A DNA stretch of 64,000 nucleotides from Anaerolineae bacterium (lineage in GTDB: Bacteria; Chloroflexota; Anaerolineae; B4-G1; SLSP01): positions 390,841 through 454,840 of the forward strand of contig JAXGPC010000005.1 of NCBI GenBank assembly GCA_040767155.1, read 5' to 3'. A program made the translations under genes and the position numbers. Of the stretch, positions 1 to 64,000 are shown in pieces. The notes beneath the pieces were generated by a model. It did not search any database, was not told where the DNA came from, and saw only the letters and a program-made list of their open reading frames with translations. Within the stretch, counting starts at the first letter, position 1. Each line of letters begins with the position of its first letter.

Positions 1-1265
1 GGAATCTCTTCGACCAGGTGCGTGTGGTTCTCGCGGTCGAAGGCTGCCCATCCCCCGTCGCGGTTCTGCATCCCCAGCAGCCAGGCGAGCCCTGCAGCCT
101 GGGCTGTGCTCGAGTCGAGGTCGGTGCAGCGCAATGCCATCAGGACCAGCGCTGTGTCGTCTGTGTCGGGATAGTGCACGTTGGCGAACTCGAAGGGCCA
201 GCCCCCGGGCGGCACGCCGGGCGCGGCATGCGACCAATCGCTGGTCCGCAGGCTTTGCTGGTCGACGAGCCAGCGCGCCGCCGTGCGCAGCGCCGCGTGG
301 TCGGGAGGCAGTCCTGCCCCGGCAAGCGCCAGCATCGTCCACGGCGTGTCCCAGCCGGGCGAGACGCACGACTGCAGTCGCAGCGCGCCGTCCCGCTCGA
401 GGCCGAAGCCGTCCATTCCTGCAAGTCCCCGCGAAACGGCCTCGTCATGGCCCCCGAGGGTAGCCAGGGCCAGGGTGCTGTTGACCATCGCGGGCTGGAT
501 GCCACCCCATCCACCATCGACCTCCTGATGGTACAGAAGCCATTGGCAGGCCCGGTCGAGGGACCGACTTCGCCAGGGGTTCCGCCGCAGCGTGCCCTCG
601 GTTCGTTTGAGGAGTGCGTCCAGGGTCAGGAATGCGGTCTGTCGCCAAGAGCGATGCCCCGTACTCTGTGCCGGGCGCTCGGTGTTGAACTGGTCGATGC
701 ATGGGATAGGCCCGCTGTAGAGCGGCGGTTGTGCCAGGACGACCAACAGGGGCACGATGGTGCTGCGTGCCCAACTGGCAAAGCGGTAGATGCTCAGCGG
801 GAATGCGCGCGGAAGAAGCATCAACTCCGGCGGCATGCTGGGCACGGTGGTCCAGGGTAGTGCCCCCAGGAGCGCCAACCAGATCCGCGTGAACACGCGC
901 GCCTCAGCCAGCCCTCCATGCGCACGCACGACCTCAGAAGCCTGCACAAGGGCCGGGTTGTCGAGCGGGATGCCGGCTAACTGCAGGGCGACCGAGGCTT
1001 CGATCGTCGTGTTCAAATCGGGAGGACCTCCATAGAAGAGGGGCCAACCGCCGTCGACCTGGGTGTCGAGCAGCTCCCGCGCAACGGCCTGCTCGCGCTG
1101 CGGATCGACGCGGTTCAGGAGCCGACGGAAAAACACGTACTCAGCGGTGATGGTCGCGTTGGTCTCGAGCTCGCCCACCCAATAGCCTGGAGCATGTTGC
1201 GTCCGCAGGAAGTAATCCACGCTGCGTTGGATGGCAGCGCCAAGCGGCGCAGAGAGCGGATGCAA
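1..1265 (-). CDS. shc: squalene-hopene cyclase, 5' portion (gene runs off window start)
   Basis: Minus-strand translation gives GYWVGELETNATITAEYVFF...DGGWPLFYGGPPDLNTTIEA...QEVDGGWGGIQP...HYPDTDDTALV, i.e. the QW repeats and DxDDTA catalytic motif of SHC, and aligns with A. acidocaldarius SHC. Probable TTG start at 1263-1265 preceded by GGAGGA, 5 nt after the hpnH stop. Absent from the ORF track because there is no stop inside the window. Confidence 0.85.
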   Translation of the reverse strand, partial: MHPLSAPLGAAIQRSVDYFLRTQHAPGYWVGELETNATITAEYVFFRRLLNRVDPQREQAVARELLDTQVDGGWPLFYGGPPDLNTTIEASVALQLAGIPLDNPALVQASEVVRAHGGLAEARVFTRIWLALLGALPWTTVPSMPPELMLLPRAFPLSIYRFASWARSTIVPLLVVLAQPPLYSGPIPCIDQFNTERPAQSTGHRSWRQTAFLTLDALLKRTEGTLRRNPWRSRSLDRACQWLLYHQEVDGGWGGIQPAMVNSTLALATLGGHDEAVSRGLAGMDGFGLERDGALRLQSCVSPGWDTPWTMLALAGAGLPPDHAALRTAARWLVDQQSLRTSDWSHAAPGVPPGGWPFEFANVHYPDTDDTALVLMALRCTDLDSSTAQAAGLAWLLGMQNRDGGWAAFDRENHTHLVEEI

Positions 1266-1269
1266 TGCC

Positions 1270-2268
1270 CTATCCTCCAAACTGCCAGCGGATCATCTGT
1301 GCCCAGTCGCGCAGGCCCTTCATGCTGTTCATCACCGATGGCTCAAACCCGCTGTGCAGCATACAGTTGGTGCAGCGCGGATCACGGCCCGGGCCATAAG
1401 CATCCCAGTCCGTGCCCCTGAGCAGCTCGTCGAGTGAGTCGACATGTGCATCCGTGAGCAGATAGCATGGGCGCTTCCAGCCCTGCGGATTGTAGGTCAC
1501 CGTGCCCCAGGGCATACAGCTCAACTCGCGCTCGCCCCTCAGGAATTCCATGTAGAGCGGCGTGTGATAGAAGCCCCGGTCCCCCCAACCTTTTTGGAGT
1601 GCGCGAAACCGCTCGTGGGCCTCCTCCCGCGTGAGTGTGCCGGCCTCAACGCCCACCTCGTATGCGAAGGCCGGGGCGACCATCAACCCATTGACCCCCA
1701 GCTCCGCCAGCCAGCCATACAGCGTCACGATGTCATCGACCGGTGTGTCGCGGTAGAGGGTGGTATTGACCGTCACGATGAAGCCAGCTTTTCTGGCCTG
1801 CTCGATGGCTGCCAGGGCCCGCTCCGCCGTGCCGGGCAGCCCGGTCAACGCGTCGTGGATGGCGGGGGGGCCGTCCAGATGCACGTTGAAAGAGAAGTGC
1901 GGGTGGGGCGCGAACTCCCCCATCCGTTTAGAAAGCAGCAGTCCGTTGGTGCAGAAGTAGACCACCTTTCCGAGGTCGAGAGCATCGACGGCAATGGCGG
2001 GTGCATCGGGGTGCAGCAGGGGCTCCCCGCCACTGATCGAGACGAAGGGCGTGCCCGCCTCGACCATCACCGCATGCGCTCGCTCGCGCGTCAGGCTCTG
2101 CTGCGAGTTGGCATACTCGCGGATGCGCCCACAGCCGGCACAACGGAGGTTGCAGGCGTGGGTCAGCTCGAGCATCAGAACGATCGGCACATGCGGACCG
2201 CGACCGTTCAGATGGGCGCGCGCCAGGTGGCGTGCAATCTTCAGGTTTACGGAAAGGGGAAGGGGCAT
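1270..2268 (-). CDS. hpnH: hopanoid biosynthesis-associated radical SAM protein HpnH
   Basis: N-terminus KIARHL...PIVLMLELTHACNLRCAGCGRIREY is typical of HpnH (CxxxCxxC radical SAM core). Lies directly upstream of shc. Confidence 0.85.
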   Translation of the reverse strand: MPLPLSVNLKIARHLARAHLNGRGPHVPIVLMLELTHACNLRCAGCGRIREYANSQQSLTRERAHAVMVEAGTPFVSISGGEPLLHPDAPAIAVDALDLGKVVYFCTNGLLLSKRMGEFAPHPHFSFNVHLDGPPAIHDALTGLPGTAERALAAIEQARKAGFIVTVNTTLYRDTPVDDIVTLYGWLAELGVNGLMVAPAFAYEVGVEAGTLTREEAHERFRALQKGWGDRGFYHTPLYMEFLRGERELSCMPWGTVTYNPQGWKRPCYLLTDAHVDSLDELLRGTDWDAYGPGRDPRCTNCMLHSGFEPSVMNSMKGLRDWAQMIRWQFGG

Positions 2269-2271
2269 GGG

Positions 2272-3321
2272 TTAACTCCTGGTCAGTCCGGATTCTCGGA
2301 ACCAGTCAACGGCCTTGCGCAGTGCTTCGCAGGGATCGCTCTGAGGTAGGCCCAACTCACGTACGGCCCGGGATGGATCGAAGACCATGGCCTTGTGGGC
2401 CAGGCGCACGGTGTCCGGTGTGGCGCGTGGAACGTGGGAGGGCAAGACGCGCGCAAGCGCGGTGTCCCAGTGGGCGAACGCCATCGCTACCCACAGCGGC
2501 AGGCGCACGCGCGGTGCCGGCCGCCCGGTGATCCGGGCCAGCACCTCCAGGATCTCCTTCATCGTCATATTGCGATTGCCCAGAATGTAGCGCCGTCCGA
2601 CCTCGCCTTTCTGTGCAGCCAGCCAGTGCCCTACGGCGACGTCCTCCACATCCACGATGTTGAGGCTGGTGTCGACGTAGGCCGGCATCCGCCCGTTGAT
2701 GAAGTCCAGTACGATGCGTCCCGTGGGCGTGGGTTTGATGTCGCGCACGCCGACGGGTGTCGAAGGGTTGACGATGACGACCGGGAGTCCCCGCTTTGCG
2801 AAATCAAGCGCTACCTGTTCTGCCAGGTACTTGCTGCGCTTGTAGTCGCTGACCATATCTGCCAGCGTGGCAGGCGTTTCCTCGTCGGCGGGGGTGCCAT
2901 CGGCATGCAATCCCAATGTGGCGACCGAACTGGTGTGGACAAACCGTTCGATACCCTCGGCCTCCGCGGCAGCCAATACGTTGCGGGTGCCATCGACATT
3001 GGTTGTGTAGATGTCCGCAGGGTTGCGCGTCCAGTAGGTGTAGAGCGCAGCGACGTGGTACACGTGCCCGCAGCCGCGCACGGCCACGCGCACGCTCTCG
3101 GCGTCCCGTACGTCGCCGGCGCAGAACTCGACCGGCAGGCCCTCAATCGCACGCGTGTCGGCGCCGGCGCGCACCAGCGCCCGCACCTGGCAACCGGCGT
3201 CGATCAGCACACGCACGACGCTCGAGCCGATGAACCCGGTTGCACCGGTCACGAGGACACGCATCCGTACCTCCCTGGGCATATACCAGCGGTCGGAGGC
3301 AGCCTGCGCGCGTGCCTCCAA
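2272..3321 (-). CDS. hpnA: NAD-dependent epimerase/dehydratase, hopanoid-associated sugar epimerase HpnA-like
   Basis: VLVTGATGFIGSSVVRVL Rossmann motif of the extended SDR family. Tightly coupled upstream of hpnH-shc (4-nt gap). Confidence 0.65.
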   Translation of the reverse strand: MEARAQAASDRWYMPREVRMRVLVTGATGFIGSSVVRVLIDAGCQVRALVRAGADTRAIEGLPVEFCAGDVRDAESVRVAVRGCGHVYHVAALYTYWTRNPADIYTTNVDGTRNVLAAAEAEGIERFVHTSSVATLGLHADGTPADEETPATLADMVSDYKRSKYLAEQVALDFAKRGLPVVIVNPSTPVGVRDIKPTPTGRIVLDFINGRMPAYVDTSLNIVDVEDVAVGHWLAAQKGEVGRRYILGNRNMTMKEILEVLARITGRPAPRVRLPLWVAMAFAHWDTALARVLPSHVPRATPDTVRLAHKAMVFDPSRAVRELGLPQSDPCEALRKAVDWFRESGLTRS

Positions 3322-3336
3322 CCACTTCAGATTGCT

Positions 3337-4191
3337 CTAGTGACGCGTCGGGCCATTGTAGACCTCGACATCCACCATGATCTCCGTGTCCTGACGTAGT
3401 TTGCGGGCCAACGTCGCCTTGATGGTCCAGGTCGTCGTGCTGTGCTCGGTGGTGCGCATCGGCTTGCCCTCTTTGGGGATCGGCAGGGAGAACGCATACT
3501 CGCCATCCTCGCCGGGGGTGAAGTCGACCTTGCTGGCAAGGGTAACCTTGCCCTGGCTCTGGGTGCGGGTGTTCCCGGAGGATGCGGGCACATACTCCGT
3601 GCGCAACAGCTCGACCCGGATCTCGGTCACGCTGAAACTGGCTTGCGGTCGCACGAGCACCGCGCCCTCGAGCTCCTCACCCTCGACCCACTCCAACCGG
3701 GGCAGCCACAGGCGCAGGTCAACCTCCTCAGATCGCTCCTGTCCGTGCTCATCAGCCTGGGTCTTCAGCCCCGGTGGAGGCACGATCACCGGCACCTCAA
3801 GTTCGGCCTCGGGGTCGAAGGCCTTGGGGCAGTCGAACTTGGCCTTGACGATCCAGTGGTTGTTGGTGATTTCGCCCGGGTAGGGGGGGATGACCTCTGC
3901 GGGGAGGCGCAGATCTGCCGAGTAGCTGTGGAGCCCGGCAGGAATCGTCCCTTCCCGCTCCAGGTTTGTCGAGTCGTGGACGATCTCGTCAGTCCTCGTG
4001 TGGGTGTAGGTGTATCCCTTGGTGCTCCTGTGCCGGTACTTGTACTCCTCGGCCATGACCAGGTAGGCGCTGGCGCCCCGCACCGTCAGCTCCTTTTCGT
4101 TCTCCAGGGTGATGGTCGCACGCACTGTGTCCCCCGCGTAGTACGGCCCCGCTGGCCGGTCGATCTCGATCTGGACGTTCGTCTTGGCCAT
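3337..4191 (-). CDS. hypothetical protein, arrestin-like two-lobe beta-sandwich (Spo0M-like)
   Basis: 284 aa with no TM segment. N-terminal pattern VQIEIDRP..YYAGDTVRATITLENEKELTVRGASAYL resembles arrestin-N / Spo0M family proteins. Assignment is from pattern memory only. Confidence 0.3.
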   Translation of the reverse strand: MAKTNVQIEIDRPAGPYYAGDTVRATITLENEKELTVRGASAYLVMAEEYKYRHRSTKGYTYTHTRTDEIVHDSTNLEREGTIPAGLHSYSADLRLPAEVIPPYPGEITNNHWIVKAKFDCPKAFDPEAELEVPVIVPPPGLKTQADEHGQERSEEVDLRLWLPRLEWVEGEELEGAVLVRPQASFSVTEIRVELLRTEYVPASSGNTRTQSQGKVTLASKVDFTPGEDGEYAFSLPIPKEGKPMRTTEHSTTTWTIKATLARKLRQDTEIMVDVEVYNGPTRH

Positions 4192-4252
4192 AGGCCCTCC
4201 TTATTCGACCTTCGCGTTACCGCTACTCTGCATAGTCCCGACCTGGCCTTTG

Positions 4253-5485
4253 TCAAGGTCCATGGCGCGCTAGCGCCGGTAGCCGCCTCTGGAGGTGGAG
4301 GACTGGCCCCAGGCCAGCAAGGAACAGAAGGCCGCAGCCCAGGTATACGGCTCGCAGCCCGATCAAGGGCAGGAGCACGTAGGCAATGGATGGCCCGATC
4401 GCACTGCCGAAATCTCCGGCGGTGTGCAACAGCCCGATCGCACGCCCGCGTTGGGCGCGGTTGGCCGAGTCGCCGGTCAGGGTGGTGGCCAGCGACTGCA
4501 AACTCCCCCCGGAGATCGCCACAGCCGAGATCCCCGCGAGGATCCCCAGGGGTCCGTCGACCGCCAACAGGGTCATCCCTACTGCTCCAAGTACCAGGCT
4601 CAAGGCGACAATCGACCAGCGATTCCCTTGACGGTCCGAGATCGCCCCCGCGAGTGGCGCCGCCCCCATGCTCAAGACCGTCCGCCCGGCTGCCACCAGC
4701 CCGGTCAATGTGGCAACGCCGAGCGCGATGCCCGCCGTGGCCACCCAGTCCTGGATCACGAGCCCCAGCGTGGCTGAGATGACGCCCGAGACGATGAAAC
4801 GGTTGATGCCCTGCATCGACACGGCGAGCCACAGCGCATGTCCGACCTCTCCGGTGGGACGATCGGTCAACCCCTGATGATTGGATGGGGGCGGAGCCGG
4901 TGGACCACCGGCGTGCGCGGTGACCACGTCCCGGGCGCCCGAGGTCTCGGGGAGCATGAACAGGGCCACGAGGCCGCCCACTGCCGTCAACGCCGCACCG
5001 AGCCACATGGTCGCGGCATATCCCAATAGGTCGGTGAGCACGCCACCGCCGAGCGCGCCCAACGCTGTGCCCACGAAGAACCAGGTCTGATAGAGCCCCG
5101 TCCACCGCCCACGTGCATGTGCCGGCGCGGCCTCCAGGATCATGGTGGCCCCGCCGACCCAGATGCCCGACCAGGCCAGGCCCCAGAGGATCCGTCCGAT
5201 GAGCAGGGGCCAGAACCCTCGCGTCGCCGCGTAGAGCGCCGTGGAGAGCGCTCCGATAAAGAGCGCCGGGATGAAGAGCCATCGCCGGGGCATACGATCG
5301 TAGGCAAGCCCCGCGGGGCCGTTGAGGAACAGGCGGACGGCGCGGTTGATGCCCAACAGGATGCCCACGCCCCCGAGCGCAATCCCCGCCTCGGCTGTGT
5401 GGGTGGGGAGCACGGTGTAGAGCGTCGCATCGCCCATGAGCGACAGGGCCGTCCCCAGCCCCAGCGGGAACAGCAGCTTGCCCAT
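4253..5485 (-). CDS. MFS transporter
   Basis: About 12 predicted TM helices and MFS-type loop motifs (GRILWGLAWSG, GGVLTDLLG). Start placed at internal MGKLLFPLG; the ORF-track start at 5569 adds a non-membrane leader. Confidence 0.7.
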   Translation of the reverse strand: MGKLLFPLGLGTALSLMGDATLYTVLPTHTAEAGIALGGVGILLGINRAVRLFLNGPAGLAYDRMPRRWLFIPALFIGALSTALYAATRGFWPLLIGRILWGLAWSGIWVGGATMILEAAPAHARGRWTGLYQTWFFVGTALGALGGGVLTDLLGYAATMWLGAALTAVGGLVALFMLPETSGARDVVTAHAGGPPAPPPSNHQGLTDRPTGEVGHALWLAVSMQGINRFIVSGVISATLGLVIQDWVATAGIALGVATLTGLVAAGRTVLSMGAAPLAGAISDRQGNRWSIVALSLVLGAVGMTLLAVDGPLGILAGISAVAISGGSLQSLATTLTGDSANRAQRGRAIGLLHTAGDFGSAIGPSIAYVLLPLIGLRAVYLGCGLLFLAGLGPVLHLQRRLPALARHGP

Positions 5486-5572
5486 GGCGATCTGGTCGTG
5501 GTGACACACTACCGCACCGGGTCCTTGAGGGGCGCCCGATGGTCTTCCGTCACGCAGCTGGCTTGCCACTAT

Positions 5573-6637
5573 TTAGCCAAACATGTGGAGATAGGTGTCG
5601 ATCTCCTTCGTCGCAGCACTGGCATCCTCTGCAGTGGCAAGCTGGCCCGGCTCGTAGTGATAGCGCTCGCCCCACGCCATCACCAGCACCGGCGTTTGCT
5701 CGTTCACGATGTGCCCGTAGGTCTTGGAGAAGGCCTCGCGGTGATCCACGGGATGGGACATCTCGTTCTCGTGTCCGGTGATGACTAACTGGGGAGCCGT
5801 CCCCTGGATGAGCCGTGGCAGATCCGTGGACCAGCAGTTGGGGAGCAGCACGTCGACCGGGAATGCTTCGTGCACGCGGTCAATCCAGATGGCGAAATCC
5901 TCGCGGTTCGACTGGTCGCCGGTCTGCATCACGTGCAGACCGTTCGGGAACTCGACCAGGGTGACGTTGTTGAGCAGCTCGGTGCCTTGATGCCCGGGGA
6001 AGATCCGGTAGGTGAGGGGTGCAGCGCCGAGGTCGAGCCGGTTCTCCACCTTCCAGTGGCGCTCGGGGGTGATCAGGTGCTGGGCTATGGGGTTTCTCTC
6101 CCACAGGCCCGGCGGCACGATCACGGGGCGCCCGAGGTCAACCATCCGCGGAATTGCGTCCGCGTCGGCGTGGTCGCTGTGCGCGTGGCTGATGAACAGC
6201 GCCTGGACGGTCTGCAGGAGGCGGTCGAAGAGGCCTGCCTCGATCTGGAAGCTCTCGAAGGGGCCACGGTGCAGATCGAACCCGATCGTGACGTCGGGCG
6301 TTTTGATGACGAAGCCGTGGTTATACAGCTTCCAGAGCGTCATGCCGCTCGTGACGGTCTCGCTCTCGATCTGGTCTACGGTGCGCGCGATCCTGCGGTT
6401 GAGGAAGGCGTTGAGGTATGGCTCGACCGGTGCGGAGAGCACGTGCAGTGGCTCATCCAGCATCAGCAGTGCCTGCCGCCGGATCACGGGCTCAGGCCAC
6501 TGGGGCGGGTTCTGATTCAGTGCCTCGTCGACCCACCGGTAGGTGCTGTCCATCCAGCGGACCATCTGTTCGCGGATGCTCTGCGTGTCGGGGGCTGCGT
6601 AGAGCCGTTCGAGACCGAGGAAGGGGTTGTTTTTCAT
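5573..6637 (-). CDS. MBL-fold metallo-hydrolase
   Basis: HxHxDH metal-binding motif (ISHAHSDHADA) in the expected position. Confidence 0.65.
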   Translation of the reverse strand: MKNNPFLGLERLYAAPDTQSIREQMVRWMDSTYRWVDEALNQNPPQWPEPVIRRQALLMLDEPLHVLSAPVEPYLNAFLNRRIARTVDQIESETVTSGMTLWKLYNHGFVIKTPDVTIGFDLHRGPFESFQIEAGLFDRLLQTVQALFISHAHSDHADADAIPRMVDLGRPVIVPPGLWERNPIAQHLITPERHWKVENRLDLGAAPLTYRIFPGHQGTELLNNVTLVEFPNGLHVMQTGDQSNREDFAIWIDRVHEAFPVDVLLPNCWSTDLPRLIQGTAPQLVITGHENEMSHPVDHREAFSKTYGHIVNEQTPVLVMAWGERYHYEPGQLATAEDASAATKEIDTYLHMFG

Positions 6638-6649
6638 GGGTGTTGTCTC

Positions 6650-7696
6650 CTATGCCCAGGGATCCAGGATGATTTTGCCACATTGGTGCGACGCCGAGAG
6701 CGCCAGTGCCTCTTGTACACGGCTCATCGGGAAGCGGTGGCTGATCAGGAGCCCTAGCTTTTCCTGTGACGCGCGGATGACCTGCATGATCCGGTCGAAG
6801 TCGTTCAGACTGTAGTGCCACTGGCCGATCAGGGTCAGGCCCTTGCGCAACAGGTCGGGGCTCACCACAATGGGCAGTGGCTCGTTGTTCTCGCCCACAA
6901 AGCAGACGCGACCCTTGGGGCGTGCCGCATCGATGCACACCCGCTGCGAGGCCGTGGTGCCGGCGCAGTCGATCGCGCACGTGACGCCCAATCCGCCGTC
7001 GGTGAGCGCCTTAACCTGGGCCGCAGCATCGGTGGCGCGCCCATCGACGACGGCATCGGCGCCCAGGGACGTGGCCCGCGCCATCCGCCAGGGCTCGATC
7101 TCGGTGACGATGACCCGGGCCCCTCTGAACTTCGCGTTGATGATTGCGCCCTGGCCCACCGGCCCGGCGCCGGTGACCAACACCGTGTCGAAGGCATCCA
7201 CGCGCGCCGTCTGCATCGCGCCGAAGGTAGGCCCCAGCCCACACCAGGCCATGGCAGCCAGATCGTCGGGGATATCGTCGGGGATCCTGGGCAGCAGCCA
7301 GTCGGCGCCGAGGCGGTACTGGGCGTAGGCGCCAGTCGGCTCGCGCTCGCCCGTGAACGCGGTGTAGCTCGTCTGGTTCTGGCAATGGAGGAAGTCGCCG
7401 GCACGGCAATAGACGCACCGCCCGCACGGGCCGGCACCCATCAGCACCACGCGGTCGCCGACCTTCACGCCACAGGGTTGGGCCACCTCGACGACCTCGC
7501 CCACGCCCTCGTGCCCGAGCGCCGGGATCTGTCCTCGCTCGCCCGGCCCTGACAGCCAGGCCTTGTACTCCGTGCACATCGGCACGACGGTCATCCTCAC
7601 AAGCGCCCAGGTCTCCCTGGGGCGCGGGATCGGCATCTCGACCAACTGTGCCTGTTTCACGCCAGAGATCACGGCTTTCTTCATCATTCCGTCCAT
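6650..7696 (-). CDS. zinc-dependent alcohol/polyol dehydrogenase (MDR family)
   Basis: GHEGVGEVVEV catalytic-Zn motif, C-x2-C-x2-C-x7-C structural-Zn motif (CGRCVYCRAGDFLHC) and GAGPVG Rossmann motif. Start chosen at MDGMMKK with an upstream AAGGG. Confidence 0.8.
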   Translation of the reverse strand: MDGMMKKAVISGVKQAQLVEMPIPRPRETWALVRMTVVPMCTEYKAWLSGPGERGQIPALGHEGVGEVVEVAQPCGVKVGDRVVLMGAGPCGRCVYCRAGDFLHCQNQTSYTAFTGEREPTGAYAQYRLGADWLLPRIPDDIPDDLAAMAWCGLGPTFGAMQTARVDAFDTVLVTGAGPVGQGAIINAKFRGARVIVTEIEPWRMARATSLGADAVVDGRATDAAAQVKALTDGGLGVTCAIDCAGTTASQRVCIDAARPKGRVCFVGENNEPLPIVVSPDLLRKGLTLIGQWHYSLNDFDRIMQVIRASQEKLGLLISHRFPMSRVQEALALSASHQCGKIILDPWA

Positions 7697-7843
7697 GGAA
7701 TCACCCTTTCCCATTGTCTGTTTGCTCACGGATCCGCACGGATCTTCACGGATGCCCAATCCTGATCCTCCGATCCGTGAGCATCAGCGTAGATCCGTGA
7801 CCTGAGCTGTTTGGATCAAGAGCCTGGGCTCAGAGGCCCAGGC

Positions 7844-8899
7844 TCAGGCTGTGCCCTGCAGGCGGTTCCGCAGTGCGTCGAGCAGTCCGTCAGGCGGCTC
7901 GAAGGGCCAATCGATCGCGGTGGCGCTCAATGCGCTCGCATATGTGGCCAGGATGATGCTGAACTGCTCCAGGTTGAGCGCCAGCCGGGTGGGGTGCAGG
8001 GCCTCGCCATCCGCGGCCCAGTCGAAGGCCGCGTCAAGCAGCGCCGCCTGCGCGCGGACGTCCTCATAGGCATAGTCGTGCACGCCGCTCTCGTAGCCAC
8101 CCTCCGGCGTGAATCGCTCCCAGCCGTGCATGGTCCAGTGGGTGTAGCCACGGGAGCCGTAGACCGCGATGCGTTTGTGCGCGTAGATCGACGGGCGATC
8201 GCCCACCGAGGGCGCGATCGCGCCGCTGAGCAGGAGGGCCTGTACGCCGTTGGCGAACGTGATCGCAGCCTCGGCAATATCGGGAGAGGGCTGGTACCCC
8301 ACGCCCTTCGGCAGCCCGGTCCGTGGCGCCAGGGCCCTGGCGCCTGATACCTGTCCGAAGACGCGGGCCGGGGCGGCACCGCCGTTGTAGGTGGTGGCCA
8401 GTTCCAGCACGTGGACGCCCTGGTCCAGGATGGTCGAGCGCGCGCTCGCATCGAGGAACCGCACCTCGCCGATGCGTCCCTCGGCGACGTCGCGCTTGAG
8501 CATCAGGTTCTGCCGGTGGAAGTGTAACTGCGTGTTGACGACGAAGCGCGTCGCGGACCGCTCACAGAGCGCCTTGATCTGGCGGTAGTCCTCGCCCTGG
8601 ACCGCAACCGGCTTCTCGACGATCGCCACCGGCACGCCATAGTCGCTGGCGAGCTGCATCAACTCGATCCGAATCGTCGGGGCGGTCACGATGTCGAGGA
8701 CGTCGGGTTGCTCCTTCTCGATCATCTCACGGGCATTGGTGTAGCGGTGATCCGGGTCGATGCCGAAGTCGCGCCCGAACGCTTCGAGGCGCGCCGGGTT
8801 CCAGTCACAGATTGCCGAGATCTTGCCTTTCTGCACGAACTCGAACGCCTGCGCGTGTTGGCGCGCCCGCGGGCCGCATCCCAGGTGTGCCAGTTTCAT
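7844..8899 (-). CDS. Gfo/Idh/MocA family oxidoreductase
   Basis: N-terminal Rossmann fold (KLAHLGCG...) and the EKP motif (AIVEKPVA). Confidence 0.8.
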   Translation of the reverse strand: MKLAHLGCGPRARQHAQAFEFVQKGKISAICDWNPARLEAFGRDFGIDPDHRYTNAREMIEKEQPDVLDIVTAPTIRIELMQLASDYGVPVAIVEKPVAVQGEDYRQIKALCERSATRFVVNTQLHFHRQNLMLKRDVAEGRIGEVRFLDASARSTILDQGVHVLELATTYNGGAAPARVFGQVSGARALAPRTGLPKGVGYQPSPDIAEAAITFANGVQALLLSGAIAPSVGDRPSIYAHKRIAVYGSRGYTHWTMHGWERFTPEGGYESGVHDYAYEDVRAQAALLDAAFDWAADGEALHPTRLALNLEQFSIILATYASALSATAIDWPFEPPDGLLDALRNRLQGTA

Positions 8900-9114
8900 C
8901 GCTCGCCCTCCTTTGGTGTGGTCGCTTCAGGGCCGTACCCGGACCCCCACGCATTGTAGGGCCGCCGACCCCGCGCGCAACCTGACATTGCAGGACGGCA
9001 GTGGGCCATACGTCCTGTCTTGCGCCGCCGGCGCCTGTGGCTATGCTATCGGGCACAACGAGGGTGTGGGCGACCACGCCTTGAGCGCGAGAGGGCGCAT
9101 GACGACGGGAGGCC

Positions 9115-10149
9115 TTGATCATGAAACAACTGAGAGTCGCGATTGTCGGCGCGGGCACGTGGGGCGCGGCCCACGCCAGTATCTACAATGAACACCCCGG
9201 TGCGACGCCGGTGGCGATCTGTGACGTCAACCGGGCGCTTGCCGAGCGTTTTGCGCGCGAGCACGCAATCCCCGAGGTCTACACGGACCACCGCGAGATG
9301 CTCGCGCGGTGCGCCTGCGACACCGTGGCCATCGTCACGCCGGACTTCCTGCACGCCGATATCGCCGTCGACTGCGCCAATGCCGGGAAGGCCCTGCTGA
9401 TCGAGAAGCCACTCGCCACCACGCGCGACGATGTCTTCCGCACCGTGGAGGCCATCGAGCGCAATGGCGTGCGAGCGATGGTGGACCTGCACAACCGCTG
9501 GAACCCGCCGTTCAATGCGATCAAGCAGCTCGTGTCGACCGGCCAGTACGGCAAGGCCATCTCGGGCCACTGCCGGCTCACGGACAAGGTGTGGGTCGCC
9601 ACCGACATGCTCAGTTGGGTGGCCAGGTCGTCGATCCTCTGGTTTTTGGGCAGCCACTCCCTCGACACGCTGAACTGGCTCATCGATGATCTGCCACGCA
9701 CCGTGTATGCCGTCAAGCGCGAGGGCAAGCTCAAGGCCATGGGCATCGACGCCGTCGATAGCTACATGACGACGATCCAGTACGAGCACGGGGCCATCGC
9801 CCAGATGGAGAACGCCTGGATCACGCCCAACGGCAATTCCAACATCAACGACTTCAAGTTCAACCTGCTCTGCGAGGAAGGCAAGTTCGACGTGGACGCT
9901 TCGAGCCACGGGCTGCTGCAGGTGACGGACGCGGAGCGCATGATCACCGAGGACATCCTCGTCAAGAACTTCGTCTTTGGCAAGTGCAAGGGGTTCGCCT
10001 ACGAGAGCATCCGTAGCTTCGTCGACAAGGTGCTGAGCGATGAGCCGTTCCACGTGAGCTTGCGCGAGGCAGCAAACGTCTCGCTCGCGATCCTGGCCAT
10101 CATGCAGTCGGCAGAGACGGGACTGCCTGTGGAGGTAGAGCACATCTAG
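9115..10149 (+). CDS. Gfo/Idh/MocA family oxidoreductase
   Basis: LRVAIVGAGTWG Rossmann motif and LIEKPLA motif. Divergent from the previous paralog. Confidence 0.8.
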   Translation: MIMKQLRVAIVGAGTWGAAHASIYNEHPGATPVAICDVNRALAERFAREHAIPEVYTDHREMLARCACDTVAIVTPDFLHADIAVDCANAGKALLIEKPLATTRDDVFRTVEAIERNGVRAMVDLHNRWNPPFNAIKQLVSTGQYGKAISGHCRLTDKVWVATDMLSWVARSSILWFLGSHSLDTLNWLIDDLPRTVYAVKREGKLKAMGIDAVDSYMTTIQYEHGAIAQMENAWITPNGNSNINDFKFNLLCEEGKFDVDASSHGLLQVTDAERMITEDILVKNFVFGKCKGFAYESIRSFVDKVLSDEPFHVSLREAANVSLAILAIMQSAETGLPVEVEHI

Positions 10150-10171
10150 TCACGGACAAGGGAGGTGCAGA

Positions 10172-10948
10172 ATGGACAGCAAGTTCGATCTCTCCGGGAA
10201 GGTGGCAGTGGTGACGGGGGCCCGGCAGGGGCTCGGCAAGACGTTCGCGCGTTCGCTGGCCCTTGCCGGTGCGACGGTGTATTTGATGTCGCGGGACGAG
10301 GCCGGCCTGGCAGAGACCGCCGGCGAGCTCGAGGCGTCGACCGGGCGCCGTTGCCCCTACCATCGCATCGATGTCACGGATGAGCGCAGTGTCGAGCGTG
10401 CCGCTCAGTTCGTGAAGGATGACGCTGGCAGGCTCGACATCCTGGTCAATAACGCCGCACTGGGCAGGGGAACCACGCCTTTGCAGGATCTGGACCTGGC
10501 GGAGTGGCATGCCACGATGGAGACCAACCTCACGGGGACCTTTCTGTGCATGAAGCATTTCTGCCGCATGATGATCGAGCAGCGCTCCGGCAAGGTGATC
10601 AACCTGGCCTCAATGGCCGGTATGATCGCGCTGCAGGATAGCTGTCTGGGCGCCTATGATTGCTCGAAGGCCGCCATCGAGTGCCTGACGCGCTGTATGG
10701 CAGGGGAGTGGGCCAAATACAACATCCAGGTCAATGCCATTGCCCCTGGATATTACCTGACCGACATCAACAAGGCCTACATCACCGAGCACCAGGGGTT
10801 CTACGAAAGGTCGCTCAGCCGGATCCCTATGGGCCGTTGGGGCGATCCCGATGCCATTGGCGAGGTGGCCGTGTTCCTGGCCTCTGCTGCTGCGGACTAC
10901 ATGACCGGCTCCACCATCGTCATCGATGGTGGCTACACAGCGTGGTGA
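10172..10948 (+). CDS. SDR family oxidoreductase
   Basis: TGARQGLG cofactor motif, NNAA motif and YxxxK catalytic motif (YDCSKAA). Confidence 0.85.
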   Translation: MDSKFDLSGKVAVVTGARQGLGKTFARSLALAGATVYLMSRDEAGLAETAGELEASTGRRCPYHRIDVTDERSVERAAQFVKDDAGRLDILVNNAALGRGTTPLQDLDLAEWHATMETNLTGTFLCMKHFCRMMIEQRSGKVINLASMAGMIALQDSCLGAYDCSKAAIECLTRCMAGEWAKYNIQVNAIAPGYYLTDINKAYITEHQGFYERSLSRIPMGRWGDPDAIGEVAVFLASAAADYMTGSTIVIDGGYTAW

Positions 10949-11659
10949 TTGGAGGTGATGATGAAAGACATCGACGGTGTTGGAAAGGTCGCTGCCATCG
11001 TGCTTGGCGGCGGACTGAAGGTGGTGACCCACGCGGGCCAGATCACCTACGAGCCTGAGGAGCAGGCCAAGGCGCGGCTCGACCGGGCCCTGGCGCTCTT
11101 CGAGGAGGGCAAGGTCGACGTCATCATCTCGACCGGCGACATCTCGCCCATGGCGGCGCGTGACCCAGCGGTGACCGGTCCCCGGACCGAGGCCGAAGTC
11201 GGGGTGCAGTATCTGCTCGCCAGGGCGGGGGAGGCGTCACCCGCGATGCGCCGGCGCCTCGAGGAGAGCATCTGCTATGAGGACCGGTCCATCGACACGA
11301 TCAGCAACGCCTGGTATGCGAAGAAGCGCTGCCTGGAGCCTCTGGGGATCACGGTGTGCATCGTCGTGACGTCGGATTACCATATCGCGCGGTCGCGCGT
11401 CATCTTCGAGTGGGTTCTGGGGCCGGGGTATACGGTGGAGACTGCCGAAGCGCCCTCGCCGCTCCGCGGCGCCGAGAGGGAGCAGCGCGATCGCTTCGAA
11501 GCCGCCCTGACCGACCATATGCGGAAGCATCTCTTTCCGGTCATCCCGGCGGGTGATGACGAAGCCATGGGGCACTATATGGAGAACGAGCACGCCAAGT
11601 TGTTCGCCGGCCTGGGCCCGGGCTTCGGCCCGCCCCCTGATCTGCCCAAGCCGGCGTGA
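10949..11659 (+). CDS. DUF218 / YdcF-like (ElyC/SanA family) protein
   Basis: Central VVTSDYHIARS motif and overall length typical of DUF218. Confidence 0.55.
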   Translation: MEVMMKDIDGVGKVAAIVLGGGLKVVTHAGQITYEPEEQAKARLDRALALFEEGKVDVIISTGDISPMAARDPAVTGPRTEAEVGVQYLLARAGEASPAMRRRLEESICYEDRSIDTISNAWYAKKRCLEPLGITVCIVVTSDYHIARSRVIFEWVLGPGYTVETAEAPSPLRGAEREQRDRFEAALTDHMRKHLFPVIPAGDDEAMGHYMENEHAKLFAGLGPGFGPPPDLPKPA

Positions 11660-11794
11660 GCCGGAGACTGCAGACGACGTCCCACGAAATGGGCCGTCGC
11701 TGGCCAGTGTCCAGGGAGGTCCTGCGGGCACAGGATCTATCAGGATATGAACTGCCGGAGGTGGCGCGTCCTTCCGGCTCTCCAGCGAGCCCTC

Positions 11795-11929
11795 GTCGGC
11801 GCGGTTCTCAACCTCGATGCAGACCGCGCCGTCGTAGCCTGCATCGGTCAGGGCTGAGAAGAAGCGGCCCCAGTCGATGTTTCTGAGCCGTGGCAGCCTG
11901 GACGTGTCGACCTGCAGCGAATAGGCCAT
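11795..11929 (-). pseudogene. 3'-terminal remnant of a sugar phosphate isomerase/epimerase (xylose-isomerase-like TIM barrel) gene
   Basis: Minus-strand frame reads ...RNIDWGRFFSALTDAGYDGAVCIEVENR, which is the characteristic C-terminus of AP-endonuclease-2/xylose-isomerase-like TIM barrels. There is no room for the N-terminal 200+ aa: the frame runs into the GH65 gene in another frame and has no plausible start or stop. Confidence 0.35.
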
Positions 11930-12014
11930 GGTGCCAATCCCATTCAGGGATGGGTCGGCAGAATCGCGCTCGCGAATCCCGGTGTTATGGTGTGTCTCCC
12001 TTTTTCGGGTAGCA

Positions 12015-14123
12015 CTAACCGTTGCTATCGGTTTCTTGGATTTGGCTATCCAGCCACACCACCTCGGCGCGCGGGGCGCCGTGCAGGGCCGTGATGCGCG
12101 CGGGACGACCGCGCAGGAACACTTTCTCCAGCACGATGCCGTCCCAGCCCTCGGGCATCACGATCGGCCCTGAAAACCAGTCGTCGAGGTTCTCCTTCCA
12201 GAAGTTGATGCGCGTCAGCCCCAGCATCAGCCCGGCCATCAGGCTACCGCGCCCGGTGATGAAGACGGTGGTGACGGCGTCCGGCACGCGCTGGTAGTGG
12301 CCGGCCGTAATCGCGCCCTCGGCGCTCATGCGATAGGGTTCGGTGAAGAACGGCAGGTTGCCCCGGTCGAAGTAGGCCCGCGCGAGCGTGCGGTCGCCCA
12401 ATCGCGCGGGGATCACGCCCAGGAACCCCGAGAGCATCGGGAGCGCCAGGTAGTGTTCCAGGTCGTGCTCGATGAAGAAGCGGTAGGTCGCGGCGTCAAC
12501 CTCGGGGCTGTGGCTGTAGCCGTAGGGGAAGAAGGCCATCAGCGACTCGGGCGGCATCGAATCCCGGATCTCGCAGCCCTCGTACTGCTCGATGAACCCG
12601 AGTTCGGGGTGGACCGGGACGACGAGCGTATCGGCGATCTCCTGCCAGAGGGGGTTGACCGGGTAGCCGAGCTTCGCCGCAAACCGGTTGGCGTGGTGTA
12701 ACACAGCCCGGCAGATGATGTTGGTGAACGAGTCGTTGTTCACGTTGTCGGCGCTCTCGTCGATGCCGGTGACGAAGAGCATCTCGTAGCCCCGTGCGGT
12801 CTTCTCGACGCGGCTCACGATCCACTCGGCCACGCCCTTGACCACCGGCCATGCCTGCTCGCGCAGGAAGACTTTGTCGCCCGTCACCTGGCAGTAGGCG
12901 ACGAAGGCCAACGCGACGTCCATATTCACGTGCTGCTCGCCGGCACCCCCGGCGCCGCCCGCCGAGACGCGGGTGACCTCGTCGCCGGTCGCGCCGCTCT
13001 GCCACGGGAATTGGATGCCGTGATAGCCGTTGATCATGGCGTTGTGGCGCGCGGCCTCCAATCGCCGGAAGCGGTAGTCCAGGATCGCCTTCGCGGCGGC
13101 AGGATCGGTAAGCAGGGGCAGCATCGCCATGAAGCTCTCGGTGTCCCAGAAGACGTGGCCCTTGTAGTTGTCGCGCTGGCTAAGGCCGAAGGGGGCCACG
13201 CTCTGCGGCGAGGAGGGATGGATCGACGAATAAAGGTAGAAGAATGACGCATCGACCACGTCCTGCCACGCTTCGTCGGCGCCCAAGATCCTGACCCGGC
13301 TCTCCCAGAGCGTCGCCCACGCCTTGTGGTTCTCCTCGCGCAGCCTGGCAAAGCCCTTCCATTGGGCCAGCTTGATCATGCGCACCGCCTGCCAGTGCGG
13401 CTCCGAATGTAAGGCGCCGGGCACGGTGCTGACCATCAGCCTGTACCGGTAGGTCGATCCGGGCACTGCCCCGACGCTAGTGGCCTTGGTCAGCCGCTCC
13501 TGCTCGTAGCCCCAGTCGTCGTTGACCTCGCGGAAGGCCCCATCGCCCTCGCACGCCAGGTACGTGGCGAGGCCGGCTGATGTCGAGCCGTCGCGGCTCT
13601 CGAGCCAGAGCACGCCGTCGCAGTCGGCATTGGGCACCAGCGTCATCCGGGTGCGAATCGGTAGCCGGGTGGGGTCGACGAGCGTGGAGACGCTGAGGTC
13701 GCAGGGCTGCTGGACCGTCAGCTCGATCTCCTGGACCACGACGGAAGGGCTCGTGCGGCTCGCGTAGATCAGGTGTGTTCCCCGGAGTGTCTGGCCCCGG
13801 GCGTTGGTGAACGCGAACGTCGTCGTGAGCTCGCCACACGCGAAGTCATAGGTCTGCTCGATCAGGCGGTAGCCGCCGGGGTTCTTTGCGAGCGAGCTGC
13901 CGTCCATGGCCAGGTTCCACGCCACGGCGGGCACGGGGGCGAGCGCCTCCACGCCGAATCGCTCGTGGCTCCCGGTAAAGCCAGCGAGGAGCGCTGTCTG
14001 GTCCGTGAGGGGGCAGGTGCCGACGCGCAGGCCCACAAACCCGTTCGCAACGTAGGCGGGCTGGTGGCTTTGGGGTGCTTCGCGGATCGTGTGCTTTTTC
14101 ATCGAGGATACGCTGAACCACAC
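12015..14123 (-). CDS. glycoside hydrolase family 65 protein (trehalose/maltose/kojibiose phosphorylase or hydrolase-like)
   Basis: GHVFWDTESFMAMLPLL...NGYHGIQFPWQSGATGDEVT matches the conserved GH65 catalytic-core block. Likely start at internal MKKHTIRE or at GTG. Confidence 0.7.
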   Translation of the reverse strand: MWFSVSSMKKHTIREAPQSHQPAYVANGFVGLRVGTCPLTDQTALLAGFTGSHERFGVEALAPVPAVAWNLAMDGSSLAKNPGGYRLIEQTYDFACGELTTTFAFTNARGQTLRGTHLIYASRTSPSVVVQEIELTVQQPCDLSVSTLVDPTRLPIRTRMTLVPNADCDGVLWLESRDGSTSAGLATYLACEGDGAFREVNDDWGYEQERLTKATSVGAVPGSTYRYRLMVSTVPGALHSEPHWQAVRMIKLAQWKGFARLREENHKAWATLWESRVRILGADEAWQDVVDASFFYLYSSIHPSSPQSVAPFGLSQRDNYKGHVFWDTESFMAMLPLLTDPAAAKAILDYRFRRLEAARHNAMINGYHGIQFPWQSGATGDEVTRVSAGGAGGAGEQHVNMDVALAFVAYCQVTGDKVFLREQAWPVVKGVAEWIVSRVEKTARGYEMLFVTGIDESADNVNNDSFTNIICRAVLHHANRFAAKLGYPVNPLWQEIADTLVVPVHPELGFIEQYEGCEIRDSMPPESLMAFFPYGYSHSPEVDAATYRFFIEHDLEHYLALPMLSGFLGVIPARLGDRTLARAYFDRGNLPFFTEPYRMSAEGAITAGHYQRVPDAVTTVFITGRGSLMAGLMLGLTRINFWKENLDDWFSGPIVMPEGWDGIVLEKVFLRGRPARITALHGAPRAEVVWLDSQIQETDSNG

Positions 14124-14190
14124 CTACCGCGTCAGGGATGCAAGGAAGAACCTGGCCGCGTATCTACAGGCAGCTGGCGAACACTGCTAT

Positions 14191-14437
14191 TAGCCTGCGT
14201 CTACTGATCCTTGGGCTGCGCTCCTCTGGGCCGCTTGAAGACCATGATCACGTCGCGGGTTCTGCCGTAGCCTTCGTGGGTGACGAAGGAGGTCGCCAGC
14301 TCCCATCCGTCGCGGCCCAGGCCGTTCATCATGGCGTCGAGTTGTGCCTCATCGACAACGCCACCCCAGAAGCCCTGAGGGCGCAGTTTGACCGTCTTGT
14401 ATTCCCATTCAACGTCGTACCATCCTCCCTGTTGAAT
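14191..14437 (-). CDS. DUF4177 domain protein (small, no canonical start codon found)
   Basis: Minus-frame translation WEYKTVKLRPQGFWGGVVDEAQLDAMMNGLGRDGWELATSFV...VIMVFKRP matches DUF4177. GGAGGA lies upstream, but the first in-frame ATG/GTG/TTG is missing (GTT or ATT instead). Not in the ORF track. Confidence 0.4.
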
Positions 14438-14475
14438 GCAGAGTCACCATTCGAAGGAAGCCGTTCCTGCTTACC

Positions 14476-14880
14476 CTACGCGCGAACGCGGGGTCGGAAC
14501 TTGTAGCCGTAGACGATCGTGCCTTCTTCGCCGTGCGTGCGCAGGCGCCGCGTGACCATCTCTACCGGCATCCCGATCTGCACATCCTTGGGCGCGACAT
14601 CGGTGAGTTGGGCGGTGACGACCGGGCCCTCTTCGAGCTTGACGAGCGCCACGGTGTAGGGGGTATAGGGCTCGAAGCCCTCTGGCGCGTTGTAGACAGT
14701 ACTGAACGTGTAGACTTCGCCGCGTCCGCTCAGGGGCGCTGGTGTCTTTGCCGGCTTGCCGCACTCAGGGCAGATATCGCGTGGAGGGAAGATGGCCGCC
14801 CCGCAATGCCCACACCGCTCGCCCTCGAGCCGATATCGCTGTCCCCTTAACCGCCAATCGTTCGCGACCTTTGCTTCCAT
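14476..14880 (-). CDS. Zn-ribbon/OB-fold protein (DUF35), partner subunit of the archaeal-type thiolase/HMG-CoA synthase complex
   Basis: CGHCGAAIFPPRDICPECG zinc-ribbon motif followed by an OB fold. Sits in a block with thiolase, HMGS and HMGR genes. Confidence 0.8.
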   Translation of the reverse strand: MEAKVANDWRLRGQRYRLEGERCGHCGAAIFPPRDICPECGKPAKTPAPLSGRGEVYTFSTVYNAPEGFEPYTPYTVALVKLEEGPVVTAQLTDVAPKDVQIGMPVEMVTRRLRTHGEEGTIVYGYKFRPRVRA

Positions 14881-15096
14881 TTGTGTGCACTCCTTTTCCC
14901 GGGAGATCTTCTCCCCGTCGGATGTCCTATCATTTCACCAACGTCCAAGCTTTCCGATCCGTGGGTGCGTCTCACTCTGGGGCCACACTGCGGGTGTAGA
15001 TCACGTCTCCAGAGCGGGCAAGATGCCCGCGCTCCGAGAGCGATGTCACCCCCAGAATGAAACGCGCCTTACTTTGTTGCTGTCTCGCCTACTTGC

Positions 15097-16254
15097 CTAT
15101 CCCATGCCTTCGAGTATGTGCGTGATGATCGTGGCGCCGCTCCCGCCGATGTTCTGGGTCATGCCCAGCCGCGCGTTAGGAAGCTGGTTGGCCCCCGCCA
15201 ATCCACGCAACTGCAATACCGCTTCTACCACCTGATAGATACCAGTCGCCCCCACGGGATGGCCCCGTGCCTTCAAGCCGCCCATCGTCGCGATGGGCAC
15301 GCGCCCCTGCAGCGTGATCTCACCATCCAATGCCAGTTGAACGCCCTTGCCCCGTTCGGCAAACCCGGATGCTTCCAGGCTCAGTGCTGCCATAATCGTG
15401 AAGGCATCGTGCAACTCAAAGAAATCCAGGTCCTCAGGCTTGACATTCGCGAGCTGATACGCCTTGTGGGCAGAGGTCCGCGCAGCCTCCAACGCCAGCG
15501 GATCTTTGCGACTATGGACCGCCAGCGGCGCCATTCCTACAGCTGAGGCCCGGATCTTCACCGGTGCTGGGCTCAGCGCACGCGCATACTCTGCCGGCGC
15601 GAGCACAACCGCCGCTGCGCCGTCACAGACCGGCGAGGCGTCGAGCAATCCCACGGGCGTGGCAATGATCGGTGCGCGCGCATAAGCCTCTGCCGAGATC
15701 CGTGACTGGAACATCGCGTTGGGGTTGTTCACGCCGTTGGCATGTGCCGTTACCGCGAAGTTGGCGAAGTCCTCATGCTTCCACCCATACTCATACATAT
15801 AGCGCTGCATCAGCAGCGCGTTGAGGGCCACAAACGAGATCCCCTGGCCCGCCTCATATTCCGCATCTGCCGCGGCAGCTAACGCGGCCGTTGTTTCACG
15901 TCCGCCCGTATCCGTCATCTTCTCCACGCCGAGGGCGAGCACCAGGTTGGCCATCCCGCTGGCAACGGCCATTGTGCCAACCCGCAACGCCGCTGCGCCC
16001 GAGGCGCATGCGGCTTCTACCTTGAAGGCCTCGGTGTTCCCCAGCCCCATAAAGTCCACGGCGAGTGCGCCCAGTTGCGATTGCCCGGCAATCTCGCCGG
16101 AGAGCATGTTGCCCACGTACACTGCATCGACGGTCTCGATTGCGGCGTCTTGAAGCGCGCTCAGGCCCGCTTCGAGCATCAAATGGCGTATACCCGTCGT
16201 CCAGTGTTCGTCTACCGGGGTCTGCCCTATACCGATAATGGCTACGTCACGCAT
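15097..16254 (-). CDS. thiolase (acetyl-CoA C-acetyltransferase, archaeal type)
   Basis: VAIIGIGQTP N-terminus, thiolase-fold catalytic Cys region (AACASGAAAL) and C-terminal GHPVGATG motif. Confidence 0.85.
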   Translation of the reverse strand: MRDVAIIGIGQTPVDEHWTTGIRHLMLEAGLSALQDAAIETVDAVYVGNMLSGEIAGQSQLGALAVDFMGLGNTEAFKVEAACASGAAALRVGTMAVASGMANLVLALGVEKMTDTGGRETTAALAAAADAEYEAGQGISFVALNALLMQRYMYEYGWKHEDFANFAVTAHANGVNNPNAMFQSRISAEAYARAPIIATPVGLLDASPVCDGAAAVVLAPAEYARALSPAPVKIRASAVGMAPLAVHSRKDPLALEAARTSAHKAYQLANVKPEDLDFFELHDAFTIMAALSLEASGFAERGKGVQLALDGEITLQGRVPIATMGGLKARGHPVGATGIYQVVEAVLQLRGLAGANQLPNARLGMTQNIGGSGATIITHILEGMG

Positions 16255-16261
16255 CAGTCCT

Positions 16262-16335
16262 CGAATCGGCGAATCAGCGAATAAGCGAGAAAGCGAATCA
16301 GCGAAAAAAGCATCGCGGAATCAGCGAACTGGGAA
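16262..16335. repeat. tandem array of an about 8-bp GCGARWAR unit (gcgaatca/gcgaataa/gcgagaaa...)
   Basis: Seen directly in the HMGS-thiolase intergenic spacer. Same repeat family as the arrays at 58035-58093 and 58590-58662. Confidence 0.6.
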
Positions 16336-16367
16336 TCCTGGAGCTTCCTCTCCCCAATCATCAATCA

Positions 16368-17426
16368 CTAGTCCCGGAGTTTGCCGCGATAGCGAGTGTA
16401 GAGCGCATAGTCGATCTCGACGCGGCGCTTGATGTAGTCAGCGGTGTGCGGCACTTTGTCCTGGCAGGCTGTGATGCGCTCGGTCACTTCCCAGGCAAAG
16501 GCGTCCGAGCCCGCGCCGGACCCGAAGCTCACCAGCAGGATCCGGTCGCCCGGCTTGGCGATATCCAGCACCGCCGACAAACCTGTCAGTGATGCTCCTG
16601 CATACGTATTGCCAATGACGCCGCTCAAGAGGCCTGTCTCGATCTGCACATTGGTGAATCCCAGCCGCTCTGCGGCGCGCCCCGGGAACTTCACATTGGG
16701 CTGGTGGAAGATGGCGTAGGTGAAATCCTGCGCCGTCAGCGCCAACTCCTCCATCAGCGCGCGCCCAGCGGACTCGACATGGTGGAAATAGGCCGGCTCG
16801 CCCGTGAAGCGTCCCCCGTGGCTGGGGTAGTGCTGATACGCGCGCCGCCAGAAATCCGGGGTGTCGGTCACGTAGGAGAGCGATCCCATGCACACGGCAA
16901 CGGCGCGCTCCGCCGGCCCGATGATGAACGCGCTCCCACCGCTTGCAGCGGTGTACTCCAGCTCGTCGCCCGGGCGTCCCTGTGCCGTATCGGCGCCAAT
17001 CGCCAGCGCATAATCCCCCATTCCTGATCCCACGAGCCCCATCGCCGCCTGCAGTGCTTCGGTCCCGGCCTTGCAGGCGAACTCGAAGTCGCCTGCCAGT
17101 AGATACGGCGTTGCGCCGAGCGCCTCGGCGACGAGCGTCGCTGACGGCTTCACCGCATAGGGATGCGACTCGCTGCCCACCCAGATCGCACGCAGCGCCT
17201 CAGGCAGGATCTCGGCCCGCGCGATGGCGTTCCGTGCTGCCTCGATGGCGATCGTAATCGTATCCTCGTCCAGTCCCGCAACCGCCTTCTCGCGAACGGG
17301 GCCGCGACCGCCCCCGGTCCAGACCCTGGCAATCTCCGAGCCAGGCAGGCGATACATAGGCACATAGGCACCATACCCCACGATCCCCACTGCCCGTTGC
17401 GGTTTCATCAACCGAGCTTCAGTCAC
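16368..17426 (-). CDS. hydroxymethylglutaryl-CoA synthase (archaeal type)
   Basis: [11 protein letters not shown]-terminus and a short length (352 aa) typical of archaeal-type HMGS that partners with thiolase/DUF35. Confidence 0.85.
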
Positions 17427-17438
17427 ACAGTCCTCCTC

Positions 17439-18764
17439 TTATGAGGCGCTGTCTTTGTTCAACAACGACCGAGCGACATCGATGCGGATGGCACGACTCT
17501 CGACCATCGCTTGCGCGACGCGGTCGATATCGGCTCCCACCGCGCCTGCGGCCATCGCCACCTGGCGGGCGTGGAGTGCCATGTGTCCCTTCTGGATGCC
17601 CTCGGTGGCCAGTGCCCGCAGTGCGGCCAGGTTCTGCGCCAGTCCAACGCTTGCGACGACCATAGCCAGCTCACCGGCGTTCTGCACACCGAGGATCTTC
17701 AACGCGACCCGAGCCGTCGGGTGCACGCGTGTGGCCCCTCCAACCGTTCCGAGCGCCAGTGGCAGCTCCAGATGGCCCAGAAGACTGCCCTGTCGATCAC
17801 GGCGCCAGGTGCTCAGGCTCGTGTACCGCCCGCCGCGGGCGGCATAGGCATGGGCCCCTGCTTCCACTGCACGCCAGTCGTTACCGGTCGCCAACACGAC
17901 GGCATCTACGCCGTTCATAACGCCCTTGTTGTGGGTCGCCGCCCGATAGGGATCGGCAGCGGCGAAGGCCCAGGCTAACTCGATCCCATCGGCCACCTGC
18001 GCTCCGGTGAACGTCTCGAACGCCAGCGCATCCTCGGGGATTGTGACCCGTGCCCGCGCCAGGCGGTGGTCCGCCAGATTGCTCAGGATCCGCAGATACG
18101 GTGTCCCACCGGTCAGCGCGGCCAGCTCCGGTGCCAGTCGCTCACATGCCGTGTTCACGACGTTCGCGCCCATCGCATCGCGCACGTCGATCAACAGGTG
18201 TACGACCAGCATCGACCCTCTGGCAGTATCGAGGATGCGGACCTGGATATCCTGCGCGCCGCCTCCCAGGTCCACGAGCACGGGGTCCAGCGCATTGACT
18301 ATCGCCATCAGGCGCGCTCTGTCAGCGAGAATCGCATCGATCGCGGCATGGGGGTCGGGCAGATCGACCAACTGAACCTGGCCAATCATTACGGGAGCAT
18401 CCGCCTCAGCTATAAACCCACCACCACGGCGAGCCAGCCTGGCGGCGAAGGATGCGCCCGCGACGACCGAGGGTTCCTCGATCACCATTGGCACCAACAC
18501 GTCGCGGCCGTTCACGACGAAGTTCGTGGCAATACCCAGGGGCAGTGCATAGCGGCCCACGGCGTTCTCGACCATGGCATTCGCCCGGTCGAGGCTCAAC
18601 CCCATTCCTTCGCTGAGGAGGTCGGCTTCCTCGTCCGACAGGACAACCTGCTCCCGGATCAAGGTGATACGTTCCTGAACCGTGAGTGTATAGAATCCGC
18701 TCAGTCGCGACGTCGGTTTTGATGGCATAAAGGGCGTTACGTGGACTCCTAGCGAGAAAATCAT
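17439..18764 (-). CDS. mvaA: hydroxymethylglutaryl-CoA reductase (class II-like)
   Basis: DAMGAN(V)VNT and EEPSVVAG motifs. Coupled to the HMGS gene downstream (12-nt gap). Confidence 0.9.
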   Translation of the reverse strand: MIFSLGVHVTPFMPSKPTSRLSGFYTLTVQERITLIREQVVLSDEEADLLSEGMGLSLDRANAMVENAVGRYALPLGIATNFVVNGRDVLVPMVIEEPSVVAGASFAARLARRGGGFIAEADAPVMIGQVQLVDLPDPHAAIDAILADRARLMAIVNALDPVLVDLGGGAQDIQVRILDTARGSMLVVHLLIDVRDAMGANVVNTACERLAPELAALTGGTPYLRILSNLADHRLARARVTIPEDALAFETFTGAQVADGIELAWAFAAADPYRAATHNKGVMNGVDAVVLATGNDWRAVEAGAHAYAARGGRYTSLSTWRRDRQGSLLGHLELPLALGTVGGATRVHPTARVALKILGVQNAGELAMVVASVGLAQNLAALRALATEGIQKGHMALHARQVAMAAGAVGADIDRVAQAMVESRAIRIDVARSLLNKDSAS

Positions 18765-18958
18765 AGCATAAGCCTCCTCTCAAAAGCTATCAGGTCTCGA
18801 TTTCTAACCTTTATCAGTCCTAGATGCGAAGCCTCAGACGTACGAAAGTTCCTCTGCTCCACATGATCTTGCTTTATTCGCCGTTTCGGGATATTCTCGG
18901 CAGAAGTGCAGCAGATCGGACTATTGCCGACAGAAACCTGCAGGGAGCGGCGCCTACT

Positions 18959-20797
18959 GTGTTACGCGAACTACACATCGAGGACTTCGCCATCATTGAT
19001 GAGCTCCATCTCACGCTGGAGCCGCGCTTCAACATCCTCACCGGCGAGACAGGTGCCGGCAAGTCCATCTTGATCGACGCAGTCACGCTCATGCTGGGCG
19101 AGCGTGCGGATACGACGTCTTTGCGCCAGGGCGCTGAGAGTGGGCGGGTTGAGGGTATGTTCGTCCTGTCGCCAACGCTGCAGGCCGCGATTGGCCCGAT
19201 CCTCGAGCGCGAAGGGCTCGAAGGCGATGCCCCGGACACGCTCTGGCTGGCGCGCGAACTGCGCAGTTCCGGGCGAACCGTTGCCCGCGTTAACGGACGT
19301 GCTGTGTCGGTCTCGCTGCTGCGCGAAATCGCCGAGAAGCTCGTTGACGTCCACGGCCAGAGCGAGCACCTCAGCCTGCTTCGCGTTCGCGAACACCTCA
19401 GTCTCCTTGATCGCTTTGCGCGCCTGGAGTCCCTGGCTACCCGTGTTGCCGAGCTTGTGGCTCGGATCCGCACGATCCGGCGTGAGCTGGCCCAGTTGCT
19501 CGGAAATGAGCGCGAGCGCATGCAGCGCATTGACCTGTTGCGCTTTCAGGTCGAGGAGATCCGTAGTGCAACCCTCAAGCCGGGTGAAAGGGAGGCCCTG
19601 GAGTCGGAGCTAACCCGGCTGACGAACGCCGAGCAGCTAGCTACCCTGGCAGCCGGTATCGTCGCGCGACTGGAGGAGGGCGGGGAACGTTCTGTAGCCG
19701 TTCTGGACCTCGTGGGGCGCAGCCAGAAGGACATGGCGTCCCTGGTCAGGATTGACGCGAGCCTCGAGCCCCAGAGCCGGATTCTGGATGAGATCGGATA
19801 TCAGGTCGAGGACCTGGCACGGACCTTGCGCGACTATGCCACCGCGGTCGAGTTCAATCCCAAGCGCCAGGCCTGGGTTGAGGAGCGTCTGATTCTGCTG
19901 CGCCATCTGGAGCGCAAGTACGGCGGGGACATTGCCGACATCCTGGCCTTTGCAGAGCGCGCGGCTGCCGATCTGGCTGCACTGGAGCACAGCGACGAGC
20001 GGATCGCCGAGCTTCAGGAGACCGAATCAGAGCTGCTGCGCGACTGTTCTGCGTTGTGCCTGGAGCTGTCGCACAGGCGGCGGGAGGCAGCTCAGGAGCT
20101 GGCAAGAGCTGTCGAGGTCGAGCTCAATGACCTGCGGATGGCGGGTGCCCGGTTTGGCGTTGCCTTTCGCAGCGATCCGGCCGAAGACGGCATTCCCCTC
20201 GAAACACCGCTCCCGCAGGCCCTGTTTGTCACAAGCACAGGCATCGAGATCGACGATGCAACGCCGGTCCGCCGATCCGCGTTCGATGCCACCGGGATGG
20301 ACCGGGTGGAGTTCTTGGTGGCCCCCAATGTGGGCGAGGGGCTCAAGCCGTTGGTCCGGATCGCCTCAGGTGGCGAGACCGCGCGGCTGATGCTGGCCCT
20401 CAAGACCGTGCTATCCAGAGCCGACCGAACCCCAACCCTGATCTTTGATGAGATCGACCAGGGGATTGGCGGGCGCATTGGAACGGTCGTCGGAGCCAAG
20501 TTGTGGCGGTTGACCGCCAAGGCCACCGAGGAGGACCCGGGCCATCAGGTGCTGTGCATCACGCATCTGCCACAGTTGGCTGGCTTCGGAGATGTGCATT
20601 ACCGGGTGGCCAAAGAGGTCGTGGAGGGCCGCACGGTGACCCATGTGACGCCCTTGCCGCCTGAGGAGCGTGTGGTCGAGCTGGCGCAGATGTTGGGCAC
20701 CAATGGCGCGGCTGCGGTGCGCGGGGCGCATGAGATTCTCGAGCAAGCTGCCGCGACGAAGACCCGGTTGGGTGGTCTCCAACCCAATGATTGCTGA
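18959..20797 (+). CDS. recN: DNA repair protein RecN
   Basis: LRELHIEDFAIIDELHLTLEPRFNILTGETGAGKSIL Walker A N-terminus, coiled-coil middle region and ABC-signature C-terminus. Start moved to GTG at 18959, preceded by GGAG. Confidence 0.9.
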   Translation: MLRELHIEDFAIIDELHLTLEPRFNILTGETGAGKSILIDAVTLMLGERADTTSLRQGAESGRVEGMFVLSPTLQAAIGPILEREGLEGDAPDTLWLARELRSSGRTVARVNGRAVSVSLLREIAEKLVDVHGQSEHLSLLRVREHLSLLDRFARLESLATRVAELVARIRTIRRELAQLLGNERERMQRIDLLRFQVEEIRSATLKPGEREALESELTRLTNAEQLATLAAGIVARLEEGGERSVAVLDLVGRSQKDMASLVRIDASLEPQSRILDEIGYQVEDLARTLRDYATAVEFNPKRQAWVEERLILLRHLERKYGGDIADILAFAERAAADLAALEHSDERIAELQETESELLRDCSALCLELSHRRREAAQELARAVEVELNDLRMAGARFGVAFRSDPAEDGIPLETPLPQALFVTSTGIEIDDATPVRRSAFDATGMDRVEFLVAPNVGEGLKPLVRIASGGETARLMLALKTVLSRADRTPTLIFDEIDQGIGGRIGTVVGAKLWRLTAKATEEDPGHQVLCITHLPQLAGFGDVHYRVAKEVVEGRTVTHVTPLPPEERVVELAQMLGTNGAAAVRGAHEILEQAAATKTRLGGLQPNDC

Positions 20798-20818
20798 TTG
20801 TTAGAAGACCATTATAAT
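20791..20818 (+). promoter_or_regulatory. candidate sigma-70 type promoter (TTGCTG-16-TATAAT) for the PATAN-GTPase operon
   Basis: An AT-rich island in an otherwise GC-rich context, about 80 nt upstream of the first operon gene. Confidence 0.3.
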
Positions 20819-20896
20819 GAGGTGTGAGGGCATTCGTCGCACATCTATGCGTTAGGGCACGTGCCACTCTGTTAGGCAAGGATAAGGACGGTCGCT

Positions 20897-21745
20897 ATGG
20901 CGCTTAAAGGTAAGCTTGAGGACTTTGGGATCACCCAACTGCTAAATCTCATCAACCTGGCCCGCAAGACCGGCACGCTCTATCTGGACCAGCCGGACCA
21001 GGAAGCTTATCTATGCTTTCGTGAGGGAAGCCTGATCTATGCGACCATGGCGGGTGTCGATGACTACCTACCGGGGATCTTGCAGCGCGCGGGTGTTTTC
21101 ACCGCCGACCACGTCAAGATGATCCGAGACAATATGCCTGGCAAGTCAGCTCAGGATATCGCCCGGGTTCTGATCACCAGCGGACGCCTCAAGCAACAAG
21201 TTGTCCTTGCCCATGTACGCCAGCATGTCGTCGACATTGTGTATCAGGTGTTTTCCTGGAACCATGGGACGTTCCGGTTCGAACCTTCTGAGCTGCCGGT
21301 CCAGGGCAAGATCACTACGTCCATCGCGCTCGAGAACCTCATCATCGAGGGCAATCGGCGGCTCAAGGAATGGGAGTTGCTGTGCGACGAGCTCCCTGAT
21401 CTCGATATCACGCTGAAATTCGCCGAGCGACCTTCGACCCCACTGCGCGACATCAATCTGAGCGTTGAAGAGTGGCGCGTCATCTCCTTCATCAACCCAC
21501 GCAACTCTATCCGCCAGATCGCTCATTACAACAACATGGATGAGTTGCAGATCCGAAAGATCGTCTATGGGCTGTTGCAGGCGGGGCTCGTCGAGATGAT
21601 CCGCCCTGCACAACCCGCTGCTCCCCGGGCTGCCAAGCCCGATGCGCCTGCCGCCGAGAAACAACCCAGCGCATCGCAGATGAAACGTCCCGCGGTGAAG
21701 CGCAGCATCATCCAGAGGCTGATCCGGCGCATCCGGGAGCTGTGA
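20897..21745 (+). CDS. PATAN domain (DUF4388) protein
   Basis: N-terminal LEDFGITQLLNLINLARKTGTLYL is the DUF4388/PATAN signature. First gene of a nine-gene coupled operon. Confidence 0.7.
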   Translation: MALKGKLEDFGITQLLNLINLARKTGTLYLDQPDQEAYLCFREGSLIYATMAGVDDYLPGILQRAGVFTADHVKMIRDNMPGKSAQDIARVLITSGRLKQQVVLAHVRQHVVDIVYQVFSWNHGTFRFEPSELPVQGKITTSIALENLIIEGNRRLKEWELLCDELPDLDITLKFAERPSTPLRDINLSVEEWRVISFINPRNSIRQIAHYNNMDELQIRKIVYGLLQAGLVEMIRPAQPAAPRAAKPDAPAAEKQPSASQMKRPAVKRSIIQRLIRRIREL

Positions 21746-21748
21746 TGC

Positions 21749-22294
21749 ATGCAGACTCTGAAAATCGTTGTCACCGGTCCCTTCTCCTCGGGCAAGACAG
21801 AGTTCATTCAGGCTGTCAGCGAAATCGACGTCGTCTCTACCGAACGCAAGATCACGCGTAAGTCGGAGCGCATCAAAGATCAGACGACCGTTGCGATGGA
21901 CTTCGGTCGCATCACCATCGATGAGGAGTTGATCCTCTACCTGTTCGGAACCCCCGGACAACGCCGGTTCGACTTCATGTGGGAGATCCTGTCGGAGGGC
22001 ATGTTGGGGTTTGTGGTGATGGTGGATAGCACGCGACCGGAGACTTTTCGCGAGGCGCGGCGTATTCTGGACACGTTTCGCAGCTATTCCCCCGTGCCCT
22101 ATCTCGTGGCGGCCAACAAACAGGACCTGGACGATGCGTGGCCTGCCGATGATCTGCGTATCGTGTTGCGTGTCGACCCCGACGTCAAGGTGGTCCCGTG
22201 CGTGGCGAAGGACAAGGAATCCGTCAAAAGTGTCCTTCTCGAGCTCCTGTATGCGATCCTGGAGCTGGTTGAGGTTGAGGCAGAGGAAGTCTAG
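21749..22294 (+). CDS. small Ras-like GTPase of the conservon CvnD / MglA-like family (ATP/GTP-binding protein)
   Basis: KIVVTGPFSSGKTEF P-loop, TTVAMDFGRI switch region, LYLFGTPGQRRFDFMW (DxxG) and ANKQD (NKxD). Strongly resembles Streptomyces CvnD. The stop/start context is TGAtgcATG, so the two genes are coupled. Confidence 0.75.
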   Translation: MQTLKIVVTGPFSSGKTEFIQAVSEIDVVSTERKITRKSERIKDQTTVAMDFGRITIDEELILYLFGTPGQRRFDFMWEILSEGMLGFVVMVDSTRPETFREARRILDTFRSYSPVPYLVAANKQDLDDAWPADDLRIVLRVDPDVKVVPCVAKDKESVKSVLLELLYAILELVEVEAEEV

Positions 22295-22297
22295 ACT

Positions 22298-23086
22298 ATG
22301 AGCTCCATCGTCACCGAGAGGGGCATCGTTCACTATGAGACCTTTGGCCGGGGCCAGCCGGTTGTCCTGCTGCATTGCTGGCTCGGCTCGTGGAACTACT
22401 GGATGTCGACCATGGAGTTCCTGGCCGGGCACAAGTTCAAGACCTATGCCCTGGATTTCTGGGGTTTTGGCGAGTCGGCTAAACAGGGCGCCTTCTCCGT
22501 CGATGAGTACGTGGAGATGGTCGATCAATTCATGGAACGGATGGGGCTGGCTACAGCGCACGTGATGGGGCACTCGATGGGGGGAACTGTGTCGCTATCC
22601 CTGGCTCTCGCGCATCCTCAGCGCGTTTCGAAGGTAGCCGTCGTTGGTTCGCCCATCGTGGGTTCGGGGCTGAGCTTGCTGCTCAAGGCTGCCGGGTATC
22701 GTTCAGTTGCCAGGTTGCTCTACGGCATCCCCGGTGTGCTCCCGGCGTTGTTGAAGGTACTTTCTGTCACCTATGCCCGGGATGCGCGCAGGCTCTGGGG
22801 GTTATTGCGCGACGACATCTCACGCACGACGGTCGATTCCTTCTCCCGCAGCATCGGTGACCTGCGGCGCACCGATCTGCGGCCCCGGCTGCGCGAATGC
22901 CGTGTGCCCGCAATGGGCATCTATGGACGTAAGGACAACATCGTCAACCCAAAGCAAGGCGAGCTGTTGCGTGCCGGGATCGCAACCCATACTCTACACA
23001 CCTTCGAGGGCTCGGGTCATTTCCCGATGCTCGATGAGACCCAACGCTTTCACAACGCGATCCTGAGTTTTCTGGCGGAGACGTGA
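22298..23086 (+). CDS. alpha/beta hydrolase (intact catalytic triad)
   Basis: GHSMGG nucleophile elbow and a C-terminal GHFPM histidine. Confidence 0.8.
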   Translation: MSSIVTERGIVHYETFGRGQPVVLLHCWLGSWNYWMSTMEFLAGHKFKTYALDFWGFGESAKQGAFSVDEYVEMVDQFMERMGLATAHVMGHSMGGTVSLSLALAHPQRVSKVAVVGSPIVGSGLSLLLKAAGYRSVARLLYGIPGVLPALLKVLSVTYARDARRLWGLLRDDISRTTVDSFSRSIGDLRRTDLRPRLRECRVPAMGIYGRKDNIVNPKQGELLRAGIATHTLHTFEGSGHFPMLDETQRFHNAILSFLAET

Positions 23087-23730
23087 GCGTTGATCCTGCT
23101 TATCGCAACGCCTGTTTTCCGAACAGGATCTCGCGCATCCTGCTTCTGGCGCTTCAGGACGTCCTGGGGGCGAATGGCAGCAGCGCTGTTCTGACGACGG
23201 CCAAGCTTCCACAATATGTAGCTACGCTGCCCCCCGCCGATTTCGAGCCAGGACTGACTTTCTCCGAGATTGGGCGCCTCTTCGAGGCCCTCGAGAGCAT
23301 TTACGGTGTACAGGCTGGTGACCGGCTGGCCAAGCAGGCTGGTCGGGAGAGCTTCAAGTACTGGATCGAAGGTTTGGGCGGGCTTGTCAGTTTCGCCGAT
23401 GTGCTATTGTGCTTTCTCCCGCTATCCTTACGGGCCAGGATCGGGGTGGAGGTAGTGGCCGAGATCATCAACCGCTATACCGATGAACGTCTGGTTCTTG
23501 GCGAAAGCCACGACCAGTATCTTGTGAAAGTCGAGACCTGTGGACTCTGTGCGGGGCGCAGAACCGATATCCCGGCGTGCGGCTATATGCAGGGCACCCT
23601 GGATGAGTTGTTGTTTTGGGTGAGCCGGGGGCGCCGGTTCACCATCCGGGAGACGGCCTGCATCGCTCTCGGAGATCCGGCCTGCGTCTTTGCTATCGAC
23701 AAGGTTCCGCCATCGTCTGCGGGGGCATAA
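23083..23730 (+). CDS. V4R (4-vinyl reductase-like) domain protein
   Basis: C-terminal ETCGLCAGRRTD.PACGYMQGTLDE block with paired cysteines, typical of V4R/BchJ-like small-molecule-binding domains. Overlaps the previous gene by 4 nt. Confidence 0.55.
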   Translation: MSVDPAYRNACFPNRISRILLLALQDVLGANGSSAVLTTAKLPQYVATLPPADFEPGLTFSEIGRLFEALESIYGVQAGDRLAKQAGRESFKYWIEGLGGLVSFADVLLCFLPLSLRARIGVEVVAEIINRYTDERLVLGESHDQYLVKVETCGLCAGRRTDIPACGYMQGTLDELLFWVSRGRRFTIRETACIALGDPACVFAIDKVPPSSAGA

Positions 23731-23733
23731 GCG

Positions 23734-24987
23734 ATGCGTAAGGTCATCCTGCGAGACAGGCGCAAGATTCCTCCCTTCAACGAGCCCGCGCGCGAGTTGA
23801 GTGTGCTGACCAAGCCCTTGTGGCTGCACCAGCGTGACGTCCTGGCCCGCTATACGACCGAGGAACACGAGGTCGACTCTCTGGAGCAGATCAAAGCAGG
23901 TCCGGTGGAGATGTTGGTCCACCGCGACAACCTTTACTTCGATGCCGAGTTCATCGACGAGTTCGTGCGACGTGCACGTGCTTTGGGCAAAGCATGTCGG
24001 GTCGCTTTCTCGCTCGACGATCGTGCCATCAATGGCCATGCGATCTATCTCCAGGAAGGTATCCAACGGGAAGGTCAGCACTACGTTGCCGATCTCTGGT
24101 ATTTCCCTCACGGCGTCGAACCGGATGCCAGCCCGCTGGTCATCGATACCGAACCTCGCGAGGTGGGGTTCTACCACGTGCCCACCCATATGGCGAATCC
24201 TTATGGTGATCTCGTGTACGACTTGCCCACCAAGCCCTTTCTCTCCATCGAACACTGGGTGCACGTTCTCCACGCCAATGTCGATTTCGGCATCTTCGCG
24301 ATTGGCGCACGCTTTGAACGTGATGCGGAGAGGAACGTGGGGCTGAACCTGAGACTCCTCTGGCGTGGCATGGTCGAGCGAAAACAGGTCCTGACCACTT
24401 CGGCGTTGGTGAAGATTGGCAAGAACTGTAGCATCGATCCGACTGCTACGATCCAGGGTCCGGCATTCATCGGCAACAATGTCTTCATCGGTGCGGGGGC
24501 GGTTGTCGGCAATTGCACCATCGGCGATAATGTAACCATCGATCAGGGGTGCCAGTTGATGCTGAGCGTGGTGGGCAATGGCTCGTTCCTGCCGTTCCGT
24601 GCGGCGCTCTATCGCTCGGTGTTGATGGAGAACTGTATCCTGGCACAGAACTCTTGCCTGCAGATGACCGTAGTCGGGCGAGGATCGTTCATAGGTGCCG
24701 GGAACACGTTCACCGACTTCAACCTGGTGGATCGACCGGTGCGATCGTATTTCAAGGGGACTCTGCAGGATACGGGGATGACGGCATTGGGCGGAGCCGT
24801 AGGGCACAACGTGCGCATCGGGTCAGGGATGGTCATCTTCCCGGCCCGGATGATCGACTCCGACGTCATCCTCTTTGCAACGCCGGATCGGCGTGTGGTT
24901 CGTAAGAATGTCCTCTGGGAGGACAGTGACCACCTGGGGCTTGAGAACGGGGAGAGCCTACATCCCCGACTCTATCCCCGGGACTGA
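23734..24987 (+). CDS. left-handed beta-helix (hexapeptide-repeat) protein with a 220-aa N-terminal domain of unclear function
   Basis: The C-terminal half contains repeated [LIV]G hexapeptides (IGKNCSIDPTATIQGPAFIGNNVFIGAGAVVGNCTIGDNVTIDQ). The N-terminus begins KVIL like sugar-nucleotidyltransferases but lacks the GGxGTR loop. Confidence 0.6.
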   Translation: MRKVILRDRRKIPPFNEPARELSVLTKPLWLHQRDVLARYTTEEHEVDSLEQIKAGPVEMLVHRDNLYFDAEFIDEFVRRARALGKACRVAFSLDDRAINGHAIYLQEGIQREGQHYVADLWYFPHGVEPDASPLVIDTEPREVGFYHVPTHMANPYGDLVYDLPTKPFLSIEHWVHVLHANVDFGIFAIGARFERDAERNVGLNLRLLWRGMVERKQVLTTSALVKIGKNCSIDPTATIQGPAFIGNNVFIGAGAVVGNCTIGDNVTIDQGCQLMLSVVGNGSFLPFRAALYRSVLMENCILAQNSCLQMTVVGRGSFIGAGNTFTDFNLVDRPVRSYFKGTLQDTGMTALGGAVGHNVRIGSGMVIFPARMIDSDVILFATPDRRVVRKNVLWEDSDHLGLENGESLHPRLYPRD

Positions 24988-25021
24988 TGGGGCTCTATTG
25001 TTATAAGGCAGGAGGTAAGCG

Positions 25022-25912
25022 ATGAGCGCTGGTCGCATCCTGGTGGTCGAAGACGATGCTGATATCTCCAATATGCTGCAGCTCTATTTCAAGGCGCAGG
25101 GGTATGAGGTTTCTGTAGCCCTGCGCGGTCTGGACGCTCTGGATGCGACGCGGCAGAAGATGCCCAATGTGATCGTGCTGGACATTATGCTCCCCGACAT
25201 TGATGGCTATGAGGTCTGCCGGCGATTGCGCACGAATCTGCGAACCAGCCACATCCCGATTATCTTTCTGACACAGAAGGATGAGCGGAGTGACCGGATT
25301 CGGGGTCTCGAACTTGGTGCGGACGATTACATTACCAAGCCCTTCGATGTTGAGGAGTTGCGCCTGCGCGTTCGCAACACTATTACAAGCGCTGAGGTTG
25401 CCAGCTTGACCAGCCCATCCACGGGGTTGGCGAGTGGCAAGCTGATCGAGCAGCAACTGCGCGCGCTGCTCCGGGCCGAGAAGTGGGGGATCCTCTACAT
25501 TGGTATCAGGGGGCTGGAGGCATTCAATCAGGCCTACGGTTTCGTTGCGGGGCAGGATGTTCTGCGCTTCACGGGTATGATCCTGAATGCCGCGGTCGAC
25601 GAGGTGGGCACTGACAATGATTTCACCGGTCACATTGGCAGCGACGACTTCATCGTGGTCACCGGCGCCGACAAGGTGGACCACTTGCGCGATGTTATCC
25701 GCCAGAGGTTCGACAAGGATGTGGGCACGCACTATGACTTTATGACCCGGATGCAGGGCTATCTGGTGGTGAAGGATGACGCAGGCAACGACATTCAGAC
25801 GCCACTGATGCGATTGGCAATCGGAGCGCTCACGTCCGATGACGGTCCGTTCACCGATATCCGAGAGATCACGGAGGCTGCAGCCGAAGCCAGGCGTCGC
25901 GATAGCATGTAG
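25022..25912 (+). CDS. response regulator, REC domain plus degenerate GGDEF domain (GSDDF)
   Basis: REC domain with the phospho-acceptor Asp in VLDIMLPD. The GGDEF-like domain carries GSDDF instead of GG[DE]EF and has a degenerate upstream metal-binding block. Confidence 0.8.
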   Translation: MSAGRILVVEDDADISNMLQLYFKAQGYEVSVALRGLDALDATRQKMPNVIVLDIMLPDIDGYEVCRRLRTNLRTSHIPIIFLTQKDERSDRIRGLELGADDYITKPFDVEELRLRVRNTITSAEVASLTSPSTGLASGKLIEQQLRALLRAEKWGILYIGIRGLEAFNQAYGFVAGQDVLRFTGMILNAAVDEVGTDNDFTGHIGSDDFIVVTGADKVDHLRDVIRQRFDKDVGTHYDFMTRMQGYLVVKDDAGNDIQTPLMRLAIGALTSDDGPFTDIREITEAAAEARRRDSM

Positions 25913-25967
25913 CGCCTGGGCGCCTGTTCCCAGATCGTCCCTCAGAAGCTGGAAGGGAAGTTGTCGT

Positions 25968-26345
25968 ATGCTCAAAATCCTGATTGCTGAAGATGAACGC
26001 GACATCCGCGAACTGATCTCATTCACCCTTCAGTTCGCTGGGTACGAGGTTGTCTCGGTTCAGAATGGGGCTGAGGCGGTCGAGCAGGCGTTGGCGACCC
26101 AACCCGATCTCATCCTGCTCGACGTGCGTATGCCCAAGATGACCGGCTATCAGGCGTGTGAGGCGCTCAAAGCGTCGCCCGAGACGAGGGATATCCCGGT
26201 CCTTTTTCTCTCTGCCAAGGGCCAGGAGTCCGAGATCCGTCAGGGGTTCGAGGCTGGGGCCATCGACTACATTCTGAAGCCCTTCTCGCCTGATGAACTC
26301 ACTGCACAGGTCAAACGCGCTCTGGCCCCTTCGGACCAGACATAG
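25968..26345 (+). CDS. single-domain response regulator receiver (CheY-like)
   Basis: ILIAEDERDIREL...LLDVRMPKMTGY...DYILKPF. Start reassigned to ATG 25968, preceded by GGAAGGGAAG. Confidence 0.8.
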   Translation: MLKILIAEDERDIRELISFTLQFAGYEVVSVQNGAEAVEQALATQPDLILLDVRMPKMTGYQACEALKASPETRDIPVLFLSAKGQESEIRQGFEAGAIDYILKPFSPDELTAQVKRALAPSDQT

Positions 26346-26363
26346 GTATCGCTGTGGAGCCCC

Positions 26364-27152
26364 ATGAGCGCTCTGGTTGTCGACAATAGCCTGGTACATT
26401 ACGAGGTGCTCGGTCGTGGTCGACCGCTGCTATTCCTTCATGGGTGGTTGGGCTCCTGGCGCTATTGGGTGCCCACGATGATCGAGCTCTCGTCCTCACA
26501 CCGGGCCTATGCCCTGGACTTCTGGGGCTTTGGGGATTCGGACAGAGTTCCCTCGAGATATGACCTGCCCGGGTACACGGATCAGGTCGCTGCCTTTCTC
26601 GATCAACTGGGGATTGGTCGATTGCCCATCATAGGCCACGGGCTCGGCAGCGCCGTGGGACTCACCCTTGCACGGGACCACCCTGAGTGCGTCGAACAGG
26701 TCATGGCTATCAGCTTACCTCTGACCGGCGCTCACATTGGGCGGGCCTTGAGCACCTTCGGCGGTGGGGAGAATGCTGCCCGGGCGGTGCTTGGGCGCCG
26801 GATCAAGTCCTATGACGAGGTTGACATCGAGGCGGCGAAGACGGAGGGCGCGGCGGTGGTGCAGAGCGTACGTTCCGTTGCTGATCAGGACATCGGTGCG
26901 CTGCTTCGTGATAGTGCTGTCCCGGTTCTTCTCGTTGCAGGTGCAGACGACCCGATCGTCCAACCGCCGGATGATGCACTGGCGGCAAACCTGAGTGCGC
27001 ACGTTCACTCGATCGTCTTCGATGGCGTGCAGCACTACCCGATGCTTGAGCAATCGAGCAAGTTCTGCCGGCTGTTGCGCGATTTTCTCACCTATCAGGA
27101 CGACTGGGATAGAATGCAGCTTAAGGATGAATGGAAGCGCCGCATGCGCTAA
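26364..27152 (+). CDS. alpha/beta hydrolase paralog lacking the nucleophile serine (pseudo-hydrolase)
   Basis: About 45% identical to the 22298-23086 product over the first 130 aa (LVHYEVLGRGRPLLFLHGWLGSWRYW...). The nucleophile elbow reads GHGLG instead of GHSMG; the histidine is retained. Confidence 0.75.
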   Translation: MSALVVDNSLVHYEVLGRGRPLLFLHGWLGSWRYWVPTMIELSSSHRAYALDFWGFGDSDRVPSRYDLPGYTDQVAAFLDQLGIGRLPIIGHGLGSAVGLTLARDHPECVEQVMAISLPLTGAHIGRALSTFGGGENAARAVLGRRIKSYDEVDIEAAKTEGAAVVQSVRSVADQDIGALLRDSAVPVLLVAGADDPIVQPPDDALAANLSAHVHSIVFDGVQHYPMLEQSSKFCRLLRDFLTYQDDWDRMQLKDEWKRRMR

Positions 27153-27158
27153 GGCGAT

Positions 27159-27923
27159 ATGAAGAAAAGCACAGAATCGGATCCCTGGGCTATGGGACTG
27201 ACCATGCGCGCACTGGTGTTGGTCGCGTTTGTGGCGGCCTTTGCCGTTCCTGCCGGACTTGTGCCCATCGTCGCTGTTGCGACCGATGCCGAGGGTGTGT
27301 CAGAGGAGTCCGAGGGGTTGGTGGTCATTCCACTCAGTACTGCCACGCCTGTGGCGACATCAGTACCTGTGTCTACCCCGACGCCCACGGTCCCGCGCGT
27401 GGGGATCATTGCCGGTCATACAGGCAGCGACAGTGGGGCGGTCTGCCCTGATGGCCTTCAGGAAGTCACCATCAATGACAATGTTGCGCGCCAGGTTGTG
27501 GCGATTCTGTCGGCTCGCGGGTGGTCGGTCATGCAGTTGGAGGAGTTTGATGCGCGCCTGACGGGGTATACGGCGGATGCTCTGGTGTCGATCCATGCAG
27601 ATTCCTGTACCCTTGTGGATCGGTCAGGCTATAAGGTGGCTCGGGCCGAATCGAGCTCGATTCCCGATGCAGAGGACCGGTTGACTGCTTGCCTGAGCCA
27701 GCGTTACGGTGAGCATACGGGCATCCCGTTTGATCCCCACACGATCACGTACGATATGCGGCGATACCATGCCCTATACGAGATCAACCCCAATACGCCC
27801 GCAGCGATCATTGAGACCGGCTTTATGTCGGGTGATCGGGAGCTGCTTACCGAGCGCTCCGACGTCGTCGCACGTGGCATTGCCGATGGCCTGATCTGTT
27901 TCATCGAGGGCGAATCTCCCTGA
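27159..27923 (+). CDS. N-acetylmuramoyl-L-alanine amidase (Amidase_3 family), secreted or membrane-anchored
   Basis: N-terminal TM/signal region, then IIAGHTGSDSGA...NDNVARQVVAIL...LVSIHADS. Separated by 6 nt from the previous gene. Confidence 0.7.
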   Translation: MKKSTESDPWAMGLTMRALVLVAFVAAFAVPAGLVPIVAVATDAEGVSEESEGLVVIPLSTATPVATSVPVSTPTPTVPRVGIIAGHTGSDSGAVCPDGLQEVTINDNVARQVVAILSARGWSVMQLEEFDARLTGYTADALVSIHADSCTLVDRSGYKVARAESSSIPDAEDRLTACLSQRYGEHTGIPFDPHTITYDMRRYHALYEINPNTPAAIIETGFMSGDRELLTERSDVVARGIADGLICFIEGESP

Positions 27924-27951
27924 GTGTCTTTTTGCGTCTGCCGCAGGCGGT

Positions 27952-27980
27952 TTGATTTGCCGTACTGTCTGGGGTAGAAT
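27952..27980 (+). promoter_or_regulatory. candidate promoter TTGATT-17-TAGAAT upstream of ssb
   Basis: Canonical spacing; followed by AAAGGAG and the ssb ATG 57 nt downstream. Confidence 0.35.
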
Positions 27981-28037
27981 GTAGCCCATAGGTACTCCTC
28001 TGCAGTGTCTTGCCGGAATCCGAAAGGAGTTGTACGC

Positions 28038-28463
28038 ATGTCTTACCAGAAGGTGATCATTGTTGGGAATCTGGGGCGTGACCCCGAGATGCGCTACACC
28101 CCCGATGGGACGCCCGTAACGTCCTTCAGCGTCGCAACCAATCGTCGATGGACGAACCAGGATGGCTCGCAGGGGGAAGAGACGGTGTGGTTTAGGGTCT
28201 CGGCTTGGCGCAAGCAGGCTGAGGTCGCCGCTAACTATCTGACCAAGGGGCGCCAGGTCATGGTTGAGGGGCGGATGACTGCTGACAAGGCGACCGGTGG
28301 TCCACGTATCTGGACAGGTCAGGATGGCACGCCTCGGGCAAGCTATGAGATGATTGCTGATCGGATTGTTTTCCTTGGTACCCGCGCCGAGGCAACGTCG
28401 GGTGCTGGTGGTGACGAGGCGGGAGGGCCCGATTTTGTCCCTGAGGATGAAATACCCTTCTAA
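28038..28463 (+). CDS. ssb: single-stranded DNA-binding protein
   Basis: KVIIVGNLGRDPEMRYTPDGTPV OB-fold start and an acidic C-terminal tail ending DEIPF. Start moved to the ATG preceded by AAAGGAG. Confidence 0.9.
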   Translation: MSYQKVIIVGNLGRDPEMRYTPDGTPVTSFSVATNRRWTNQDGSQGEETVWFRVSAWRKQAEVAANYLTKGRQVMVEGRMTADKATGGPRIWTGQDGTPRASYEMIADRIVFLGTRAEATSGAGGDEAGGPDFVPEDEIPF

Positions 28464-28536
28464 GTAGCTGCACACCGTGGCGCGTTGGCGACAGAGGGGA
28501 TCCTTCCCCTCTGTCGTTTTCTACCGAAGGAGATCT

Positions 28537-28854
28537 ATGTCACAGCCCAAACCGCGATCGATCAACATCGAGCTTCCTGCCGATCTGGACCCGACCTATG
28601 CGAACTTCGCGGTCATTTCACATACACCTTCCGAGGTGATCTTCGACCTGGCCCAGCTGCTTCCCAATCAGCCGAAGGTGCGCGTGCGTACCCGGGTGGT
28701 CATGACGCCGCTCAATGCAAAGCTGATGCTGCGAGCTCTCGAGGAGAATCTGGCCAAGTATGAAGCGGCGTTTGGCGAGATTGTGGTTCCTGGCCACGGC
28801 GACGATCTCATTCGGTCGTTCTTCGGCGGGAAGATCCCGCCTGAAACGGAGTAG
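28537..28854 (+). CDS. DUF3467 domain protein
   Basis: INIELPADLDPTYANFAVISHTPSEVIFD...RVVMTP..AK.L..AL.EN..KYE matches DUF3467. Start at the ATG preceded by GAAGGAG. Confidence 0.65.
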   Translation: MSQPKPRSINIELPADLDPTYANFAVISHTPSEVIFDLAQLLPNQPKVRVRTRVVMTPLNAKLMLRALEENLAKYEAAFGEIVVPGHGDDLIRSFFGGKIPPETE

Positions 28855-28863
28855 GGCTGCTCT

Positions 28864-29544
28864 ATGGGTGATGCATTCCAGATGTGGTTGGACGAGCTTG
28901 CTGCCGCAGCCGAGGTGGACCTTGGTGCGCAGAACGAGATTCGTGATCAGGCCTTGGCCCAGAGCCGCGACCTGATCCGACTCTGTTCGAACGCCATCCG
29001 CGCGGGCCACCGGGATGCCTGGGATGAGGCCGAAACCCTTCTGGCAGAGGCTGAGCGCGTCGGACAAGCGATGCAGACATTGCTCGCGCCCTATCCCGAG
29101 CTGGTCTATGCCGGGTACACCCAGGATGCGCTCAAGGAACTTGTGGAGGCCCGGGTGACATTGGCCCTGATCTCCAATCGAGCCATGCCCGAAGTGTCGG
29201 CCTCGGGTATCCCACTGAACACCTACCTGAACGGTGTCTGCGAGGCTGCCAGTGAGCTACGCCGTCGCTGTCTTGATATGCTGCGCCACGAGAAGCTCGA
29301 GGAGGCGGAGCGTCTGTTAGCGGCCATGGATGCAGCGTACGAGGTCCTGATGTCGTTCAGCTATCCCGACGTCATCACCCGCGGGTTGCGCCACAGAGTC
29401 GATCAGCTTCGCGGAGTGCTCGAGCGCACCCGGGGTGATCTGACCAACAACGCCCAGATGGTGCGCTTGCTGAAGGCGCTCGGAGCTGTTGGGCCTGGCG
29501 ATGCGCTTACCCTGGATGAGGCGGAGCTGTCACCAGGCGTCTGA
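28864..29544 (+). CDS. hypothetical helical protein (possibly translin-like)
   Basis: All-helical 226-aa protein; the weak resemblance to the translin family is from memory only. Confidence 0.25.
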   Translation: MGDAFQMWLDELAAAAEVDLGAQNEIRDQALAQSRDLIRLCSNAIRAGHRDAWDEAETLLAEAERVGQAMQTLLAPYPELVYAGYTQDALKELVEARVTLALISNRAMPEVSASGIPLNTYLNGVCEAASELRRRCLDMLRHEKLEEAERLLAAMDAAYEVLMSFSYPDVITRGLRHRVDQLRGVLERTRGDLTNNAQMVRLLKALGAVGPGDALTLDEAELSPGV

Positions 29545-29604
29545 TACCGATTGCGGCCCTGCCTGGCTGATGATTGGCCCGACCGAGCGCTGTTTTAGAG
29601 TGCC

Positions 29605-29632
29605 TTGACAGGCCCCCCCCTTCGGGTAAGAT
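29605..29632 (+). promoter_or_regulatory. candidate promoter TTGACA-16-TAAGAT upstream of sat/cysC, followed by a leader hairpin plus T-tract
   Basis: Perfect -35 hexamer with 16-nt spacing. Downstream ACCCCCCTCCGGGGTATAGGCTTTTTTCTTG (29660-29690) looks like an attenuator or terminator in the 5' leader. Confidence 0.4.
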
Positions 29633-29677
29633 GCTCTCAGTTGGCACGCAAAGCTTGTACCCCCCTCCGGGGTATAG

Positions 29678-31471
<1,794 letters not shown>

Positions 31472-31485
31472 GCGATCCTATTCTC

Positions 31486-32703
31486 TTGGGGGAAACGGTC
31501 GTGTCTTCCGAGCAACTTGTCGAAAAACTCAAATCGCACCTCCGAGCGCGTATGGGGTGCTCTGACGACGAGATCCGTGTCGTCCGTTCGCCCCTGCGTG
31601 TCTCTCCGCTGGGAGCCCATGTCGACCATCAGGACGGTCTGGTCACGGGGATGGCGCTGGATCAGGCCATATATCTTGCCTTTGTGCCGCGCACAGATGC
31701 ACGTGTCCGTGTCACGAGCTTGAACTTTGAGGGGTGTACGGACTTCACGCTCGACGCGATTCCGCCCATAGCTCCCCAGGACTGGGGTAACTACGCGCGG
31801 GGCGCCGCACTTGCCCTGGCGCAGTCTCACGCCATCCGTTTGGGGCTAGATGCCGTTGTGATGGGAACGATGCCCATCGGGGGCCTTAGCTCATCGGCGG
31901 CTGTCGGCGTTGCCTATTTGCTCGCGCTTGAGTCGGCGAACGGTCTGATGCTGACGCCGCAGGAGAACATCGAGCTCGATCGCTATGTGGAAAACGTCTA
32001 CCTGGGACTCCGGAACGGGGTACTGGACCAGTCGATAATTCTTCTGAGCGATCGTGACTGCTTGACCTTTCTGGACTGTCGCACGATGGAGGTGCAGCGG
32101 ATCCCGACAGCGGCAAGCCCAGCCGAATACGAGATTCTCGTGGTCTATTCCGGAATCCGCAAGGCTCTGGTGGGCACTGCCTATAACAACCGGGTTGCGG
32201 AGTGCCAGGAGGCAGCGCAGTTGCTATTGGCCTGGTCAGGCCAGCCTTCGACCAACGGCAACAGCAGATTGCGTCTGGTTGATCCGGGCATCTATGCCCA
32301 GTGGGGGAGTCGCCTGCCGGCGCCCCTTGATCGTCGGGCCCGTCACTTTTTCACCGAGCTGGTGCGGGTGCGCGAAGGCGTAGAGGCGTGGCGCGCTGGC
32401 GACATTGGCCGGATGGGGGAGTTGATGCGCGCTTCGGGCGCCAGTTCTGTGCACAACTATGAATCGGGTTCTCCGCACCTCACCTCGCTCTATGACATCC
32501 TCTGCGCGTGTCCCGGCGTCTATGGGGCGCGTTTCAGTGGTGCCGGTTTCCGTGGATCGTGCATTGCGTTGAGCAACCCCGCGTATCGTGAGGAGATCGA
32601 GGCCTTCATCTCGGCCCACTATCCTGCGAAGCATCCGGATATCGTCGACTGGTATAGTGTCCATTTCTGCCATACAAGCGAAGCGGCTCGCCTGATCGCG
32701 TAA
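31486..32703 (+). CDS. GHMP-family sugar kinase (galactokinase-like)
   Basis: PLRVSPLGAHVDHQDG (the galactokinase N-terminal signature, here diverged) and the GHMP motif PIGGLSSSAAV. Confidence 0.7.
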   Translation: MGETVVSSEQLVEKLKSHLRARMGCSDDEIRVVRSPLRVSPLGAHVDHQDGLVTGMALDQAIYLAFVPRTDARVRVTSLNFEGCTDFTLDAIPPIAPQDWGNYARGAALALAQSHAIRLGLDAVVMGTMPIGGLSSSAAVGVAYLLALESANGLMLTPQENIELDRYVENVYLGLRNGVLDQSIILLSDRDCLTFLDCRTMEVQRIPTAASPAEYEILVVYSGIRKALVGTAYNNRVAECQEAAQLLLAWSGQPSTNGNSRLRLVDPGIYAQWGSRLPAPLDRRARHFFTELVRVREGVEAWRAGDIGRMGELMRASGASSVHNYESGSPHLTSLYDILCACPGVYGARFSGAGFRGSCIALSNPAYREEIEAFISAHYPAKHPDIVDWYSVHFCHTSEAARLIA

Positions 32704-32756
32704 TCCTTCACAGCCTTGACGGATCACGCTGCCAGTCATCGGAAGGAGTCTACACG

Positions 32757-33233
32757 ATGCGCAACCACATTTCGCGGTGGGTGAACTCGTTGGGCATAGT
32801 CGTGATCCTCTCCCTGGCCCTCAGTGGCACAGGCCTTACATTGCTGTTCGCGGATATCTCACCTGTGGTGGTGAGCTGGGAGACGGCAAGCGAGGTAGGT
32901 ACTGCAGGGTTCAACGTCTACCGTGCCCCGCTGTCGGAGAGCGCTGTGGTCCGGGTCAATCCGGAGCTAATTCCGTCAGAGGGCGACGAGATGGTCGGGG
33001 CCGCCTACCGCTATGCCGATGACGATGCCAGCCTCCGGCCGTGGCGGCGCTATCGCTACCAGATCGAAGAAGTGGAGTGGGATGGGAGTGCAACCCTTTA
33101 TCCGGAAGCCGTTGTGGTGCGGGCCGGCTTGCCGCGGGTCTGGACCAGGGTCGAGGGTGGACTCCTGATTGCGTTGGCCCTGGTTCTGCTGTGGGGACGC
33201 CTCCGCCGCTCTTCACAAGGGGCCGCCGGATGA
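32757..33233 (+). CDS. hypothetical membrane protein (N- and C-terminal TM helices)
   Basis: Hydrophobic segments at both ends; no recognisable domain. Confidence 0.4.
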   Translation: MRNHISRWVNSLGIVVILSLALSGTGLTLLFADISPVVVSWETASEVGTAGFNVYRAPLSESAVVRVNPELIPSEGDEMVGAAYRYADDDASLRPWRRYRYQIEEVEWDGSATLYPEAVVVRAGLPRVWTRVEGGLLIALALVLLWGRLRRSSQGAAG

Positions 33234-34291
33234 CGGTGCTCCTCCGGGTTGACCGTGAGCACCCAGCACCGGAGCTCATCGCGCGTGCAGCCGCAGTGAT
33301 TCGCGCGGGCGGGCTCGTGGCCTTTCCGACCGAGACGGTATACGGTCTGGGAGCAAATGCCCTGGACTCTGATGCCGTTGCCAGGATCTTCCGTGCCAAA
33401 GAGCGGCCTACATTCGACCCTTTGATTGTGCACCTGGTCGCGGCGGAGTCACTGCGCGAGGTCGTCTCACACGTTCCCGATGTCGCTGTCGCGCTCGCTG
33501 CCCGATTTTGGCCCGGCCCTCTCACGCTGGTCTTGCCGCGTGGGCCGCAGGTGCCCCTGGCGGTGACAGCGGGTGGCGACACGGTCGCCGTGCGCGTGCC
33601 TTCCCATCCGGTCGCACATGCCCTGTTGGCTGCCGCCAGGGTTCCCATTGCTGCGCCCAGCGCAAACCGTTTCGGAAGGGTAAGCCCGACGTGTGCCGAG
33701 CATGTGTTGGCTGATCTGAACGACCGTATCGACATGGTGCTCGATGGTGGTAGCACCCAGGTAGGCGTCGAGTCGACGGTGCTGTCCCTTGCCGGCCCAG
33801 TGGCCACGATCCTGCGGCCCGGCGGTGTGAGCCGCGAAGCGCTGGCCCGGGTTCTCGGCGAGGTGCAGGTGGCTCAGGAGCTTCCTACCGAGGGGGATTC
33901 GTTGATCTCGCCCGGAACGACCCTGAAGCACTACGCGCCTCGGGCGGTCGTGCTCCTCTATCGCGGAGAGCTTGTTCCGGTACTGGAAAGGATGCGGCAC
34001 GACCTTTCCCAACACCTGGCGCGTGGCGAGAAGGTGGGGCTCCTGCTGGTGGATGAGGACTCACCGGCCTTCGCCGAGTTCCCAGTGACAACGGCGCGGT
34101 TGGGTTCCGTTGGCTCTCTGGAAGAAGTGGCGCAACAGCTTTATGGCGCGTTGCGGATCCTCGATCAGGCGGATGTATCGGTGATCATGGCCCGCGATCT
34201 GGGGTCGAAAGGGTTGGGTCTGGCGATACGCGATCGACTCACCCGGGCCGCTGCAGGCCAGGTCATCGTGGTTGCCGAGGGGACAGCCTGA
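33230..34291 (+). CDS. tsaC/sua5: L-threonylcarbamoyladenylate synthase (YrdC + Sua5 domains)
   Basis: VAFPTETVYGLGANALD...PSANRFGRVSPT YrdC core, plus a C-terminal Sua5 domain. Start at MTVLLRV overlaps the previous stop. Confidence 0.85.
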   Translation: MTVLLRVDREHPAPELIARAAAVIRAGGLVAFPTETVYGLGANALDSDAVARIFRAKERPTFDPLIVHLVAAESLREVVSHVPDVAVALAARFWPGPLTLVLPRGPQVPLAVTAGGDTVAVRVPSHPVAHALLAAARVPIAAPSANRFGRVSPTCAEHVLADLNDRIDMVLDGGSTQVGVESTVLSLAGPVATILRPGGVSREALARVLGEVQVAQELPTEGDSLISPGTTLKHYAPRAVVLLYRGELVPVLERMRHDLSQHLARGEKVGLLLVDEDSPAFAEFPVTTARLGSVGSLEEVAQQLYGALRILDQADVSVIMARDLGSKGLGLAIRDRLTRAAAGQVIVVAEGTA

Positions 34292-34304
34292 GGCCGCCCC
34301 CTCT

Positions 34305-35561
34305 CTAGCTGCGCAGGAAATCGCGAAGGCGTCGGGCGTGCGCCGGGTGCCGCAGACGGCTCAGCGCTTGTGCCTCGATCTGCCGCACTCTCTCACGCGT
34401 AACTCCGAGTTTCTTCCCCACCTGCTCGAGCGTGTACGTCTGTCCGTCCAAGAGCCCATAGCGCATCTGGAGGATCTTTACCTCGCGCGGGGGGAGGTCC
34501 ACGAGGATCTCCATCAACTGGTCGCGCAGCATATCGGAACTGACACGGTCGGGCGGCGAGGGGCTTTCGGTGTCTTCGACGAAATCACCCAGCGTGCTTT
34601 CGCCCTCGTCATCCGTTGGCATTTCCAATGAGAGCGGACGACGGGCTACGTCGAGCATCTGCTCCACTTTGCGCGCTGGAATCTCCATCTCGGCCGCGAG
34701 CTCCTCGGGTGTGGGACTACGGCCCAGCCGCTGCGTCAACTGATGCGAAATCCGCAGCATCTTGTTGATTTGATCGCCCATGTGCACAGGCACACGAATG
34801 GTGCGACTCTGGTCGGCGATAGCACGTGTCACCGCCTGCCTGATCCACCACGTGGCGTACGTGGAGAACTTGTGGCCGCGTTTATAGTCGAATTTGTTAG
34901 ACGCACGGATCAGGCCGATGTTGCCTTCCTGGATCAGATCGAGGAAGGGGACGCCGCGCCCGATGTACTTCTTTGCTACGCTGATGACGAGTCGTGAGTT
35001 GGCACGGATCAGATGCTCGCGGGCATCGATCCCATCCTCGAGCTGGCGCTCAAGCTCATAGCGCTTCTCATCACTGCCATACCTTCCAGCGCCGAGGCGC
35101 GCCTGAGCCTTCTTCCCGGACTCCATTCGCTGGGCCAGCGAGACCTCTTCCTCCGCGGTAAGGAGGGCAACCTTGCCGATCTCCTTGAGATAGAGGCCGA
35201 TGGTGTCATCGATCTCTATCGCGCGGTAGATATCCTCCTCGGTCTTCTCTTCGGCGTCCAGATCCTCCAGATCTCCGAGCCCTTCCAGCTCCTCGAGATC
35301 TCCAAGAGCTTTTGCCAGTCCGCTGGGCACCTTTTCCCCCGGCCCGCCGACGACGATACCCGCATCGAGTAATGTGGAGATCGTCTCATCCAGCTTGCCG
35401 ATATCATCCTCTGCTTCCGGAAAGACGCGTTGGATGTCCTCATAGGTGACGTAACCGCGTTCGGACCCGAGCGCAAGCAGGGTCTCAGCGCCTGTCAGGT
35501 AGGCATCGAGAGGTGCGGTGTCCTCTTCCTGTTCTTCTTCGAATGGTTCTTCCAACACCAA
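34305..35561 (-). CDS. rpoD: RNA polymerase sigma factor RpoD/SigA (primary sigma-70)
   Basis: Regions 1.2 to 4 are present: [55 protein letters not shown] and the region-4 HTH. Confidence 0.9.
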
Positions 35562-35745
35562 GGGCGCAGTTCCTTATGGCTACGGTGAGCGTGCTATGCG
35601 GCAGGCGCGGGCACATCGGTAAATGCCAGGTCTCCCGGGGCTGTGAGGCAGAGGCCAATGGGGTCCCCCCACCAAGCCTGCATTCTAGCATGCCGACGAT
35701 AATAGAGTAGTGAGCTTCACATCCTTGTCAACTGCAGCATACGCG

Positions 35746-35778
35746 AAAAAAAAGCACGGGTGGTTGGGCCACCTGTGC
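35746..35778 (-). terminator. Rho-independent terminator downstream of the URO-D-family gene
   Basis: Minus strand reads GCACAGGTGGCCCAACCACCCGTGC followed by UUUUUUUU. Confidence 0.5.
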
Positions 35779-35815
35779 TAACGCGTCCTACTATAGCATA
35801 GACTGCGGTTGAAAG

Positions 35816-36904
35816 TCAAGAGACCTGGGTATTCCGCACTGTTTCGTAGAATGCTTCCAGATTCTGAGCAGGAGTGCCAGGGGGCAAATCACAGCCCGAG
35901 CCGATCACAAAGTTGCGATGGTCTGCCGTGGCTTTCAGGAGAGATTCCGTCTGGGCGATGACGCTGTCTGGTGTGCCCTGGAAGAAGAGCGATGTGGGGT
36001 CCAGGTTGCCTGACAAGATGACGTCACGCGTATCTTCACGTTCGGATAGCTGATCCAGCGCAGCTGGAAGATCCATGGGGATGCCAAAATGGCAGACTGC
36101 GACGCCGGAAGCCAATATCCGTGAGAGATGAACGAGTCGGGCCCCGCAGTTGTGGTAGACCACGGTGAAGTCTTCCGTTTGTACTGCATCGACAACCTGA
36201 CGTATGTACGGTGTCGCGACCTTATCCATACCGCGAGGAGAAAGCAATCCCGCCGTTGGCTCTGCCATCACGATTCCCTGGGCCCCAGCCTGGCGAAAAG
36301 CCAGTGCATAGTCAATCAGGTACAGCGTAGCCTTTTCGAGCAGAGCGCCGATCAACTCGGGCTCGGTGACGGATGCCTCCAATGCCTCACTCACGCCGAA
36401 GATGCGGCCCGCTAACGAGAACGGACCGATCATGCCCGCCAGGACGGGTTTGCCAGTATTCGCCTCAGCTAGCTCGCGAGCCGCATTCAGGTGCACGGCA
36501 GTACGGCAGTCACCGGGTTGTGGGATGGGAAGCGCTTCGATTTCGGTGCGCGAAGTCACATGTCGCCCCAGGATCGTGGGGATATCGTCGTCACTCAGTC
36601 GGACGGAACAGCCGAAGGACTCCGCCTCGGCGCTAAGATCCATGGCTGTGAGCAGAAAGTCGGAGTCGAACCGTCCGTGCATGGCCAGTACAGCTTCAGC
36701 TTGAATCGAGCCATCGGTCACGGCGGCGCGCACAGTTGCCCCTGTTATCGCGAGCCCTGCATAGACGCCGATGGGCAGGGCGAGACGATGAGGAGCCGAA
36801 AGGATATTGCGGGCCAGTTGGGTTAACGTGGCATCATCTCCTGTGTTTGTTGAGTTCCTGGTGGGGAATCGGCGTAAGAAATGGCGAGGGAAGCCCCCAC
36901 CCAC
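35816..36904 (-). CDS. uroporphyrinogen decarboxylase (URO-D) family protein, MtaA/CmuA-like methyltransferase
   Basis: URO-D fold length and motifs (PFSLAGRIFG...IVMAEPTAG). The N-terminus may start further downstream. Confidence 0.6.
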   Translation of the reverse strand: MGGGFPRHFLRRFPTRNSTNTGDDATLTQLARNILSAPHRLALPIGVYAGLAITGATVRAAVTDGSIQAEAVLAMHGRFDSDFLLTAMDLSAEAESFGCSVRLSDDDIPTILGRHVTSRTEIEALPIPQPGDCRTAVHLNAARELAEANTGKPVLAGMIGPFSLAGRIFGVSEALEASVTEPELIGALLEKATLYLIDYALAFRQAGAQGIVMAEPTAGLLSPRGMDKVATPYIRQVVDAVQTEDFTVVYHNCGARLVHLSRILASGVAVCHFGIPMDLPAALDQLSEREDTRDVILSGNLDPTSLFFQGTPDSVIAQTESLLKATADHRNFVIGSGCDLPPGTPAQNLEAFYETVRNTQVS

Positions 36905-36953
36905 TGATACGGGTAACCTCTCGTGGCGTTAGCCGCTTCAGTCGGTGAATTCG

Positions 36954-38006
36954 CTACGGGTTCGCCACCTCCACGGGCAACCTGAAACTTACCCGCAGCC
37001 CCTGCCCGGGTGCGCTGGCAAATCGGATGGTCCCATTGAGCATCTCGATGCGCTCGCGCAGTGTGGGGAGGTTGAGCCGCACAGCATCGGGCGACGTCAG
37101 GGTCTCGTCGATCTCGAACCCAACACCATTGTCCTCCATCGTCATACGCACCTCGTCGTCCTCGATGTTCAGATGGGTGACAATATTGGTGGCCTGATCC
37201 TGTTCGCGTGCTATGTGAATGAGCGCCTGGATGACACGGAAAATCGTGATTTCCTTGTGAGGTGCCAACCGGCGATCCTTTCCGGTAACCTTCAGCGTCA
37301 ATCCTGTGAATCCCTCGTTGGTGATACCTTCCACGTACCGCCGCATCGTCGGGACCAACCCCAGATCGTCCAGCATCATCGGGCGCAGGTCGAAGATGAA
37401 GACCTTTACCGTCTTGAAGGCGTTGACCACGCTCTTCTTCAGCTCGCCAAGCTCGTGTCGGGCGCGCTCGGGGTCACGATCGAACAATCGCTCGCAGATC
37501 TCGGCCTGCAAGACCAGGTTTGTCAGTGACTGCGCCGGCCCGTCGTGCATCTGCCGCGATAGGCGTAGCCGTTCCTGTTCCTGCGCCTCGATGATGCTGA
37601 TGACCATCGCCTGTGTATTGTCTTTGCCATCATCCTGGGAGCCGGGCTGGTCCATGGCGACCTCGGGGGGTGCAAAACCGAGGACCTTGTTGTAGAGCTC
37701 TGCGATGCGGGTCAGGTTGCGCTGGTCGCTCTGCAGTTTTTCCAGCTGTCCTCTCATCGTGAACAGCCGCTGCTGATTCTCGATCAGCGTGTCATACGTC
37801 TTGCGGATGTCGTCGCGGGGCACGGTGTCGAAAGTCGATTCCATCTGCCGCACCCGGGCCACGGCGCGGGCGTTAGTCTGCACGAAGCGGTCCACCTCGG
37901 TCGCCGTTTGTTGAATCAGCAAGTCGATCTCTCTCAATTCACGCTGCACCTGCTCGGATCCAAGCCGGCAGAAGTCCGTGAACTGATCCCAACTGTTCTC
38001 TACCAT
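36954..38006 (-). CDS. sensor histidine kinase, HisKA_3 type (cytoplasmic, coiled-coil N-terminus)
   Basis: H-box EQERLRLSRQMHDGPAQSL (HisKA_3) and a HATPase_c domain (EDNGVGF...GQGL). No TM segment. Start moved to MVENSWDQ with an upstream AGAGGG. Confidence 0.8.
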   Translation of the reverse strand: MVENSWDQFTDFCRLGSEQVQRELREIDLLIQQTATEVDRFVQTNARAVARVRQMESTFDTVPRDDIRKTYDTLIENQQRLFTMRGQLEKLQSDQRNLTRIAELYNKVLGFAPPEVAMDQPGSQDDGKDNTQAMVISIIEAQEQERLRLSRQMHDGPAQSLTNLVLQAEICERLFDRDPERARHELGELKKSVVNAFKTVKVFIFDLRPMMLDDLGLVPTMRRYVEGITNEGFTGLTLKVTGKDRRLAPHKEITIFRVIQALIHIAREQDQATNIVTHLNIEDDEVRMTMEDNGVGFEIDETLTSPDAVRLNLPTLRERIEMLNGTIRFASAPGQGLRVSFRLPVEVANP

Positions 38007-38046
38007 AGAACCCTCTCTTGATGCTTTCGATACACGGTGTGTTGGC

Positions 38047-38763
38047 TCACAGTTTCTGCAGGCGCACCCAGCCATGGCGGAGGGCGTGAATGGCGGCCTG
38101 CGTTCGATCTGCCCGGTTCAACTTTGCCAGAATCGAGGTGACGTGATTCTTGACCGTCTGTTGGCTGATTCCGAGCGTGATGGCGATCTCCTTATTGCTC
38201 AGCCCTTCGATGATCTGCTGTAGGATCTCCATCTCGCGCTCGGTCAGCGGCGAGAATGTTGTGTCCTCGGGGCTGATCCCGTACCGGCGATATAACTCAA
38301 ACAGCCACTGACCGACCTCTTCCTGGGTCATGCATTTATTGGCAATCAGGGTGTATCCCTGGGCTACCAATCGCACAGTCTCCACGAGTTGTGCGGGTGC
38401 GACATCCTTGGCGAAATACGCCGAGGCCCCGATGCGGATGGCGCGGTAGATCTGTTCTTCGTCATCATAGGCAGTCAGGATGACAACGGCGACATCCGGA
38501 TGATCATTCTTGATCTGTTGCGTCACCTGCAGGCCGTTGATCGTAGGGAGATTGACGTCCATCAAGACGACATCGGGACGTGTTTCCGCGATCATCTCGA
38601 GCGCCTCTTCTCCATCGCTGCTCTCTCCCACGACGGTAATGCCCGGCTGCGAGTTCAACACATCGCGGATTCCCTGGCGAAAGAAGAAATGATCGTCTAC
38701 GATGGCGACCTTGACGATTTCGCCGGGGTCTGACGTCTCGCTTTCCATACAGTTCCTGACCAC
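38047..38763 (-). CDS. NarL/LuxR-family response regulator
   Basis: REC domain (VAIVDDH...VLMDVNLP) plus a C-terminal LuxR HTH (LTEREMEILQQIIEGLSNKEIAITLGISQQTVKNH). Confidence 0.85.
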   Translation of the reverse strand: MVRNCMESETSDPGEIVKVAIVDDHFFFRQGIRDVLNSQPGITVVGESSDGEEALEMIAETRPDVVLMDVNLPTINGLQVTQQIKNDHPDVAVVILTAYDDEEQIYRAIRIGASAYFAKDVAPAQLVETVRLVAQGYTLIANKCMTQEEVGQWLFELYRRYGISPEDTTFSPLTEREMEILQQIIEGLSNKEIAITLGISQQTVKNHVTSILAKLNRADRTQAAIHALRHGWVRLQKL

Positions 38764-38778
38764 AGTGGGCGCCGCAAA

Positions 38779-39828
38779 TCAGGATTGCGCCATCGCGAAC
38801 AACGTCGGTTGGCGATCGTGAAGGACCAACTCAGCCAGTTCATCAGCCGCCACCAGCGCGAAGTTCAGGCCGAACGGCCCCAGCCCGTTGATGGCGTACG
38901 CATCGGGCTGATCAGATAGGCTACCAATGACGGGCATCTGATCCCCTCCAGCGGCTACCCACGAGGTAAACCGTTGGCGGGTCAGGGCATCCGGGCAGAG
39001 TTGGTTGGCCACGGCACTGAGCCGCCACAGGAGGTCGGCCTCTGTATCGCTCCAGCCGGTGAGATAGGCATTGTCCTCGTGCGGGATGAAGATCGCGCGA
39101 CCACTGTCCATAATAAGGGGGTGGGCCAGAGTGTCGTTGTTCTCGAACACGATCGTGTGGACGCACGCCGGGTGCAGGATCTTGGCAAGATTCGGATCGT
39201 GTCTGGTTGCGTGAATCCCGTTGGCGAAGATCACTTTGCGGGTCCAGAGGTAACGCTTATGTGCTGACACCGCAATGCTGCCGTCGGGTTGGCGCTTAAT
39301 CCCTTCGACCTCAGCATCGCGCTCGACGATGATGTTCTCGTGTTCCAACAGCTTGCTGATCAGGGCCTGGGGCGTGAATAGCAGATCGTCGCTGGTGCTG
39401 ATGGCCACCTGATCTCCGTAGCGACTATCGTCTTCGAGCGTTACAGCATAGCCATATTCCCTAAGACGCGTCACCGAGTCACGGAACTCGGCCGACTGCC
39501 GGGCGTCGTTGGCCAGGCGCAAGCTGCCCACCTTGGCTGCTGGCAGACCAAACCGTTCGAGCAGGATCTCGAGACGAACCAGGTTCTCGGAGGTGAGCTC
39601 CCAGAGTGTGTGCGCCATCTCGTCGCCGCGCCGCGCGGCCACCTGCGTGAAGGGCTCAGGGGTGCCGAGCATAGCCAGGCCCGGTTGACGTTTGATCGTG
39701 CCGCCAAGGACGTCTGTGGCCTCCAGGACGACGACCTGTAAGCCCTCCTCAGCCAGGATCGAAGCCACCAGGGCGCCAGCCAGCCCCGCACCTACCACAG
39801 TCACGTCGTACGGCTCAATGGTTGACAT
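38779..39828 (-). CDS. FAD-dependent oxidoreductase (DAO/ThiO-like)
   Basis: N-terminal dinucleotide-binding motif YDVTVVGAGLAG. Confidence 0.7.
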   Translation of the reverse strand: MSTIEPYDVTVVGAGLAGALVASILAEEGLQVVVLEATDVLGGTIKRQPGLAMLGTPEPFTQVAARRGDEMAHTLWELTSENLVRLEILLERFGLPAAKVGSLRLANDARQSAEFRDSVTRLREYGYAVTLEDDSRYGDQVAISTSDDLLFTPQALISKLLEHENIIVERDAEVEGIKRQPDGSIAVSAHKRYLWTRKVIFANGIHATRHDPNLAKILHPACVHTIVFENNDTLAHPLIMDSGRAIFIPHEDNAYLTGWSDTEADLLWRLSAVANQLCPDALTRQRFTSWVAAGGDQMPVIGSLSDQPDAYAINGLGPFGLNFALVAADELAELVLHDRQPTLFAMAQS

Positions 39829-39844
39829 ACTGGTTCCTTTCCGC

Positions 39845-40741
39845 TTATCGTGGAGGCGCCACGATCAGTTCGGCTTGGTCGAAGAATGCCGCATTGTTGA
39901 TGTGGGGATAGGCCGGTTCGGCGAAGAAGCAGACGGTAACACGACCGAGAGGAGCCACCTCCGTGGTCTCTTCATCTTCCTCTTCCTCGGGCGTAGGGTT
40001 CGGGAGCTCAGCCACTACGACCGTTGGCGAGGTCAGGGTGACCGTGCCACTGGTCTGGTTGATGCGCATCTCGTTGCCCCACCGCGCGCTGTTGCAGTTG
40101 CCAGCTCCGGTGGCGTCGATGCCCGCTTTGACGATCAGGGTATCGAGCGAGGAGAAGGCCCCTGCCTTGATGCGAAAGGTGACCCGGCTGCCCACTGTGA
40201 CGGTTACCGTCTGATGGACCCAAGTGCGAAACTTGAGCCACCGCATCGTCTCGATCTTCAGCGTGGTCCCGCTGATTTGGCGGACCGGGTCATCGGCTGC
40301 GGTGAACTGCGGCTCGGCGTATGAGGTCTCGGTGTTGTACTCGTCGCCGCTCTTGTAGTTGACATAGGCATCCCACTCCCAGCCCGGAATGCGGTTGGGC
40401 AGCAGGAAGTCGAAGTCGGCCCCCTCCAATCGAACCACGATGGGCGGGATCGGCGTCGGCGTTGGAGTCTCTGTGGGTACTACGGTGGGCACCGGCGTTC
40501 GAGTGGGCACCGGCGTGTTTGTCGGTCTGGCGATGAGCGTCGGGCGGGGCGTGAGGGTTGGCGTAGGCGTCCAGGTCGCTGCGGGCGTCTGGGTGGGCTC
40601 GGGCGTCGCTGATGCTGGCAGTGCCTGTGCAGGATGGCGTGTCGCGTTGACCACGATGGCTGCCAGGCCCGCGATCACGGCGACATCAAGCACAGCGAGA
40701 ATGAGAAGGATGATCTTCTGCGTTCGTGTCAGTGCGCTCAT
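39845..40741 (-). CDS. membrane-anchored hypothetical protein with a Pro/Thr-rich linker
   Basis: N-terminal TM segment, a long TPTPT linker, then a beta-rich C-terminal domain of unknown family. Confidence 0.4.
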   Translation of the reverse strand: MSALTRTQKIILLILAVLDVAVIAGLAAIVVNATRHPAQALPASATPEPTQTPAATWTPTPTLTPRPTLIARPTNTPVPTRTPVPTVVPTETPTPTPIPPIVVRLEGADFDFLLPNRIPGWEWDAYVNYKSGDEYNTETSYAEPQFTAADDPVRQISGTTLKIETMRWLKFRTWVHQTVTVTVGSRVTFRIKAGAFSSLDTLIVKAGIDATGAGNCNSARWGNEMRINQTSGTVTLTSPTVVVAELPNPTPEEEEDEETTEVAPLGRVTVCFFAEPAYPHINNAAFFDQAELIVAPPR

Positions 40742-40868
40742 AGCTACCTTTTGGTCGCGCGTATCCCCCAGGCCGACGATGTGACTTTGCCGGTGTGCTG
40801 GCCTGGCTTTTGGTAATAATCTAGCTTGTATCCATCATACTCTAAGGTTGCTACCAACACAAGCGACG

Positions 40869-41939
40869 TTAGTTGCATTGGTGGTGCTGTTGTGTGAAGA
40901 GCTGACCACAGCCAGCGCGAATGCCCCCGCCGCGTCGCTGGCGCACCGTATGGGGAATGGCATACCTGTCGAGAATCGCCGCGAACATATCGAGTGCTTG
41001 AGATGATGCCGGCCTGTATGGCGAGTCTGCTGTGGGATTGAGCTGGATCAGGTTGACGTGGGAGGGTAGCTCCTGAAGTCGCGTGACCAGAGCCAGCGCT
41101 TGCTCCTCCGTATCATTGTGATCCGCGATCATCACCCATTCGTAGAACACCCGTCGCCCGGTCCGCTCGGTGTAGCGGCGTACAGCATCGAAGAGCTGCG
41201 CGAGGGGGTAGGTGCGGTTGATCGGCATTAGCGCGCTCCGCAAGTCGTCCGTAGCAGCGTGTAACGAGATCGCCAGTTTGATTGGCAGCCGGCTGTGGAC
41301 TTCAGCCAGACGGTCAATCCCCGGGACAATGCCTACGGTGCTCAGGGTGATCCGTCCGGGGGCCAGGGCCAGTCCCCGGGGATCGGCAAGGCGCTGGACG
41401 GCCTTGAGGACGTTTTCGGTGTTCAGCAAGGGTTCGCCCATGCCCATGAAGACCACATTCGAGAGGCGTGCGGCGTGCGAGGTGCCAAGGAAGCGCCTGA
41501 AATGCAGGATCTGGGCAATGATCTCGCCCGCAGAGAGTTGTCGCACGAACCCCATCTTACCTGTGGCGCAGAAGTCGCATCCACAGGCACATCCCACCTG
41601 CGTTGACGCACAGACCGTAAAGCGATCGCGATAGGCCAACAAGACCGATTCGACCTGAACGCCATCTGTCATCTGCAGGAGATGCTTCTGTGTGCTCAGG
41701 TCCGGGCTGACCTCCTGCGCGAGCAGCCCAGGAGTGATGAGCGGTAGCTCCTGACTGAGACGTTCACGAAGCGTAGGTGGGAGCGCTTCTAGTTCGTGGA
41801 TCGATGTGCCCAGATCGTGGTAGAGCCAGTGCCAGATATGGCGCGCATAGGTGCGAGCGCCATCGTAGGGCTCGCCCCATGAACGGATGCGCGCTTGCAG
41901 GGCAGCCAGGTCAAGATCGATCAGCGTTAGCTTCTCCAC
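40869..41939 (-). CDS. rlmN: 23S rRNA (adenine2503-C2)-methyltransferase RlmN (radical SAM)
   Basis: CASTQVGCACGCDFCATG radical SAM cluster and MGMGEPLLN motif. Start moved to GTG at 41939 (GAGGA upstream), so it does not overlap the divergent TPR gene. Confidence 0.85.
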   Translation of the reverse strand: MEKLTLIDLDLAALQARIRSWGEPYDGARTYARHIWHWLYHDLGTSIHELEALPPTLRERLSQELPLITPGLLAQEVSPDLSTQKHLLQMTDGVQVESVLLAYRDRFTVCASTQVGCACGCDFCATGKMGFVRQLSAGEIIAQILHFRRFLGTSHAARLSNVVFMGMGEPLLNTENVLKAVQRLADPRGLALAPGRITLSTVGIVPGIDRLAEVHSRLPIKLAISLHAATDDLRSALMPINRTYPLAQLFDAVRRYTERTGRRVFYEWVMIADHNDTEEQALALVTRLQELPSHVNLIQLNPTADSPYRPASSQALDMFAAILDRYAIPHTVRQRRGGGIRAGCGQLFTQQHHQCN

Positions 41940-42005
41940 ACGGGTCCTCGGAGATTCCAATATCGGATGCGATTGTGAATCAAGTCTTCGTCTACCAACG
42001 ATATT

Positions 42006-42034
42006 TTGACTTTTAGTACAAAGCATAGCATAAT
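42006..42034 (+). promoter_or_regulatory. candidate promoter TTGACT-17-CATAAT for the TPR/acidic-repeat gene
   Basis: AT-rich divergent intergenic region between rlmN and the TPR gene. The GTG start at 42078 is preceded by GAAGGAGGA. Confidence 0.4.
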
Positions 42035-42077
42035 GTAATTGGAAGACCAATGCCGGCAGTGTTTGAAGGAGGATATT

Positions 42078-45000
42078 GTGTCCGAGATCTCCCTGCAAGC
42101 GTACGAGAACGAGATTGATCAGCTCATTGAGCAGGCTCGTTTTGTTGAGGCTCTGGCACACATCAGGCATCTCTTGAGCCAGTCACCCCACTACATTGGC
42201 GCCTACTATTACCTGGGGAAGACACTGCTCGAGGCTGACCTGCCCGAGCTGGCCGTCGATATGTTCCGCCGTGCGCTCAGCGCTGACCCCGAACACCTCC
42301 TGTCGCGGATTGGCCTGGGACTGGCGCATGAACGACACAACGACCTCGATGGTGCGCTGTGGAATCTCGAGCGGGCTCTGGAGCTCGACCCAGGCAACGC
42401 CGATATTGCCGATGAGCTTCGTCGCATGGTTGGGCGCCGTGACGGGGTTGAGCTGGATCATGTCCCCCAGTCGCGCGCTGGTCTGGCCCGCCTCTATCTC
42501 CGCGGCCGCCTGTATGGCCGTGCTGCTGAAGAGTTCGATGCATTGCTGGACGAACAGCCTGCACGGCCTGACCTGATGGTCGCCCTGGCTGAAGCCTACT
42601 GGCGCAATGGTCAGTTGGTCCAGGCGGCTGAGGTGTGCCAGGAGATCCTGGACAAGATGCCGTACAACTGCAAGGCGAACCTCCTGCTGGGATCGCTGTG
42701 GGTCCAGGGTGGACAGGAAGAGGGTTGGACCTATCTGCGGAGGGCCCAGGAGGTCGACCCGGGAAACAACCGGGCCACGGAGCTGTTCGGGTCCGAGTCT
42801 CCCCTGAAGCCCGCCGAGCTGACTGTCGATTACCTGAGCTTCGACCCCGATGCGATTGGTATTGATCAGCAGAGCGCCTGGTTCAGGCGGCTGCGGTCCG
42901 TCTCCATCACCACTGGTATCTCCGAGGCACCTCCTGAGATGGCCGCCGCGGAGATGCGCCTTGCTGACATCACAGCCAGCCTCGAAGCTCAGATTGAGAT
43001 TCCTGAGTGGCTGCGTGAGCTGGGACCCGGTGAAGCTGCTGAGGAGGTGCCAGGTGGCCTGGGCTGGATGGCTGAAGTTGGTTACCCGGCAGAGGCGCGG
43101 GAAGCAGAGGCGCCTGTGCTGGAAGAGGCCGGTCCAGTGCCCGTCGAGGGAGCCGACCTTGGCTATGGTCCGGAGGGCGAATTGGAGGAAACACCGGCTG
43201 GCGATGCCGGGGGTGCAGACGTCGCGCCGGAATGGCTGACGGAATTGCGGACGGAGACCGCCGACCTGGGGCCAGAAATGGCCGAGGGAGCTCCTGAGTG
43301 GTTGCTCGAGCTGGTGGGTGAACAACCAGAATCGGAGGCTGGGCCGTCCTTCCCCATAGAGACTGAGATTTCCGACGTGAGCGGCCTCGATCTGGCTGAG
43401 GCTGAGACAGAGGGCGCGGTTGAGGTCGCGGATTGGCTGTCCGAGTTCACCCTGGATGAGGAAGGTACAGTCGTCCCCGACGTGACGCGTGAGACTGCGC
43501 TTGTGGAAGAGCTGGAAATCCCGGAGGGCGAAGAGGGTTTGCCCGATTGGCTCAGTGCGTTGAAGCCTCAGATCCCCACTGAAGTCGAGGAAACTGTGCA
43601 CGAGGCGTCAGCAATAGCTGAGGAGGCTCCTGAGGCATCGCTGGGTACTGAGGAGGTTCCCGATTGGCTCGCCGAGCTCGAGCCAGCGGAGGCTGAGGGC
43701 GGGGCTCCCGAGGCGGCACTGGGTGCTGAGGAGGTTCCCGATTGGCTTGCCGAGCTCGAGCCAGCGGAGGCTGAGGGCGGGGCTCCCGAGGCGGCGCTGG
43801 GTGCTGAGGAGGTTCCCGATTGGCTTGCCGAGCTCGAATCAGCCGAGCCTCCGGAAGGGGTGCCGGTTGTGGAGGAGAACCTGGATTGGCTGACAGCGTT
43901 GGAGCCGGTTGAGGCCGAGGGCGCCGAGGCGACCGTTGTTGCTGCAGAGGTCCCCGACTGGCTTGCAGAGCTCAAGCCGGCCATGGCTGAGACGCCTGAG
44001 GCCGCGTTGACAGAAGAGGAGACCCCTGACTGGCTGGCGGAGATCCAGGCGGCAGAGGCAGAAGTGCCTGAGGCGACGGAGGCTGAGGAGACACTGGATT
44101 GGCTTCGTGATCTCGAGGCCGAGGCGCCAGAGCCTACACTTGGTCGCGCGGACGTGACCGTGATCACGCCACCTGTCGAGGAAGAGGCGGGCGTTCGGTC
44201 GGGCGCTGAGGCATTGGCCTGGGTCGAGAGCCTCGCCGGAGGCTGGAACGCGGAGGTCCCGGTCGTGGTAGAGGAGCCTGCGCCCACGGTCGAGGTACCC
44301 GAGGCCCCTGGCGAAACGATCGCCGTGGACGAAGTGACTCCCGAGCTTGAGGAAGCGGCGCCTGCAATGGCCGGTGTCGCGGGTGCGGAGGTCGATCTTC
44401 TCTCTGGCGACGATGCACTGGCGTGGCTGGAGAGCCTTGCTGCTGGTAAAGAGGAAGAGCTTCGGCTGCAGGTCGAGCAGGAGTCGGAGCGACGTGTCGC
44501 CGAGATCATGGGGCGCAGGGTGGAGGCGGGCGCAGCGGAGGATCTGACGGTCATTGAAGCCCCACAGCCAGAGCCCACCATTGTAGAAGAAGCTGAAGTG
44601 GCGGTCACCGAGCCCGTGGAGGTGCCAGCGGAGGAGGACCTTCTCTCCGGTGAGGATGCATTGGCATGGTTGGAGAGCCTCACTGTTGGCAAGGAAGAGG
44701 AACTGCGCCAGCAAGTAGAACAGGAGTCAGCAGAGCGCGTTGCCGAGATTCTGGGCCGCAAGCGGCCGACAGAGGAGACTCCTGAAACTGAGACCGTGTC
44801 GCAGGTGCCGGCTGAGGAAGGGGAAGTCACCGGGACCTGGGAAGAGGTCACCACGCCCGAGTCCGTTGCGGCAGAGGCACCTGTCACGCCTGACCAGGCG
44901 ATACCAGCCGCTGCAGCGGGAGAAGTTGTCGGGGCCGAGGACGTGCTCGCGGAGGTAGCTGCGTTCGCCGGGGAGGACGCTCTGGCGTGGCTCGAAGGTC

Positions 45001-46079
45001 TTTCGCCCGAGGAAACGGCCGAGTTGCGCGCGCAGGTCGCTGAAGAGAGCGCCCAGGTGAGCCCCGCTGAGGAGCCAGCCACAGAGACAGTTTTTGGATG
45101 GTCGGCCTTTGGCGAGGAGCCTGAGGAGATCGCCTCTCCAGAGGAGGCAGCGCCGGCGGCTGAAACTGTTGTGCTTGAAGAGCGGGTTGCGGGCTTTGAG
45201 CTCGAGCCGGAGGCTGTTCCAGAAGTGGAGGCAGCTACACCTGAGGAGGTCACCGCGGACGAGATCCTTGAAGAACTCGCGGTACCCGAAGAGAGTGTAG
45301 AGGCTGCGGCGCCGGAGACGGCGGCGTTTGAGCTCGAGGAAGTGTCCGCTGCCGTTGGAGAGCCCACGGCTGCGGAGATCCTGGAAGAACTCGCGGCACC
45401 CGAAGAGAGTGTTGAGGCCGCGGTGCCGGAGCTTGCGGCGCCTGAAGAGAGTGTCGAGGCTGCGGCGCTGGAGATCGCAGTACCGGAGACGGCGGTGTTC
45501 GAGATCGAGGAAGCAGCTGCCACCGCCGAAGTGCCTGCGGCTGCGGAGATCCTGGAGGAGCCCGCGGCTCCTGAGGAGCCTGTCGAGGCTATTGCGCCCG
45601 AAGTCGAGGAACCTGCCGCTGGCGAGTTGGCCGGTGTGGGGCAGGCCGTGGCTGCGATGACTGCCGGGGAGCAAGCGGTGGTGGTTACCGAAGGTGCCGG
45701 CGTCGTCGAGGAGGCCCCGGTTGCTGCTGTGCCCGAGACACCGGCCCCACGGGCAGAGGCCGAGCCCTCGGCTGTTACGGGAACTGACCTCGATGAGATG
45801 CGTGCCTATCTCAAACAGAAGCGATCGGACCACGCAGCACGGTTGACCCTGGCTCGCGCGCTGTGGGAGGTGGGCGAGATCAGTGAGGCGATGGACCACT
45901 ACGGACGACTGATCAAGTCCAACGCCAAATCCGCTGATGTGACGCAGGACCTCGAACGCTATGCCCAGGAGCGACCGGATGGGCCAGGGGTGTTACGGAC
46001 GCTGGGTGACGCTTACATGAAGTATGGGGCGCTCGACAAGGCCCTGGAGGTTTACAACCGCGCGATGCATCAACTCTAG
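42078..46079 (+). CDS. TPR-repeat protein with a central roughly 1000-aa acidic low-complexity repeat region
   Basis: N-terminal (about 250 aa) and C-terminal (about 90 aa) TPR-like helical repeats. The centre is E/A/P/V-rich with about 12 copies of [VT]PDWL[AS]EL and 3 copies of DALAWLE[SG]L...EEELR.QVEQES.RVAEI.GR. Confidence 0.7.
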   Translation: MSEISLQAYENEIDQLIEQARFVEALAHIRHLLSQSPHYIGAYYYLGKTLLEADLPELAVDMFRRALSADPEHLLSRIGLGLAHERHNDLDGALWNLERALELDPGNADIADELRRMVGRRDGVELDHVPQSRAGLARLYLRGRLYGRAAEEFDALLDEQPARPDLMVALAEAYWRNGQLVQAAEVCQEILDKMPYNCKANLLLGSLWVQGGQEEGWTYLRRAQEVDPGNNRATELFGSESPLKPAELTVDYLSFDPDAIGIDQQSAWFRRLRSVSITTGISEAPPEMAAAEMRLADITASLEAQIEIPEWLRELGPGEAAEEVPGGLGWMAEVGYPAEAREAEAPVLEEAGPVPVEGADLGYGPEGELEETPAGDAGGADVAPEWLTELRTETADLGPEMAEGAPEWLLELVGEQPESEAGPSFPIETEISDVSGLDLAEAETEGAVEVADWLSEFTLDEEGTVVPDVTRETALVEELEIPEGEEGLPDWLSALKPQIPTEVEETVHEASAIAEEAPEASLGTEEVPDWLAELEPAEAEGGAPEAALGAEEVPDWLAELEPAEAEGGAPEAALGAEEVPDWLAELESAEPPEGVPVVEENLDWLTALEPVEAEGAEATVVAAEVPDWLAELKPAMAETPEAALTEEETPDWLAEIQAAEAEVPEATEAEETLDWLRDLEAEAPEPTLGRADVTVITPPVEEEAGVRSGAEALAWVESLAGGWNAEVPVVVEEPAPTVEVPEAPGETIAVDEVTPELEEAAPAMAGVAGAEVDLLSGDDALAWLESLAAGKEEELRLQVEQESERRVAEIMGRRVEAGAAEDLTVIEAPQPEPTIVEEAEVAVTEPVEVPAEEDLLSGEDALAWLESLTVGKEEELRQQVEQESAERVAEILGRKRPTEETPETETVSQVPAEEGEVTGTWEEVTTPESVAAEAPVTPDQAIPAAAAGEVVGAEDVLAEVAAFAGEDALAWLEGLSPEETAELRAQVAEESAQVSPAEEPATETVFGWSAFGEEPEEIASPEEAAPAAETVVLEERVAGFELEPEAVPEVEAATPEEVTADEILEELAVPEESVEAAAPETAAFELEEVSAAVGEPTAAEILEELAAPEESVEAAVPELAAPEESVEAAALEIAVPETAVFEIEEAAATAEVPAAAEILEEPAAPEEPVEAIAPEVEEPAAGELAGVGQAVAAMTAGEQAVVVTEGAGVVEEAPVAAVPETPAPRAEAEPSAVTGTDLDEMRAYLKQKRSDHAARLTLARALWEVGEISEAMDHYGRLIKSNAKSADVTQDLERYAQERPDGPGVLRTLGDAYMKYGALDKALEVYNRAMHQL
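43650..43845 (+). repeat. near-perfect 78-bp tandem repeat (2.5 copies) inside the TPR/acidic-repeat gene
   Basis: Unit gaggaggttcccgattggct[c/t]gccgagctcgagccagcggaggctgagggcggggctcccgaggcggc[a/g]ctgggtgct recurs at 43650, 43728 and 43806. It encodes EEVPDWLAELEPAEAEGGAPEAALGA. Confidence 0.85.
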
Positions 46080-46103
46080 GAAATCCCTGGGGCTGTCCTG
46101 ACC

Positions 46104-46160
46104 CGAAAAAAACCGGGTAGGCATGGCGATCGAAGCCATGTCCTACCCGGTTCTCATTTC
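46104..46160. terminator. bidirectional Rho-independent terminator between the TPR gene and ndk
   Basis: AAAAAAA-CCGGGTAGGCATGGC...GCCATGTCCTACCCGG-TTCTCATTT: a hairpin flanked by an A-tract on one side and a T-rich tract on the other, between convergent genes. Confidence 0.5.
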
Positions 46161-46205
46161 CGTCGGGCCGGCATGATTGTCCCGGCAGCGTCTTTTCCCT
46201 TCGCT

Positions 46206-46802
46206 CTAGGCCATCAACCCTTCGCCAGCGCGTTCATAGTCGAAGAGCTCCTCGGGCCGGAACCAGTAGGCGATCTCTTGCGCAGCCTCTTCGACGTTGC
46301 CCGAGGCGTGGATCAGGTTCTTGGTCGACCGCTTCTCCAGGCTCGACAGCGTGTTGGAGTCGATGGCGAAATCCGCCCGGATCGTGCCGGGTTCTGCACG
46401 AGCCGGAATCGTGAACCCGATCATCCTGCGTACCGCTGTGATGGCGTGTACCCCTTGGAGCACGATCGCAACCACCGGGCCGCTCGACACATACTCGATC
46501 AGCCAGCGTCGCACCATCGTACCGATCTCCAAGGGATCCTTTGTTCCCAGTACCTCTACGACATCCATGCCAAACTGGGCAAAGGAGTCGAGCGTTTTTT
46601 GCCCCATGCCCGCAATCCACGCATCATCTCCGGCATAGTGCCCTGCGGCCATCTCTTCGGTTGGGACTACCATCTTGAGTCCCACGATCTTCAATCCTGC
46701 CCGCTCGAAGCGGGTGATGATCTCACCTGATAGTCCCCGCGCGACAGCATCTGGCTTGAGCAGCACCAGCGTCCGCTCCTTCTTGATCGATTCTGCGTCC
46801 AT
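46206..46802 (-). CDS. ndk: nucleoside diphosphate kinase
   Basis: ERTLVLLKPDAV N-terminus and the NLIHAS(G) active-site His motif (NLIHASGNVEEA). Start chosen at MDAESIKK. Confidence 0.85.
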   Translation of the reverse strand: MDAESIKKERTLVLLKPDAVARGLSGEIITRFERAGLKIVGLKMVVPTEEMAAGHYAGDDAWIAGMGQKTLDSFAQFGMDVVEVLGTKDPLEIGTMVRRWLIEYVSSGPVVAIVLQGVHAITAVRRMIGFTIPARAEPGTIRADFAIDSNTLSSLEKRSTKNLIHASGNVEEAAQEIAYWFRPEELFDYERAGEGLMA

Positions 46803-46890
46803 ATCCACCTCACTCTTTATGGTTTCACAAGACAAGCTGAAGCCTGTCTGAGGGCTTCAGCTTGTCGAGTTCTCCTGGGCTGCGCGTCTA

Positions 46891-47241
46891 CTAGCCGAAC
46901 TTGTAGGCGACCCCGAATCCGCCGCGGGGAAGTTCCCACTGGATGTTCTTGTATGGACATCCGACCCGGCAGCTCCCACATTCGACACAGCTCTGGTAGG
47001 CGACCTGGATGCGGCCGTCGTTGCCCTGGGTGTAGACGCCCACCGGGCAGAAATAGAGGCACGGTTTGTACTCGCAGCGGGCGCAGACCGCCTGGTCGAT
47101 GATTCGCAGATGTGCCTTATCCTCATCGATAAAGTACTTCAGGCTCATCAGGAGGTCATCGACGTAGACGTTGGGAAGCGTCGCCTTGACCTCCTCAGGT
47201 AGTTCTTTCGCCTCAAATGCATCGCCTGTTTTCATCGCCAT
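46891..47241 (-). CDS. fixX: ferredoxin-like protein FixX
   Basis: Two 4Fe-4S-type Cys clusters (CARCEYKPCLYFCP and CVECGSCRVGCP), about 100 aa, immediately downstream of fixC. Confidence 0.8.
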   Translation of the reverse strand: MAMKTGDAFEAKELPEEVKATLPNVYVDDLLMSLKYFIDEDKAHLRIIDQAVCARCEYKPCLYFCPVGVYTQGNDGRIQVAYQSCVECGSCRVGCPYKNIQWELPRGGFGVAYKFG

Positions 47242-47245
47242 ACGA

Positions 47246-48568
47246 TCACCATCCCATCACTGAGCGCGCCATCGAGACAATGTCCCCGGCAGCCTTGATC
47301 AGCCCGCGCCGGTTGGTCAGCGAGCCGAGCATCCCCTTGAAGAGTTCCTTCTTGGGCTTTCCATAGGCGGTGAAGAACTGCCCCAGCGCGCCGTTGACGA
47401 AGTTCGGGTAGACGTCCATAAACTGCGGGTGCGTTTCCAGGAATCTGGAGAAGCCGCGGTACTGCTTGAGATCCTTGAGGATGAAGCCCTCACTCAGCCG
47501 GTCCTCGTAGCGTGACATGACCTTCGCGGTGAAGTCGCCCCGGCTGTGCGCTTCCAGGGCCGTCTCGCCGGCGAGCTTGCCCGCGACGATGGCCATATTG
47601 GTCCCTTCCCAGTGCAAGGCGTTGACCATCGCAGCGGCGTCACCGGCAACCATAGCGCCGTCGGTCGCCAGCTTGGGCATCGCGCGATAGCCGCCCTCGG
47701 GGATCAGGTGTGCACCGTATTCCAGCAACTGCCCGCCCTTGATCAACGGGGCGATTGCCGGATGGTCGAGGTACCGCTGGAGGACATCATAGGGCCTGAG
47801 CCGGTACTCGGCGAGTGTGTCCAACATGACGCCCAGCCCGATCGACACACTGGCCTTGTTCGTGTAGACGAAGCCCATCCCCGGCAATCCCAGGGAGACG
47901 TCGCCCAAAACCGAGACTGCCAGGCCGTGGGCGTCATCCGGGAGTCCGAAGCGCGCGTTGATTGTCTCCATCGGCAACGAGATGACTTTCTTGAATGCCA
48001 GAGCCATCTGTGCCGGTTCGAGATCACGGTGGATGAGCCCCAGCTTCTGCGTCAGGATGTTGTTGACCCCCTCGCAGATGATGACGACCGGGGCATGGAT
48101 CTCGCCCTGGGGCCGGTCGGTGAGGACACCCGTGACCTGCCCATTCTCCTCGCGGATGAAGTCCACAACCGTGGTCTTGGGAATGAGGAAGGCGCCCGCT
48201 GCCTGGGCCTGTTCTGCCCACCAGGGGTCGAAGTTCGCCCGCAATGTAATGAAAGCGTCGGGGGGATCGGCGTTGAGCTCACCGCCCTGCACGGTCATTC
48301 GTGTCAGCCCGTCCTTGCCGAGGAACCAGAACCCGGCTTCGGTGACCGGACGCTCAAAGGGCGGGCGGCGATCCATGAAGTCGGGCACCAGATCTGCGAT
48401 CGCGTGCGTGTAGATCGCGCCTCCGAAGTAGTTCTTGCCGCCGGGCTTCTGGCCGCGTTCGATCAGGGCAACGTTCAATCCGCCTCGCGCCATGACCATG
48501 GCGGCTGCGGAACCGGCCAGGCCGGCGCCCACCACTACGGCATCGAACTCGATACGTTCGCTGTTCAT
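47246..48568 (-). CDS. fixC: FAD-dependent oxidoreductase FixC (ETF-quinone oxidoreductase-like)
   Basis: FDAVVVGAGLAGSAAA FAD motif, 440 aa, inside a fixABCX arrangement. Confidence 0.85.
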   Translation of the reverse strand: MNSERIEFDAVVVGAGLAGSAAAMVMARGGLNVALIERGQKPGGKNYFGGAIYTHAIADLVPDFMDRRPPFERPVTEAGFWFLGKDGLTRMTVQGGELNADPPDAFITLRANFDPWWAEQAQAAGAFLIPKTTVVDFIREENGQVTGVLTDRPQGEIHAPVVIICEGVNNILTQKLGLIHRDLEPAQMALAFKKVISLPMETINARFGLPDDAHGLAVSVLGDVSLGLPGMGFVYTNKASVSIGLGVMLDTLAEYRLRPYDVLQRYLDHPAIAPLIKGGQLLEYGAHLIPEGGYRAMPKLATDGAMVAGDAAAMVNALHWEGTNMAIVAGKLAGETALEAHSRGDFTAKVMSRYEDRLSEGFILKDLKQYRGFSRFLETHPQFMDVYPNFVNGALGQFFTAYGKPKKELFKGMLGSLTNRRGLIKAAGDIVSMARSVMGW

Positions 48569-49620
48569 GCCTGTGCCTCCTTGCGCGCCTTGATCTCCTT
48601 GATCATCGCGGGAATGACCTCGTAGAGATCCCCGACGATGCCCACGTCGGCGACCTCAAAGATTGGGGCATTGGGGTCGTTGTTGATGGCGATGATGAAG
48701 TCCGAGTTCTGCATCCCCACCTTGTGCTGCAACGCACCGGAGATCCCGGCTGCAACGTAGACCTTGGGCCTGACCGTCTTGCCACTCTGCCCGACCTGGT
48801 GCGCGTAGGCGATCCATCCTGCATCGACGCAGGGACGTGATGCGCCCACGACTCCGCCCATCGCGTCGGCCAGCTCCTTGATCAGTGCGAAACCATCCGG
48901 CCCGCCCAGACCGCGGCCTCCGGAGACGATGACATCGCTGTACTCGATGTCCACGGTGTCTTCCTTGCCGTGAATGAACTCGAGGATGCAAGCGCGTGCG
49001 CCTTCTTCGGTGACCTCCACGGCTTCTTCCACGATCTCCCCGCGGGCCTCGGGGTTGTAGGCGGGCGCCGGGAACACCCGCGGGCGCACGCTGGACATCT
49101 GCGGCCTGTGGCGGCGGCAGACGATCGTCGCCATAATGTTGCCGCCGAAGGCCGGACGGGTCGCCAGCAAGAGCTTCTGCGGCGCGCCCTTCACCTCCCC
49201 CATCTCCAGTTTGGTGCAATCGGCGGTGAGTCCCGTACCCAATGACGTGGCGATCGCTCCGGCCAGATCACGACCGAGTGTCGTGGCGCCAATGAGGAAG
49301 ACCTCCGGCTTGTACTTCTCCGCGATTGTCTCGATGGTCATATAGTAGGGGCAGTTGCGGTAGTGCTCGAGCACTGGATCGTCCAACAGGTAGACCCGAT
49401 CCGCGCCGTAACCGATGGCTGCCTCAGCAATCGACCGCACCTGGTGTCCCAACAACACGCCTTCGACGATCACCTCGTCACCGGCGGCTGCAGCCTCCTC
49501 AGCAACCTGCGACGCCAGCGTGCGGGCTACGCCCAGGAGTTCCCACGAGACCGGGTGGACCTTACCCCCTTCTTGCTCCAGGAAGACCCAGAAACGCCTC
49601 GTCTGCTGCGGACGCGTCAT
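48565..49620 (-). CDS. fixB: electron transfer flavoprotein alpha subunit FixB/EtfA
   Basis: C-terminal FAD-binding region VYVAAGISGALQHKVGMQNSDFIIAINNDPNAPIF. Start overlaps the fixC gene. Confidence 0.85.
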   Translation of the reverse strand: MTRPQQTRRFWVFLEQEGGKVHPVSWELLGVARTLASQVAEEAAAAGDEVIVEGVLLGHQVRSIAEAAIGYGADRVYLLDDPVLEHYRNCPYYMTIETIAEKYKPEVFLIGATTLGRDLAGAIATSLGTGLTADCTKLEMGEVKGAPQKLLLATRPAFGGNIMATIVCRRHRPQMSSVRPRVFPAPAYNPEARGEIVEEAVEVTEEGARACILEFIHGKEDTVDIEYSDVIVSGGRGLGGPDGFALIKELADAMGGVVGASRPCVDAGWIAYAHQVGQSGKTVRPKVYVAAGISGALQHKVGMQNSDFIIAINNDPNAPIFEVADVGIVGDLYEVIPAMIKEIKARKEAQA

Positions 49621-50456
49621 CGCGCACCTCCGATCATCGTCTCGAGGACGCCCACCTCTTGGGCCTTCTTGAACATGAAGTCCAGTGCGGCCTCAACGCC
49701 TACCTCCCGGCTGTTGACTTTCTCGCCAGGTTCAGGCAGCGGCGGCGTGCCCATCTGGTAGACGATGGTGGGCGACCCGCGCACTCCGATCTGTTCAGTG
49801 TCGAACGAGACGGGGCCATCCATGGTCCACACCTCGGGCTCGTAACGCAACGATCGGATCAGATCGGGCAAGGGAGCGTAGGGGATCTCGGCAATGTCCT
49901 TCTCGCACGTCAACAGGGCCGGCAGCGGCGTCTCGACGACCTCGGTCCAGCGCTCTGTCTTGCGCTCGACGACGACTGTCGCATCGTCGAGATCGACAGC
50001 CCGGATGTTGACGGCATAGGTCACGATGGGCATATCGAGCCGGACGGCCACGCCGGGGCCAACCTGAGCGGTGTCGCCGTCGATGGCCTGCTTGCCAAAG
50101 AAGATGAGGTCCAGTGGATCTTGCTCGTGGACCGCGCGGATGACCTTGGCCAAGACATACGATGTGGCCAACGTATCCGCACCAGCGAACTTGCGGTCGG
50201 AGACGAGGATCCCCCGGTCCGCACCCATCTCGATGGCTTCACGGATCGTCGTGACAAAGGAGTTAGGGCCCATGGACACCACCGTGACCCGCCCACCCAG
50301 CCTGCGCTTCCATTCCACGGCAGCCGCAAGCGCGTGCGCATCGTAGGGGTTCATGATCGCCGGAACCCCTTCACGTACGAGATTGCCCGTCACAGGATCG
50401 ATGCGGATGTTGGTGGTATCGGGCACCTGTTTGATCGCGACAAGTGCGTGGAACAA
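49617..50456 (-). CDS. fixA: electron transfer flavoprotein beta subunit FixA/EtfB
   Basis: LVAIKQVPDT N-terminus typical of EtfB. Overlaps fixB by 4 nt. Confidence 0.85.
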   Translation of the reverse strand: MFHALVAIKQVPDTTNIRIDPVTGNLVREGVPAIMNPYDAHALAAAVEWKRRLGGRVTVVSMGPNSFVTTIREAIEMGADRGILVSDRKFAGADTLATSYVLAKVIRAVHEQDPLDLIFFGKQAIDGDTAQVGPGVAVRLDMPIVTYAVNIRAVDLDDATVVVERKTERWTEVVETPLPALLTCEKDIAEIPYAPLPDLIRSLRYEPEVWTMDGPVSFDTEQIGVRGSPTIVYQMGTPPLPEPGEKVNSREVGVEAALDFMFKKAQEVGVLETMIGGAR

Positions 50457-50579
50457 ACTTCACCTCCTCAACTCAGAGATCGCGGCTGTTTGTCAGTCGC
50501 TTGACTGTCTGTCACTTACTCGACCAGCGCCATGCAGCAGGACACCTGCCTGCACTTCGCTCCGGGAGGTGCGGACAGT

Positions 50580-51884
50580 TCAAATATAGTCTAGGCCTTT
50601 GGCCTGCTCGGTCAATGCCTCGCGGAACTTGGGATGGGCGATGGAGATCAGAGCTTCTGTCCGTTGGCGGATGCTCTTCCCGTAGAGATCGACCGCTCCG
50701 TATTCCGTCACGATCCAGTGTACGTGGTTGCGGGAGGTGACCACACCCGCGCCCTGCTTGAGCATCGGCACGATCCGACTCATTGAGTCGTTCCTGGCTG
50801 TGCTTGGCAACGCAATGATCGGCACACCCCCTTCGCTGCGTGATGCGCCATAGATGAAGTCCATCTGCCCGCCAACACCGCTATAGAACTTGGGCCCGAT
50901 GCTATCGGCACAGACCTGACCTGTAAGGTCGACTTCGATGGCCCCGTTGATAGCTACCTGCCGGTAGTTCTGCCCGATGACGCACGGATCGTTGACGTAG
51001 TCGGTGGGATGGAGCTCCACGAGCTCGTTGTGATCCAGCCAGGGATACATCTCGCGCGATCCCAGGATGAAGCCCGCGATGATCTTTCCGGGGTGGAGCG
51101 TCTTCCGGGCGCCAGTGATGACCCCTCTCTTGACCAGGTGCACGACGCCCTCTGAAAACAGCTCGGTGTGGATGCCAAGGTCCGTGCGATCCTCCAGATA
51201 GGGCAGAACCGAGTCCGGGAGTGCGCCGATGCCCATCTGTAGCGTTGCGCCGTCGGGGATCAGCTCAGCCACGCGCCTGGCGATCTGTTCGATGACCGGA
51301 TCACTTGGGTCCGCACCCTTGTTGTATTCGTCGAGTGGGGCATCGACCTCGACAATGTAGTCGAGGTCCTTGACGTGGATCAACGTGTCGCCATAGATGT
51401 ACGGCATCTGTGGGTTGACCTGTGCGACGATGCACCTGGCAGCTTCGGCGCCGGTTTTCGTCAGCCCGGTCTCGATGCTGAAGGAGCAGAAACCGTTCTC
51501 ATCGGGTGGCGAGAGGTGAACGAAGGCCACGTCGATCGGGAGTACCCCCTTCTTGAAAAGCAGTGGGTATTCCGAAAGCAGCACGGGCGTGTAGTCCGCC
51601 CGCTTTTCCCAGACCGCCTGACGGACGTTATGTCCGATGAACAACGAATTGGAGCGCAGGTGGCCCTGCATCTCCGGTGCGTTCCACGGGGCCGGGCCGA
51701 CGGTCAGCGGCTGGGCAATCTCCACATTCTCGAACTGGGGTGCACGGGCCACCAGCGCGTCGGTGAGTGCCCGGGGGATGCTGCAGTTGCCGGTCAGGAA
51801 GATGCGCGCGCTAGATTTGACGGTTGCACTGACGGCCTCAGCCGCCGAGACCACTTTGCTTGCATAGAGCGCTTGCCAACTCAT
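50580..51884 (-). CDS. acetyl-CoA hydrolase/transferase family protein (4-hydroxybutyrate or succinyl-CoA:acetate CoA-transferase-like)
   Basis: Length and conserved blocks (SGVGGQMDF, GIHTELF) of the family. Confidence 0.75.
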   Translation of the reverse strand: MSWQALYASKVVSAAEAVSATVKSSARIFLTGNCSIPRALTDALVARAPQFENVEIAQPLTVGPAPWNAPEMQGHLRSNSLFIGHNVRQAVWEKRADYTPVLLSEYPLLFKKGVLPIDVAFVHLSPPDENGFCSFSIETGLTKTGAEAARCIVAQVNPQMPYIYGDTLIHVKDLDYIVEVDAPLDEYNKGADPSDPVIEQIARRVAELIPDGATLQMGIGALPDSVLPYLEDRTDLGIHTELFSEGVVHLVKRGVITGARKTLHPGKIIAGFILGSREMYPWLDHNELVELHPTDYVNDPCVIGQNYRQVAINGAIEVDLTGQVCADSIGPKFYSGVGGQMDFIYGASRSEGGVPIIALPSTARNDSMSRIVPMLKQGAGVVTSRNHVHWIVTEYGAVDLYGKSIRQRTEALISIAHPKFREALTEQAKGLDYI

Positions 51885-51900
51885 ACAGGTGGAGAGCCTC

Positions 51901-52986
51901 CTACCGGAGCCCGAGGGGCGTGGTATCTTCGATGAGTTCGCCGTTGCGCATCACCAGGCCGCAGCGCAGAGCCTCGTTCTGGGCAACGGCAGATGCCATG
52001 CCCATCGCCGCCAGATGGCGGATGTAGGACCAGGCCGCGTTGTTGAACGCATGGGTCGACGTACGTGGGACGGAGCCAGGCACATTGGGCACGCAGTAGT
52101 GCACCACATCCTCCTCGATATAGGTGGGACAATCGAGGGTCGTGGGGCGGCTGGTCTCCGCACAGCCACCGCTGTCGATGGAGAAGTCGATGATGACCGA
52201 TCCCTTCCGCATCGTTCGCAACATCTCACGGGTGATGACAACCGGCGTGCGTTTCCCGGGATTGCGGACCGCGCCGATGATGACATCTGCAAAGCGCGCC
52301 ACATAGGCCACGTTGAAATCGTGGTCGATCATCGTCGTGACCCGTCCTCCGAACTGCGTATCAAGCTCGCGTAGGTGATCAAGTGAGCGACTCAGGATGA
52401 AGACCTTGGCGCCCAGCCCCAGGAACGCCCGGGCCGCGTTCTGACCGACCGTTCCCGAGCCCAGGATCACAACGTCGCCGGCAGAGACGCCTGGCACTCC
52501 GTTGAGCAGAATACCGCGTCCGCCATTCTGCCGCATCAGCATCGAGCCCGCGATGTAGGGCGCCATGCGCCCCGCAACCTCGCTCACCGTCTTGAGGATC
52601 GGGAAGTCGTGCTTGTCCTTCCTGATCATCTCGTAAGCGATCGCGGTGATGCGGCGGTTTCGCATCGCCGCCACATCCTCATCGGGGATCTGCGGCAGCC
52701 CCAGGAAGCACATCAGTGCCTGACCGCTGGTCATCCAGCCGATCTCTTCGGTCGTAGGCCGGAGCACCTTCAGGACCAGCGCTCCCTGGGCATAGACTTC
52801 CTCGCCGCTATGGACGAGGGTAGCGCCCATTCGTTCGTAGTCGTAGTCGTCGAATCCAGCTCCAATACCGGCGCCGCTTTCCACAAAGCACTTATGACCG
52901 TCCTTGGTCAACAACCCGACGCCGGCCGGGGTCAGACCCACACGTTCCTCACCGGGAAGTCTCTCCTTTGGAATGCTGATGTTCAT
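51901..52986 (-). CDS. ald: alanine dehydrogenase
   Basis: Family length and motifs (IPKE..GE.RV, NAD-binding VVILGSGTVG). Confidence 0.8.
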   Translation of the reverse strand: MNISIPKERLPGEERVGLTPAGVGLLTKDGHKCFVESGAGIGAGFDDYDYERMGATLVHSGEEVYAQGALVLKVLRPTTEEIGWMTSGQALMCFLGLPQIPDEDVAAMRNRRITAIAYEMIRKDKHDFPILKTVSEVAGRMAPYIAGSMLMRQNGGRGILLNGVPGVSAGDVVILGSGTVGQNAARAFLGLGAKVFILSRSLDHLRELDTQFGGRVTTMIDHDFNVAYVARFADVIIGAVRNPGKRTPVVITREMLRTMRKGSVIIDFSIDSGGCAETSRPTTLDCPTYIEEDVVHYCVPNVPGSVPRTSTHAFNNAAWSYIRHLAAMGMASAVAQNEALRCGLVMRNGELIEDTTPLGLR

Positions 52987-53032
52987 CGTGTGCTCCTTGT
53001 GCGATCCTCTCTCGCTATGCTGACCGACACAA

Positions 53033-54226
53033 TCACGCCATCCGCGCCACGCCGTTATCCGGAAGCGTTACATACACCGTGGGCTGTTTGCCGTAGACGG
53101 CGTCATACACCTCGTTGAGATGCGCTTCGATATCAGGGACGGCCCCTTCGTCGGCAAGAGCGATGATGCATCCGCCGAACCCGGCGCCAGTCAGGCGCGC
53201 CCCGTAACACCCCTCTACCTCGGCGGCTGCTTCTACGAGCGTGTCCAATTCGGCAATGCTCACCTCGTAGTCGTCGCGCAGGCTGCGATGTCCCTCCAGC
53301 AGGAGCTGCCCCACGTGGTCCATGCGATTCTCATAGAGGTCACGCGCAACCTGCAGGACACGGTTGTTCTCGGTCACGACGTGGCGTGCCCGCCGGTGCA
53401 CGACCTCCGGGAGGTCACTCCTGTGCTGGTCGAGCTGCTCCGGGGTCACATCGCGCAATGCCGTGATGTCGGGGTAGTGCTCCTTCAGGACGCTGACCGC
53501 CTGCTCACACTGCGCCCGGCGCACGTTGTATTCGGAGCCCGTGAGCTGCCGGCGCACCATGCTATCGGCTACGACGACGGCGATTCCCTGGGGCATCGGG
53601 AAGTAGGCGCGCTCCATCGTCCGGGTATCCAGCATCATCGCGTGGCCTGCGCGGCCACATGCGCTGATCATCTGATCCATGATGCCGCAATTCACGCCTA
53701 CGTATTGGTTCTCAGCCTTCTGGCATAGTAACGCCAGATCCGACAACTTCATGCCGAACTCGCCTATCTGATCCCAGGCATAGGCAAAGGCCACCTCGAC
53801 CGCTGCGGACGAGGACATACCTGCGCCGACCGGCACGTCCGAGGTGAGCACGCCGTTGATGCCCGTCAGGGTCATCCCTTGCTCCAGCATAGCCCAGGCG
53901 ACGCCTTGCGGGTAGTCGGACCAACCGCCGCCCGATGAGGGTGTCCGATCAACCGGAAACGTTTTCTCGTCATTTCTCATATCCAGCGCCCGGACCGTTG
54001 CCCATCCATCGTCCCGCGGCGCGACAGCCAGCCACGCTGCCCGGTCCACTGCCACCGGCAGCACGAACCCATCGTTATAGTCGGTGTGTTCACCAATCAG
54101 GTTGACCCTACCCGGCGCGCGCACGACCATGGCGGGCGGCTGCTGGAAGCGGGCCTGGAAAGCGTCTGTGACTTTCTTCTGAAGTGTGTGTTCGGACATA
54201 CCAACCTCCCCTGTAGCGGCAGTCAT
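53033..54226 (-). CDS. galK: galactokinase
   Basis: APGRVNLIGEHTDYNDG galactokinase signature and the GHMP motif PVGAGMSSSAAV. Confidence 0.85.
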   Translation of the reverse strand: MTAATGEVGMSEHTLQKKVTDAFQARFQQPPAMVVRAPGRVNLIGEHTDYNDGFVLPVAVDRAAWLAVAPRDDGWATVRALDMRNDEKTFPVDRTPSSGGGWSDYPQGVAWAMLEQGMTLTGINGVLTSDVPVGAGMSSSAAVEVAFAYAWDQIGEFGMKLSDLALLCQKAENQYVGVNCGIMDQMISACGRAGHAMMLDTRTMERAYFPMPQGIAVVVADSMVRRQLTGSEYNVRRAQCEQAVSVLKEHYPDITALRDVTPEQLDQHRSDLPEVVHRRARHVVTENNRVLQVARDLYENRMDHVGQLLLEGHRSLRDDYEVSIAELDTLVEAAAEVEGCYGARLTGAGFGGCIIALADEGAVPDIEAHLNEVYDAVYGKQPTVYVTLPDNGVARMA

Positions 54227-54357
54227 TATAGTGGCATCTCGATGATCCCGCTAATGGCGACGCACCCCGGGGACCATCCCGCCCTGCAACCCAATCGCTC
54301 ACCGTACTGCCAACCGCTCCTGGATGCGGCAACCCTGGCCGCCCCAGGCGCCTGTGT

Positions 54358-56013
54358 TTACTCCTCGATATCTTCCGGGGAGATGTCGACCAGAATCCCC
54401 TCAGCGAGCAGACGCTGGATGATTTGCTTCTCGTGCCCGAAGGGCACGGTCGCCAGTGTCGGCGTCATCTGCTCTTCGATGAGTGTCTGAACGTTGGGCT
54501 GGTGCAGGATCTGCGGATCGGGGACGCGCAACACCCATGCCCGGGAGAGATGCCCCCCGTCATCCTGCTGGTAAGCGCGCCGGATGGCTACCTCCATCCC
54601 TGAGGGCAACGTCTTGCGCCCCGTGCTCTTTTTCAGAAAGTCCACGATGCGGTCAGGGGAGATCCGTTGCTGCTTCGCGCGGTTGACCGATGCCGGCGAC
54701 AACCGGAATCGATAGACTCCCGGTGTGCCGATAGCCTCCGCGATCCGGCTGAGCTGAAAGCGCTCGTACCGGCGCCTTGCAGGGGCGAGGATCTCGCCGT
54801 AGTCGTTTAGCTCCAGTTGGTCCGGGGGTGGAAAGGAAGGTGGAGGAGAACCGCTGAGCAGTGCTGCGCCGGCATCCGTGAGCTTGAACGCCGAGGGCGA
54901 GGCCTCAGGGGTCCCCTGTCCAAGGTCGACGAGCCCCAGCCAGGCCATAGTTCCGCAGAGCATGTCGGTGATCAGGGCGCCTTCGACGGCATCCCACGCA
55001 CCATATCCGCGGAGCGGGTCCGCCGACGTGACTTCCCGCGGCGCCCAGGCGTCGTAGTTGCCATCGGGACGCAGGAAATCGGTGGCGGTCTCTTTGACGT
55101 ACTGGACAAAGGCTCCGATGTCATACCATGCGCCGGGATCACAGCGCTTCACCGCAGCCAGGAAGGTCTGGCGCGTGCGTTGTGGCTCGTTGGGCCATTG
55201 GTTGACCGGATCAGGCGTCAGCGTCGGGACGAAGGTCACGTCGCTGTACGCCTGGCTCGTGATCCAGGCTTGTGCGAGAGTCGACCATTGTGTCCAGGGA
55301 TCGGCCTGTAGCCACTCCAGGATCGTAGCGGCCACGGGGCGTATGGCGTCGTTCTCGCCACGGCGTACCCATCCCCTCTCCAAGGACAGTGTCTCAAGCA
55401 GTTGAAGTCGCCGGGCCGATGGAGGATGGAGTTGTGCGAGGATTGCCTCCCGCGTCTGATCGCCTCGCTGTAGTGCCGACCACAGGGTGACCAGGTCATC
55501 GGCGAGCGTGTCATCGCCGGGCACCACGACCGGCGGTGGCCCGGCTGTGGGCGGCGCTGTCATCTGCAGCGGAGGCGGGGCCGGCAAGTAGAGCATCAGC
55601 TCCTCCGGCACGAAGGCCATCTCTACAGGCTTGCCCAGATGATCGTCGAAGGCGCGATGCACCCATCCCATGAAGGACAGCGACTCAGCCGCCGAGGCTG
55701 GATCGCGCCAGAGCTCCTCGCGTTCGATGCGTCCCGGACCGATGGCACGCACCTGTCCCCAGCGTCGGGTGAAGATCGCCCAGGGGATCGTGCCGGCATG
55801 GCGGACCAGGTCATCGAGTGCCTCACGCTCCTCGGACGACAGGCGCTCGAGGCTGTCATCGATCGCCTCCGCGTTGGCGAGCGCCGTCACCAGCTCGGCG
55901 GCGATATCGGCCTTCCGGCTCGACTGCAGCTCGACCTTCCAGAGCCGCGCGATGACGCGCAGGAGGGAGGGATCGCTATCGAGAAAGGACTGGTAGAGCG
56001 TTCTCAGGGCCAT
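54358..56013 (-). CDS. hypothetical protein (551 aa, no recognised domain)
   Basis: Long ORF with coding-like composition, upstream of galK and same orientation. No motif I can name. Confidence 0.4.
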   Translation of the reverse strand: MALRTLYQSFLDSDPSLLRVIARLWKVELQSSRKADIAAELVTALANAEAIDDSLERLSSEEREALDDLVRHAGTIPWAIFTRRWGQVRAIGPGRIEREELWRDPASAAESLSFMGWVHRAFDDHLGKPVEMAFVPEELMLYLPAPPPLQMTAPPTAGPPPVVVPGDDTLADDLVTLWSALQRGDQTREAILAQLHPPSARRLQLLETLSLERGWVRRGENDAIRPVAATILEWLQADPWTQWSTLAQAWITSQAYSDVTFVPTLTPDPVNQWPNEPQRTRQTFLAAVKRCDPGAWYDIGAFVQYVKETATDFLRPDGNYDAWAPREVTSADPLRGYGAWDAVEGALITDMLCGTMAWLGLVDLGQGTPEASPSAFKLTDAGAALLSGSPPPSFPPPDQLELNDYGEILAPARRRYERFQLSRIAEAIGTPGVYRFRLSPASVNRAKQQRISPDRIVDFLKKSTGRKTLPSGMEVAIRRAYQQDDGGHLSRAWVLRVPDPQILHQPNVQTLIEEQMTPTLATVPFGHEKQIIQRLLAEGILVDISPEDIEE

Positions 56014-56245
56014 TGATCGCGTCCGCGTCCGCCGGAGGCGGGTTCGCTGTGGGATGGAGCCATACGCGGATTATAGCCGCCCGAGGCTCAGCGGCAAACA
56101 CGTCCCTCTGCACCTGGGGTCTGCCGCCTCACGGCCCTTCGCTGCCCGGTGCGCGATCCGGGGAGCCTGTCTTTGGTGAGTGCGCAACCTCCGGGGTATA
56201 ATCGCGCCAACTGCCGCGTTCATTCCCTCCTGAGGAGGTTATCTG

Positions 56246-58051
56246 ATGAAAACGCTACTCTCGGGCAATGAGGCTATCGCGCTGGGGGCATGGGAAGCCG
56301 GAGTCCAGTACGCCTCGGCCTATCCCGGCACCCCATCGACCGAGATTCTGGAGAACTTCGCACGCTACCCCGGCATCCGCGCTGAATGGGCCAGTAACGA
56401 GAAAGTGGCTCTGGACAATGTCGTGGGCGCGTCGTTCGGCGGCGCCAGGACGCTTGCGGCGATGAAGCACGTCGGCGTCAACGTCGCTGCGGATAGCCTG
56501 ATGTCGGTCTCCTATACAGGGGTCAAGGGGGCGCTGATTCTGGTCAGTGCCGATGATCCTGCGTGTCTCTCGTCGCAGAACGAGCAGGACAACCGCCAGT
56601 ATGCACGATCCGGGAAATTCCCCTGTTTCGATCCTGCGGATAGCGCGGAGGCGCGACGCTTCGTGGGGATCGCGGCGGACGTTAGCGAGCAGTTTGCCAC
56701 GCCCGTGATGCTCCGCACAACTACACGTCTATCGCACTCCAAGTCCGCCGTGGAAGCGCGGGTACCCGAAGCACGCGAGTTCAAGCCCTTGGCGCCCTAT
56801 GAGCGCGTGGGAGGGGGCTCTCGCGTGATCGTCCCCGAGGTTGCCCGGCGCCGCCATCCTGAGGTCGAGGCGCGGCTCGAGGCGCTCGCCGCCTGGTCGG
56901 CGACCGAGGGCTTCGACCTTGGCATCAACCGCATCGAATGGGGCGAGACCGACGTCGGCATCGTCACCTCCGGAATCACCTACCAGTATGTGCGCGAGCT
57001 TGCCGGCCATAAGTCCATTCTCAAGCTGGGGATGAGCTATCCGCTCCCATTCGACAGGATCCGCGAGTTCGCGGACAGAGTGGGCACGCTCATCGTTGTG
57101 GAGGAGCTCGATCCCTTCATCGAGGAGCAGATCCGGGCTGCGGGCATCCCCGTGGCCCATGGCAAGGACGTCATTCCGCTCTGCGGCGAACTCACGCTGG
57201 CCAACGTTCGCCAGGGGCTCTACCTCGCGGGGGTGTTGCCTGAGCCGCCCGAGCCGCCGGCGCCCCTCGCGTCGGTTTCGGTGCCCCGTCGCCCGCCCGC
57301 GCTCTGCCCTGGCTGCCCGCACCGCGCCTTCTTCTACAACCTGCGCCGCCACCGGCGCAAGGCCGTGCTCGCGGGCGACATCGGCTGCTACTCGATGGGC
57401 GTGATGCCGCCATTCGAGGCCATGGATATGCTCATCTCGATGGGGGCGAGCATCGGCATGGCGCACGGCTTTGCCCGGGCCGGTGGGCAGGAATCCGCCA
57501 TCGCTACCATTGGCGACAGCACTTTTTTCCATTCCGGCATGGCACCGCTGGCCTCTGCGGTCTACAACCGGTCGAAGATTGTCGTTGCGGTTCTCGACAA
57601 CCGCATCACGGCCATGACCGGCCAACAACACAACCCCGGCACGGGCATCACGCTCCAGGGCGAACAGGGGCGCGAGATCGACATCGCCGCCGTCTGCAGG
57701 GCGATGGGCGTCACCTTCGTGGAAGAGGTCAATGCCTGGGACGTCAACGCGATCAACAAGGTGTTGCGCGATGCCATGGCGCATGCAGACGGACCGGCGG
57801 TTGTCATTGTCCGCGGCGCCTGCGTCTTTACCCCGCACTTCCACCTGCAGCCCAAGATGCGCGTCGACCTGACCAAGTGCGTGACCTGCGGTTCCTGCTT
57901 CCGTGTTGGCTGTCCCGCTATCCTCAAGAGTGACGAAATCTACCCTGCCAGCGGAAAACAAAAAGCTACCATCGACCCGCTCCTCTGCACCGGCTGCACC
58001 GTCTGTATGCAGGTGTGTCCGGTGGGGGCGATAGGGCGAGAAGGCGAGTGA
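56246..58051 (+). CDS. iorA: indolepyruvate:ferredoxin oxidoreductase alpha subunit
   Basis: SGNEAIALGAWEAGV...AYPGTPSTEI TPP-domain N-terminus, about 600 aa, and a C-terminal 2x4Fe-4S ferredoxin motif (CVTCGSCFRVGCP...CTGCTVCMQVCP). Confidence 0.9.
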   Translation: MKTLLSGNEAIALGAWEAGVQYASAYPGTPSTEILENFARYPGIRAEWASNEKVALDNVVGASFGGARTLAAMKHVGVNVAADSLMSVSYTGVKGALILVSADDPACLSSQNEQDNRQYARSGKFPCFDPADSAEARRFVGIAADVSEQFATPVMLRTTTRLSHSKSAVEARVPEAREFKPLAPYERVGGGSRVIVPEVARRRHPEVEARLEALAAWSATEGFDLGINRIEWGETDVGIVTSGITYQYVRELAGHKSILKLGMSYPLPFDRIREFADRVGTLIVVEELDPFIEEQIRAAGIPVAHGKDVIPLCGELTLANVRQGLYLAGVLPEPPEPPAPLASVSVPRRPPALCPGCPHRAFFYNLRRHRRKAVLAGDIGCYSMGVMPPFEAMDMLISMGASIGMAHGFARAGGQESAIATIGDSTFFHSGMAPLASAVYNRSKIVVAVLDNRITAMTGQQHNPGTGITLQGEQGREIDIAAVCRAMGVTFVEEVNAWDVNAINKVLRDAMAHADGPAVVIVRGACVFTPHFHLQPKMRVDLTKCVTCGSCFRVGCPAILKSDEIYPASGKQKATIDPLLCTGCTVCMQVCPVGAIGREGE

Positions 58052-58093
58052 GCGAAAAAGCGAGAAGGCGAAAAAGCGAGAAGGCGAAAAGAC
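58035..58093. repeat. GCGARAAG octamer tandem array overlapping the last codons of iorA
   Basis: gggcgagaaggcgagtgagcgaaaaagcgagaaggcgaaaaagcgagaaggcgaaaag. Confidence 0.6.
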
Positions 58094-58153
58094 GGACGGA
58101 TTGGTAGAGCACGGGGTATCTATATTCGGTGATAGCTGAGGATGTGAGGGAGT

Positions 58154-58570
58154 ATGGATGACCTCGATTTTGGGGCGTGGGCGGCTACCGTTCACTCACG
58201 GATGAAGCGTGAACCACTGTGGAAATCTGTCGCGTACCAGAAGGCCCTGTTCCTCCATGAGTGCGTTTGGCGAGACTGCGAGATACTGCAGGCGGATGTT
58301 CGTGGGAGATCCATTGTGCAGCAGTTGATCCGGAGCGCCGGGTCCATTAGTGCGAATCTCGAGGAGGGCCACGGACGGGGCTATGGCAAACAGCGCAACT
58401 GGTTCTGGACGGTTGCGATCGGCTCCGCTCGCGAGAGTAAGGGCTGGTATTGGCGTGCTCGCCACCTGCTCTCTGAGGCAGTGTTGGACGATCGCCTGTC
58501 GCTTGCGGATGAGATCATCGCCATGTTGGTCAGTGAACTCAGCCGCCATCAGCACCAAGATGTGAGGTGA
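58154..58570 (+). CDS. four-helix-bundle protein (23S rRNA intervening-sequence protein family)
   Basis: IRSAGSISANLEEGHGRGYGKQRNWFWTVAIGSARESKGWYWRA matches the family core (IRRAavSIpaNIAEG.gR...fl.iArGSl.E). Confidence 0.7.
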   Translation: MDDLDFGAWAATVHSRMKREPLWKSVAYQKALFLHECVWRDCEILQADVRGRSIVQQLIRSAGSISANLEEGHGRGYGKQRNWFWTVAIGSARESKGWYWRARHLLSEAVLDDRLSLADEIIAMLVSELSRHQHQDVR

Positions 58571-58589
58571 CCGCCCCTTCCATCGGGTC

Positions 58590-58662
58590 TGTATTCGCTT
58601 ACTCGCCTATTCGCTTACTCGCCTATTCGCTTACTCGCCTATTCGCTTTCTCGTTCTATCGC
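58590..58662. repeat. octamer tandem array (cttactcg/cctattcg)n, the reverse complement of the GCGARTAR family
   Basis: gtattcgcttactcgcctattcgcttactcgcctattcgcttactcgcctattcgctttctcg. It lies in inverted orientation relative to the array at 58035-58093. Confidence 0.6.
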
Positions 58663-58684
58663 GTAACTCTTGATAGGAGGCTTC

Positions 58685-59308
58685 ATGATCACCACACTGA
58701 ACATCCTCTTCGTCGGCGTCGGGGGGCAGGGGGTCCTGACGGCGTCGGATATTGCGGCGCAGGTGGGGCTGGACCTTGGGTTGGACGCGAAGAAGTCGGA
58801 GGTGCACGGGTTTGCACAGCGCGGGGGCGTGGTCGATAGCCACGTGCGGTGGGCGCCTGTCGTGGGCTCTCCCACGTCCGAGAAGGGCACAGTCGATGTG
58901 CTGATGGCCTTTGAGCTGCTCGAAGCGGCGCGTTGGGCGGATTGGCTCAAGCCCGGCGGGATGATTGTCGTCAACCGTCAGCAGATCGTGCCGATGTCGG
59001 TGAGTCTCTCGGATGCCGTTTATCCCGACGAGGGGACGCTCCTTGCTGCTCTGGGCGAGCGGGCGAGCCGGGTGGTGGTTGTCGACGCGCTCAGGCTTGC
59101 CGAGCAGGCTGGAAACACGCGCACGGTCAACACGATTATGCTCGCTGCGCTCTCCACATTGCTCGAGACCGATGCCGAGATCTGGGAGAACGCGATCCTG
59201 CGCCGTGTGCCACAGAGATACGCCGACGTGAACGGGGTGGCCTTCCGGCTGGGGCGCGCGGTTGGGCTTGGTGAATCTCTGTCCCAGGGAGGGTACGAGC
59301 CGCTGTAG
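58685..59308 (+). CDS. iorB: indolepyruvate:ferredoxin oxidoreductase beta subunit
   Basis: NILFVGVGGQGVLTASDI pyruvate-ferredoxin-oxidoreductase gamma-like domain, about 200 aa. Separated from iorA by the inserted four-helix-bundle gene. Confidence 0.85.
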   Translation: MITTLNILFVGVGGQGVLTASDIAAQVGLDLGLDAKKSEVHGFAQRGGVVDSHVRWAPVVGSPTSEKGTVDVLMAFELLEAARWADWLKPGGMIVVNRQQIVPMSVSLSDAVYPDEGTLLAALGERASRVVVVDALRLAEQAGNTRTVNTIMLAALSTLLETDAEIWENAILRRVPQRYADVNGVAFRLGRAVGLGESLSQGGYEPL

Positions 59309-59328
59309 GAATGCGCGGTGGGCATTGG

Positions 59329-59508
59329 GGGTCCCGCGTCTGCGCGGGCGTGCGCCCTGAGCTCTGCCCCTGGTAACCGGGGTCCCGCGTCTGCGCGGGC
59401 GTGCGCCCTGAGCTCTGCCCCTGGTAACCCGGGTCCCGCGTCTGCGCGGGCGTGCGCCCTGAGCTCTGCCCCTGGTAACCCGGGTCCCGCGTCTGCGCGG
59501 GCGTGCGC
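59329..59508. repeat. 51-bp tandem direct repeat (3.5 copies), each unit containing a CCCGCG-tct-GCGCGGG hairpin
   Basis: Unit gtcccgcgtctgcgcgggcgtgcgccctgagctctgcccctggtaacc[c/g]gg starts at 59331, 59382, 59433 and 59484. It fills the entire convergent gap between the iorB and methyltransferase stops. Confidence 0.85.
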
Positions 59509-59509
59509 T

Positions 59510-60313
59510 TCAGGACGCGACGAAGATACCGGAAGCTTTGGTGATGTGGAAGGTTCCCTTGGTCTCGATGTGCGCTGCCACGGTGCGGCGGATTGTTGCC
59601 CACTGTGAGGGCTCCAGCGTGCAGTGCATCAGCGTCGTGGACGATCGCAGGTAGGCTACGACCGGCTGGACTTCGGTGACTTCCAGCCCATCCTCGTAAT
59701 CGTAACGTGCCACGTTCGAGAAGACCCGGGCAAGTTGCTCCCCGCCATTTTGCAGCATGAAGGCCCTGGAGACTCCCTGCGTGCGGTCGTGGATATCGGG
59801 AACGAAAGGTTCAACCAGGTTCCAGAGCTCCTTCATGTGCTCTTCCCCTACCGTCGTCGCAAACAGCGTTCCCCCGGGCTTCAGCACGCGCCGCACCTCA
59901 CCGAGCGCCTGTTGCCGGTCGGGTACGTGGTAGAGCATGTGGTTCGCGATCAGGGCGTCGAAAGCCCTGTCGGCAAAGGAGATCGATTGTGCATCAACGG
60001 TCCTGAACGTGGGCGCCGTTGGTAGCTCTCTGAGTTTCTGTTGCGCCGCCTCGATCATCCCATCCGAGGCATCGGTGAGGGTCAATGACCACCCCGCGGG
60101 AATGCGCGCCCGGTTACTTTCCCACAGATCGCCGGGGCCACAGCCCAGCTCCAGGACCTGCGCATGGTCGGGAAGGCCGGCACGCTCGAGGATGTCGAAG
60201 ACCCAGCGCTGCCATCCATAGGGGTTGGTGCTGAAGCGCGCATGGAGCGCGATGCGTGCGTTCAGGTTCTGGTCGTCTCGGTACTGCACCTGCACATCCT
60301 GTGCGTCATTCAT
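59510..60313 (-). CDS. class I SAM-dependent methyltransferase
   Basis: VLELGCGPGDL motif I and a downstream motif II/III. Start at MNDAQDV overlaps the LOG gene stop. Confidence 0.8.
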   Translation of the reverse strand: MNDAQDVQVQYRDDQNLNARIALHARFSTNPYGWQRWVFDILERAGLPDHAQVLELGCGPGDLWESNRARIPAGWSLTLTDASDGMIEAAQQKLRELPTAPTFRTVDAQSISFADRAFDALIANHMLYHVPDRQQALGEVRRVLKPGGTLFATTVGEEHMKELWNLVEPFVPDIHDRTQGVSRAFMLQNGGEQLARVFSNVARYDYEDGLEVTEVQPVVAYLRSSTTLMHCTLEPSQWATIRRTVAAHIETKGTFHITKASGIFVAS

Positions 60314-60891
60314 GCCTCGCCTCCGGGTTCGAACCATTTGCGCGGCGGCAAGATGGGTTTGTAAGTGTCGACGTAGGCGAGCGCTGCCGCCACATCATCA
60401 TAAACGGCATAGAGCTCGCGCCACGGCTTGGCGAAACCCTCGCGGTAGTAGTGCTCGAACAACGCGATCAGCGGCTCGTAGAAGCCCTGGATGTTCAGCA
60501 GGACGACTGGCTTGGTGTGCTCACGCAATTGGCGCAACGTCAGGATCTCGGCGAGCTCCTCGAGCGTGCCAAAGCCGCCCGGAAGGACGAGGAAGGCATC
60601 CGCCAGGGCTTCCATCCGCGCCTTGCGCTCGCGCATATCGTCCGTGATCACGAACTCATCGAGCAACGCAAAGGTAATGGGCTCCGCCGCCAGAACCCTG
60701 GGCATCACGCCGATCACGTGCCCGCCGCCGGCCTTCACCGCACGGGCGAGCGCCCCCATCAGCCCGATGCCCGCGCCACCGTAGACCAGCGTGTCACCGC
60801 GCTGTGCGATCATCTGCCCCAGGGCCTCTGCGGCCCTGAAGTAGGCGGGGGCCACGGCATCGCTCGATGCGCAATACACACAGATGTTCAT
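60310..60891 (-). CDS. LOG family protein (TIGR00730; cytokinin riboside 5'-monophosphate phosphoribohydrolase-like)
   Basis: VYGGAGIGLMG and PGGFGTLEE signature motifs. Start at MNICVYC. Confidence 0.8.
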   Translation of the reverse strand: MNICVYCASSDAVAPAYFRAAEALGQMIAQRGDTLVYGGAGIGLMGALARAVKAGGGHVIGVMPRVLAAEPITFALLDEFVITDDMRERKARMEALADAFLVLPGGFGTLEELAEILTLRQLREHTKPVVLLNIQGFYEPLIALFEHYYREGFAKPWRELYAVYDDVAAALAYVDTYKPILPPRKWFEPGGEA

Positions 60892-60904
60892 CGATTGCTC
60901 CTGA

Positions 60905-61669
60905 TCAGAGCTCGAGACACGCCTCAGCTGCCAACCAGAACAGCTTCTCACGGACCGACGTATGCTCGTTCCATTGGCGCGAGTCCCACGTGTCGCCGCT
61001 GACATCATCGCCGCCATACAGGATCTGGCCGAATGTCACCCCGCGAAAGGCCGCCACGGCGAAGAAGGCCGCGGCCTCCATCTCCACCGTCAGGCACCCC
61101 TCCTGCCTGCGCAATGCGACTTTCGCGGGTGTCTCGCGGTAGAAGGCATCGGTGGTCCAGGTCTTGCCGAGCAGGTAGGGAACGGCGTGTCGGGTCAGGA
61201 CGCGTTCGATGGCCCGGACCGCCACGTCGGAAGCCTGCGCTTCGCGAGCGGGTGGCGCATAGTGGTAGGACGTCCCCTCGTCTCGGATCGCCGTTGTTGG
61301 CACGACGAGGTGGCCGACCGTGAGGTCGCGGTTGAGGACGCCGGCGCCCCCACACGCGATGAACGTTCGTCCCCCCTTGGCGATGGCCTCCTCGAGCAGC
61401 CCGGCAGCCAGCGAGGCGCCGACGCCCGGGTGGAAGACCGTGAGTTGCTGGCCATCGATCTCCAGCGCATAGAAGGGATGCTCGCACAACTCGGACTTGG
61501 AGCTGGTGACCTTGCGGAGGCGCCCGCTCTCGACGAGTTGGGTGAGCACCTCCTGGAAGAAACAGATGACGCATCGCTCCGGGAGACCCGCAGGCTCTAT
61601 CAGCTCAGCGGGTTCGATCACGGCCCTGCGTGTTGGGTCGAATTCCAGGATGGGGTAGGCTTGTTGCAT
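60905..61669 (-). CDS. nucleoside phosphorylase family protein (PNP_UDP_1 fold)
   Basis: TFIACGGAG...GHLVVPT...EMEAAAFF blocks are typical of the PNP/MTAP/AMP-nucleosidase fold. Confidence 0.65.
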   Translation of the reverse strand: MQQAYPILEFDPTRRAVIEPAELIEPAGLPERCVICFFQEVLTQLVESGRLRKVTSSKSELCEHPFYALEIDGQQLTVFHPGVGASLAAGLLEEAIAKGGRTFIACGGAGVLNRDLTVGHLVVPTTAIRDEGTSYHYAPPAREAQASDVAVRAIERVLTRHAVPYLLGKTWTTDAFYRETPAKVALRRQEGCLTVEMEAAAFFAVAAFRGVTFGQILYGGDDVSGDTWDSRQWNEHTSVREKLFWLAAEACLEL

Positions 61670-61886
61670 CGGGTCTCCAATATTGCAGGATCAGGTTTGG
61701 ACCTGGTCGCGCGAGATGGGCAATGTGCGCCAATGGTAGGGCAGATCGGCCGTCCGTCAACTATCTGTCGGTGCTTGGATTCTCTCGAATCTCCGGCACT
61801 TACCCGGGCAGCGTGGCATTGACGCCAGAAGCCCGACCCCTATACTCCTGGACAACCCAACCCCTGTGCGACTGGAGGCTCCCCTG

Positions 61887-62369
61887 ATGTCAAGATACCA
61901 CATGCATAAAGCCGAAGCGGCGATCACCGACGAAGCCGCCATCCAGGACATCCTCGCAGCCGGAAAGTATGCCACGTTGGCCTTTGCCAGGCACGGCGAA
62001 CCCTACCTGGTCACGATGAACTACGGCTATGATTCCACGGCGCGAGCGCTTTACCTTCATTCCGCCCCGCGCGGGCTCAAGCTCGAGTTCGCGCGCGAGA
62101 ATCCACAGGTCTGCGGCACCGTGATCATTGACGATGGCTATATCCCCAACCGCTGTTCACACGCCTACCGCTCGGTTGTCTTCTGGGGGCGAGTCGAGTT
62201 TCTCGAGACGCCCGAGGAGAAGGCCTATGGCCTGGGCGTTCTGATCGACTGTCTCGAACCCGACCCTGCCGCAACGCGCGAGAGGTTACTCTCCGATCCT
62301 GGCCGGCTCAATAACGTCGCCGTCCTCAAGATCTCGATTGACGAGGTCAGCGGCCGGATGGGGAAGTAG
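61887..62369 (+). CDS. pyridoxamine 5'-phosphate oxidase-like FMN-binding split-barrel protein
   Basis: Size and pattern (ATLAF...PYLVTMNY...LHSAP) of the PNPOx-like family. Confidence 0.55.
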   Translation: MSRYHMHKAEAAITDEAAIQDILAAGKYATLAFARHGEPYLVTMNYGYDSTARALYLHSAPRGLKLEFARENPQVCGTVIIDDGYIPNRCSHAYRSVVFWGRVEFLETPEEKAYGLGVLIDCLEPDPAATRERLLSDPGRLNNVAVLKISIDEVSGRMGK

Positions 62370-62399
62370 GGGCAGGGCTATCGCATTTCGTAGCCCCGC

Positions 62400-62520
62400 G
62401 ACGGAATGCGATACGCGGCCTCTGCGAGGGCCAGAAACCCTCGCAAGGGTTCCGAGCGCACAACTGTGGTAATCCCAGAACCCTTCGCAAGGTGCGGAAA
62501 CCTTGCGAAGGTGCGCGCAG
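62400..62520 (+). ncRNA. candidate structured 5' leader RNA: three consecutive hairpins with YUCGCAAGG loop/stem cores upstream of the YhhQ-family transporter
   Basis: gaaaCCCTCGCAAGGGttcc, gaaCCCTTCGCAAGGtgcg and gaaaCCTTGCGAAGGtgcg occur in tandem 160-280 nt upstream of the transporter ATG. Confidence 0.3.
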
Positions 62521-62677
62521 GCACAGGCCTTATGTGATTGCCCTGTCCCGGACTGGTTCCGGGGGCACTGTGAACCCGGGTATGGTATACTTGCGCGCGA
62601 GCACGCCAGAGTTGTGCGTGCGTTCCGTTGAGGGGGGAAGTGTGGCGCAGGATGTGGGGTCTCGGGGCGTGTCGAGC

Positions 62678-63277
62678 ATGGCGACGCGGGCGGGTGTGCT
62701 GACCGTCGCCGCGTATATCGGCGCGCAGATGATGTCGGATATCGGTAGCCTCAAGATTGCCCAGGTCGGCGGCTTCAGTATCGACGGTGGCACCTTCATC
62801 TACCCCTTCACCTTCACGCTGCGCGACATCGTACACAAGCTCCTTGGGCGCAATGCGGCGCGCACGCTGGTCGTCGCTGCTGCGGCGATCAACATGCTGA
62901 TGGCGCTCTTCTTTGCTTTCCTGGCCCGCTTGCCCGCAGATCCGGCCTGGCCCCTGCAGGAAGCGTTTGCTGCGGTCCTGAACCCGGTCTGGCGCATTGT
63001 GCTTGCGAGCATCGTCGCCGAGGTCGTCAGTGAGCTACTCGATACCGAGATCTATCACCTCTGGGTGAACCGGATCACGCGGCATTATCAGTGGGCGCGG
63101 GTCCTGGTCAGCAATAGCCTGAGCGTGCCCGTGGATAGCTTGATCTTCGTGTGGATCGCCTTTGGCGGCGTGCTGCCGACCGCCGTCGTCTGGTCGATCT
63201 TCTGGGCCAATTTGCTGATCAAGGGCGCGACGACGCTGATCAGCCTTCCGGGCATTTACCTCGTCAGAGAAGGATGA
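62678..63277 (+). CDS. queuosine-precursor transporter family protein (YhhQ/DUF165)
   Basis: FIYPFTFTLRDIV and multiple TM helices match the YhhQ family (E. coli FSFPFIFLATDL). Start at MATRAGV. Confidence 0.7.
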   Translation: MATRAGVLTVAAYIGAQMMSDIGSLKIAQVGGFSIDGGTFIYPFTFTLRDIVHKLLGRNAARTLVVAAAAINMLMALFFAFLARLPADPAWPLQEAFAAVLNPVWRIVLASIVAEVVSELLDTEIYHLWVNRITRHYQWARVLVSNSLSVPVDSLIFVWIAFGGVLPTAVVWSIFWANLLIKGATTLISLPGIYLVREG

Positions 63278-63281
63278 TCCT

Positions 63282-64000
63282 ATGACGCAGTCCAGGAAAC
63301 GACAGCCGGCGTCTCGACCGGAAGGGGATGACGAAATGGATGACCTGCCCGTGGAGGAGTCTCCTGCGGGCACCGAGTCCTCAGCCGATGCTGACCCTTC
63401 AGCCGACGTTGACTCGTCAGCCGATGCTGAGTCCTCAGCCGATGCTGAGTCCTCAGCCCTGATCGACCGCTTCCTTGCCGAGAGCGGCGGTTCAGCCGTT
63501 CGCGACGGTGAGTCCGAAGCCCCCGAGGATTGGCGGACGGCCGACGTCCCCGAAGGTCACCGTTCGGGTTTCGTCGCCGTGATCGGCCGCCCCAACGTTG
63601 GCAAGTCCACGCTGGTCAACGCCCTGGTCGGGCAGAAGATCGCCATCGTTTCGCCCAAGCCGCAGACGACGCGCAACCGCATCACCGGCATCCTCACGGC
63701 GCCCGAGTATCAGATGATCTTCATCGATACCCCTGGCATTCACCAAGGCCCGCCGCATCGCCTCAACAAGATCATGGTCGACCAGGCCGTCAGCGCGATC
63801 CCCGATGCCGACGTGATCCTCTTTGTCGTCGATGTCTCGGCGCGACCTCGCGATGAGGACCGGGCGATCGCAGGCCTGCTCCAGGAGAAGGCTGCGACCC
63901 GGCCCGTGTTCTTCGTCCTCAACAAGATGGACCAACTCACCCTGGCGCAGGCCGAGGCACGCATCCAATCCTATTGGGCGTTGCTGCCGGGCTATGCCGA
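63282..64000 (+). CDS. era: GTPase Era, 5' portion (runs off window end), with an about 85-aa acidic N-terminal extension
   Basis: GFVAVIGRPNVGKSTLVNALVGQKIAIVSPKPQTTR...IFIDTPGIH: G1, G2 and G3 motifs of Era. Absent from the ORF track because there is no stop inside the window. Confidence 0.85.
   Translation, partial: MTQSRKRQPASRPEGDDEMDDLPVEESPAGTESSADADPSADVDSSADAESSADAESSALIDRFLAESGGSAVRDGESEAPEDWRTADVPEGHRSGFVAVIGRPNVGKSTLVNALVGQKIAIVSPKPQTTRNRITGILTAPEYQMIFIDTPGIHQGPPHRLNKIMVDQAVSAIPDADVILFVVDVSARPRDEDRAIAGLLQEKAATRPVFFVLNKMDQLTLAQAEARIQSYWALLPGYA

Follow-up and report, generated by a model that had tools for sequence, protein, structure and literature searches.

We read the nine-gene operon described here, which comes from an uncultured Anaerolineae bacterium, with a confidence somewhat above even, as an Anaerolineae-specific elaboration of an old switch made up of Roadblock, PATAN and an MglA-family GTPase, linked to a two-component relay. 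Its nine co-directional ORFs occupy positions 20897-27923 on the plus strand of the window (the whole 64-kb stretch of DNA analysed), with the same boundaries as in the original prediction, and their products are listed in Table 1 together with the supporting matches. The intergenic gaps from g1 to g9 measure, in order, 3, 3, -4, 3, 34, 55, 18 and 6 nt, as expected from the predicted tight spacing (-4 to +55 nt) with TGAtgcATG-style coupling, this being the sequence of the g1/g2 junction; for g7, the true start codon is the ATG at 25968. Every domain call in the original prediction was backed by Pfam profiles, with g4 just over the cut-off and the GGDEF match weak. The identical gene order of three independent assemblies from this species excludes an assembly artefact. 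On the 3′ side of g9, a terminator-like hairpin (27935-27949) is followed by a promoter-like site (27952-27980) and then by ssb. Long antisense ORFs at 21146-22573, 23428-24807 and 25001-26026 most likely represent shadow ORFs of high-GC DNA, since the plus-strand genes that they overlap carry Pfam domains.

Table 1 Features of the PATAN-GTPase operon, in window coordinates.
Feature	Position	Strand	Supporting match
g1, PATAN (DUF4388) protein	20897..21745	+	Pfam PF14332, 96 bits
g2, MglA/CvnD-family small GTPase, putatively group-5-like	21749..22294	+	Pfam ATP_bind_1, 69 bits; Ras, 35 bits
g3, alpha/beta hydrolase, GHSMG, intact Ser-Asp-His	22298..23086	+	Pfam Abhydrolase_1, 111 bits
g4, V4R/TRAPPC3/H-NOX-fold protein, four invariant cysteines	23083..23730	+	Pfam V4R, 31.8 bits (cut-off 31)
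g5, N-terminal domain (~1-215) and left-handed beta-helix (LbH)	23734..24987	+	Pfam Hexapep; LbH_EIF2B, 47.9 bits, below cut-off
g6, receiver (REC) fused to degenerate GGDEF (GSDDF)	25022..25912	+	Pfam REC, 103 bits; GGDEF, 28-30 bits (weak)
g6/g7 spacer, 55 nt, site of ~4.5 kb present in relatives	25913..25967		blastn against L085
g7, stand-alone CheY-like receiver	25968..26345	+	Pfam REC, 107 bits
g8, alpha/beta-hydrolase paralog, GHGLG (Ser to Gly), Asp and His kept	26364..27152	+	Abhydrolase_1, 79 bits
g9, N-acetylmuramoyl-L-alanine amidase, hydrophobic N-terminal segment	27159..27923	+	Pfam Amidase_3, 61 bits

The PATAN gene lies directly 5′ of the GTPase gene in all 30 orthologous Anaerolineae loci of our comparison set, 20 of which had enough flanking sequence for scoring of the gene block, and the same adjacency was found in 18 loci from other phyla. 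The genomic link between PATAN and MglA, which the original prediction had attributed to Makarova and colleagues, is indeed already in print (Makarova et al. 2006; Wuichet & Sogaard-Andersen 2014). PATAN genes are known as neighbours of MglA/MglB genes (PMC4316618), and PATAN itself as a protein-interaction module that targets the motor of type IV pili (bioRxiv 10.1101/2021.06.11.447907). In the AF2 model of g1 (pLDDT 77), a PATAN core with inserted helices (58-119) is followed by a winged helix (~170-235), a disordered segment (238-270) and a conserved C-terminal helix (270-281), an architecture also found in GTPase-linked PATAN proteins from other phyla; fold matches to NPRL2/NPRL3 were statistically weak.

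The GTPase g2 carries the motifs GPFSSGKT, TTVAMDFG, GTPGQ, NKQD and CVAKD, and its nearest solved structure is MglA (3t12, 37 bits). It is 70-88% identical among Anaerolineae orthologs and 44-49% identical to CvnD-type GTPases, the latter being actinobacterial proteins, mostly from Streptomyces, retrieved from conservon-like loci. GTPGQ, TT and NKQD fit groups 2-5, or group 5, of Wuichet & Sogaard-Andersen. A strict conservon-type assignment was rejected, as g2 lacks a switch-I insertion and has NKQD/CVAxD, in contrast to the insertion and the NCFEG/CDAR motifs of the CvnD type. Judged by these motifs, g2 is a group-5-like member of the MglA family rather than a true CvnD, so that the original label of a conservon-type (CvnD/MglA-like) GTPase named the right family and the wrong branch.

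Pfam searches detected neither a Roadblock/LC7 domain nor a histidine kinase among the nine operon proteins, and the Roadblock HMM had no match in the whole 64-kb window. The lack of a Roadblock partner noted in the original prediction extends to the clade: only two of the 30 Anaerolineae ortholog loci (L012, L030) encode Roadblock, in the position usually occupied by the hydrolase, compared with 14 of the 18 PATAN-GTPase loci from other phyla. Beyond the window, the genome could still encode a Roadblock protein.

Turning to the putative enzymes, the Ser-Asp-His triad of g3 was invariant in 17 sequences (the window and 16 orthologs), and the closest PDB sequences were MhpC/CumD/BphD-type hydrolases (~73 bits); by sequence, g3 is catalytically intact. 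PDB profile matches of g5 to GlmU, LpxD and eIF2B-epsilon span residues 193-396 only, and its N-terminus had no Pfam match even at E ≤ 10 and no PDB match even with a profile; at the same time, His358 (GHN) was invariant and the N-terminal domain highly conserved across 12 orthologs. The predicted layout, an N-terminal domain followed by LbH, is that of GlmU and eIF2B-epsilon. The top match of the g4 model was archaeal TRAPPC3, although the sensor domains of bacterial H-NOX and PoxR/DmpR matched just as well, and the four cysteines of g4 were invariant; the ligands of this TRAPPC3/H-NOX/PoxR-like fold are hydrophobic molecules and Zn (PMC10933270). The nucleophile motif of g8 reads GHGLG in the window and L085 and GHSLG in L020, the loss of Ser being recent and limited to the former two. 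Since g3 keeps its triad, not all of the enzyme folds are dead: of the several dead folds originally proposed, the GGDEF domain (degenerate family-wide) and g8 (in the window and L085 only) stand, while g3 and the LbH protein, with its invariant His, do not.

The g3 triad, the g5 His and the NAD(P)-binding protein often encoded nearby are compatible with genuine catalysis, and part of the cluster could therefore be metabolic. Taken to its full extent, this leads to an alternative that we regard as unlikely, though the most serious of those considered: a regulated small-molecule pathway, in which g3, g5 (as an acyltransferase of the LbH type, its head a divergent nucleotidyltransferase-like domain), the NAD(P)-binding protein of relatives and g4 (with V4R in the carrier role proposed for BchJ) would synthesize or remodel a compound of lipid-like or aromatic nature. 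The PATAN-GTPase pair and the two-component proteins would then do no more than regulate this pathway or be co-expressed with it. Besides the conserved residues, such a pathway would be consistent with the Shikimate_DH-type Rossmann protein encoded between g5 and g6 in nine loci, with weak NCBIfam similarities to BchJ (g4) and BchO (g3/g8), and with the movement of g3, g4 and g5 as a block. However, no operon enzyme reached any NCBIfam equivalog threshold, the g5 N-terminus matches no known family, and the NAD-binding gene is dispensable, being absent here and from L008, L020, L022, L024 and L085. In addition to that, V4R accompanies PATAN-GTPase with no enzymes nearby in L009, L011 and L019, and the g2/g3 and g3/g4 genes are close or overlapping. 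The original view of a signalling scaffold rather than a metabolic operon is supported by the signalling genes around PATAN and the GTPase, and weakened by the catalytic residues kept in g3 and g5.

Across the class, a V4R gene follows the GTPase gene in ~22 of the 30 loci, and is absent from some (L016, L018, L027). The block of hydrolase, V4R, LbH, optional NAD-binding protein and REC/degenerate GGDEF genes, together with a sensor, was complete in 13 of the 20 scorable loci. That g1-g2, perhaps with g4, is functional alone, the other genes being unrelated co-directional neighbours accreted in a compact genome, we hold to be improbable. The seven loci missing the full block (L009, L011, L016, L018, L019, L027, L030) would agree with such accretion, as would L010, where the 4.5 kb flank shows g1-g2 alone, the restriction of g7, g8 and g9 to the closest relatives (L004, L020, L085), and the recency of the nucleophile loss in g8. 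Against it stand the close spacing between g1 and g5 and the order and orientation g3-g4-g5-(X)-g6-sensor, constant in 13 loci despite a GTPase identity of only 70-88%. Based on these neighbourhoods, the core of the operon recurs across class Anaerolineae; the original idea of nine genes as one set holds for g1-g6 plus the kinase, and fails for g7-g9. The amidase gene g9, found at the same position in L001-L003 and L085, appears peripheral and conserved in the nearest relatives only.

Genes for recN and the mevalonate pathway form a shared flanking context in the window's own species and in three relatives close to it (L001-L003, L084-L086); among ortholog loci, recN was detected by homology in L004 and L085 only. 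Together with the GTPase identities, this context suggests that the cluster was inherited vertically and is not a mobile island. It also speaks against a switch-GTPase system for anti-phage defence or conflict, which is very improbable even though relatives of g2 at 50-60% identity occur in TIR-HEAT-GTPase, nSTAND1-GTPase and GAF-GTPase fusions, as PADLOC returned generic receiver matches alone for the nine proteins and the operon encodes no effector domain (nuclease, TIR or pore).

The only kinase in the 64-kb window belongs to an unrelated NarL-type pair (36954-38763, minus strand). In the relatives, a multi-GAF/PAS sensor gene lies directly 3′ of the REC-GGDEF gene in all 13 complete loci, and a kinase core was seen in six of these (confirmed in L004, L005, L020 and L085; partial in L008 and L086). 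The ~4.5 kb that relatives carry at the g6/g7 site encodes a multi-GAF/PAS hybrid histidine kinase and an extra REC, and is missing from the window exactly at this junction, the flanks of which align by blastn to positions 14047-14230 and 18775-18892 of L085. The gap, taken with the sensor gene in every complete relative, argues that the kinase was lost here by a recent, lineage-specific deletion. The original observation of an operon without a histidine kinase is therefore correct for this operon and overstated as a trait of the system. Orthologs of g7 were found 3′ of the kinase, in L004, L020 and L085 only. In g6, the phospho-acceptor region VLDIMLPD is conserved, and the GGDEF motif was non-canonical in all 14 sequences (GSDDF in the window; GGDNF, GGDDF, GGANY or SSETF elsewhere).

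Under our preferred reading of an elaborated PATAN-GTPase switch, g2 would be the central on/off element, with the PATAN protein as its obligate partner, docking via the PATAN domain and/or the conserved C-terminal helix and coupling the switch to its target through the winged helix. V4R would bind a hydrophobic small molecule made, trimmed or removed by the hydrolase and LbH enzymes, and so assume the nucleotide-state control (GAP/GEF-like) given elsewhere by Roadblock. Phosphorylation of the two receiver proteins may provide a second input, from a kinase that is cluster-encoded in relatives and here would be encoded elsewhere, or from none, while the non-cyclase GGDEF could serve as a module for interaction or for the binding of nucleotides. 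If other PATAN and MglA systems are taken as a guide, what the switch controls is most likely spatial organization or the cell envelope, for example polarity, pili or the septal wall, and not a metabolic pathway.

A literature search found no paper describing a PATAN-GTPase-V4R-hydrolase system, in line with the original statement that it is not a described one. Resemblance to TRAPPC3/Bet3 of eukaryotic and Asgard TRAPP and to GATOR1 NPRL2/NPRL3 is at the level of fold alone; no longin heterodimer was found, and a contact between g4 and the GTPase would be hypothetical. As in the cyanobacterial PatA-type PATAN-REC regulators (PatA, PixG, PixE), PATAN works with receiver domains, and cyanobacterial PATAN steers PilB1 (bioRxiv 10.1101/2021.06.11.447907). 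In contrast to these, the operon has PATAN and REC in different proteins, PATAN being joined to a winged helix and partnered by a GTPase, and the annotated genes around the cluster included none for pili or motility (about half of the window ORFs were Pfam-searched).

With the group 2 conservon CvnA-D of Streptomyces, the operon shares a related GTPase with TTVAMDFG and GTPGQ motifs and, in relatives of the window, a sensor histidine kinase encoded in the GTPase cluster. It differs in having no CvnB (Roadblock), CvnC (DUF742) or CvnA-type membrane HAMP kinase, in the G4/G5 motifs of g2 (NKQD/CVAxD instead of NxFD/DAR) and its missing switch-I insertion, and in the kinase of the relatives, a soluble multi-GAF/PAS hybrid with cognate receivers. 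The GTPase of the group 1 MglA/MglB module of Myxococcus xanthus and Thermus thermophilus is likewise an MglA-family member of the Ras superfamily with a single domain, and receiver-domain and PATAN proteins are associated with MglA (PMC4316618; PMC11580455). However, the operon and window lack the Roadblock GAP, g2 has GTPGQ at G3 and TT at G2 where MglA has TVPGQ and an intrinsic arginine finger, and g2 is instead accompanied by V4R, a hydrolase and an LbH protein. The direct evolutionary relative, judging from sequence and gene order, is the Roadblock-PATAN-GTPase triad of Actinomycetota, Aquificales, Thermaceae and cyanobacteria (group-5-type MglA), in which the same PATAN-winged-helix-C-terminal-helix protein stands beside the same GTPase subfamily. 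These triads mostly carry Roadblock and lack g3, g4 and g5 altogether, whereas V4R, the hydrolase, the LbH protein, the REC-degenerate GGDEF regulator and the GAF kinase are additions of the Anaerolineae clade.

The operon of this uncultured Anaerolineae (Chloroflexota) bacterium is real and ordinary-looking, with intergenic gaps of, in order, 3, 3, -4, 3, 34, 55, 18 and 6 nt and the sequence TGAtgcATG at the junction between the first two genes (g1 and g2). The 3' end of recN lies 99 nt upstream, and the 3' flank contains a hairpin with a T-rich tract and a promoter-like site, followed by ssb. Three further assemblies of this species show an identical gene arrangement. ORF coordinates and junction sequence bear out the coupling of nine co-directional genes described in the original prediction, and Pfam confirmed every one of its domain calls.

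Features of the operon, of its surroundings and of three comparison loci. Coordinates are those of the window unless a locus is named.
Feature	Coordinates	Strand	Content
Operon	20897-27923	+	nine ORFs, g1 to g9
g1		+	Pfam PATAN/DUF4388, 96 bits
g2		+	Pfam small GTPase: ATP_bind_1 69 bits, Ras 35 bits
g3		+	Pfam alpha/beta hydrolase, GHSMG
g4		+	Pfam V4R 31.8 bits, barely over cutoff
g5		+	left-handed beta-helix (LbH) after 215-residue head without family
g6		+	REC and weak GGDEF (GSDDF)
g7	25968 (true ATG start)	+	REC
g8		+	alpha/beta hydrolase, GHGLG
g9		+	Amidase_3 after hydrophobic N-terminus
Hairpin and T-rich tract	27935-27949		3' flank of operon
Antisense ORFs	21146-22573, 23428-24807, 25001-26026	-	341-475 aa, overlapping operon genes
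Mevalonate block	14476-18764	-	zf-ChsH2/OB-fold protein, thiolase, HMG-CoA synthase-like protein, HMG-CoA reductase
DUF3467 pair	28477-29544	+	DUF3467 protein and 226-residue protein without Pfam match
NarL-type pair	36954-38763	-	HisKA_3/HATPase_c kinase and REC-GerE regulator, 9 kb from operon
TPR-repeat protein	42039-46079	+	1346 residues
Roadblock gene, locus L012	2829-3209		directly after GTPase
Roadblock gene, locus L030	10645-11028		directly after GTPase
Cluster kinase, locus L085	14279-18799		three overlapping ORFs of 968, 338 and 220 aa

On the upstream side, divergent from recN, the mevalonate block adjoins the GTPase cluster both in the species of the window (L001, L002) and in L084, L085 and L086, which are three close relatives, and because it stays adjacent in all of them, the chromosomal neighbourhood of the cluster appears stable. 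The DUF3467 pair, located past ssb, is likewise present in same-species assemblies. Further downstream, GC skew reaches its maximum for the window (0.14-0.18) in the region encoding the large TPR-repeat protein; SgmX and similar TPR proteins are MglA effectors in Myxococcus, and nothing was found that links the protein to the operon. Since the plus-strand genes that they overlap carry clear domain matches, the three antisense ORFs are most likely high-GC shadow ORFs. The window contained no Rfam family and no tRNA.

The GTPase (g2) is MglA-like, as had been proposed, and the further assignment to the conservon (CvnD) type was not upheld. Its G3 motif reads GTPGQ (LFGTPGQRRF in the window) and is unchanged in each of the 30 Anaerolineae orthologs and in practically all the related loci that were retrieved, while in its G2 region (DQTTVAMDFG) a threonine replaces the intrinsic arginine finger beside the G2 threonine. 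These two traits define MglA groups 2-5, within which group 5 has a canonical [NT]KxD G4 and a poorly conserved G5, and group 2 (CvnD) has NxFD and DAR (Wuichet & Sogaard-Andersen 2014). On its G3 and G2 motifs g2 is assigned to groups 2-5 of the MglA family, and among solved structures MglA comes closest to it (37 bits). The window and all orthologs carry NKQD at G4 and CVAxD at G5 (CVAKD in the window), and g2 has no switch-I insertion, whereas actinobacterial CvnD-type GTPases from conservon-like loci show an NCFEG/NxFD-type G4, mostly CDAR, and the insertion. The canonical NKQD and CVAKD motifs and the missing insertion point to a group-5-like GTPase rather than a conservon GTPase proper, a placement made by motifs alone. 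Identity of g2 is 70-88% to Anaerolineae orthologs and 44-49% to the actinobacterial (mostly Streptomyces) CvnD-type GTPases.

More distant relatives in the representative library (P0124-P0203, ~50-60% identity) are fused to TIR and HEAT repeats, sometimes with an additional GNAT or REC domain, and others in the same identity range to nSTAND1 NTPase or GAF domains; these fusions suggest that the GTPase subfamily was recruited into conflict/surveillance-type proteins elsewhere. All long relatives were TIR-HEAT-, nSTAND1- or GAF-GTPases, none of them with PATAN, which removed PATAN-GTPase fusions as Rosetta-stone evidence. A known defence system was also discarded, as PADLOC was negative and no operon protein matches one. 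Three Anaerolineae paralog loci (L041, L042, L045) represent a second, different GTPase module within the same class: their GTPase, ~50% identical, lies behind an OmpR-type response regulator, next to FHA/zinc-ribbon, VWA-DnaJ and PP2C phosphatase genes, with a Roadblock gene on the opposite strand ~3 kb away.

To compare gene neighbourhoods, we collected 80 loci by a genome-wide scan with a 10-sequence alignment as input, added three by exact look-up, and classified the ORFs using a jackhmmer profile for each operon protein and a Roadblock HMM. The PATAN gene was found directly upstream of the GTPase in 30 of 30 orthologous Anaerolineae loci, and a V4R gene at most two genes after it in about 22 of these. 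Joint conservation of the nine-gene set was confirmed in part. The core series of hydrolase, V4R, LbH, optionally X, REC with a degenerate GGDEF domain, and sensor is complete in 13 of the 20 loci whose downstream sequence reaches 5 kb or more, whereas g7 to g9 are restricted to the nearest relatives (g7 and g8 recur in L004, L020 and L085 only, g9 in L085 and same-species assemblies only). In X, a protein of ~360 residues that is absent from the window, the N-terminal 140 residues have no assigned domain and precede an NAD(P)-binding domain of the Shikimate_DH type. X occurs in nine loci (L004, L005, L007, L014, L017, L021, L026, L027, L086); eight of these belong to the 13 complete ones, the ninth being L027. 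Its gene is located between the LbH and REC-GGDEF genes or, in L027, after LbH. What looked like a fusion of hydrolase and LbH in Thermoflexus (L027) proved artefactual, caused by a long ORF that overlaps in a different frame; g3 is a separate 261-aa ORF there. The loci with V4R include minimal PATAN-GTPase-V4R ones (L009 and L011, Pfam-checked; L019, by jackhmmer assignment only).

The lack of a Roadblock partner held up and is a genuine clade-wide feature of the loci. No Robl_LC7 match was found among the nine operon proteins by Pfam or in the 64-kb window by the Roadblock HMM, which matched in only 2 of the 30 Anaerolineae ortholog loci. In these two, L012 and L030, the Roadblock gene takes the hydrolase's place (in L030 the order is PATAN-GTPase-Roadblock-V4R), and they may be intermediates between Roadblock-containing and Roadblock-free arrangements. 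PATAN-GTPase pairs were also found in Actinomycetota, Aquificales, Thermaceae, Caldisericum and cyanobacteria; Roadblock is present in 14 of 18 such loci outside Anaerolineae, usually ordered Roadblock-PATAN-GTPase, and g3, g4, g5 and X are confined to the Anaerolineae clade among the loci compared. The Anaerolineae loci demonstrate a conserved, closely spaced PATAN-GTPase pair that has lost Roadblock across the clade, and another component presumably took over its role. The PATAN domain as a hidden Roadblock was rejected by profile-profile comparison (probability 0.2%).

The other predicted absence, that of a histidine kinase, applies to the operon but not to its relatives. No cognate kinase is encoded in the operon, none of its products matching HisKA/HATPase in Pfam; relatives, however, have a large multi-GAF/PAS protein starting no more than ~100 nt past the end of g6 in 13 of 13 complete loci. 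HisKA and HATPase_c were detected in this protein in L004, L005, L020 and L085, and partly in L008 and L086, where the sequence extends far enough; in the remaining seven complete loci the sensor ORF continues past the end of the sequence covered. A receiver domain was seen in L004 and, weakly, in L085, but not in L020; the kinase of the relatives is a soluble multi-GAF/PAS hybrid kinase. The 3' end of g6 and the 5' end of g7 align to L085 ~4.5 kb apart, while in the window the two genes are separated by 55 nt and the aligned segments by ~75 nt. Since even deeply diverged members of the clade have the kinase, the simplest reading of these alignments is a deletion in the window's lineage. The phospho-acceptor regions of the g6 and g7 receivers are intact. 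A search for a relocated cluster kinase within the window returned receiver domains and the NarL-type pair only, whose kinase is unrelated and is the only histidine kinase found there. The splitting of the cluster kinase in L085, a long-read MAG, probably reflects assembly frameshift errors and not a true fission of the gene; L004/L084 show comparable splits in g3, g6 and g7.

Among the partner proteins, g1 matches PF14332 at 96.4 bits (cutoff 25) over profile positions 1-122 of 122, and in its AF2 model (pLDDT 77) a PATAN core interrupted by inserted helices is followed by a winged-helix domain, from which a disordered linker leads to a helix at the C-terminus. The insertion (helices 58-119 between strands 45-51 and 125-130 in the model) is a trait described for the PATAN domain by Makarova et al. 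(2006); the homologs from Aquificales, Caldisericum and Thermaceae lack it or have a shorter one. GTPase-linked PATAN proteins of other phyla have the same overall architecture, down to a terminal helix resembling xSLIxRLIxRIRxL. In tests for the V4R, TRAPPC3 and H-NOX group, g4 gave both a family model match and a fold match; its Cys156, 166, 193 and 201 do not vary among 42 homologs, and PoxR and Thor-TRAPPC3 carry a four-cysteine Zn site. Conserved over its full length, g5 has an invariant His within a GHN of the beta-helix, which we take to resemble the catalytic His motif of LpxA/LpxD, and its N-terminal domain had no match in Pfam (E<=10), in NCBIfam or in the PDB, which was queried both with one sequence and with a profile of 12 sequences.

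The view that several of the enzyme folds are catalytically dead applies to g6 and g8 but not to g3. The GGDEF domain of g6, a weak Pfam match over profile positions 7-109 of 161, departs from GG[DE]EF in the window (GSDDF) and in all orthologs (GGDNF, GGDDF, GGANY, SSETF), and g8 has lost the nucleophile Ser of its triad in the window and L085 only (GHGLG in both). By contrast, the triad of g3 (GHSMGG, D of GxxDxIV, H of GHFxM) is invariant in 17 sequences. An RsbQ/KAI2-type hydrolase receptor was dismissed for g3, as the PDB sequences nearest to it are those of generic MhpC/BphD-type C-C hydrolases and esterases.

We lean slightly towards a model in which the GTPase would act as the switch and the PATAN-winged-helix protein as its adaptor. 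The V4R protein would sense a hydrophobic ligand handled by the hydrolase and LbH proteins and set the nucleotide state of the GTPase, receiver phosphorylation may provide a second input, and the output, if other PATAN and MglA systems are a guide, would be spatial or envelope-related. The intact catalytic residues favour the main rival, in which g3 to g5 and X constitute a real small-molecule pathway under GTPase/two-component control; we consider it rather unlikely, as X is dispensable and PATAN-GTPase-V4R loci exist in minimal form, both of which speak against it. More doubtful still is direct replacement of Roadblock by the V4R protein, a bacterial TRAPPC3/Bet3 fold, as a ligand-gated GEF- or GAP-like regulator on an NPRL2/3-resembling PATAN-winged-helix platform. 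Such a TRAPPC3-like role is speculative but testable; if true, it would be the first prokaryotic functional tie of the Bet3/V4R fold to a small GTPase, and the pairing of a TRAPP-type fold with a Ras-like GTPase would predate eukaryotes or have arisen twice. Stand-alone V4R proteins have been proposed as ancestors of Bet3, a eukaryotic TRAPP subunit, and we know of no GTPase link for them.

Knowledge of bacterial Ras-like GTPases comes almost entirely from MglA/MglB and, more thinly, from the Streptomyces conservon. Here, throughout a bacterial class, a GTPase subfamily keeps PATAN and has dropped Roadblock, and the loci demonstrate the gain of V4R and enzyme-like genes: a V4R/TRAPPC3-fold ligand binder, a hydrolase with an intact triad and an LbH protein, together with linkage to a GAF-kinase phosphorelay. 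This raises a testable question, how the GTPase is turned on and off and whether a small molecule is the trigger, and bears on two old puzzles, the roles of PATAN and of stand-alone V4R proteins. As a natural variant that lacks the kinase, the cluster in the window offers a useful comparison.

The neighbourhood of PATAN and MglA/MglB was already noted in 2006 (Makarova et al.) and 2014 (Wuichet & Sogaard-Andersen). For the cultured Anaerolinea thermolimosa, an appendix table (PMC8756737) lists, without comment, four annotated genes that agree in kind and order with the first four here, which makes biochemistry feasible; an Asgard study did not see V4R/GTPase operon links in MK-D1 (PMC10933270). 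We found no paper analysing the cluster or linking bacterial V4R to small-GTPase genes, within incomplete coverage of subscription journals. As originally predicted, the cluster itself thus appears to be undescribed, as does the gene link between V4R and GTPase. In both MglA/MglB and the Streptomyces conservon the switch is controlled by a Roadblock protein. Coupled MglA systems co-encode MglB/Roadblock-LC7, unlike the operon and its 64-kb window. The conservon consists of a HAMP membrane kinase with a C-terminal LPxR, Roadblock, DUF742 and the GTPase, of which the operon has the GTPase alone, its products having no Pfam match to DUF742 either. Finally, while the conservon kinase is of the membrane HAMP type, the cluster kinase of the relatives is soluble and of the multi-GAF/PAS hybrid type.

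Follow-up and report, generated by a model that had tools for sequence, protein, structure and literature searches.

The locus examined here raises the question of whether proteins with folds that eukaryotes employ in nucleotide exchange factors might serve a small GTPase in a bacterium. An earlier note had singled out, beside the gene of a Ras-like GTPase, those of a V4R protein akin to the TRAPP subunit Bet3 and of a left-handed β-helix (LbH) protein reminiscent of eIF2B γ/ε, and it had proposed both as exchange factors or regulators of the GTPase. These genes are indeed present on the plus strand of the window, i.e., the whole stretch of 64,000 nucleotides that was analysed. Positions 21749-24987 hold, all in that orientation, the genes of an MglA-family GTPase (21749-22294, 181 aa), an α/β hydrolase (22298-23086, 262 aa), the V4R protein (23083-23730, 215 aa) and the LbH protein (23734-24987, 417 aa), and they are preceded on the same strand by the gene of a PATAN (PatA_N/DUF4388) protein (20897-21745, 282 aa), the first of a conserved block. 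The gene junctions read TGAtgcATG, TAGactATG, a GTGA overlap between the hydrolase stop codon and the GTG start of the V4R gene, and TAAgcgATG, so that the five genes are tightly packed, with 3-nt spacers or a 4-nt overlap between them. The proposed coupling of the GTPase gene to the other two thus stands as regards packing, but not as direct adjacency of the GTPase and V4R genes, because the hydrolase gene (22298-23086) lies in between; that gene had been left out of the earlier note. A promoter and terminator scan of positions 20700-28600 gave results at chance level. Long minus-strand ORFs (e.g., 21146-22573 and 23428-24807) were rejected as genes because they overlap conserved plus-strand genes and because such ORFs are expected in DNA of roughly 60% GC.

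Related loci of Anaerolineae and Thermoflexales share the order PATAN-GTPase-hydrolase-V4R-LbH-(acyl-thioester reductase)-RR/GGDEF-(kinase)-RR-pseudohydrolase, where RR denotes a response regulator. Among those with enough flanking sequence, the GTPase gene is found upstream of the LbH gene in 71 of 71 and the V4R gene in 72 of 79; all 63 eligible loci have the PATAN gene directly before that of the GTPase (median HSP gap, 7 nt), and 76 of 77 have the hydrolase gene. No eligible locus departs from the order PATAN-GTPase-hydrolase-(V4R)-LbH even though the flanks differ, and since the upstream flank varies, with RecN present in a subset only, the block itself is the conserved unit. This arrangement is not due to chance, and the conservation of operon order across Anaerolineae and Thermoflexales means that the functional link between the GTPase and the V4R and LbH proteins is real. 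It is therefore highly improbable that the latter two are ordinary metabolic proteins whose genes merely share the GTPase transcript, with no signalling connection. Such an explanation would agree with the housekeeping genes that flank the operon in the window, and with the LbH-family relatives of 25-35% identity, which occur in biosynthetic clusters devoid of a GTPase gene, next to aldehyde-decarbonylase-like, PKS/KS, desaturase, CoA-transferase, patatin, radical-SAM and glycosyltransferase genes. It does not agree with an order that persists despite different flanks, with 3-nt spacers and a 4-nt overlap, or with the neighbourhoods of two deeper LbH orthologues, both of which keep the RR-GGDEF and kinase genes, one (L090) together with the V4R gene and the other (L091) with the reductase gene and no adjacent GTPase gene.

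The GTPase fits the MglA family, as it has a Ras-like G domain with intact G1, G4 and G5 motifs and a replaced G3 aspartate. It has Pfam ATP_bind_1, Ras and Arf matches, is closest to MglA and Arf-like proteins, and finds its best PDB match in Thermus MglA (3t12, E 2e-8). Its motifs G1 (GPFSSGKT), G3 (FGTPGQ, with no Asp) and G4 (NKQD) are invariant in 74 loci, and no other protein of the block is as conserved (69-90% identity). At the position that we take to correspond to Arg53 of MglA switch I, the operon GTPases usually have Gln. The PATAN protein was assigned by Pfam (PF14332, 96 bits), the C-terminal part of that protein being weakly winged-helix-like, and the search for a solved homologue found none. 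PATAN genes are known to occur beside those of MglA/MglB (PMC4316618; bioRxiv 2021.06.11.447907), and some members of MglA groups 1 and 5 likewise adjoin a PATAN gene (Wuichet and Sogaard-Andersen, 2014). The operon thus resembles the MglA-MglB/PATAN modules of Myxococcus and Thermus in having a GTPase that is nearest to MglA in the PDB search and that has no G3 aspartate. It differs from them in that no Roadblock/MglB gene (Robl_LC7) was matched by Pfam among the operon proteins scanned, and in its partners, namely the hydrolase, V4R, nucleotidyltransferase (NT)-like/LbH, thioester reductase, RR-GGDEF and kinase proteins.

The V4R call of the earlier note is borne out, since the protein has a Bet3/TRAPPC3-like two-layer α/β fold that superposes on solved V4R and TRAPPC3 structures. 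Its Pfam V4R match passes marginally (31.8 bits for a cut-off of 31), and many of its orthologues carry a precomputed PF02830 match. Cys166, Glu190, Cys193 and Cys201, each retained in at least 65 of 72 loci, form a putative Zn site and align with the C...ExxC...C stretch of MopR and MJ1460. The protein alone found no match in a PDB sequence search, and the family profile found weak ones, to MJ1460 (E 0.078) and MopR (E 0.37), which are of use only for the Zn motif. Prokaryotic V4R proteins (Podar et al., 2008) share the putative Zn site with the operon V4R protein, as does the TRAPPC3 of Thorarchaeota (Tran et al., 2024). On the other hand, the operon protein departs from TRAPP Bet3/TRAPPC3 in several respects: Pfam matched neither a longin nor a Roadblock partner among the operon proteins scanned, the GTPase encoded nearby does not belong to the Rabs, and the protein resembles the ligand sensors H-NOX and DmpR/PoxR/MopR as closely as it does Bet3. 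It is also dispensable in Thermoflexus, six loci of which lack its gene with those of the PATAN, GTPase, hydrolase and LbH proteins retained, and its Cys ligands are lost in one further locus (L024).

The LbH protein comprises a nucleotidyltransferase-fold domain (approximately residues 1-172) and a long helical arm (175-214), both encoded at 23734-24375, plus strand, followed at 24403-24987 by a C-terminal left-handed β-helix of hexapeptide type (Pfam Hexapep, 51.6 bits) and its tail, the protein ending some 40 residues past the β-helix. Pfam LbH_EIF2B scores 47.9 bits, below the gathering cut-off of 54, and residues 1-220 have no Pfam or NCBIfam match, including none to Pfam NTP_transferase. 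As modelled (pLDDT 80.7 overall, mostly above 85 in the N-domain), the N-terminal part has nucleotidyltransferases as its structural relatives, which led us to reject a novel fold, and the succession of such a domain and an LbH domain matches that of the eIF2B γ/ε core, in keeping with what had been proposed. The earlier note was also right about the N-terminus, which reads MRKVILRDRRKIPPFNEPAR and has no Gly-rich GxGxR loop of NTP-transferases. The sequence at the place of the G-x-G-T-R nucleotide-binding loop is ILRDRRKIPPFNEPAR; a basic RDRRK loop stands in for it, and a PFNEPAR motif is invariant. The N-domain belongs to a small family of its own, which comprises 161 representative clusters and has a PF(G/N)EP motif as its hallmark. 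In the LbH domain, TFTDF (325-329) and GH (357-358) are invariant, His358 being so in 81 loci.

The closest structural relatives of the whole protein are sugar-1-phosphate nucleotidyltransferase/acetyltransferases and their kin, ahead of eIF2B; ST0452 and GMPPB match it better than eIF2B does. PDB sequence matches of the LbH domain include LpxD, GlmU, γ-carbonic anhydrase and eIF2B, with GlmU and the acyl-ACP-dependent LpxD at the top. With a sequence of E. coli GlmU that may be inexact, hhalign gave a probability of 97% over residues 224-271, and in this comparison as in the PDB profile search only the helical arm and LbH coils aligned. The kinship with ST0452/GlmU and with GMPPB and its regulatory paralogues GMPPA/KONJAC is thus seen at the sequence-profile level in the arm and the first LbH coils, whereas the GxGTR loop and the Pfam NTP_transferase match of these enzymes are absent. 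The likeness to eIF2B is limited in another way: the protein has no match to the C-terminal HEAT/W2 catalytic domain of the ε subunit (Pfam W2), and its partner is a small MglA-type GTPase rather than eIF2γ.

Since the NT-like domain has no canonical nucleotide loop, nucleotidyl transfer by it is doubtful. It is possible, if on balance unlikely, that the protein is a non-catalytic pseudo-enzyme hub comparable to GMPPA/KONJAC or to the eIF2B γ/ε core, which would bind a nucleotide or nucleotide-sugar and link the GTP-bound GTPase to the response regulators, the V4R protein being an optional ligand-sensing accessory. The loss of the Gly-rich loop in favour of the basic RDRRK loop and the invariant PFNEPAR motif speaks for such a hub, as does the fact that the protein is very highly conserved over its entire length (58-81% within the species set and as much as 94% outside it), being exceeded in this respect by the GTPase alone. 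The operon is also rich in other degenerate enzymes, among them a pseudo-hydrolase and a GGDDF-bearing domain. Against it, the invariant His358 and TFTDF could be catalytic, and the tight coupling of a thioester reductase with a retained Cys, together with the biosynthetic surroundings of remote kin, point to real chemistry.

In 68 loci out of 76, that reductase gene comes after the LbH gene, and frequently the stop codon of the latter overlaps the start codon of the former, as in L002 and L091. Its product is of the AAR/PigE type (PDB 4ppm, E 2e-36; AAR 6jzq, E 1e-23; TIGR04058, E 6.5e-29), homologous over its whole length to cyanobacterial acyl-ACP reductase (AAR) and the N-terminal reductase domain of PigE, and its Cys aligns with that of the PigE chain (ACMAEA and GCMAET, respectively). 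It nevertheless scores far below equivalog cut-offs (101 bits as against 450), and unlike AAR it has no aldehyde-deformylating oxygenase partner and occurs in a signalling context rather than in one of alkane synthesis. The reductase gene and that of a large GAF/PAS hybrid kinase, both found in the operon of relatives, are missing from the window. Downstream of the LbH gene, also on the plus strand, come a response regulator with a degenerate GGDEF-like domain (25022-25912; Pfam Response_reg, 103 bits; partial GGDEF match, 28 bits), a single-domain CheY-like response regulator (25968-26345; Response_reg, 106 bits, at residues 47-158 of the long ORF) and a second α/β hydrolase (26364-27152, 262 aa; Abhydrolase_1, 78.6 bits). 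The first of these is downstream of LbH in 66 of 70 loci, and its GGDEF-like motif is GSDDF in the window and GGDDF in most relatives. The CheY-like protein, conserved at 58-76% identity, probably starts at ATG 25968 within the listed ORF 25839-26345. The second hydrolase is a conserved pseudo-enzyme, with GHGLG as its nucleophile elbow (Ser replaced by Gly or Ala) and Gly or Ala at the nucleophile position in 32 of 32 downstream copies. The first (Abhydrolase_1, 111 bits) keeps its triad, Ser93-Asp213-His241, invariant in 77 of 77 loci. An intact hydrolase beside a pseudo-hydrolase and a degenerate GGDEF domain is a pattern that suits sensor or adaptor roles.

How, then, does the exchange-factor proposal fare? 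Catalysis by TRAPP requires the longin subunits Bet5 and Trs23, which form the catalytic surface with Bet3, and that by eIF2B requires the C-terminal HEAT/W2 domain of the ε subunit. When the operon is set against the layout of TRAPP (PMC10933270), no Pfam match to a longin or Roadblock domain is found among the proteins scanned, and the eIF2B ε HEAT/W2 domain is absent, according to Pfam, from the operon and from the 417-aa protein. The neighbouring GTPase, moreover, is an MglA-family member, neither Rab nor eIF2γ, and the known regulators of this family are Roadblock and RomR/RomX proteins (PMC4316618). Of the original proposal, the functional link to the GTPase is upheld by class-wide synteny; an exchange-factor role as first worded is not supported, since the catalytic parts are absent and fold does not predict such activity for the V4R and LbH proteins of this operon.

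A version based on synteny, in which either or both proteins would intervene directly in the nucleotide state of the GTPase, be it as exchange factor or scaffold thereof, and be the bacterial counterpart of Bet3/TRAPP or eIF2B γ/ε, is unlikely. It draws support from the two confirmed folds, from genes that are tightly packed with that of the GTPase throughout the class, from the lack of an MglB/Roadblock gene among those scanned against Pfam, and from the standing of the GTPase and LbH proteins as the two most conserved of the block. An independent association of V4R with a GTPase is provided by a separate operon of one related genome, in which the gene of a Ras-like GTPase is accompanied by those of a Roadblock/LC7 protein and of a 506-aa protein whose V4R domain is present twice. 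However, that operon was found in one lineage only: the loci that a metagenome scan yielded were two in number and did not differ from the query over the GTPase, and a word-indexed search returned no other homologue of the tandem-V4R protein. The V4R protein, close to ligand sensors and with the putative prokaryotic Zn site kept, is lost in Thermoflexus loci that retain the GTPase and has degenerated in L024; the adjacent GTPase gene can be missing beside deeper LbH orthologues and is absent around remote ones; and the tightest partner of the LbH protein, which is structurally nearer to sugar-1-phosphate enzymes than to eIF2B, is the acyl-thioester reductase.

Taken together, the two proteins seem better described as components of a signalling module, concerned with ligand binding and acyl handling, than as exchange factors. 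The folds, the retained gene order and the identity of the genes that can be lost are established; roles were assigned from fold, context and analogy. At a probability of roughly 0.4, the locus may be read as the central part of a signalling operon, conserved in Anaerolineae, that has a ligand/acyl branch beside the GTPase and a phosphorelay. The V4R protein would be a Zn-stabilised binder of a small hydrophobic ligand, and the NT-like/LbH protein, the thioester reductase and the first hydrolase might bind or process an acyl- or nucleotide-linked metabolite. This branch would either act on the GTPase-PATAN switch and the phosphorelay or be governed by them, with cell-surface or polarity behaviour as the most likely output, by analogy with MglA and PATAN systems. 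Both proteins would then work together with the GTPase module in the capacity of sensor, enzyme or scaffold rather than as catalytic exchange factors, and direct contact with the GTPase, if there is any, is more likely for the LbH than for the V4R protein. Tight packing, synteny, the reductase next to LbH, the remote LbH kin in biosynthetic clusters and the LpxD/GlmU matches are consistent with a ligand/acyl branch, as is the view that archaeal TRAPPC3/V4R proteins are probably ligand binders (Tran et al., 2024; PMC10933270). What weighs against it is that the high conservation of the LbH protein would also fit a direct protein partner of the GTPase, and that enzymatic transfer is doubtful for an NT-like domain devoid of the canonical loop. 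As the window has neither the thioester reductase nor the large kinase, this genome would possess only part of the acyl branch, and yet it retains V4R and LbH.

To our knowledge, prokaryotic V4R proteins have no clear function, and we know of no genomic or functional link to a GTPase that backs their proposed kinship with TRAPP Bet3. In the Asgard archaeon MK-D1, the genes of small GTPases do not as a rule share operons with those of Roadblock, longin or TRAPPC3 proteins (Tran et al., 2024; PMC10933270). Here, a V4R gene is co-operonic with that of an MglA-family GTPase across a whole bacterial class, together with that of a GlmU/eIF2B-like protein which, without its Gly-rich loop, is nearly as conserved as the GTPase. 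The literature searched held no description of this gene set, a multi-gene Anaerolineae signalling operon rich in pseudo-enzymes, which offers a small, defined set of proteins for asking whether V4R or NT/LbH proteins regulate small GTPases. Direct control by either or both of the nucleotide state or membrane targeting of the GTPase, in a bacterial GTPase-regulator assembly, is decidedly unlikely. If true, it would connect prokaryotic V4R proteins functionally with small GTPases for the first time, the Roadblock/tandem-V4R operon would be a second instance of such a connection, and the Bet3-GTPase partnership of TRAPP would seem to predate eukaryotes. If not, the system would still represent a new accessory set for a PATAN/MglA-type switch.

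Between recN (18824-20797) and an Amidase_3 gene (27159-27923), eight tightly packed genes lie on the + strand. They code for a PATAN/DUF4388 protein (20897-21745), a small GTPase (21749-22294), an alpha/beta hydrolase (hydrolase 1; 22298-23086), a V4R protein (23083-23730), a 417-aa hexapeptide-repeat protein with a left-handed beta-helix (LbH; 23734-24987), a response regulator with a GGDEF-like domain (RR-GGDEF; 25022-25912), a CheY-like response regulator (about 25968-26345) and a second alpha/beta hydrolase (hydrolase 2; 26364-27152). The earlier note had the coordinates and gene calls right; the GTPase gene, which it placed next to the V4R gene, does belong to the same compact operon, but the hydrolase 1 gene, which it did not mention, separates the two. 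The junctions of the first five genes read, in order, TGAtgcATG, TAGactATG, a GTGA overlap and TAAgcgATG. The PATAN, GTPase and hydrolase 1 genes (20897-23086) share a single reading frame, with a stop and one codon between genes, and the V4R and LbH genes (23083-24987) also have a common frame, as would suit tight coupling or re-initiation. Long minus-strand ORFs of 341-475 aa (21146-22573, 23428-24807 and 25001-26026) overlap the conserved + strand genes and are most likely artefacts of the ~60% GC composition rather than genes. The upstream flank on the opposite strand (16368-18764) carries mevalonate-pathway genes, namely an HMG-CoA reductase gene (Pfam, 371 bits) and an HMG-CoA-synthase-like gene; this flank is also found at the related locus L001 and is therefore common only to closer relatives.

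Judged by the names of its homologues, the organism belongs to the Anaerolineae (Chloroflexota). A genome scan returned at least 555 stretches encoding relatives, from which 80 loci titled Anaerolineae, Anaerolineales, Thermoflexales/Thermoflexia or unclassified Chloroflexota were kept. Across these and two further loci, the gene order PATAN-GTPase-hydrolase-V4R-LbH has been retained despite a variable upstream flank, RecN being upstream in closer relatives only. Among eligible loci, the GTPase (71/71) and PATAN (63/63) genes are always present, hydrolase 1 is found in 76 of 77, V4R in 72 of 79 and RR-GGDEF in 66 of 70. Identity to the window proteins is highest for the GTPase (69-90%), followed by the LbH protein (58-81%), then by the hydrolase and PATAN proteins, and lowest for the V4R protein (36-65%). 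A functional link of the GTPase with the V4R and LbH genes is well supported by synteny. The same cannot be said of the proposal that the V4R protein, the LbH protein or both act as catalytic exchange factors (GEFs) for the GTPase. A direct contact finds its best argument in how strongly LbH, like the GTPase, is conserved.

The GTPase has Pfam matches to ATP_bind_1, Ras and Arf, and among solved structures it is closest to Thermus MglA (E 2e-8), with Arf-like proteins next. Its G1 (GPFSSGKT), G3 (FGTPGQ, devoid of Asp) and G4 (NKQD) motifs do not vary across 74 related loci. These matches and motifs make it an MglA-family switch, neither a Rab nor a translational GTPase. Its family is not that of the substrates of TRAPP or eIF2B, which argues against the GEF proposal, as does the absence of the exchange-active parts of both complexes. 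PATAN genes are known to lie beside some MglA genes of groups 1 and 5 (PMC4316618), and PATAN domains bind the cyanobacterial type IV pilus motor (bioRxiv 2021.06.11.447907).

The Pfam score of the V4R protein is marginal (31.8 vs. a cut-off of 31), and its BchJ match is partial, whereas its AlphaFold model is confident (pLDDT 90.7). A profile of 58 orthologues weakly matched MJ1460 and MopR, precisely across the C...ExxC...C stretch in which Cys166, Glu190, Cys193 and Cys201 are conserved. The likeness to Bet3 thus holds at the level of the fold, but bacterial small-molecule sensors are equally close, and archaeal TRAPPC3/V4R proteins are probably ligand binders (Tran et al. 2024, PMC10933270). 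Furthermore, one clade dispenses with V4R, which also weighs against an exchange factor: in six Thermoflexus loci (L064, L067-L070, L077) that retain PATAN, GTPase, hydrolase, LbH and reductase, the hydrolase gene runs almost directly into that of LbH, and no RR-GGDEF was detected downstream. At the V4R position of L024 (7379-7966), a diverged ORF of 195 aa has lost the Cys ligands.

For the LbH protein, Pfam recognized only the hexapeptide domain, LbH_EIF2B scoring 47.9, under its cut-off of 54. In its model (pLDDT 80.7 overall, mostly above 85 in the N-domain), a long helical arm (175-214) links an alpha/beta N-domain to the beta-helix, and Foldseek aligned the full length with ST0452, GMPPA/GMPPB, VTC1/KJC2 and GlmU. 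The model and these matches confirm the predicted eIF2B gamma/epsilon-like architecture, a nucleotidyltransferase-like N-domain plus LbH lacking the Gly-rich loop, in place of which stands ILRDRRKIPPFNEPAR; nevertheless, genuine enzymes and their regulatory relatives are better matches than eIF2B. That the nucleotidyltransferase is "dead" is unproven, as Arg20 and Asp65, judged by the sequence pattern, may occupy the positions of the canonical PK lysine and GD aspartate. The PFNEPAR motif is invariant in 81 loci, and the N-domain family is small (161 representative clusters among 1.84 billion, E up to 0.001). Many NCBI MAG records name the protein "multidrug transporter", clearly a propagated misannotation of a soluble nucleotidyltransferase-like/LbH protein. 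That it serves as a pseudo-enzyme hub is a tentative and rather doubtful reading. For V4R and LbH alike, ligand sensors and acyl- or nucleotide-handling enzymes are equally good or better analogies than exchange factors, and the GEF proposal appears quite unlikely.

Most relatives have a 356-aa gene directly 3' of LbH (68 of 76 eligible loci), in some with overlapping stop and start codons. Its product is homologous to the N-terminal reductase domain of PigE (E 2e-36), with a Cys in register with that of the PigE chain, and to cyanobacterial acyl-ACP reductase (AAR; E 1e-23; TIGR04058, E 6.5e-29). Relatives also have a GAF/PAS hybrid histidine kinase of 1500-3000 aa between the two response regulators; in L002, the reductase lies at 9248-10318 and the kinase at 11306-16276. 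By tblastn, neither an AAR/PigE-type reductase nor a GAF/PAS kinase was found anywhere in the 64-kb window, where the corresponding sites are the gaps 24987-25022 (reductase) and 25912-25968 (kinase); the closest relatives of the window, L004-L010, likewise have no reductase. Hydrolase 1 has its Ser-Asp-His in 77/77 loci. The nucleophile of hydrolase 2 is replaced by Gly or Ala in 32/32 related copies (elbow GH(G/A)LG; GHGLG in the window), making it a predicted conserved pseudo-enzyme. The degenerate GGDEF-like domain (GSDDF in the window, GGDDF in most loci), which matches the Pfam GGDEF model only in part, is probably no active diguanylate cyclase.

Among deeper LbH orthologues, that of L092 (42% identity) lies in a full operon, L090 (48%) has V4R-LbH-RR-GGDEF-kinase, and L091 (39%) has LbH-reductase-RR-GGDEF-kinase but lacks an upstream GTPase. 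At 25-35% identity, family members have only the PF(G/N)EP motif and the architecture in common; radical-SAM, methyltransferase, glycosyltransferase, PKS/KS, aldehyde-decarbonylase-like, desaturase, CoA-transferase and patatin genes surround them, and no GTPase gene was found beside them in the neighbourhoods examined. Since these remote members and a deeper orthologue have no GTPase neighbour, regulation of a GTPase is not inherent in the LbH family, which keeps company most steadily with the reductase and the RR-GGDEF/kinase pair. A lead favouring a V4R-GTPase theme comes from a second operon, seen in one lineage only, on the other strand and 3.7 kb from the V4R-LbH-RR-GGDEF-kinase cluster (L090 1-4337, minus strand, equivalent to L094 9001-14121). 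It encodes a Ras/Roc-like GTPase (G3 motif WDMGGQ), two proteins of unknown kind with similar N-termini (315 and 425 aa), a Roadblock/LC7 protein and a tandem-V4R protein of 506 aa.

No account of the operon was found in the literature on V4R with GTPases, Bet3 or Roadblock, on PATAN/DUF4388, or on Anaerolineae with MglA. Our preferred reading, to which we assign a probability of roughly 0.4, is that the V4R and LbH genes form a ligand/acyl branch of an operon for signalling, with a PATAN/MglA-type switch and a phosphorelay at its core. The V4R protein would be the sensor of this branch, in which processing would fall to the LbH protein, the reductase and hydrolase 1.

Follow-up and report, generated by a model that had tools for sequence, protein, structure and literature searches.

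In a bacterium of the Anaerolineae (Chloroflexota) a single operon carries the genes of two paralogous alpha/beta-fold proteins, ABH1 and ABH2 (Table 1). As the initial annotation had proposed, one is a canonical serine hydrolase by its elbow (GHSMGG), while the other has no nucleophile at that place (GHGLGS). The gene of a single-domain receiver (REC) constantly precedes that of ABH2, the loss of the serine is old and the pocket is otherwise kept; taken together these points make a signalling component, not a broken enzyme, the most likely identity of ABH2. On balance we lean towards describing it as an old, conserved, non-hydrolysing derivative of the serine hydrolases that acts in the two-component branch of the operon. 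"The window" designates below the whole stretch of DNA analysed (64,000 nucleotides).

Table 1. Features of the operon, with their positions in the window.
Feature	Position	Strand	Basis or detail
PatA_N / DUF4388 (PATAN) domain protein, operon gene 1	20897..21745	+	Pfam PF14332, E 1.6e-27
MglA-like small GTPase	21749..22294	+	Pfam ATP_bind_1, Ras, Arf
ABH1, canonical alpha/beta-fold serine hydrolase (predicted)	22298..23086	+	Pfam Abhydrolase_1, E 9.6e-32
V4R-domain protein	23083..23730	+	Pfam V4R (PF02830), 31.8 bits vs cut-off 31
Left-handed beta-helix (hexapeptide-repeat) protein	23734..24987	+	Pfam Hexapep, LbH_EIF2B
Response regulator, receiver (Asp54) + degenerate GGDEF (GSDDF)	25022..25912	+	Pfam Response_reg, GGDEF
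Single-domain receiver (REC, Asp52)	25968..26345	+	Pfam Response_reg, residues 47-158 of longer ORF
ABH2, nucleophile-less alpha/beta-fold paralog	26364..27152	+	Pfam, BLASTP, HMMER, MAFFT, AF2
ABH2 family-specific C-terminal tail KDEWKRRMR	27123..27149	+	Consensus L-x-L-K-E-E-W-K-R-R-x-R
N-acetylmuramoyl-L-alanine amidase (Amidase_3)	27159..27923	+	Pfam PF01520
Terminator-like hairpin + T-rich tail	27935..27949	+	Sequence pattern

ABH1 and ABH2 are both 262 aa long and share 32% identity and 53% positives (BLASTP, E 2e-44, residues 1-259 versus 1-242). The alignment of their N-terminal halves reported initially is therefore real but its restriction to these halves is wrong, the match spanning the full length. 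With ABH2 as a query against 1.84 billion representatives, the ~130 best matches include an ABH1 ortholog (P0133, E 5.9e-32). Both proteins pass the gathering score of Pfam Abhydrolase_6, and score 111 bits (ABH1) and 78.6 bits (ABH2) with Abhydrolase_1 for a cut-off of 25.8. Their AF2 models (pLDDT 86.5 for ABH1 and 92.4 for ABH2) match solved hydrolases with TM 0.8-0.87; for ABH1 the best fold matches are the enol-lactonase 2xua and the hydrolase 3om8 (TM 0.85-0.87).

The elbow of ABH1 is GHS93MGG (Ser93 codon TCG, 22574-22576); Asp213 (codon 22934-22936), His241 (codon 23018-23020) and the oxyanion motif LHC27W are also present. In the ABH1 family (n=121) GHSMGG is found in 120/120 sequences covering the elbow, and the Asp and His in 121/121. 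At the same place ABH2 displays GHG93LGS (Gly93 codon GGG, 26640-26642). It keeps the C-terminal His already noted by the initial annotation (His224, codon 27033-27035, corresponding to His241 of ABH1) as well as the acid, which had gone unmentioned (Asp196, codon 26949-26951, corresponding to Asp213). We considered as catalytic an elbow with Ser, Cys or Asp within Sm-x-Nu-x-Sm-Sm, accompanied by an acid and a His. Judged from its sequence ABH1 has the three features of a serine hydrolase, nucleophile, acid and His; ABH2 has the acid and the His, and no elbow nucleophile.

Four approaches agree on the Ser-to-Gly substitution. Gly93 of ABH2 pairs with the nucleophile of ABH1 in the pairwise BLASTP alignment; with HMMER against solved structures it stands opposite a Ser in both Est816 (GNSIGG) and 3kxp (GHSLGA), and opposite an Asp in 8hgu (GHDVGA); it again occupies the nucleophile position in a MAFFT alignment of 240 homologs. 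Finally, the AlphaFold models of ABH1 and ABH2 alike have a strand at 87-92 followed by a helix at 94-105, which places residue 93 at the strand-turn-helix elbow. No other serine of ABH2 sits there: Ser96, the only one near the elbow, belongs to a column of 43 Gly, 36 Ala and 2 Ser (81 orthologs) and is thus not a displaced nucleophile.

No Ser occupies the elbow in any of 120 ABH2 orthologs of 48-99% identity, where only Gly and Ala are found (107 Gly and 14 Ala when ABH2 of the window is included). A set of 81 species-level orthologs comprises 47 Gly, 24 Ala, 7 Ser and 3 Thr, with at least 10 changes of state on their tree, where the Ser-bearing orthologs are nested within Ala clades. In this set H26, W28, H92, G95 and H224 are each found in 81/81, D196 in 79/81 and L94 in 78/81, and 48 positions are conserved at 95% or more. 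The dN/dS of ABH2 versus its counterpart in the relative L012 is 0.095 at a dS of 0.82, and full-length members of the family occur in no fewer than 578 species genomes. The orthologs thus indicate that the loss of the serine is ancient and conserved, and that ABH2 is under strong purifying selection. Only the missing serine would speak for a decaying or functionless duplicate, or for a Gly due to a sequencing or strain-specific accident. Such an explanation is hardly credible given the low dN/dS, the full-length copies and conserved positions, and the unchanged elbow state of relatives 99%, 85% and 76% identical to ABH2; as a decaying duplicate, ABH2 is refuted by this conservation.

With the fold, the geometry of the elbow, the His-Asp pair and the residues of the oxyanion hole all kept, ABH2 should still have its predicted pocket. 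That it is "dead" we infer from the absent nucleophile; the invariant His, Asp and oxyanion residues are compatible with a non-nucleophilic chemistry. ABH2 could be an enzyme working without a covalent nucleophile, in which His224-Asp196 would serve as the general base towards either water or the substrate and a carbonyl would be polarised by the oxyanion hole. The alpha/beta fold offers precedents for such chemistry among decarboxylases, lyases and cofactor-free oxygenases, and tomato methylketone synthase 1 functions with an Ala at its elbow. The adaptation of the fold to oxygenolytic catalysis, the subject of one report (PMC10548524), is a further precedent. The conservation of His224 and Asp196 goes beyond the needs of pure binding and fits catalysis equally well; the invariance or near invariance of H26, W28, H92, L94 and G95 and the strong purifying selection also agree with an enzyme. 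Nevertheless the drift of the elbow between Gly, Ala, Ser and Thr would be odd in a tuned active site, the hallmark of the family is a disordered basic tail and no new catalytic residue, and the genes around are all of signalling, without substrate-supplying metabolic genes. An Asp at position 27, beside the oxyanion hole, is present in 23/81 orthologs only, hence it provides no general replacement for the nucleophile. We therefore hold a nucleophile-free enzyme to be possible and rather doubtful.

The signalling, not catabolic, context that had been suggested is borne out by the MglA-like GTPase, PatA_N, the two receivers, the constant REC-ABH2 pair and, in relatives, a multi-GAF histidine kinase. 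The conserved order of the operon is PatA_N, MglA-like GTPase, ABH1, V4R, hexapeptide protein, REC-degenerate GGDEF, (multi-GAF kinase), REC and ABH2. The giant kinase gene of the relatives (930-3500 aa across operon variants) is missing from the window, L009 and L012. The REC gene is followed by the ABH2 gene in 80/80 related genomes examined, across the variants of kinase size and also without the kinase gene. This adjacency is a functional link, not a proof of physical contact. The C-terminal tail is found in 79/80 genome orthologs and not in ABH1; W257 and R259 are present in 81/81 species-level sequences, R260 in 80/81 and K254 in 77/81. The tail is basic and, as residues 256-262 have a pLDDT below 50 in the AF2 model, predicted to be disordered.

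Rather than partnering the receiver, ABH2 could serve ABH1 as a scaffold or regulatory subunit, the two forming a "prozyme" heterodimer in which the activity of ABH1 would respond to the phosphorelay. They are mutually close paralogs of the same operon and the N-terminal ~60 residues are very conserved in both (VHYE, GRG-P, LH-WLGSW-YW, YALDFWGFG), possibly as a common interface. This seems unlikely: these motifs are largely generic for alpha/beta-hydrolases (HG, DxxGxGxS), ABH2 is tied to REC and not to ABH1, and in relatives the two genes are up to 10 kb apart with the huge kinase gene in between. Moreover the halves of the operon appear separable in some genomes. In Anaerolinea thermolimosa (L086) no match to ABH1, V4R or the hexapeptide protein was found within ~1.7 kb upstream of the REC-GGDEF gene, and DUF4388-GTPase-MhpC-glmU genes of this species are listed as adjoining a nitrite reductase gene (PMC8756737). 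Some genomes may thus carry ABH1-V4R at one locus and REC-ABH2 at another, a split that would weaken the idea of a shared ligand.

The presence of a V4R protein in the operon is upheld by its Pfam match, marginal and spanning only the C-terminal 58 aa, by a conserved Cys cluster and by its GTG start, which visibly overlaps the stop of ABH1 (GTGA). The cysteines (C153, C156, C166, C193 and C201) are kept in 26-34 of 34 orthologs, and their cluster appears to resemble the four-Cys Zn site of PoxR and Thor-TRAPPC3 (PMC10933270). In most lineages the V4R gene is 3' of ABH1; in a Caldilineaceae-like clade (L068, L075, L077, L078, L083, L085, L087 and L090) it is 3' of ABH2 instead, which links V4R to both hydrolase-fold proteins. 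With V4R, the operon may plausibly respond to a small hydrophobic ligand, as initially suggested. The BchO/BchJ pair of bacteriochlorophyll clusters was rejected, the bchO scores being 44.4 (ABH1) and 41.5 (ABH2) for a cut-off of 172.55 (NCBIfam equivalog) and the BchJ score of V4R 31.8 for a cut-off of 74.3.

Coming back to ABH2 as a signalling component, we propose that it would bind an ester- or lactone-like small molecule without cleaving it, or stay empty, and relay the occupancy of its pocket, probably via the disordered tail, to either the multi-GAF kinase or the REC encoded directly upstream. ABH1 would be a working esterase/lactonase-type hydrolase, its gene translationally coupled to that of a Cys-rich V4R ligand-binding protein; both would act on one class of ligand, by producing, trimming or degrading it, and form with ABH2 a "reader plus eraser/processor" pair, a logic we liken to that of the RsbQ hydrolase and its PAS module. 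Gly-elbow relatives with the His and Asp occur fused to TIR and CHAT domains; the Gly-elbow domain of such a fusion cannot work as a conventional serine hydrolase, which would agree with a role in sensing or regulation. The complete scheme is speculative: ABH2 would represent an undescribed class of response-regulator partner, the reader of a small ester or lactone signal, with a pocket intact except for the nucleophile, whose K-E-E-W-K-R-R-x-R tail docks on a CheY-like receiver, ABH1 and the V4R/TRAPPC3-like protein would erase or process the same signal, and throughout the class Anaerolineae the system would connect a two-component phosphorelay with an MglA-like GTPase switch. If true, a natural hydrolase and its dead copy split the destruction and the perception of a signal.

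The initial comparison with RsbQ, KAI2 and D14 turns out to be loose. RsbQ keeps its Ser-Asp-His triad and requires it for signalling; with RsbP-PAS it forms a bipartite sensing module, described in Bacillus subtilis together with 45 modules homologous to it (PMC3183031). The likeness is that of a small alpha/beta-fold protein encoded beside, and working with, a ligand-binding or signalling partner, in modules coupled to kinases, cyclases or phosphatases, and the overlapping genes of ABH1 and V4R have the same layout. In contrast, the partner of RsbQ is an N-terminal PAS domain, here replaced by V4R (for ABH1) and a stand-alone receiver (for ABH2), and no PAS domain was found by Pfam in the window genes. 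The triad, intact in RsbQ and predicted in ABH1, lacks its nucleophile in ABH2. The 60 best PDB sequence matches listed for either protein (of 282 and 264) include no RsbQ, D14 or KAI2 member, and neither do the 50 best fold matches for ABH2; the fold matches for ABH1 contain a single KAI2-like chain, at rank 47 (TM 0.80, 16% identity). With the triad serine missing and no close sequence or fold kinship among these matches, membership of ABH2 in this family is ruled out. The plant butenolide receptors D14 and KAI2 do illustrate an alpha/beta hydrolase of similar fold used as a small-molecule receptor, but they hydrolyse their own ligand with an intact triad, whereas ABH2 should be unable to form an acyl-enzyme, and the system here has no F-box-type partner.

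A parallel for the elbow is the engineered S102G mutant of AidH (4g8b/4g8d), which bears the same Ser-to-Gly change and, according to the entry title, holds an N-acyl-homoserine lactone uncleaved; 4g8b is among the best fold matches of ABH2 (TM 0.81, 22% identity). As this mutant was made in the laboratory from an active enzyme, it speaks for feasibility only and does not indicate the natural ligand of ABH2. Non-catalytic alpha/beta-fold proteins are also known in animals, namely the neuroligins (elbow Gly), ABHD5/CGI-58 and the NDRG family. There too the fold remains under selection after the loss of triad residues and acts via partner binding. These are however unrelated eukaryotic subfamilies, mostly with more than one triad residue lost, while ABH2 keeps the His, the Asp and the oxyanion hole, and none is known to be tied to a two-component system. 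For NDRG2 a structure paper is available (PMC3069448).

The other genes of the operon are also conserved in relatives. PatA_N holds the same position in L007, L011 and L012-L014. The GTPase has a P-loop GPFSSGKT, TPGQ replacing DxxG, and NKQD, kept in 7 orthologs (GTPGQ in 7/7); Thr in place of Asp is described as a hallmark of MglA (PMC3000849). None of the window genes encodes a Roadblock protein (MglB-type partner), and a 123-aa gene of L011 gives a weak Robl_LC7 match (E 0.0011, under the cut-off). The conservon of Streptomyces groups the kinase-like sensor CvnA, the Roadblock protein CvnB, CvnC and the GTPase CvnD. It too joins a sensor kinase to a small GTPase matching Pfam ATP_bind_1, along with a Roadblock protein, to which the weak match of L011 may correspond; it is not known to contain alpha/beta hydrolases, V4R, PatA_N or a hexapeptide protein.

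The hexapeptide-repeat gene is kept in the operon of relatives; its product gives sub-threshold GlmU-type matches and, in the profile search, no family match for its N-terminal ~220 aa. Among 54 orthologs of the REC-GGDEF protein the most frequent motifs are GGDDF, GGDNF, SDNDF and GSDDF, none of which has the fourth-position Glu of the active diguanylate cyclase signature GG(D/E)EF. The start of REC was set at the ATG of MLKILIAEDE; its best 120 homologs are 69-98% identical. The PADLOC models of anti-phage defence gave no match for ABH1, ABH2, V4R, the GTPase, PatA_N or the hexapeptide protein, and only weak receiver-domain matches for both REC proteins. The hairpin downstream likely marks the end of the operon, suggestive by its position only as such sites are not above chance number in the region. 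Upstream of it, the Amidase_3 gene starts 6 bp past ABH2, is in the same place in many, not all, relatives, and is possibly co-transcribed with ABH2.

The two alpha/beta-hydrolase genes lie where the initial annotation had placed them, each encoding 262 amino acids on the forward strand; we refer to them as ABH1, the intact serine hydrolase, and ABH2, its paralog. Both pass the Pfam alpha/beta-hydrolase models. Their homology had been described for the N-terminal halves; it is real but not limited to these, since BLASTP matches the two proteins end to end (32% identity, 53% positives, E 2e-44). The Ser-to-Gly replacement proposed at the nucleophile elbow of ABH2 was confirmed. Gly93 occupies the nucleophile position in the pairwise alignment, stands opposite the Ser or Asp of solved esterases and of an epoxide-hydrolase-like protein in HMMER alignments, and falls in the nucleophile column of a 242-sequence MAFFT alignment, while the AlphaFold models of both proteins place residue 93 between a strand (87-92) and a helix (94-105). 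Thus four independent lines agree that Gly93 is the nucleophile position of ABH2. The C-terminal His also described is indeed kept (His224).

We checked for another serine of ABH2 in the elbow, the outcome named beforehand as contradicting this finding. The sole serine near the elbow, Ser96, is replaced by Gly or Ala in 79 of 81 orthologs, Asp27 occurs in only 23 of them, and among these orthologs no ABH2-specific Ser, Cys or Asp is kept near the elbow. A displaced nucleophile is therefore ruled out, and the observation of a serine-less paralog is real and robust. Position 27 itself differs between the paralogs: Gly (58/81) or Asp (23/81) in ABH2 orthologs vs a near-invariant Cys in the HG oxyanion motif of ABH1 (codon 22376-22378; LHCW in 116 of 121 sequences).

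Genes of the ABH1/ABH2 operon, in order of transcription
Gene	Position	Strand	Features
PatA_N/DUF4388	from 20897	+	operon gene 1
Small GTPase	21749-22294	+	gene 2; MglA-type TPGQ motif; followed by ABH1
ABH1	22298-23086	+	262 aa; GHS93MGG, Asp213, His241
V4R	23083-23730	+	five conserved Cys; start overlaps ABH1 stop
Hexapeptide beta-helix protein	23734-24987	+	matches eIF2B-epsilon beta-helix model
REC + degenerate GGDEF (REC-GGDEF)	25022-25912	+	motif GSDDF at ~25637-25651
Single receiver (REC)	between REC-GGDEF and ABH2	+	starts after 55-bp spacer
ABH2	26364-27152	+	262 aa; GHG93LGS, Asp196, His224
Amidase_3 protein	27159-27923	+	starts 6 bp past ABH2 stop

Conservation of the site was analyzed in two sets of sequences. 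The first comprises the best 120 homologs of ABH2 (48–99% identity), from Anaerolineae metagenome genomes. Together with the window protein they carry Gly (107) or Ala (14) and never Ser at the elbow, and keep the His in 121/121 and the Asp in 115/121. For ABH1, GHSMGG is found in all elbow-covering sequences among its best 120 homologs, and these and ABH1 itself keep Asp and His in 121/121. For the second set we scanned a single genome for each species and found an ABH2 relative in at least 578 species genomes; the best 80 of these, all from Chloroflexota of the class Anaerolineae and including the cultured Anaerolinea thermolimosa, give 81 orthologs with the window protein. Their elbow residue is Gly in 47, Ala in 24, Ser in 7 and Thr in 3; on a neighbour-joining tree of the 81 it changed at least 10 times, and the Ser-elbow members are nested among Ala-elbow ones. 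His26, Trp28, His92, Gly95 and His224 are each found in 81/81, Asp196 in 79/81 and Leu94 in 78/81. All parts of the ABH2 catalytic site are thus frozen but the nucleophile, whose position is free for any small residue. For the wider family clustered at 50%, a count that takes in ABH1-like and truncated sequences, the elbow is Gly in 80, Ser in 41, Ala in 21, Asp in 5 and Thr in 2.

Compared with L012, the closest relative, ABH2 has a dN/dS of 0.095 and ABH1 one of 0.052, and the elbow state is identical in relatives whose ABH2 is 99%, about 85–86% and 76% identical. With the conservation of the site, these values rule out a pseudogene or an assembly artefact: the nucleophile loss is old, conserved and under selection. 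A functionless relic, which this conservation contradicts, is excluded. One Anaerolineae genome (L024) carries the ABH2 gene in two tandem copies (10001-10771 and 10814-11566), the second with ~50% identity to ABH2 of the window.

The fold of ABH2 is predicted with confidence (pLDDT 92.4) except for a C-terminal tail, disordered in the AlphaFold model and absent from ABH1. Of the 80 genome orthologs, 79 have this tail (consensus L-x-L-K-E-E-W-K-R-R-x-R), in which Trp257 and Arg259 never vary. The lid of ABH2 is ~16 residues shorter than that of ABH1 in the alignment; in some family members the C-terminal part is set off from the N-terminal ~120 residues by 70–240 extra residues, which places the insertion in the lid region, matches splitting at ~residue 121. 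By fold, ABH2 matches generic esterases, enol-lactonases, meta-cleavage-product hydrolases and the lactonase AidH (TM ~0.8, ~22% identity), among them an engineered S102G mutant of AidH with bound substrate. The invariance of the His-Asp pair and of the oxyanion residues could point to an enzyme whose chemistry does not depend on a nucleophile, and adaptation of the alpha/beta fold to oxygenolysis is known (PMC10548524); we regard this reading of ABH2 as rather unlikely.

All genes from 20897 to 27923 run in one direction, spaced by -4 to 55 bp; a terminator-like hairpin closes the series, whose order recurs across Anaerolineae. The operon serves signalling rather than catabolism. REC is followed by ABH2 in 80/80 genomes. 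That the fixed partner gene of ABH2 is REC and not ABH1 makes it improbable that ABH2 is a regulatory subunit of ABH1. V4R follows ABH1 in most lineages, and comes directly after ABH2 instead, at ~100–500 bp, in a Caldilineaceae-like clade (L068, L075, L077, L078, L083, L085, L087, L090). In relatives the two receiver genes are separated by the gene of a giant multi-GAF histidine kinase of 930–3500 aa, and a Shikimate_DH-like gene is frequent as well. The kinase gene is present in most Anaerolineae loci (e.g. L007:5148-9575, L011:6763-9558, L010:1-9538) and absent from the window and from the two relatives nearest to it, L012 (about 85–86%) and L009 (76%); the window has in its place the 55-bp spacer (25912-25968). 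No such kinase was found elsewhere in the 64 kb, where the 1346-aa ORF at 42039-46079 proved to consist of TPR repeats. As the operon genes are still under strong purifying selection without it, either the kinase is supplied from elsewhere or this branch is kinase-independent.

We lean, if only somewhat, towards ABH2 being a pseudo-hydrolase with a retained pocket that serves the receiver/kinase branch. We infer all binding steps: ABH2 would read a ligand, or merely adapt partners, for this branch, and its conserved disordered tail would be the part most likely to act as a docking peptide.

From its sequence, ABH1 appears to be a normal serine hydrolase coupled to the Cys-rich V4R, a putative ligand-binding protein. 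V4R belongs to the fold family of TRAPPC3/Bet3, a subunit of a Rab exchange factor. Together with the MglA-type GTPase, the eIF2B-epsilon-like hexapeptide protein and a weak Roadblock/LC7 match encoded after the GTPase in one relative (L011:1576-1947), it recalls building blocks of eukaryotic GTPase regulators; the V4R and small GTPase pair, which a Roadblock protein may join, is reminiscent of the components of eukaryotic TRAPP/Ragulator complexes. In published structures the V4R and TRAPPC3 folds enclose cavities holding phenol derivatives or palmitate (PMC10933270). A bacteriochlorophyll (BchO/BchJ) reading of the hydrolase and V4R pair was rejected, the scores being far under the curated cut-offs. 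Among 54 REC-GGDEF orthologs the most frequent motif variants are GGDDF, GGDNF and SDNDF, none with Glu at the fourth position; the window protein is probably not a cyclase, so that the operon would likely contain two pseudo-enzymes. The Amidase_3 gene, so close to the ABH2 stop, may encode a cell-wall hydrolase co-transcribed with the signalling operon. The run Amidase_3, SSB, DUF3467 (27159-28854 in the window) follows ABH2 in many Anaerolineae, including L003, L007, L008 and L009.

Some ABH2 relatives (loci L092, L093) are fused to TIR (P0293, P0340, P0334) or CHAT (P0313) domains. They have a Gly elbow and keep His and Asp, so their hydrolase-like domain is no conventional serine hydrolase; a sensor or regulatory role would fit. 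A defence-system reading prompted by these fusions was dropped, PADLOC giving no known defence-system match for the window proteins.

The initial annotation had seen the pair as receptor-like. The signalling context and the putative ligand-binding neighbour V4R partly support this idea in spirit, but the analogues it named, RsbQ and KAI2/D14, are wrong. Conceptually, the pair comes closest to the RsbQ-PAS bipartite sensing module (PMC3183031) and to the plant receptors D14 and KAI2. However, RsbQ requires its catalytic triad (PMC3183031), which all three retain, whereas ABH2 has lost its nucleophile; neither ABH1 nor ABH2 is close to them by sequence or fold among the best PDB and fold matches listed, and their partners differ. 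ABH2 thus stands outside that family. The fold also outlives loss of triad residues in neuroligins, ABHD5 and NDRG, which are eukaryotic and of subfamilies unrelated to ABH2. Non-catalytic enzyme homologs are well known in eukaryotes and, to our knowledge, rarely reported as fixed members of bacterial signalling operons. ABH2 would be one, and it stands out by how strictly it is coupled to a receiver and by an unusually clean conservation of everything but the nucleophile. This pattern makes ligand binding in the pocket, tail–receiver binding and control of the same molecule by ABH1 directly testable. Chloroflexota abound in sludge, sediments and hot springs, and the behaviour of their filaments is poorly understood. 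The work flags in them, over at least 578 species genomes, a widespread, uncharacterised signalling operon with MglA-like GTPase, PatA_N, V4R and multi-GAF kinase; the only literature found on this family or operon is a gene list of A. thermolimosa (PMC8756737), with no functional work.

Elsewhere in the window, ORF translations inspected by eye suggest a RecN-like gene immediately upstream of the operon (18824-20797) and, on the reverse strand (15097-18764), a candidate mevalonate-pathway set of three adjoining genes that resemble thiolase, HMG-CoA synthase and HMG-CoA reductase. A 1346-aa ORF made mostly of TPR repeats (42039-46079, forward strand) lies in a region of unusually strong positive GC skew (0.14–0.18) and is overlapped by long ORFs on the opposite strand.
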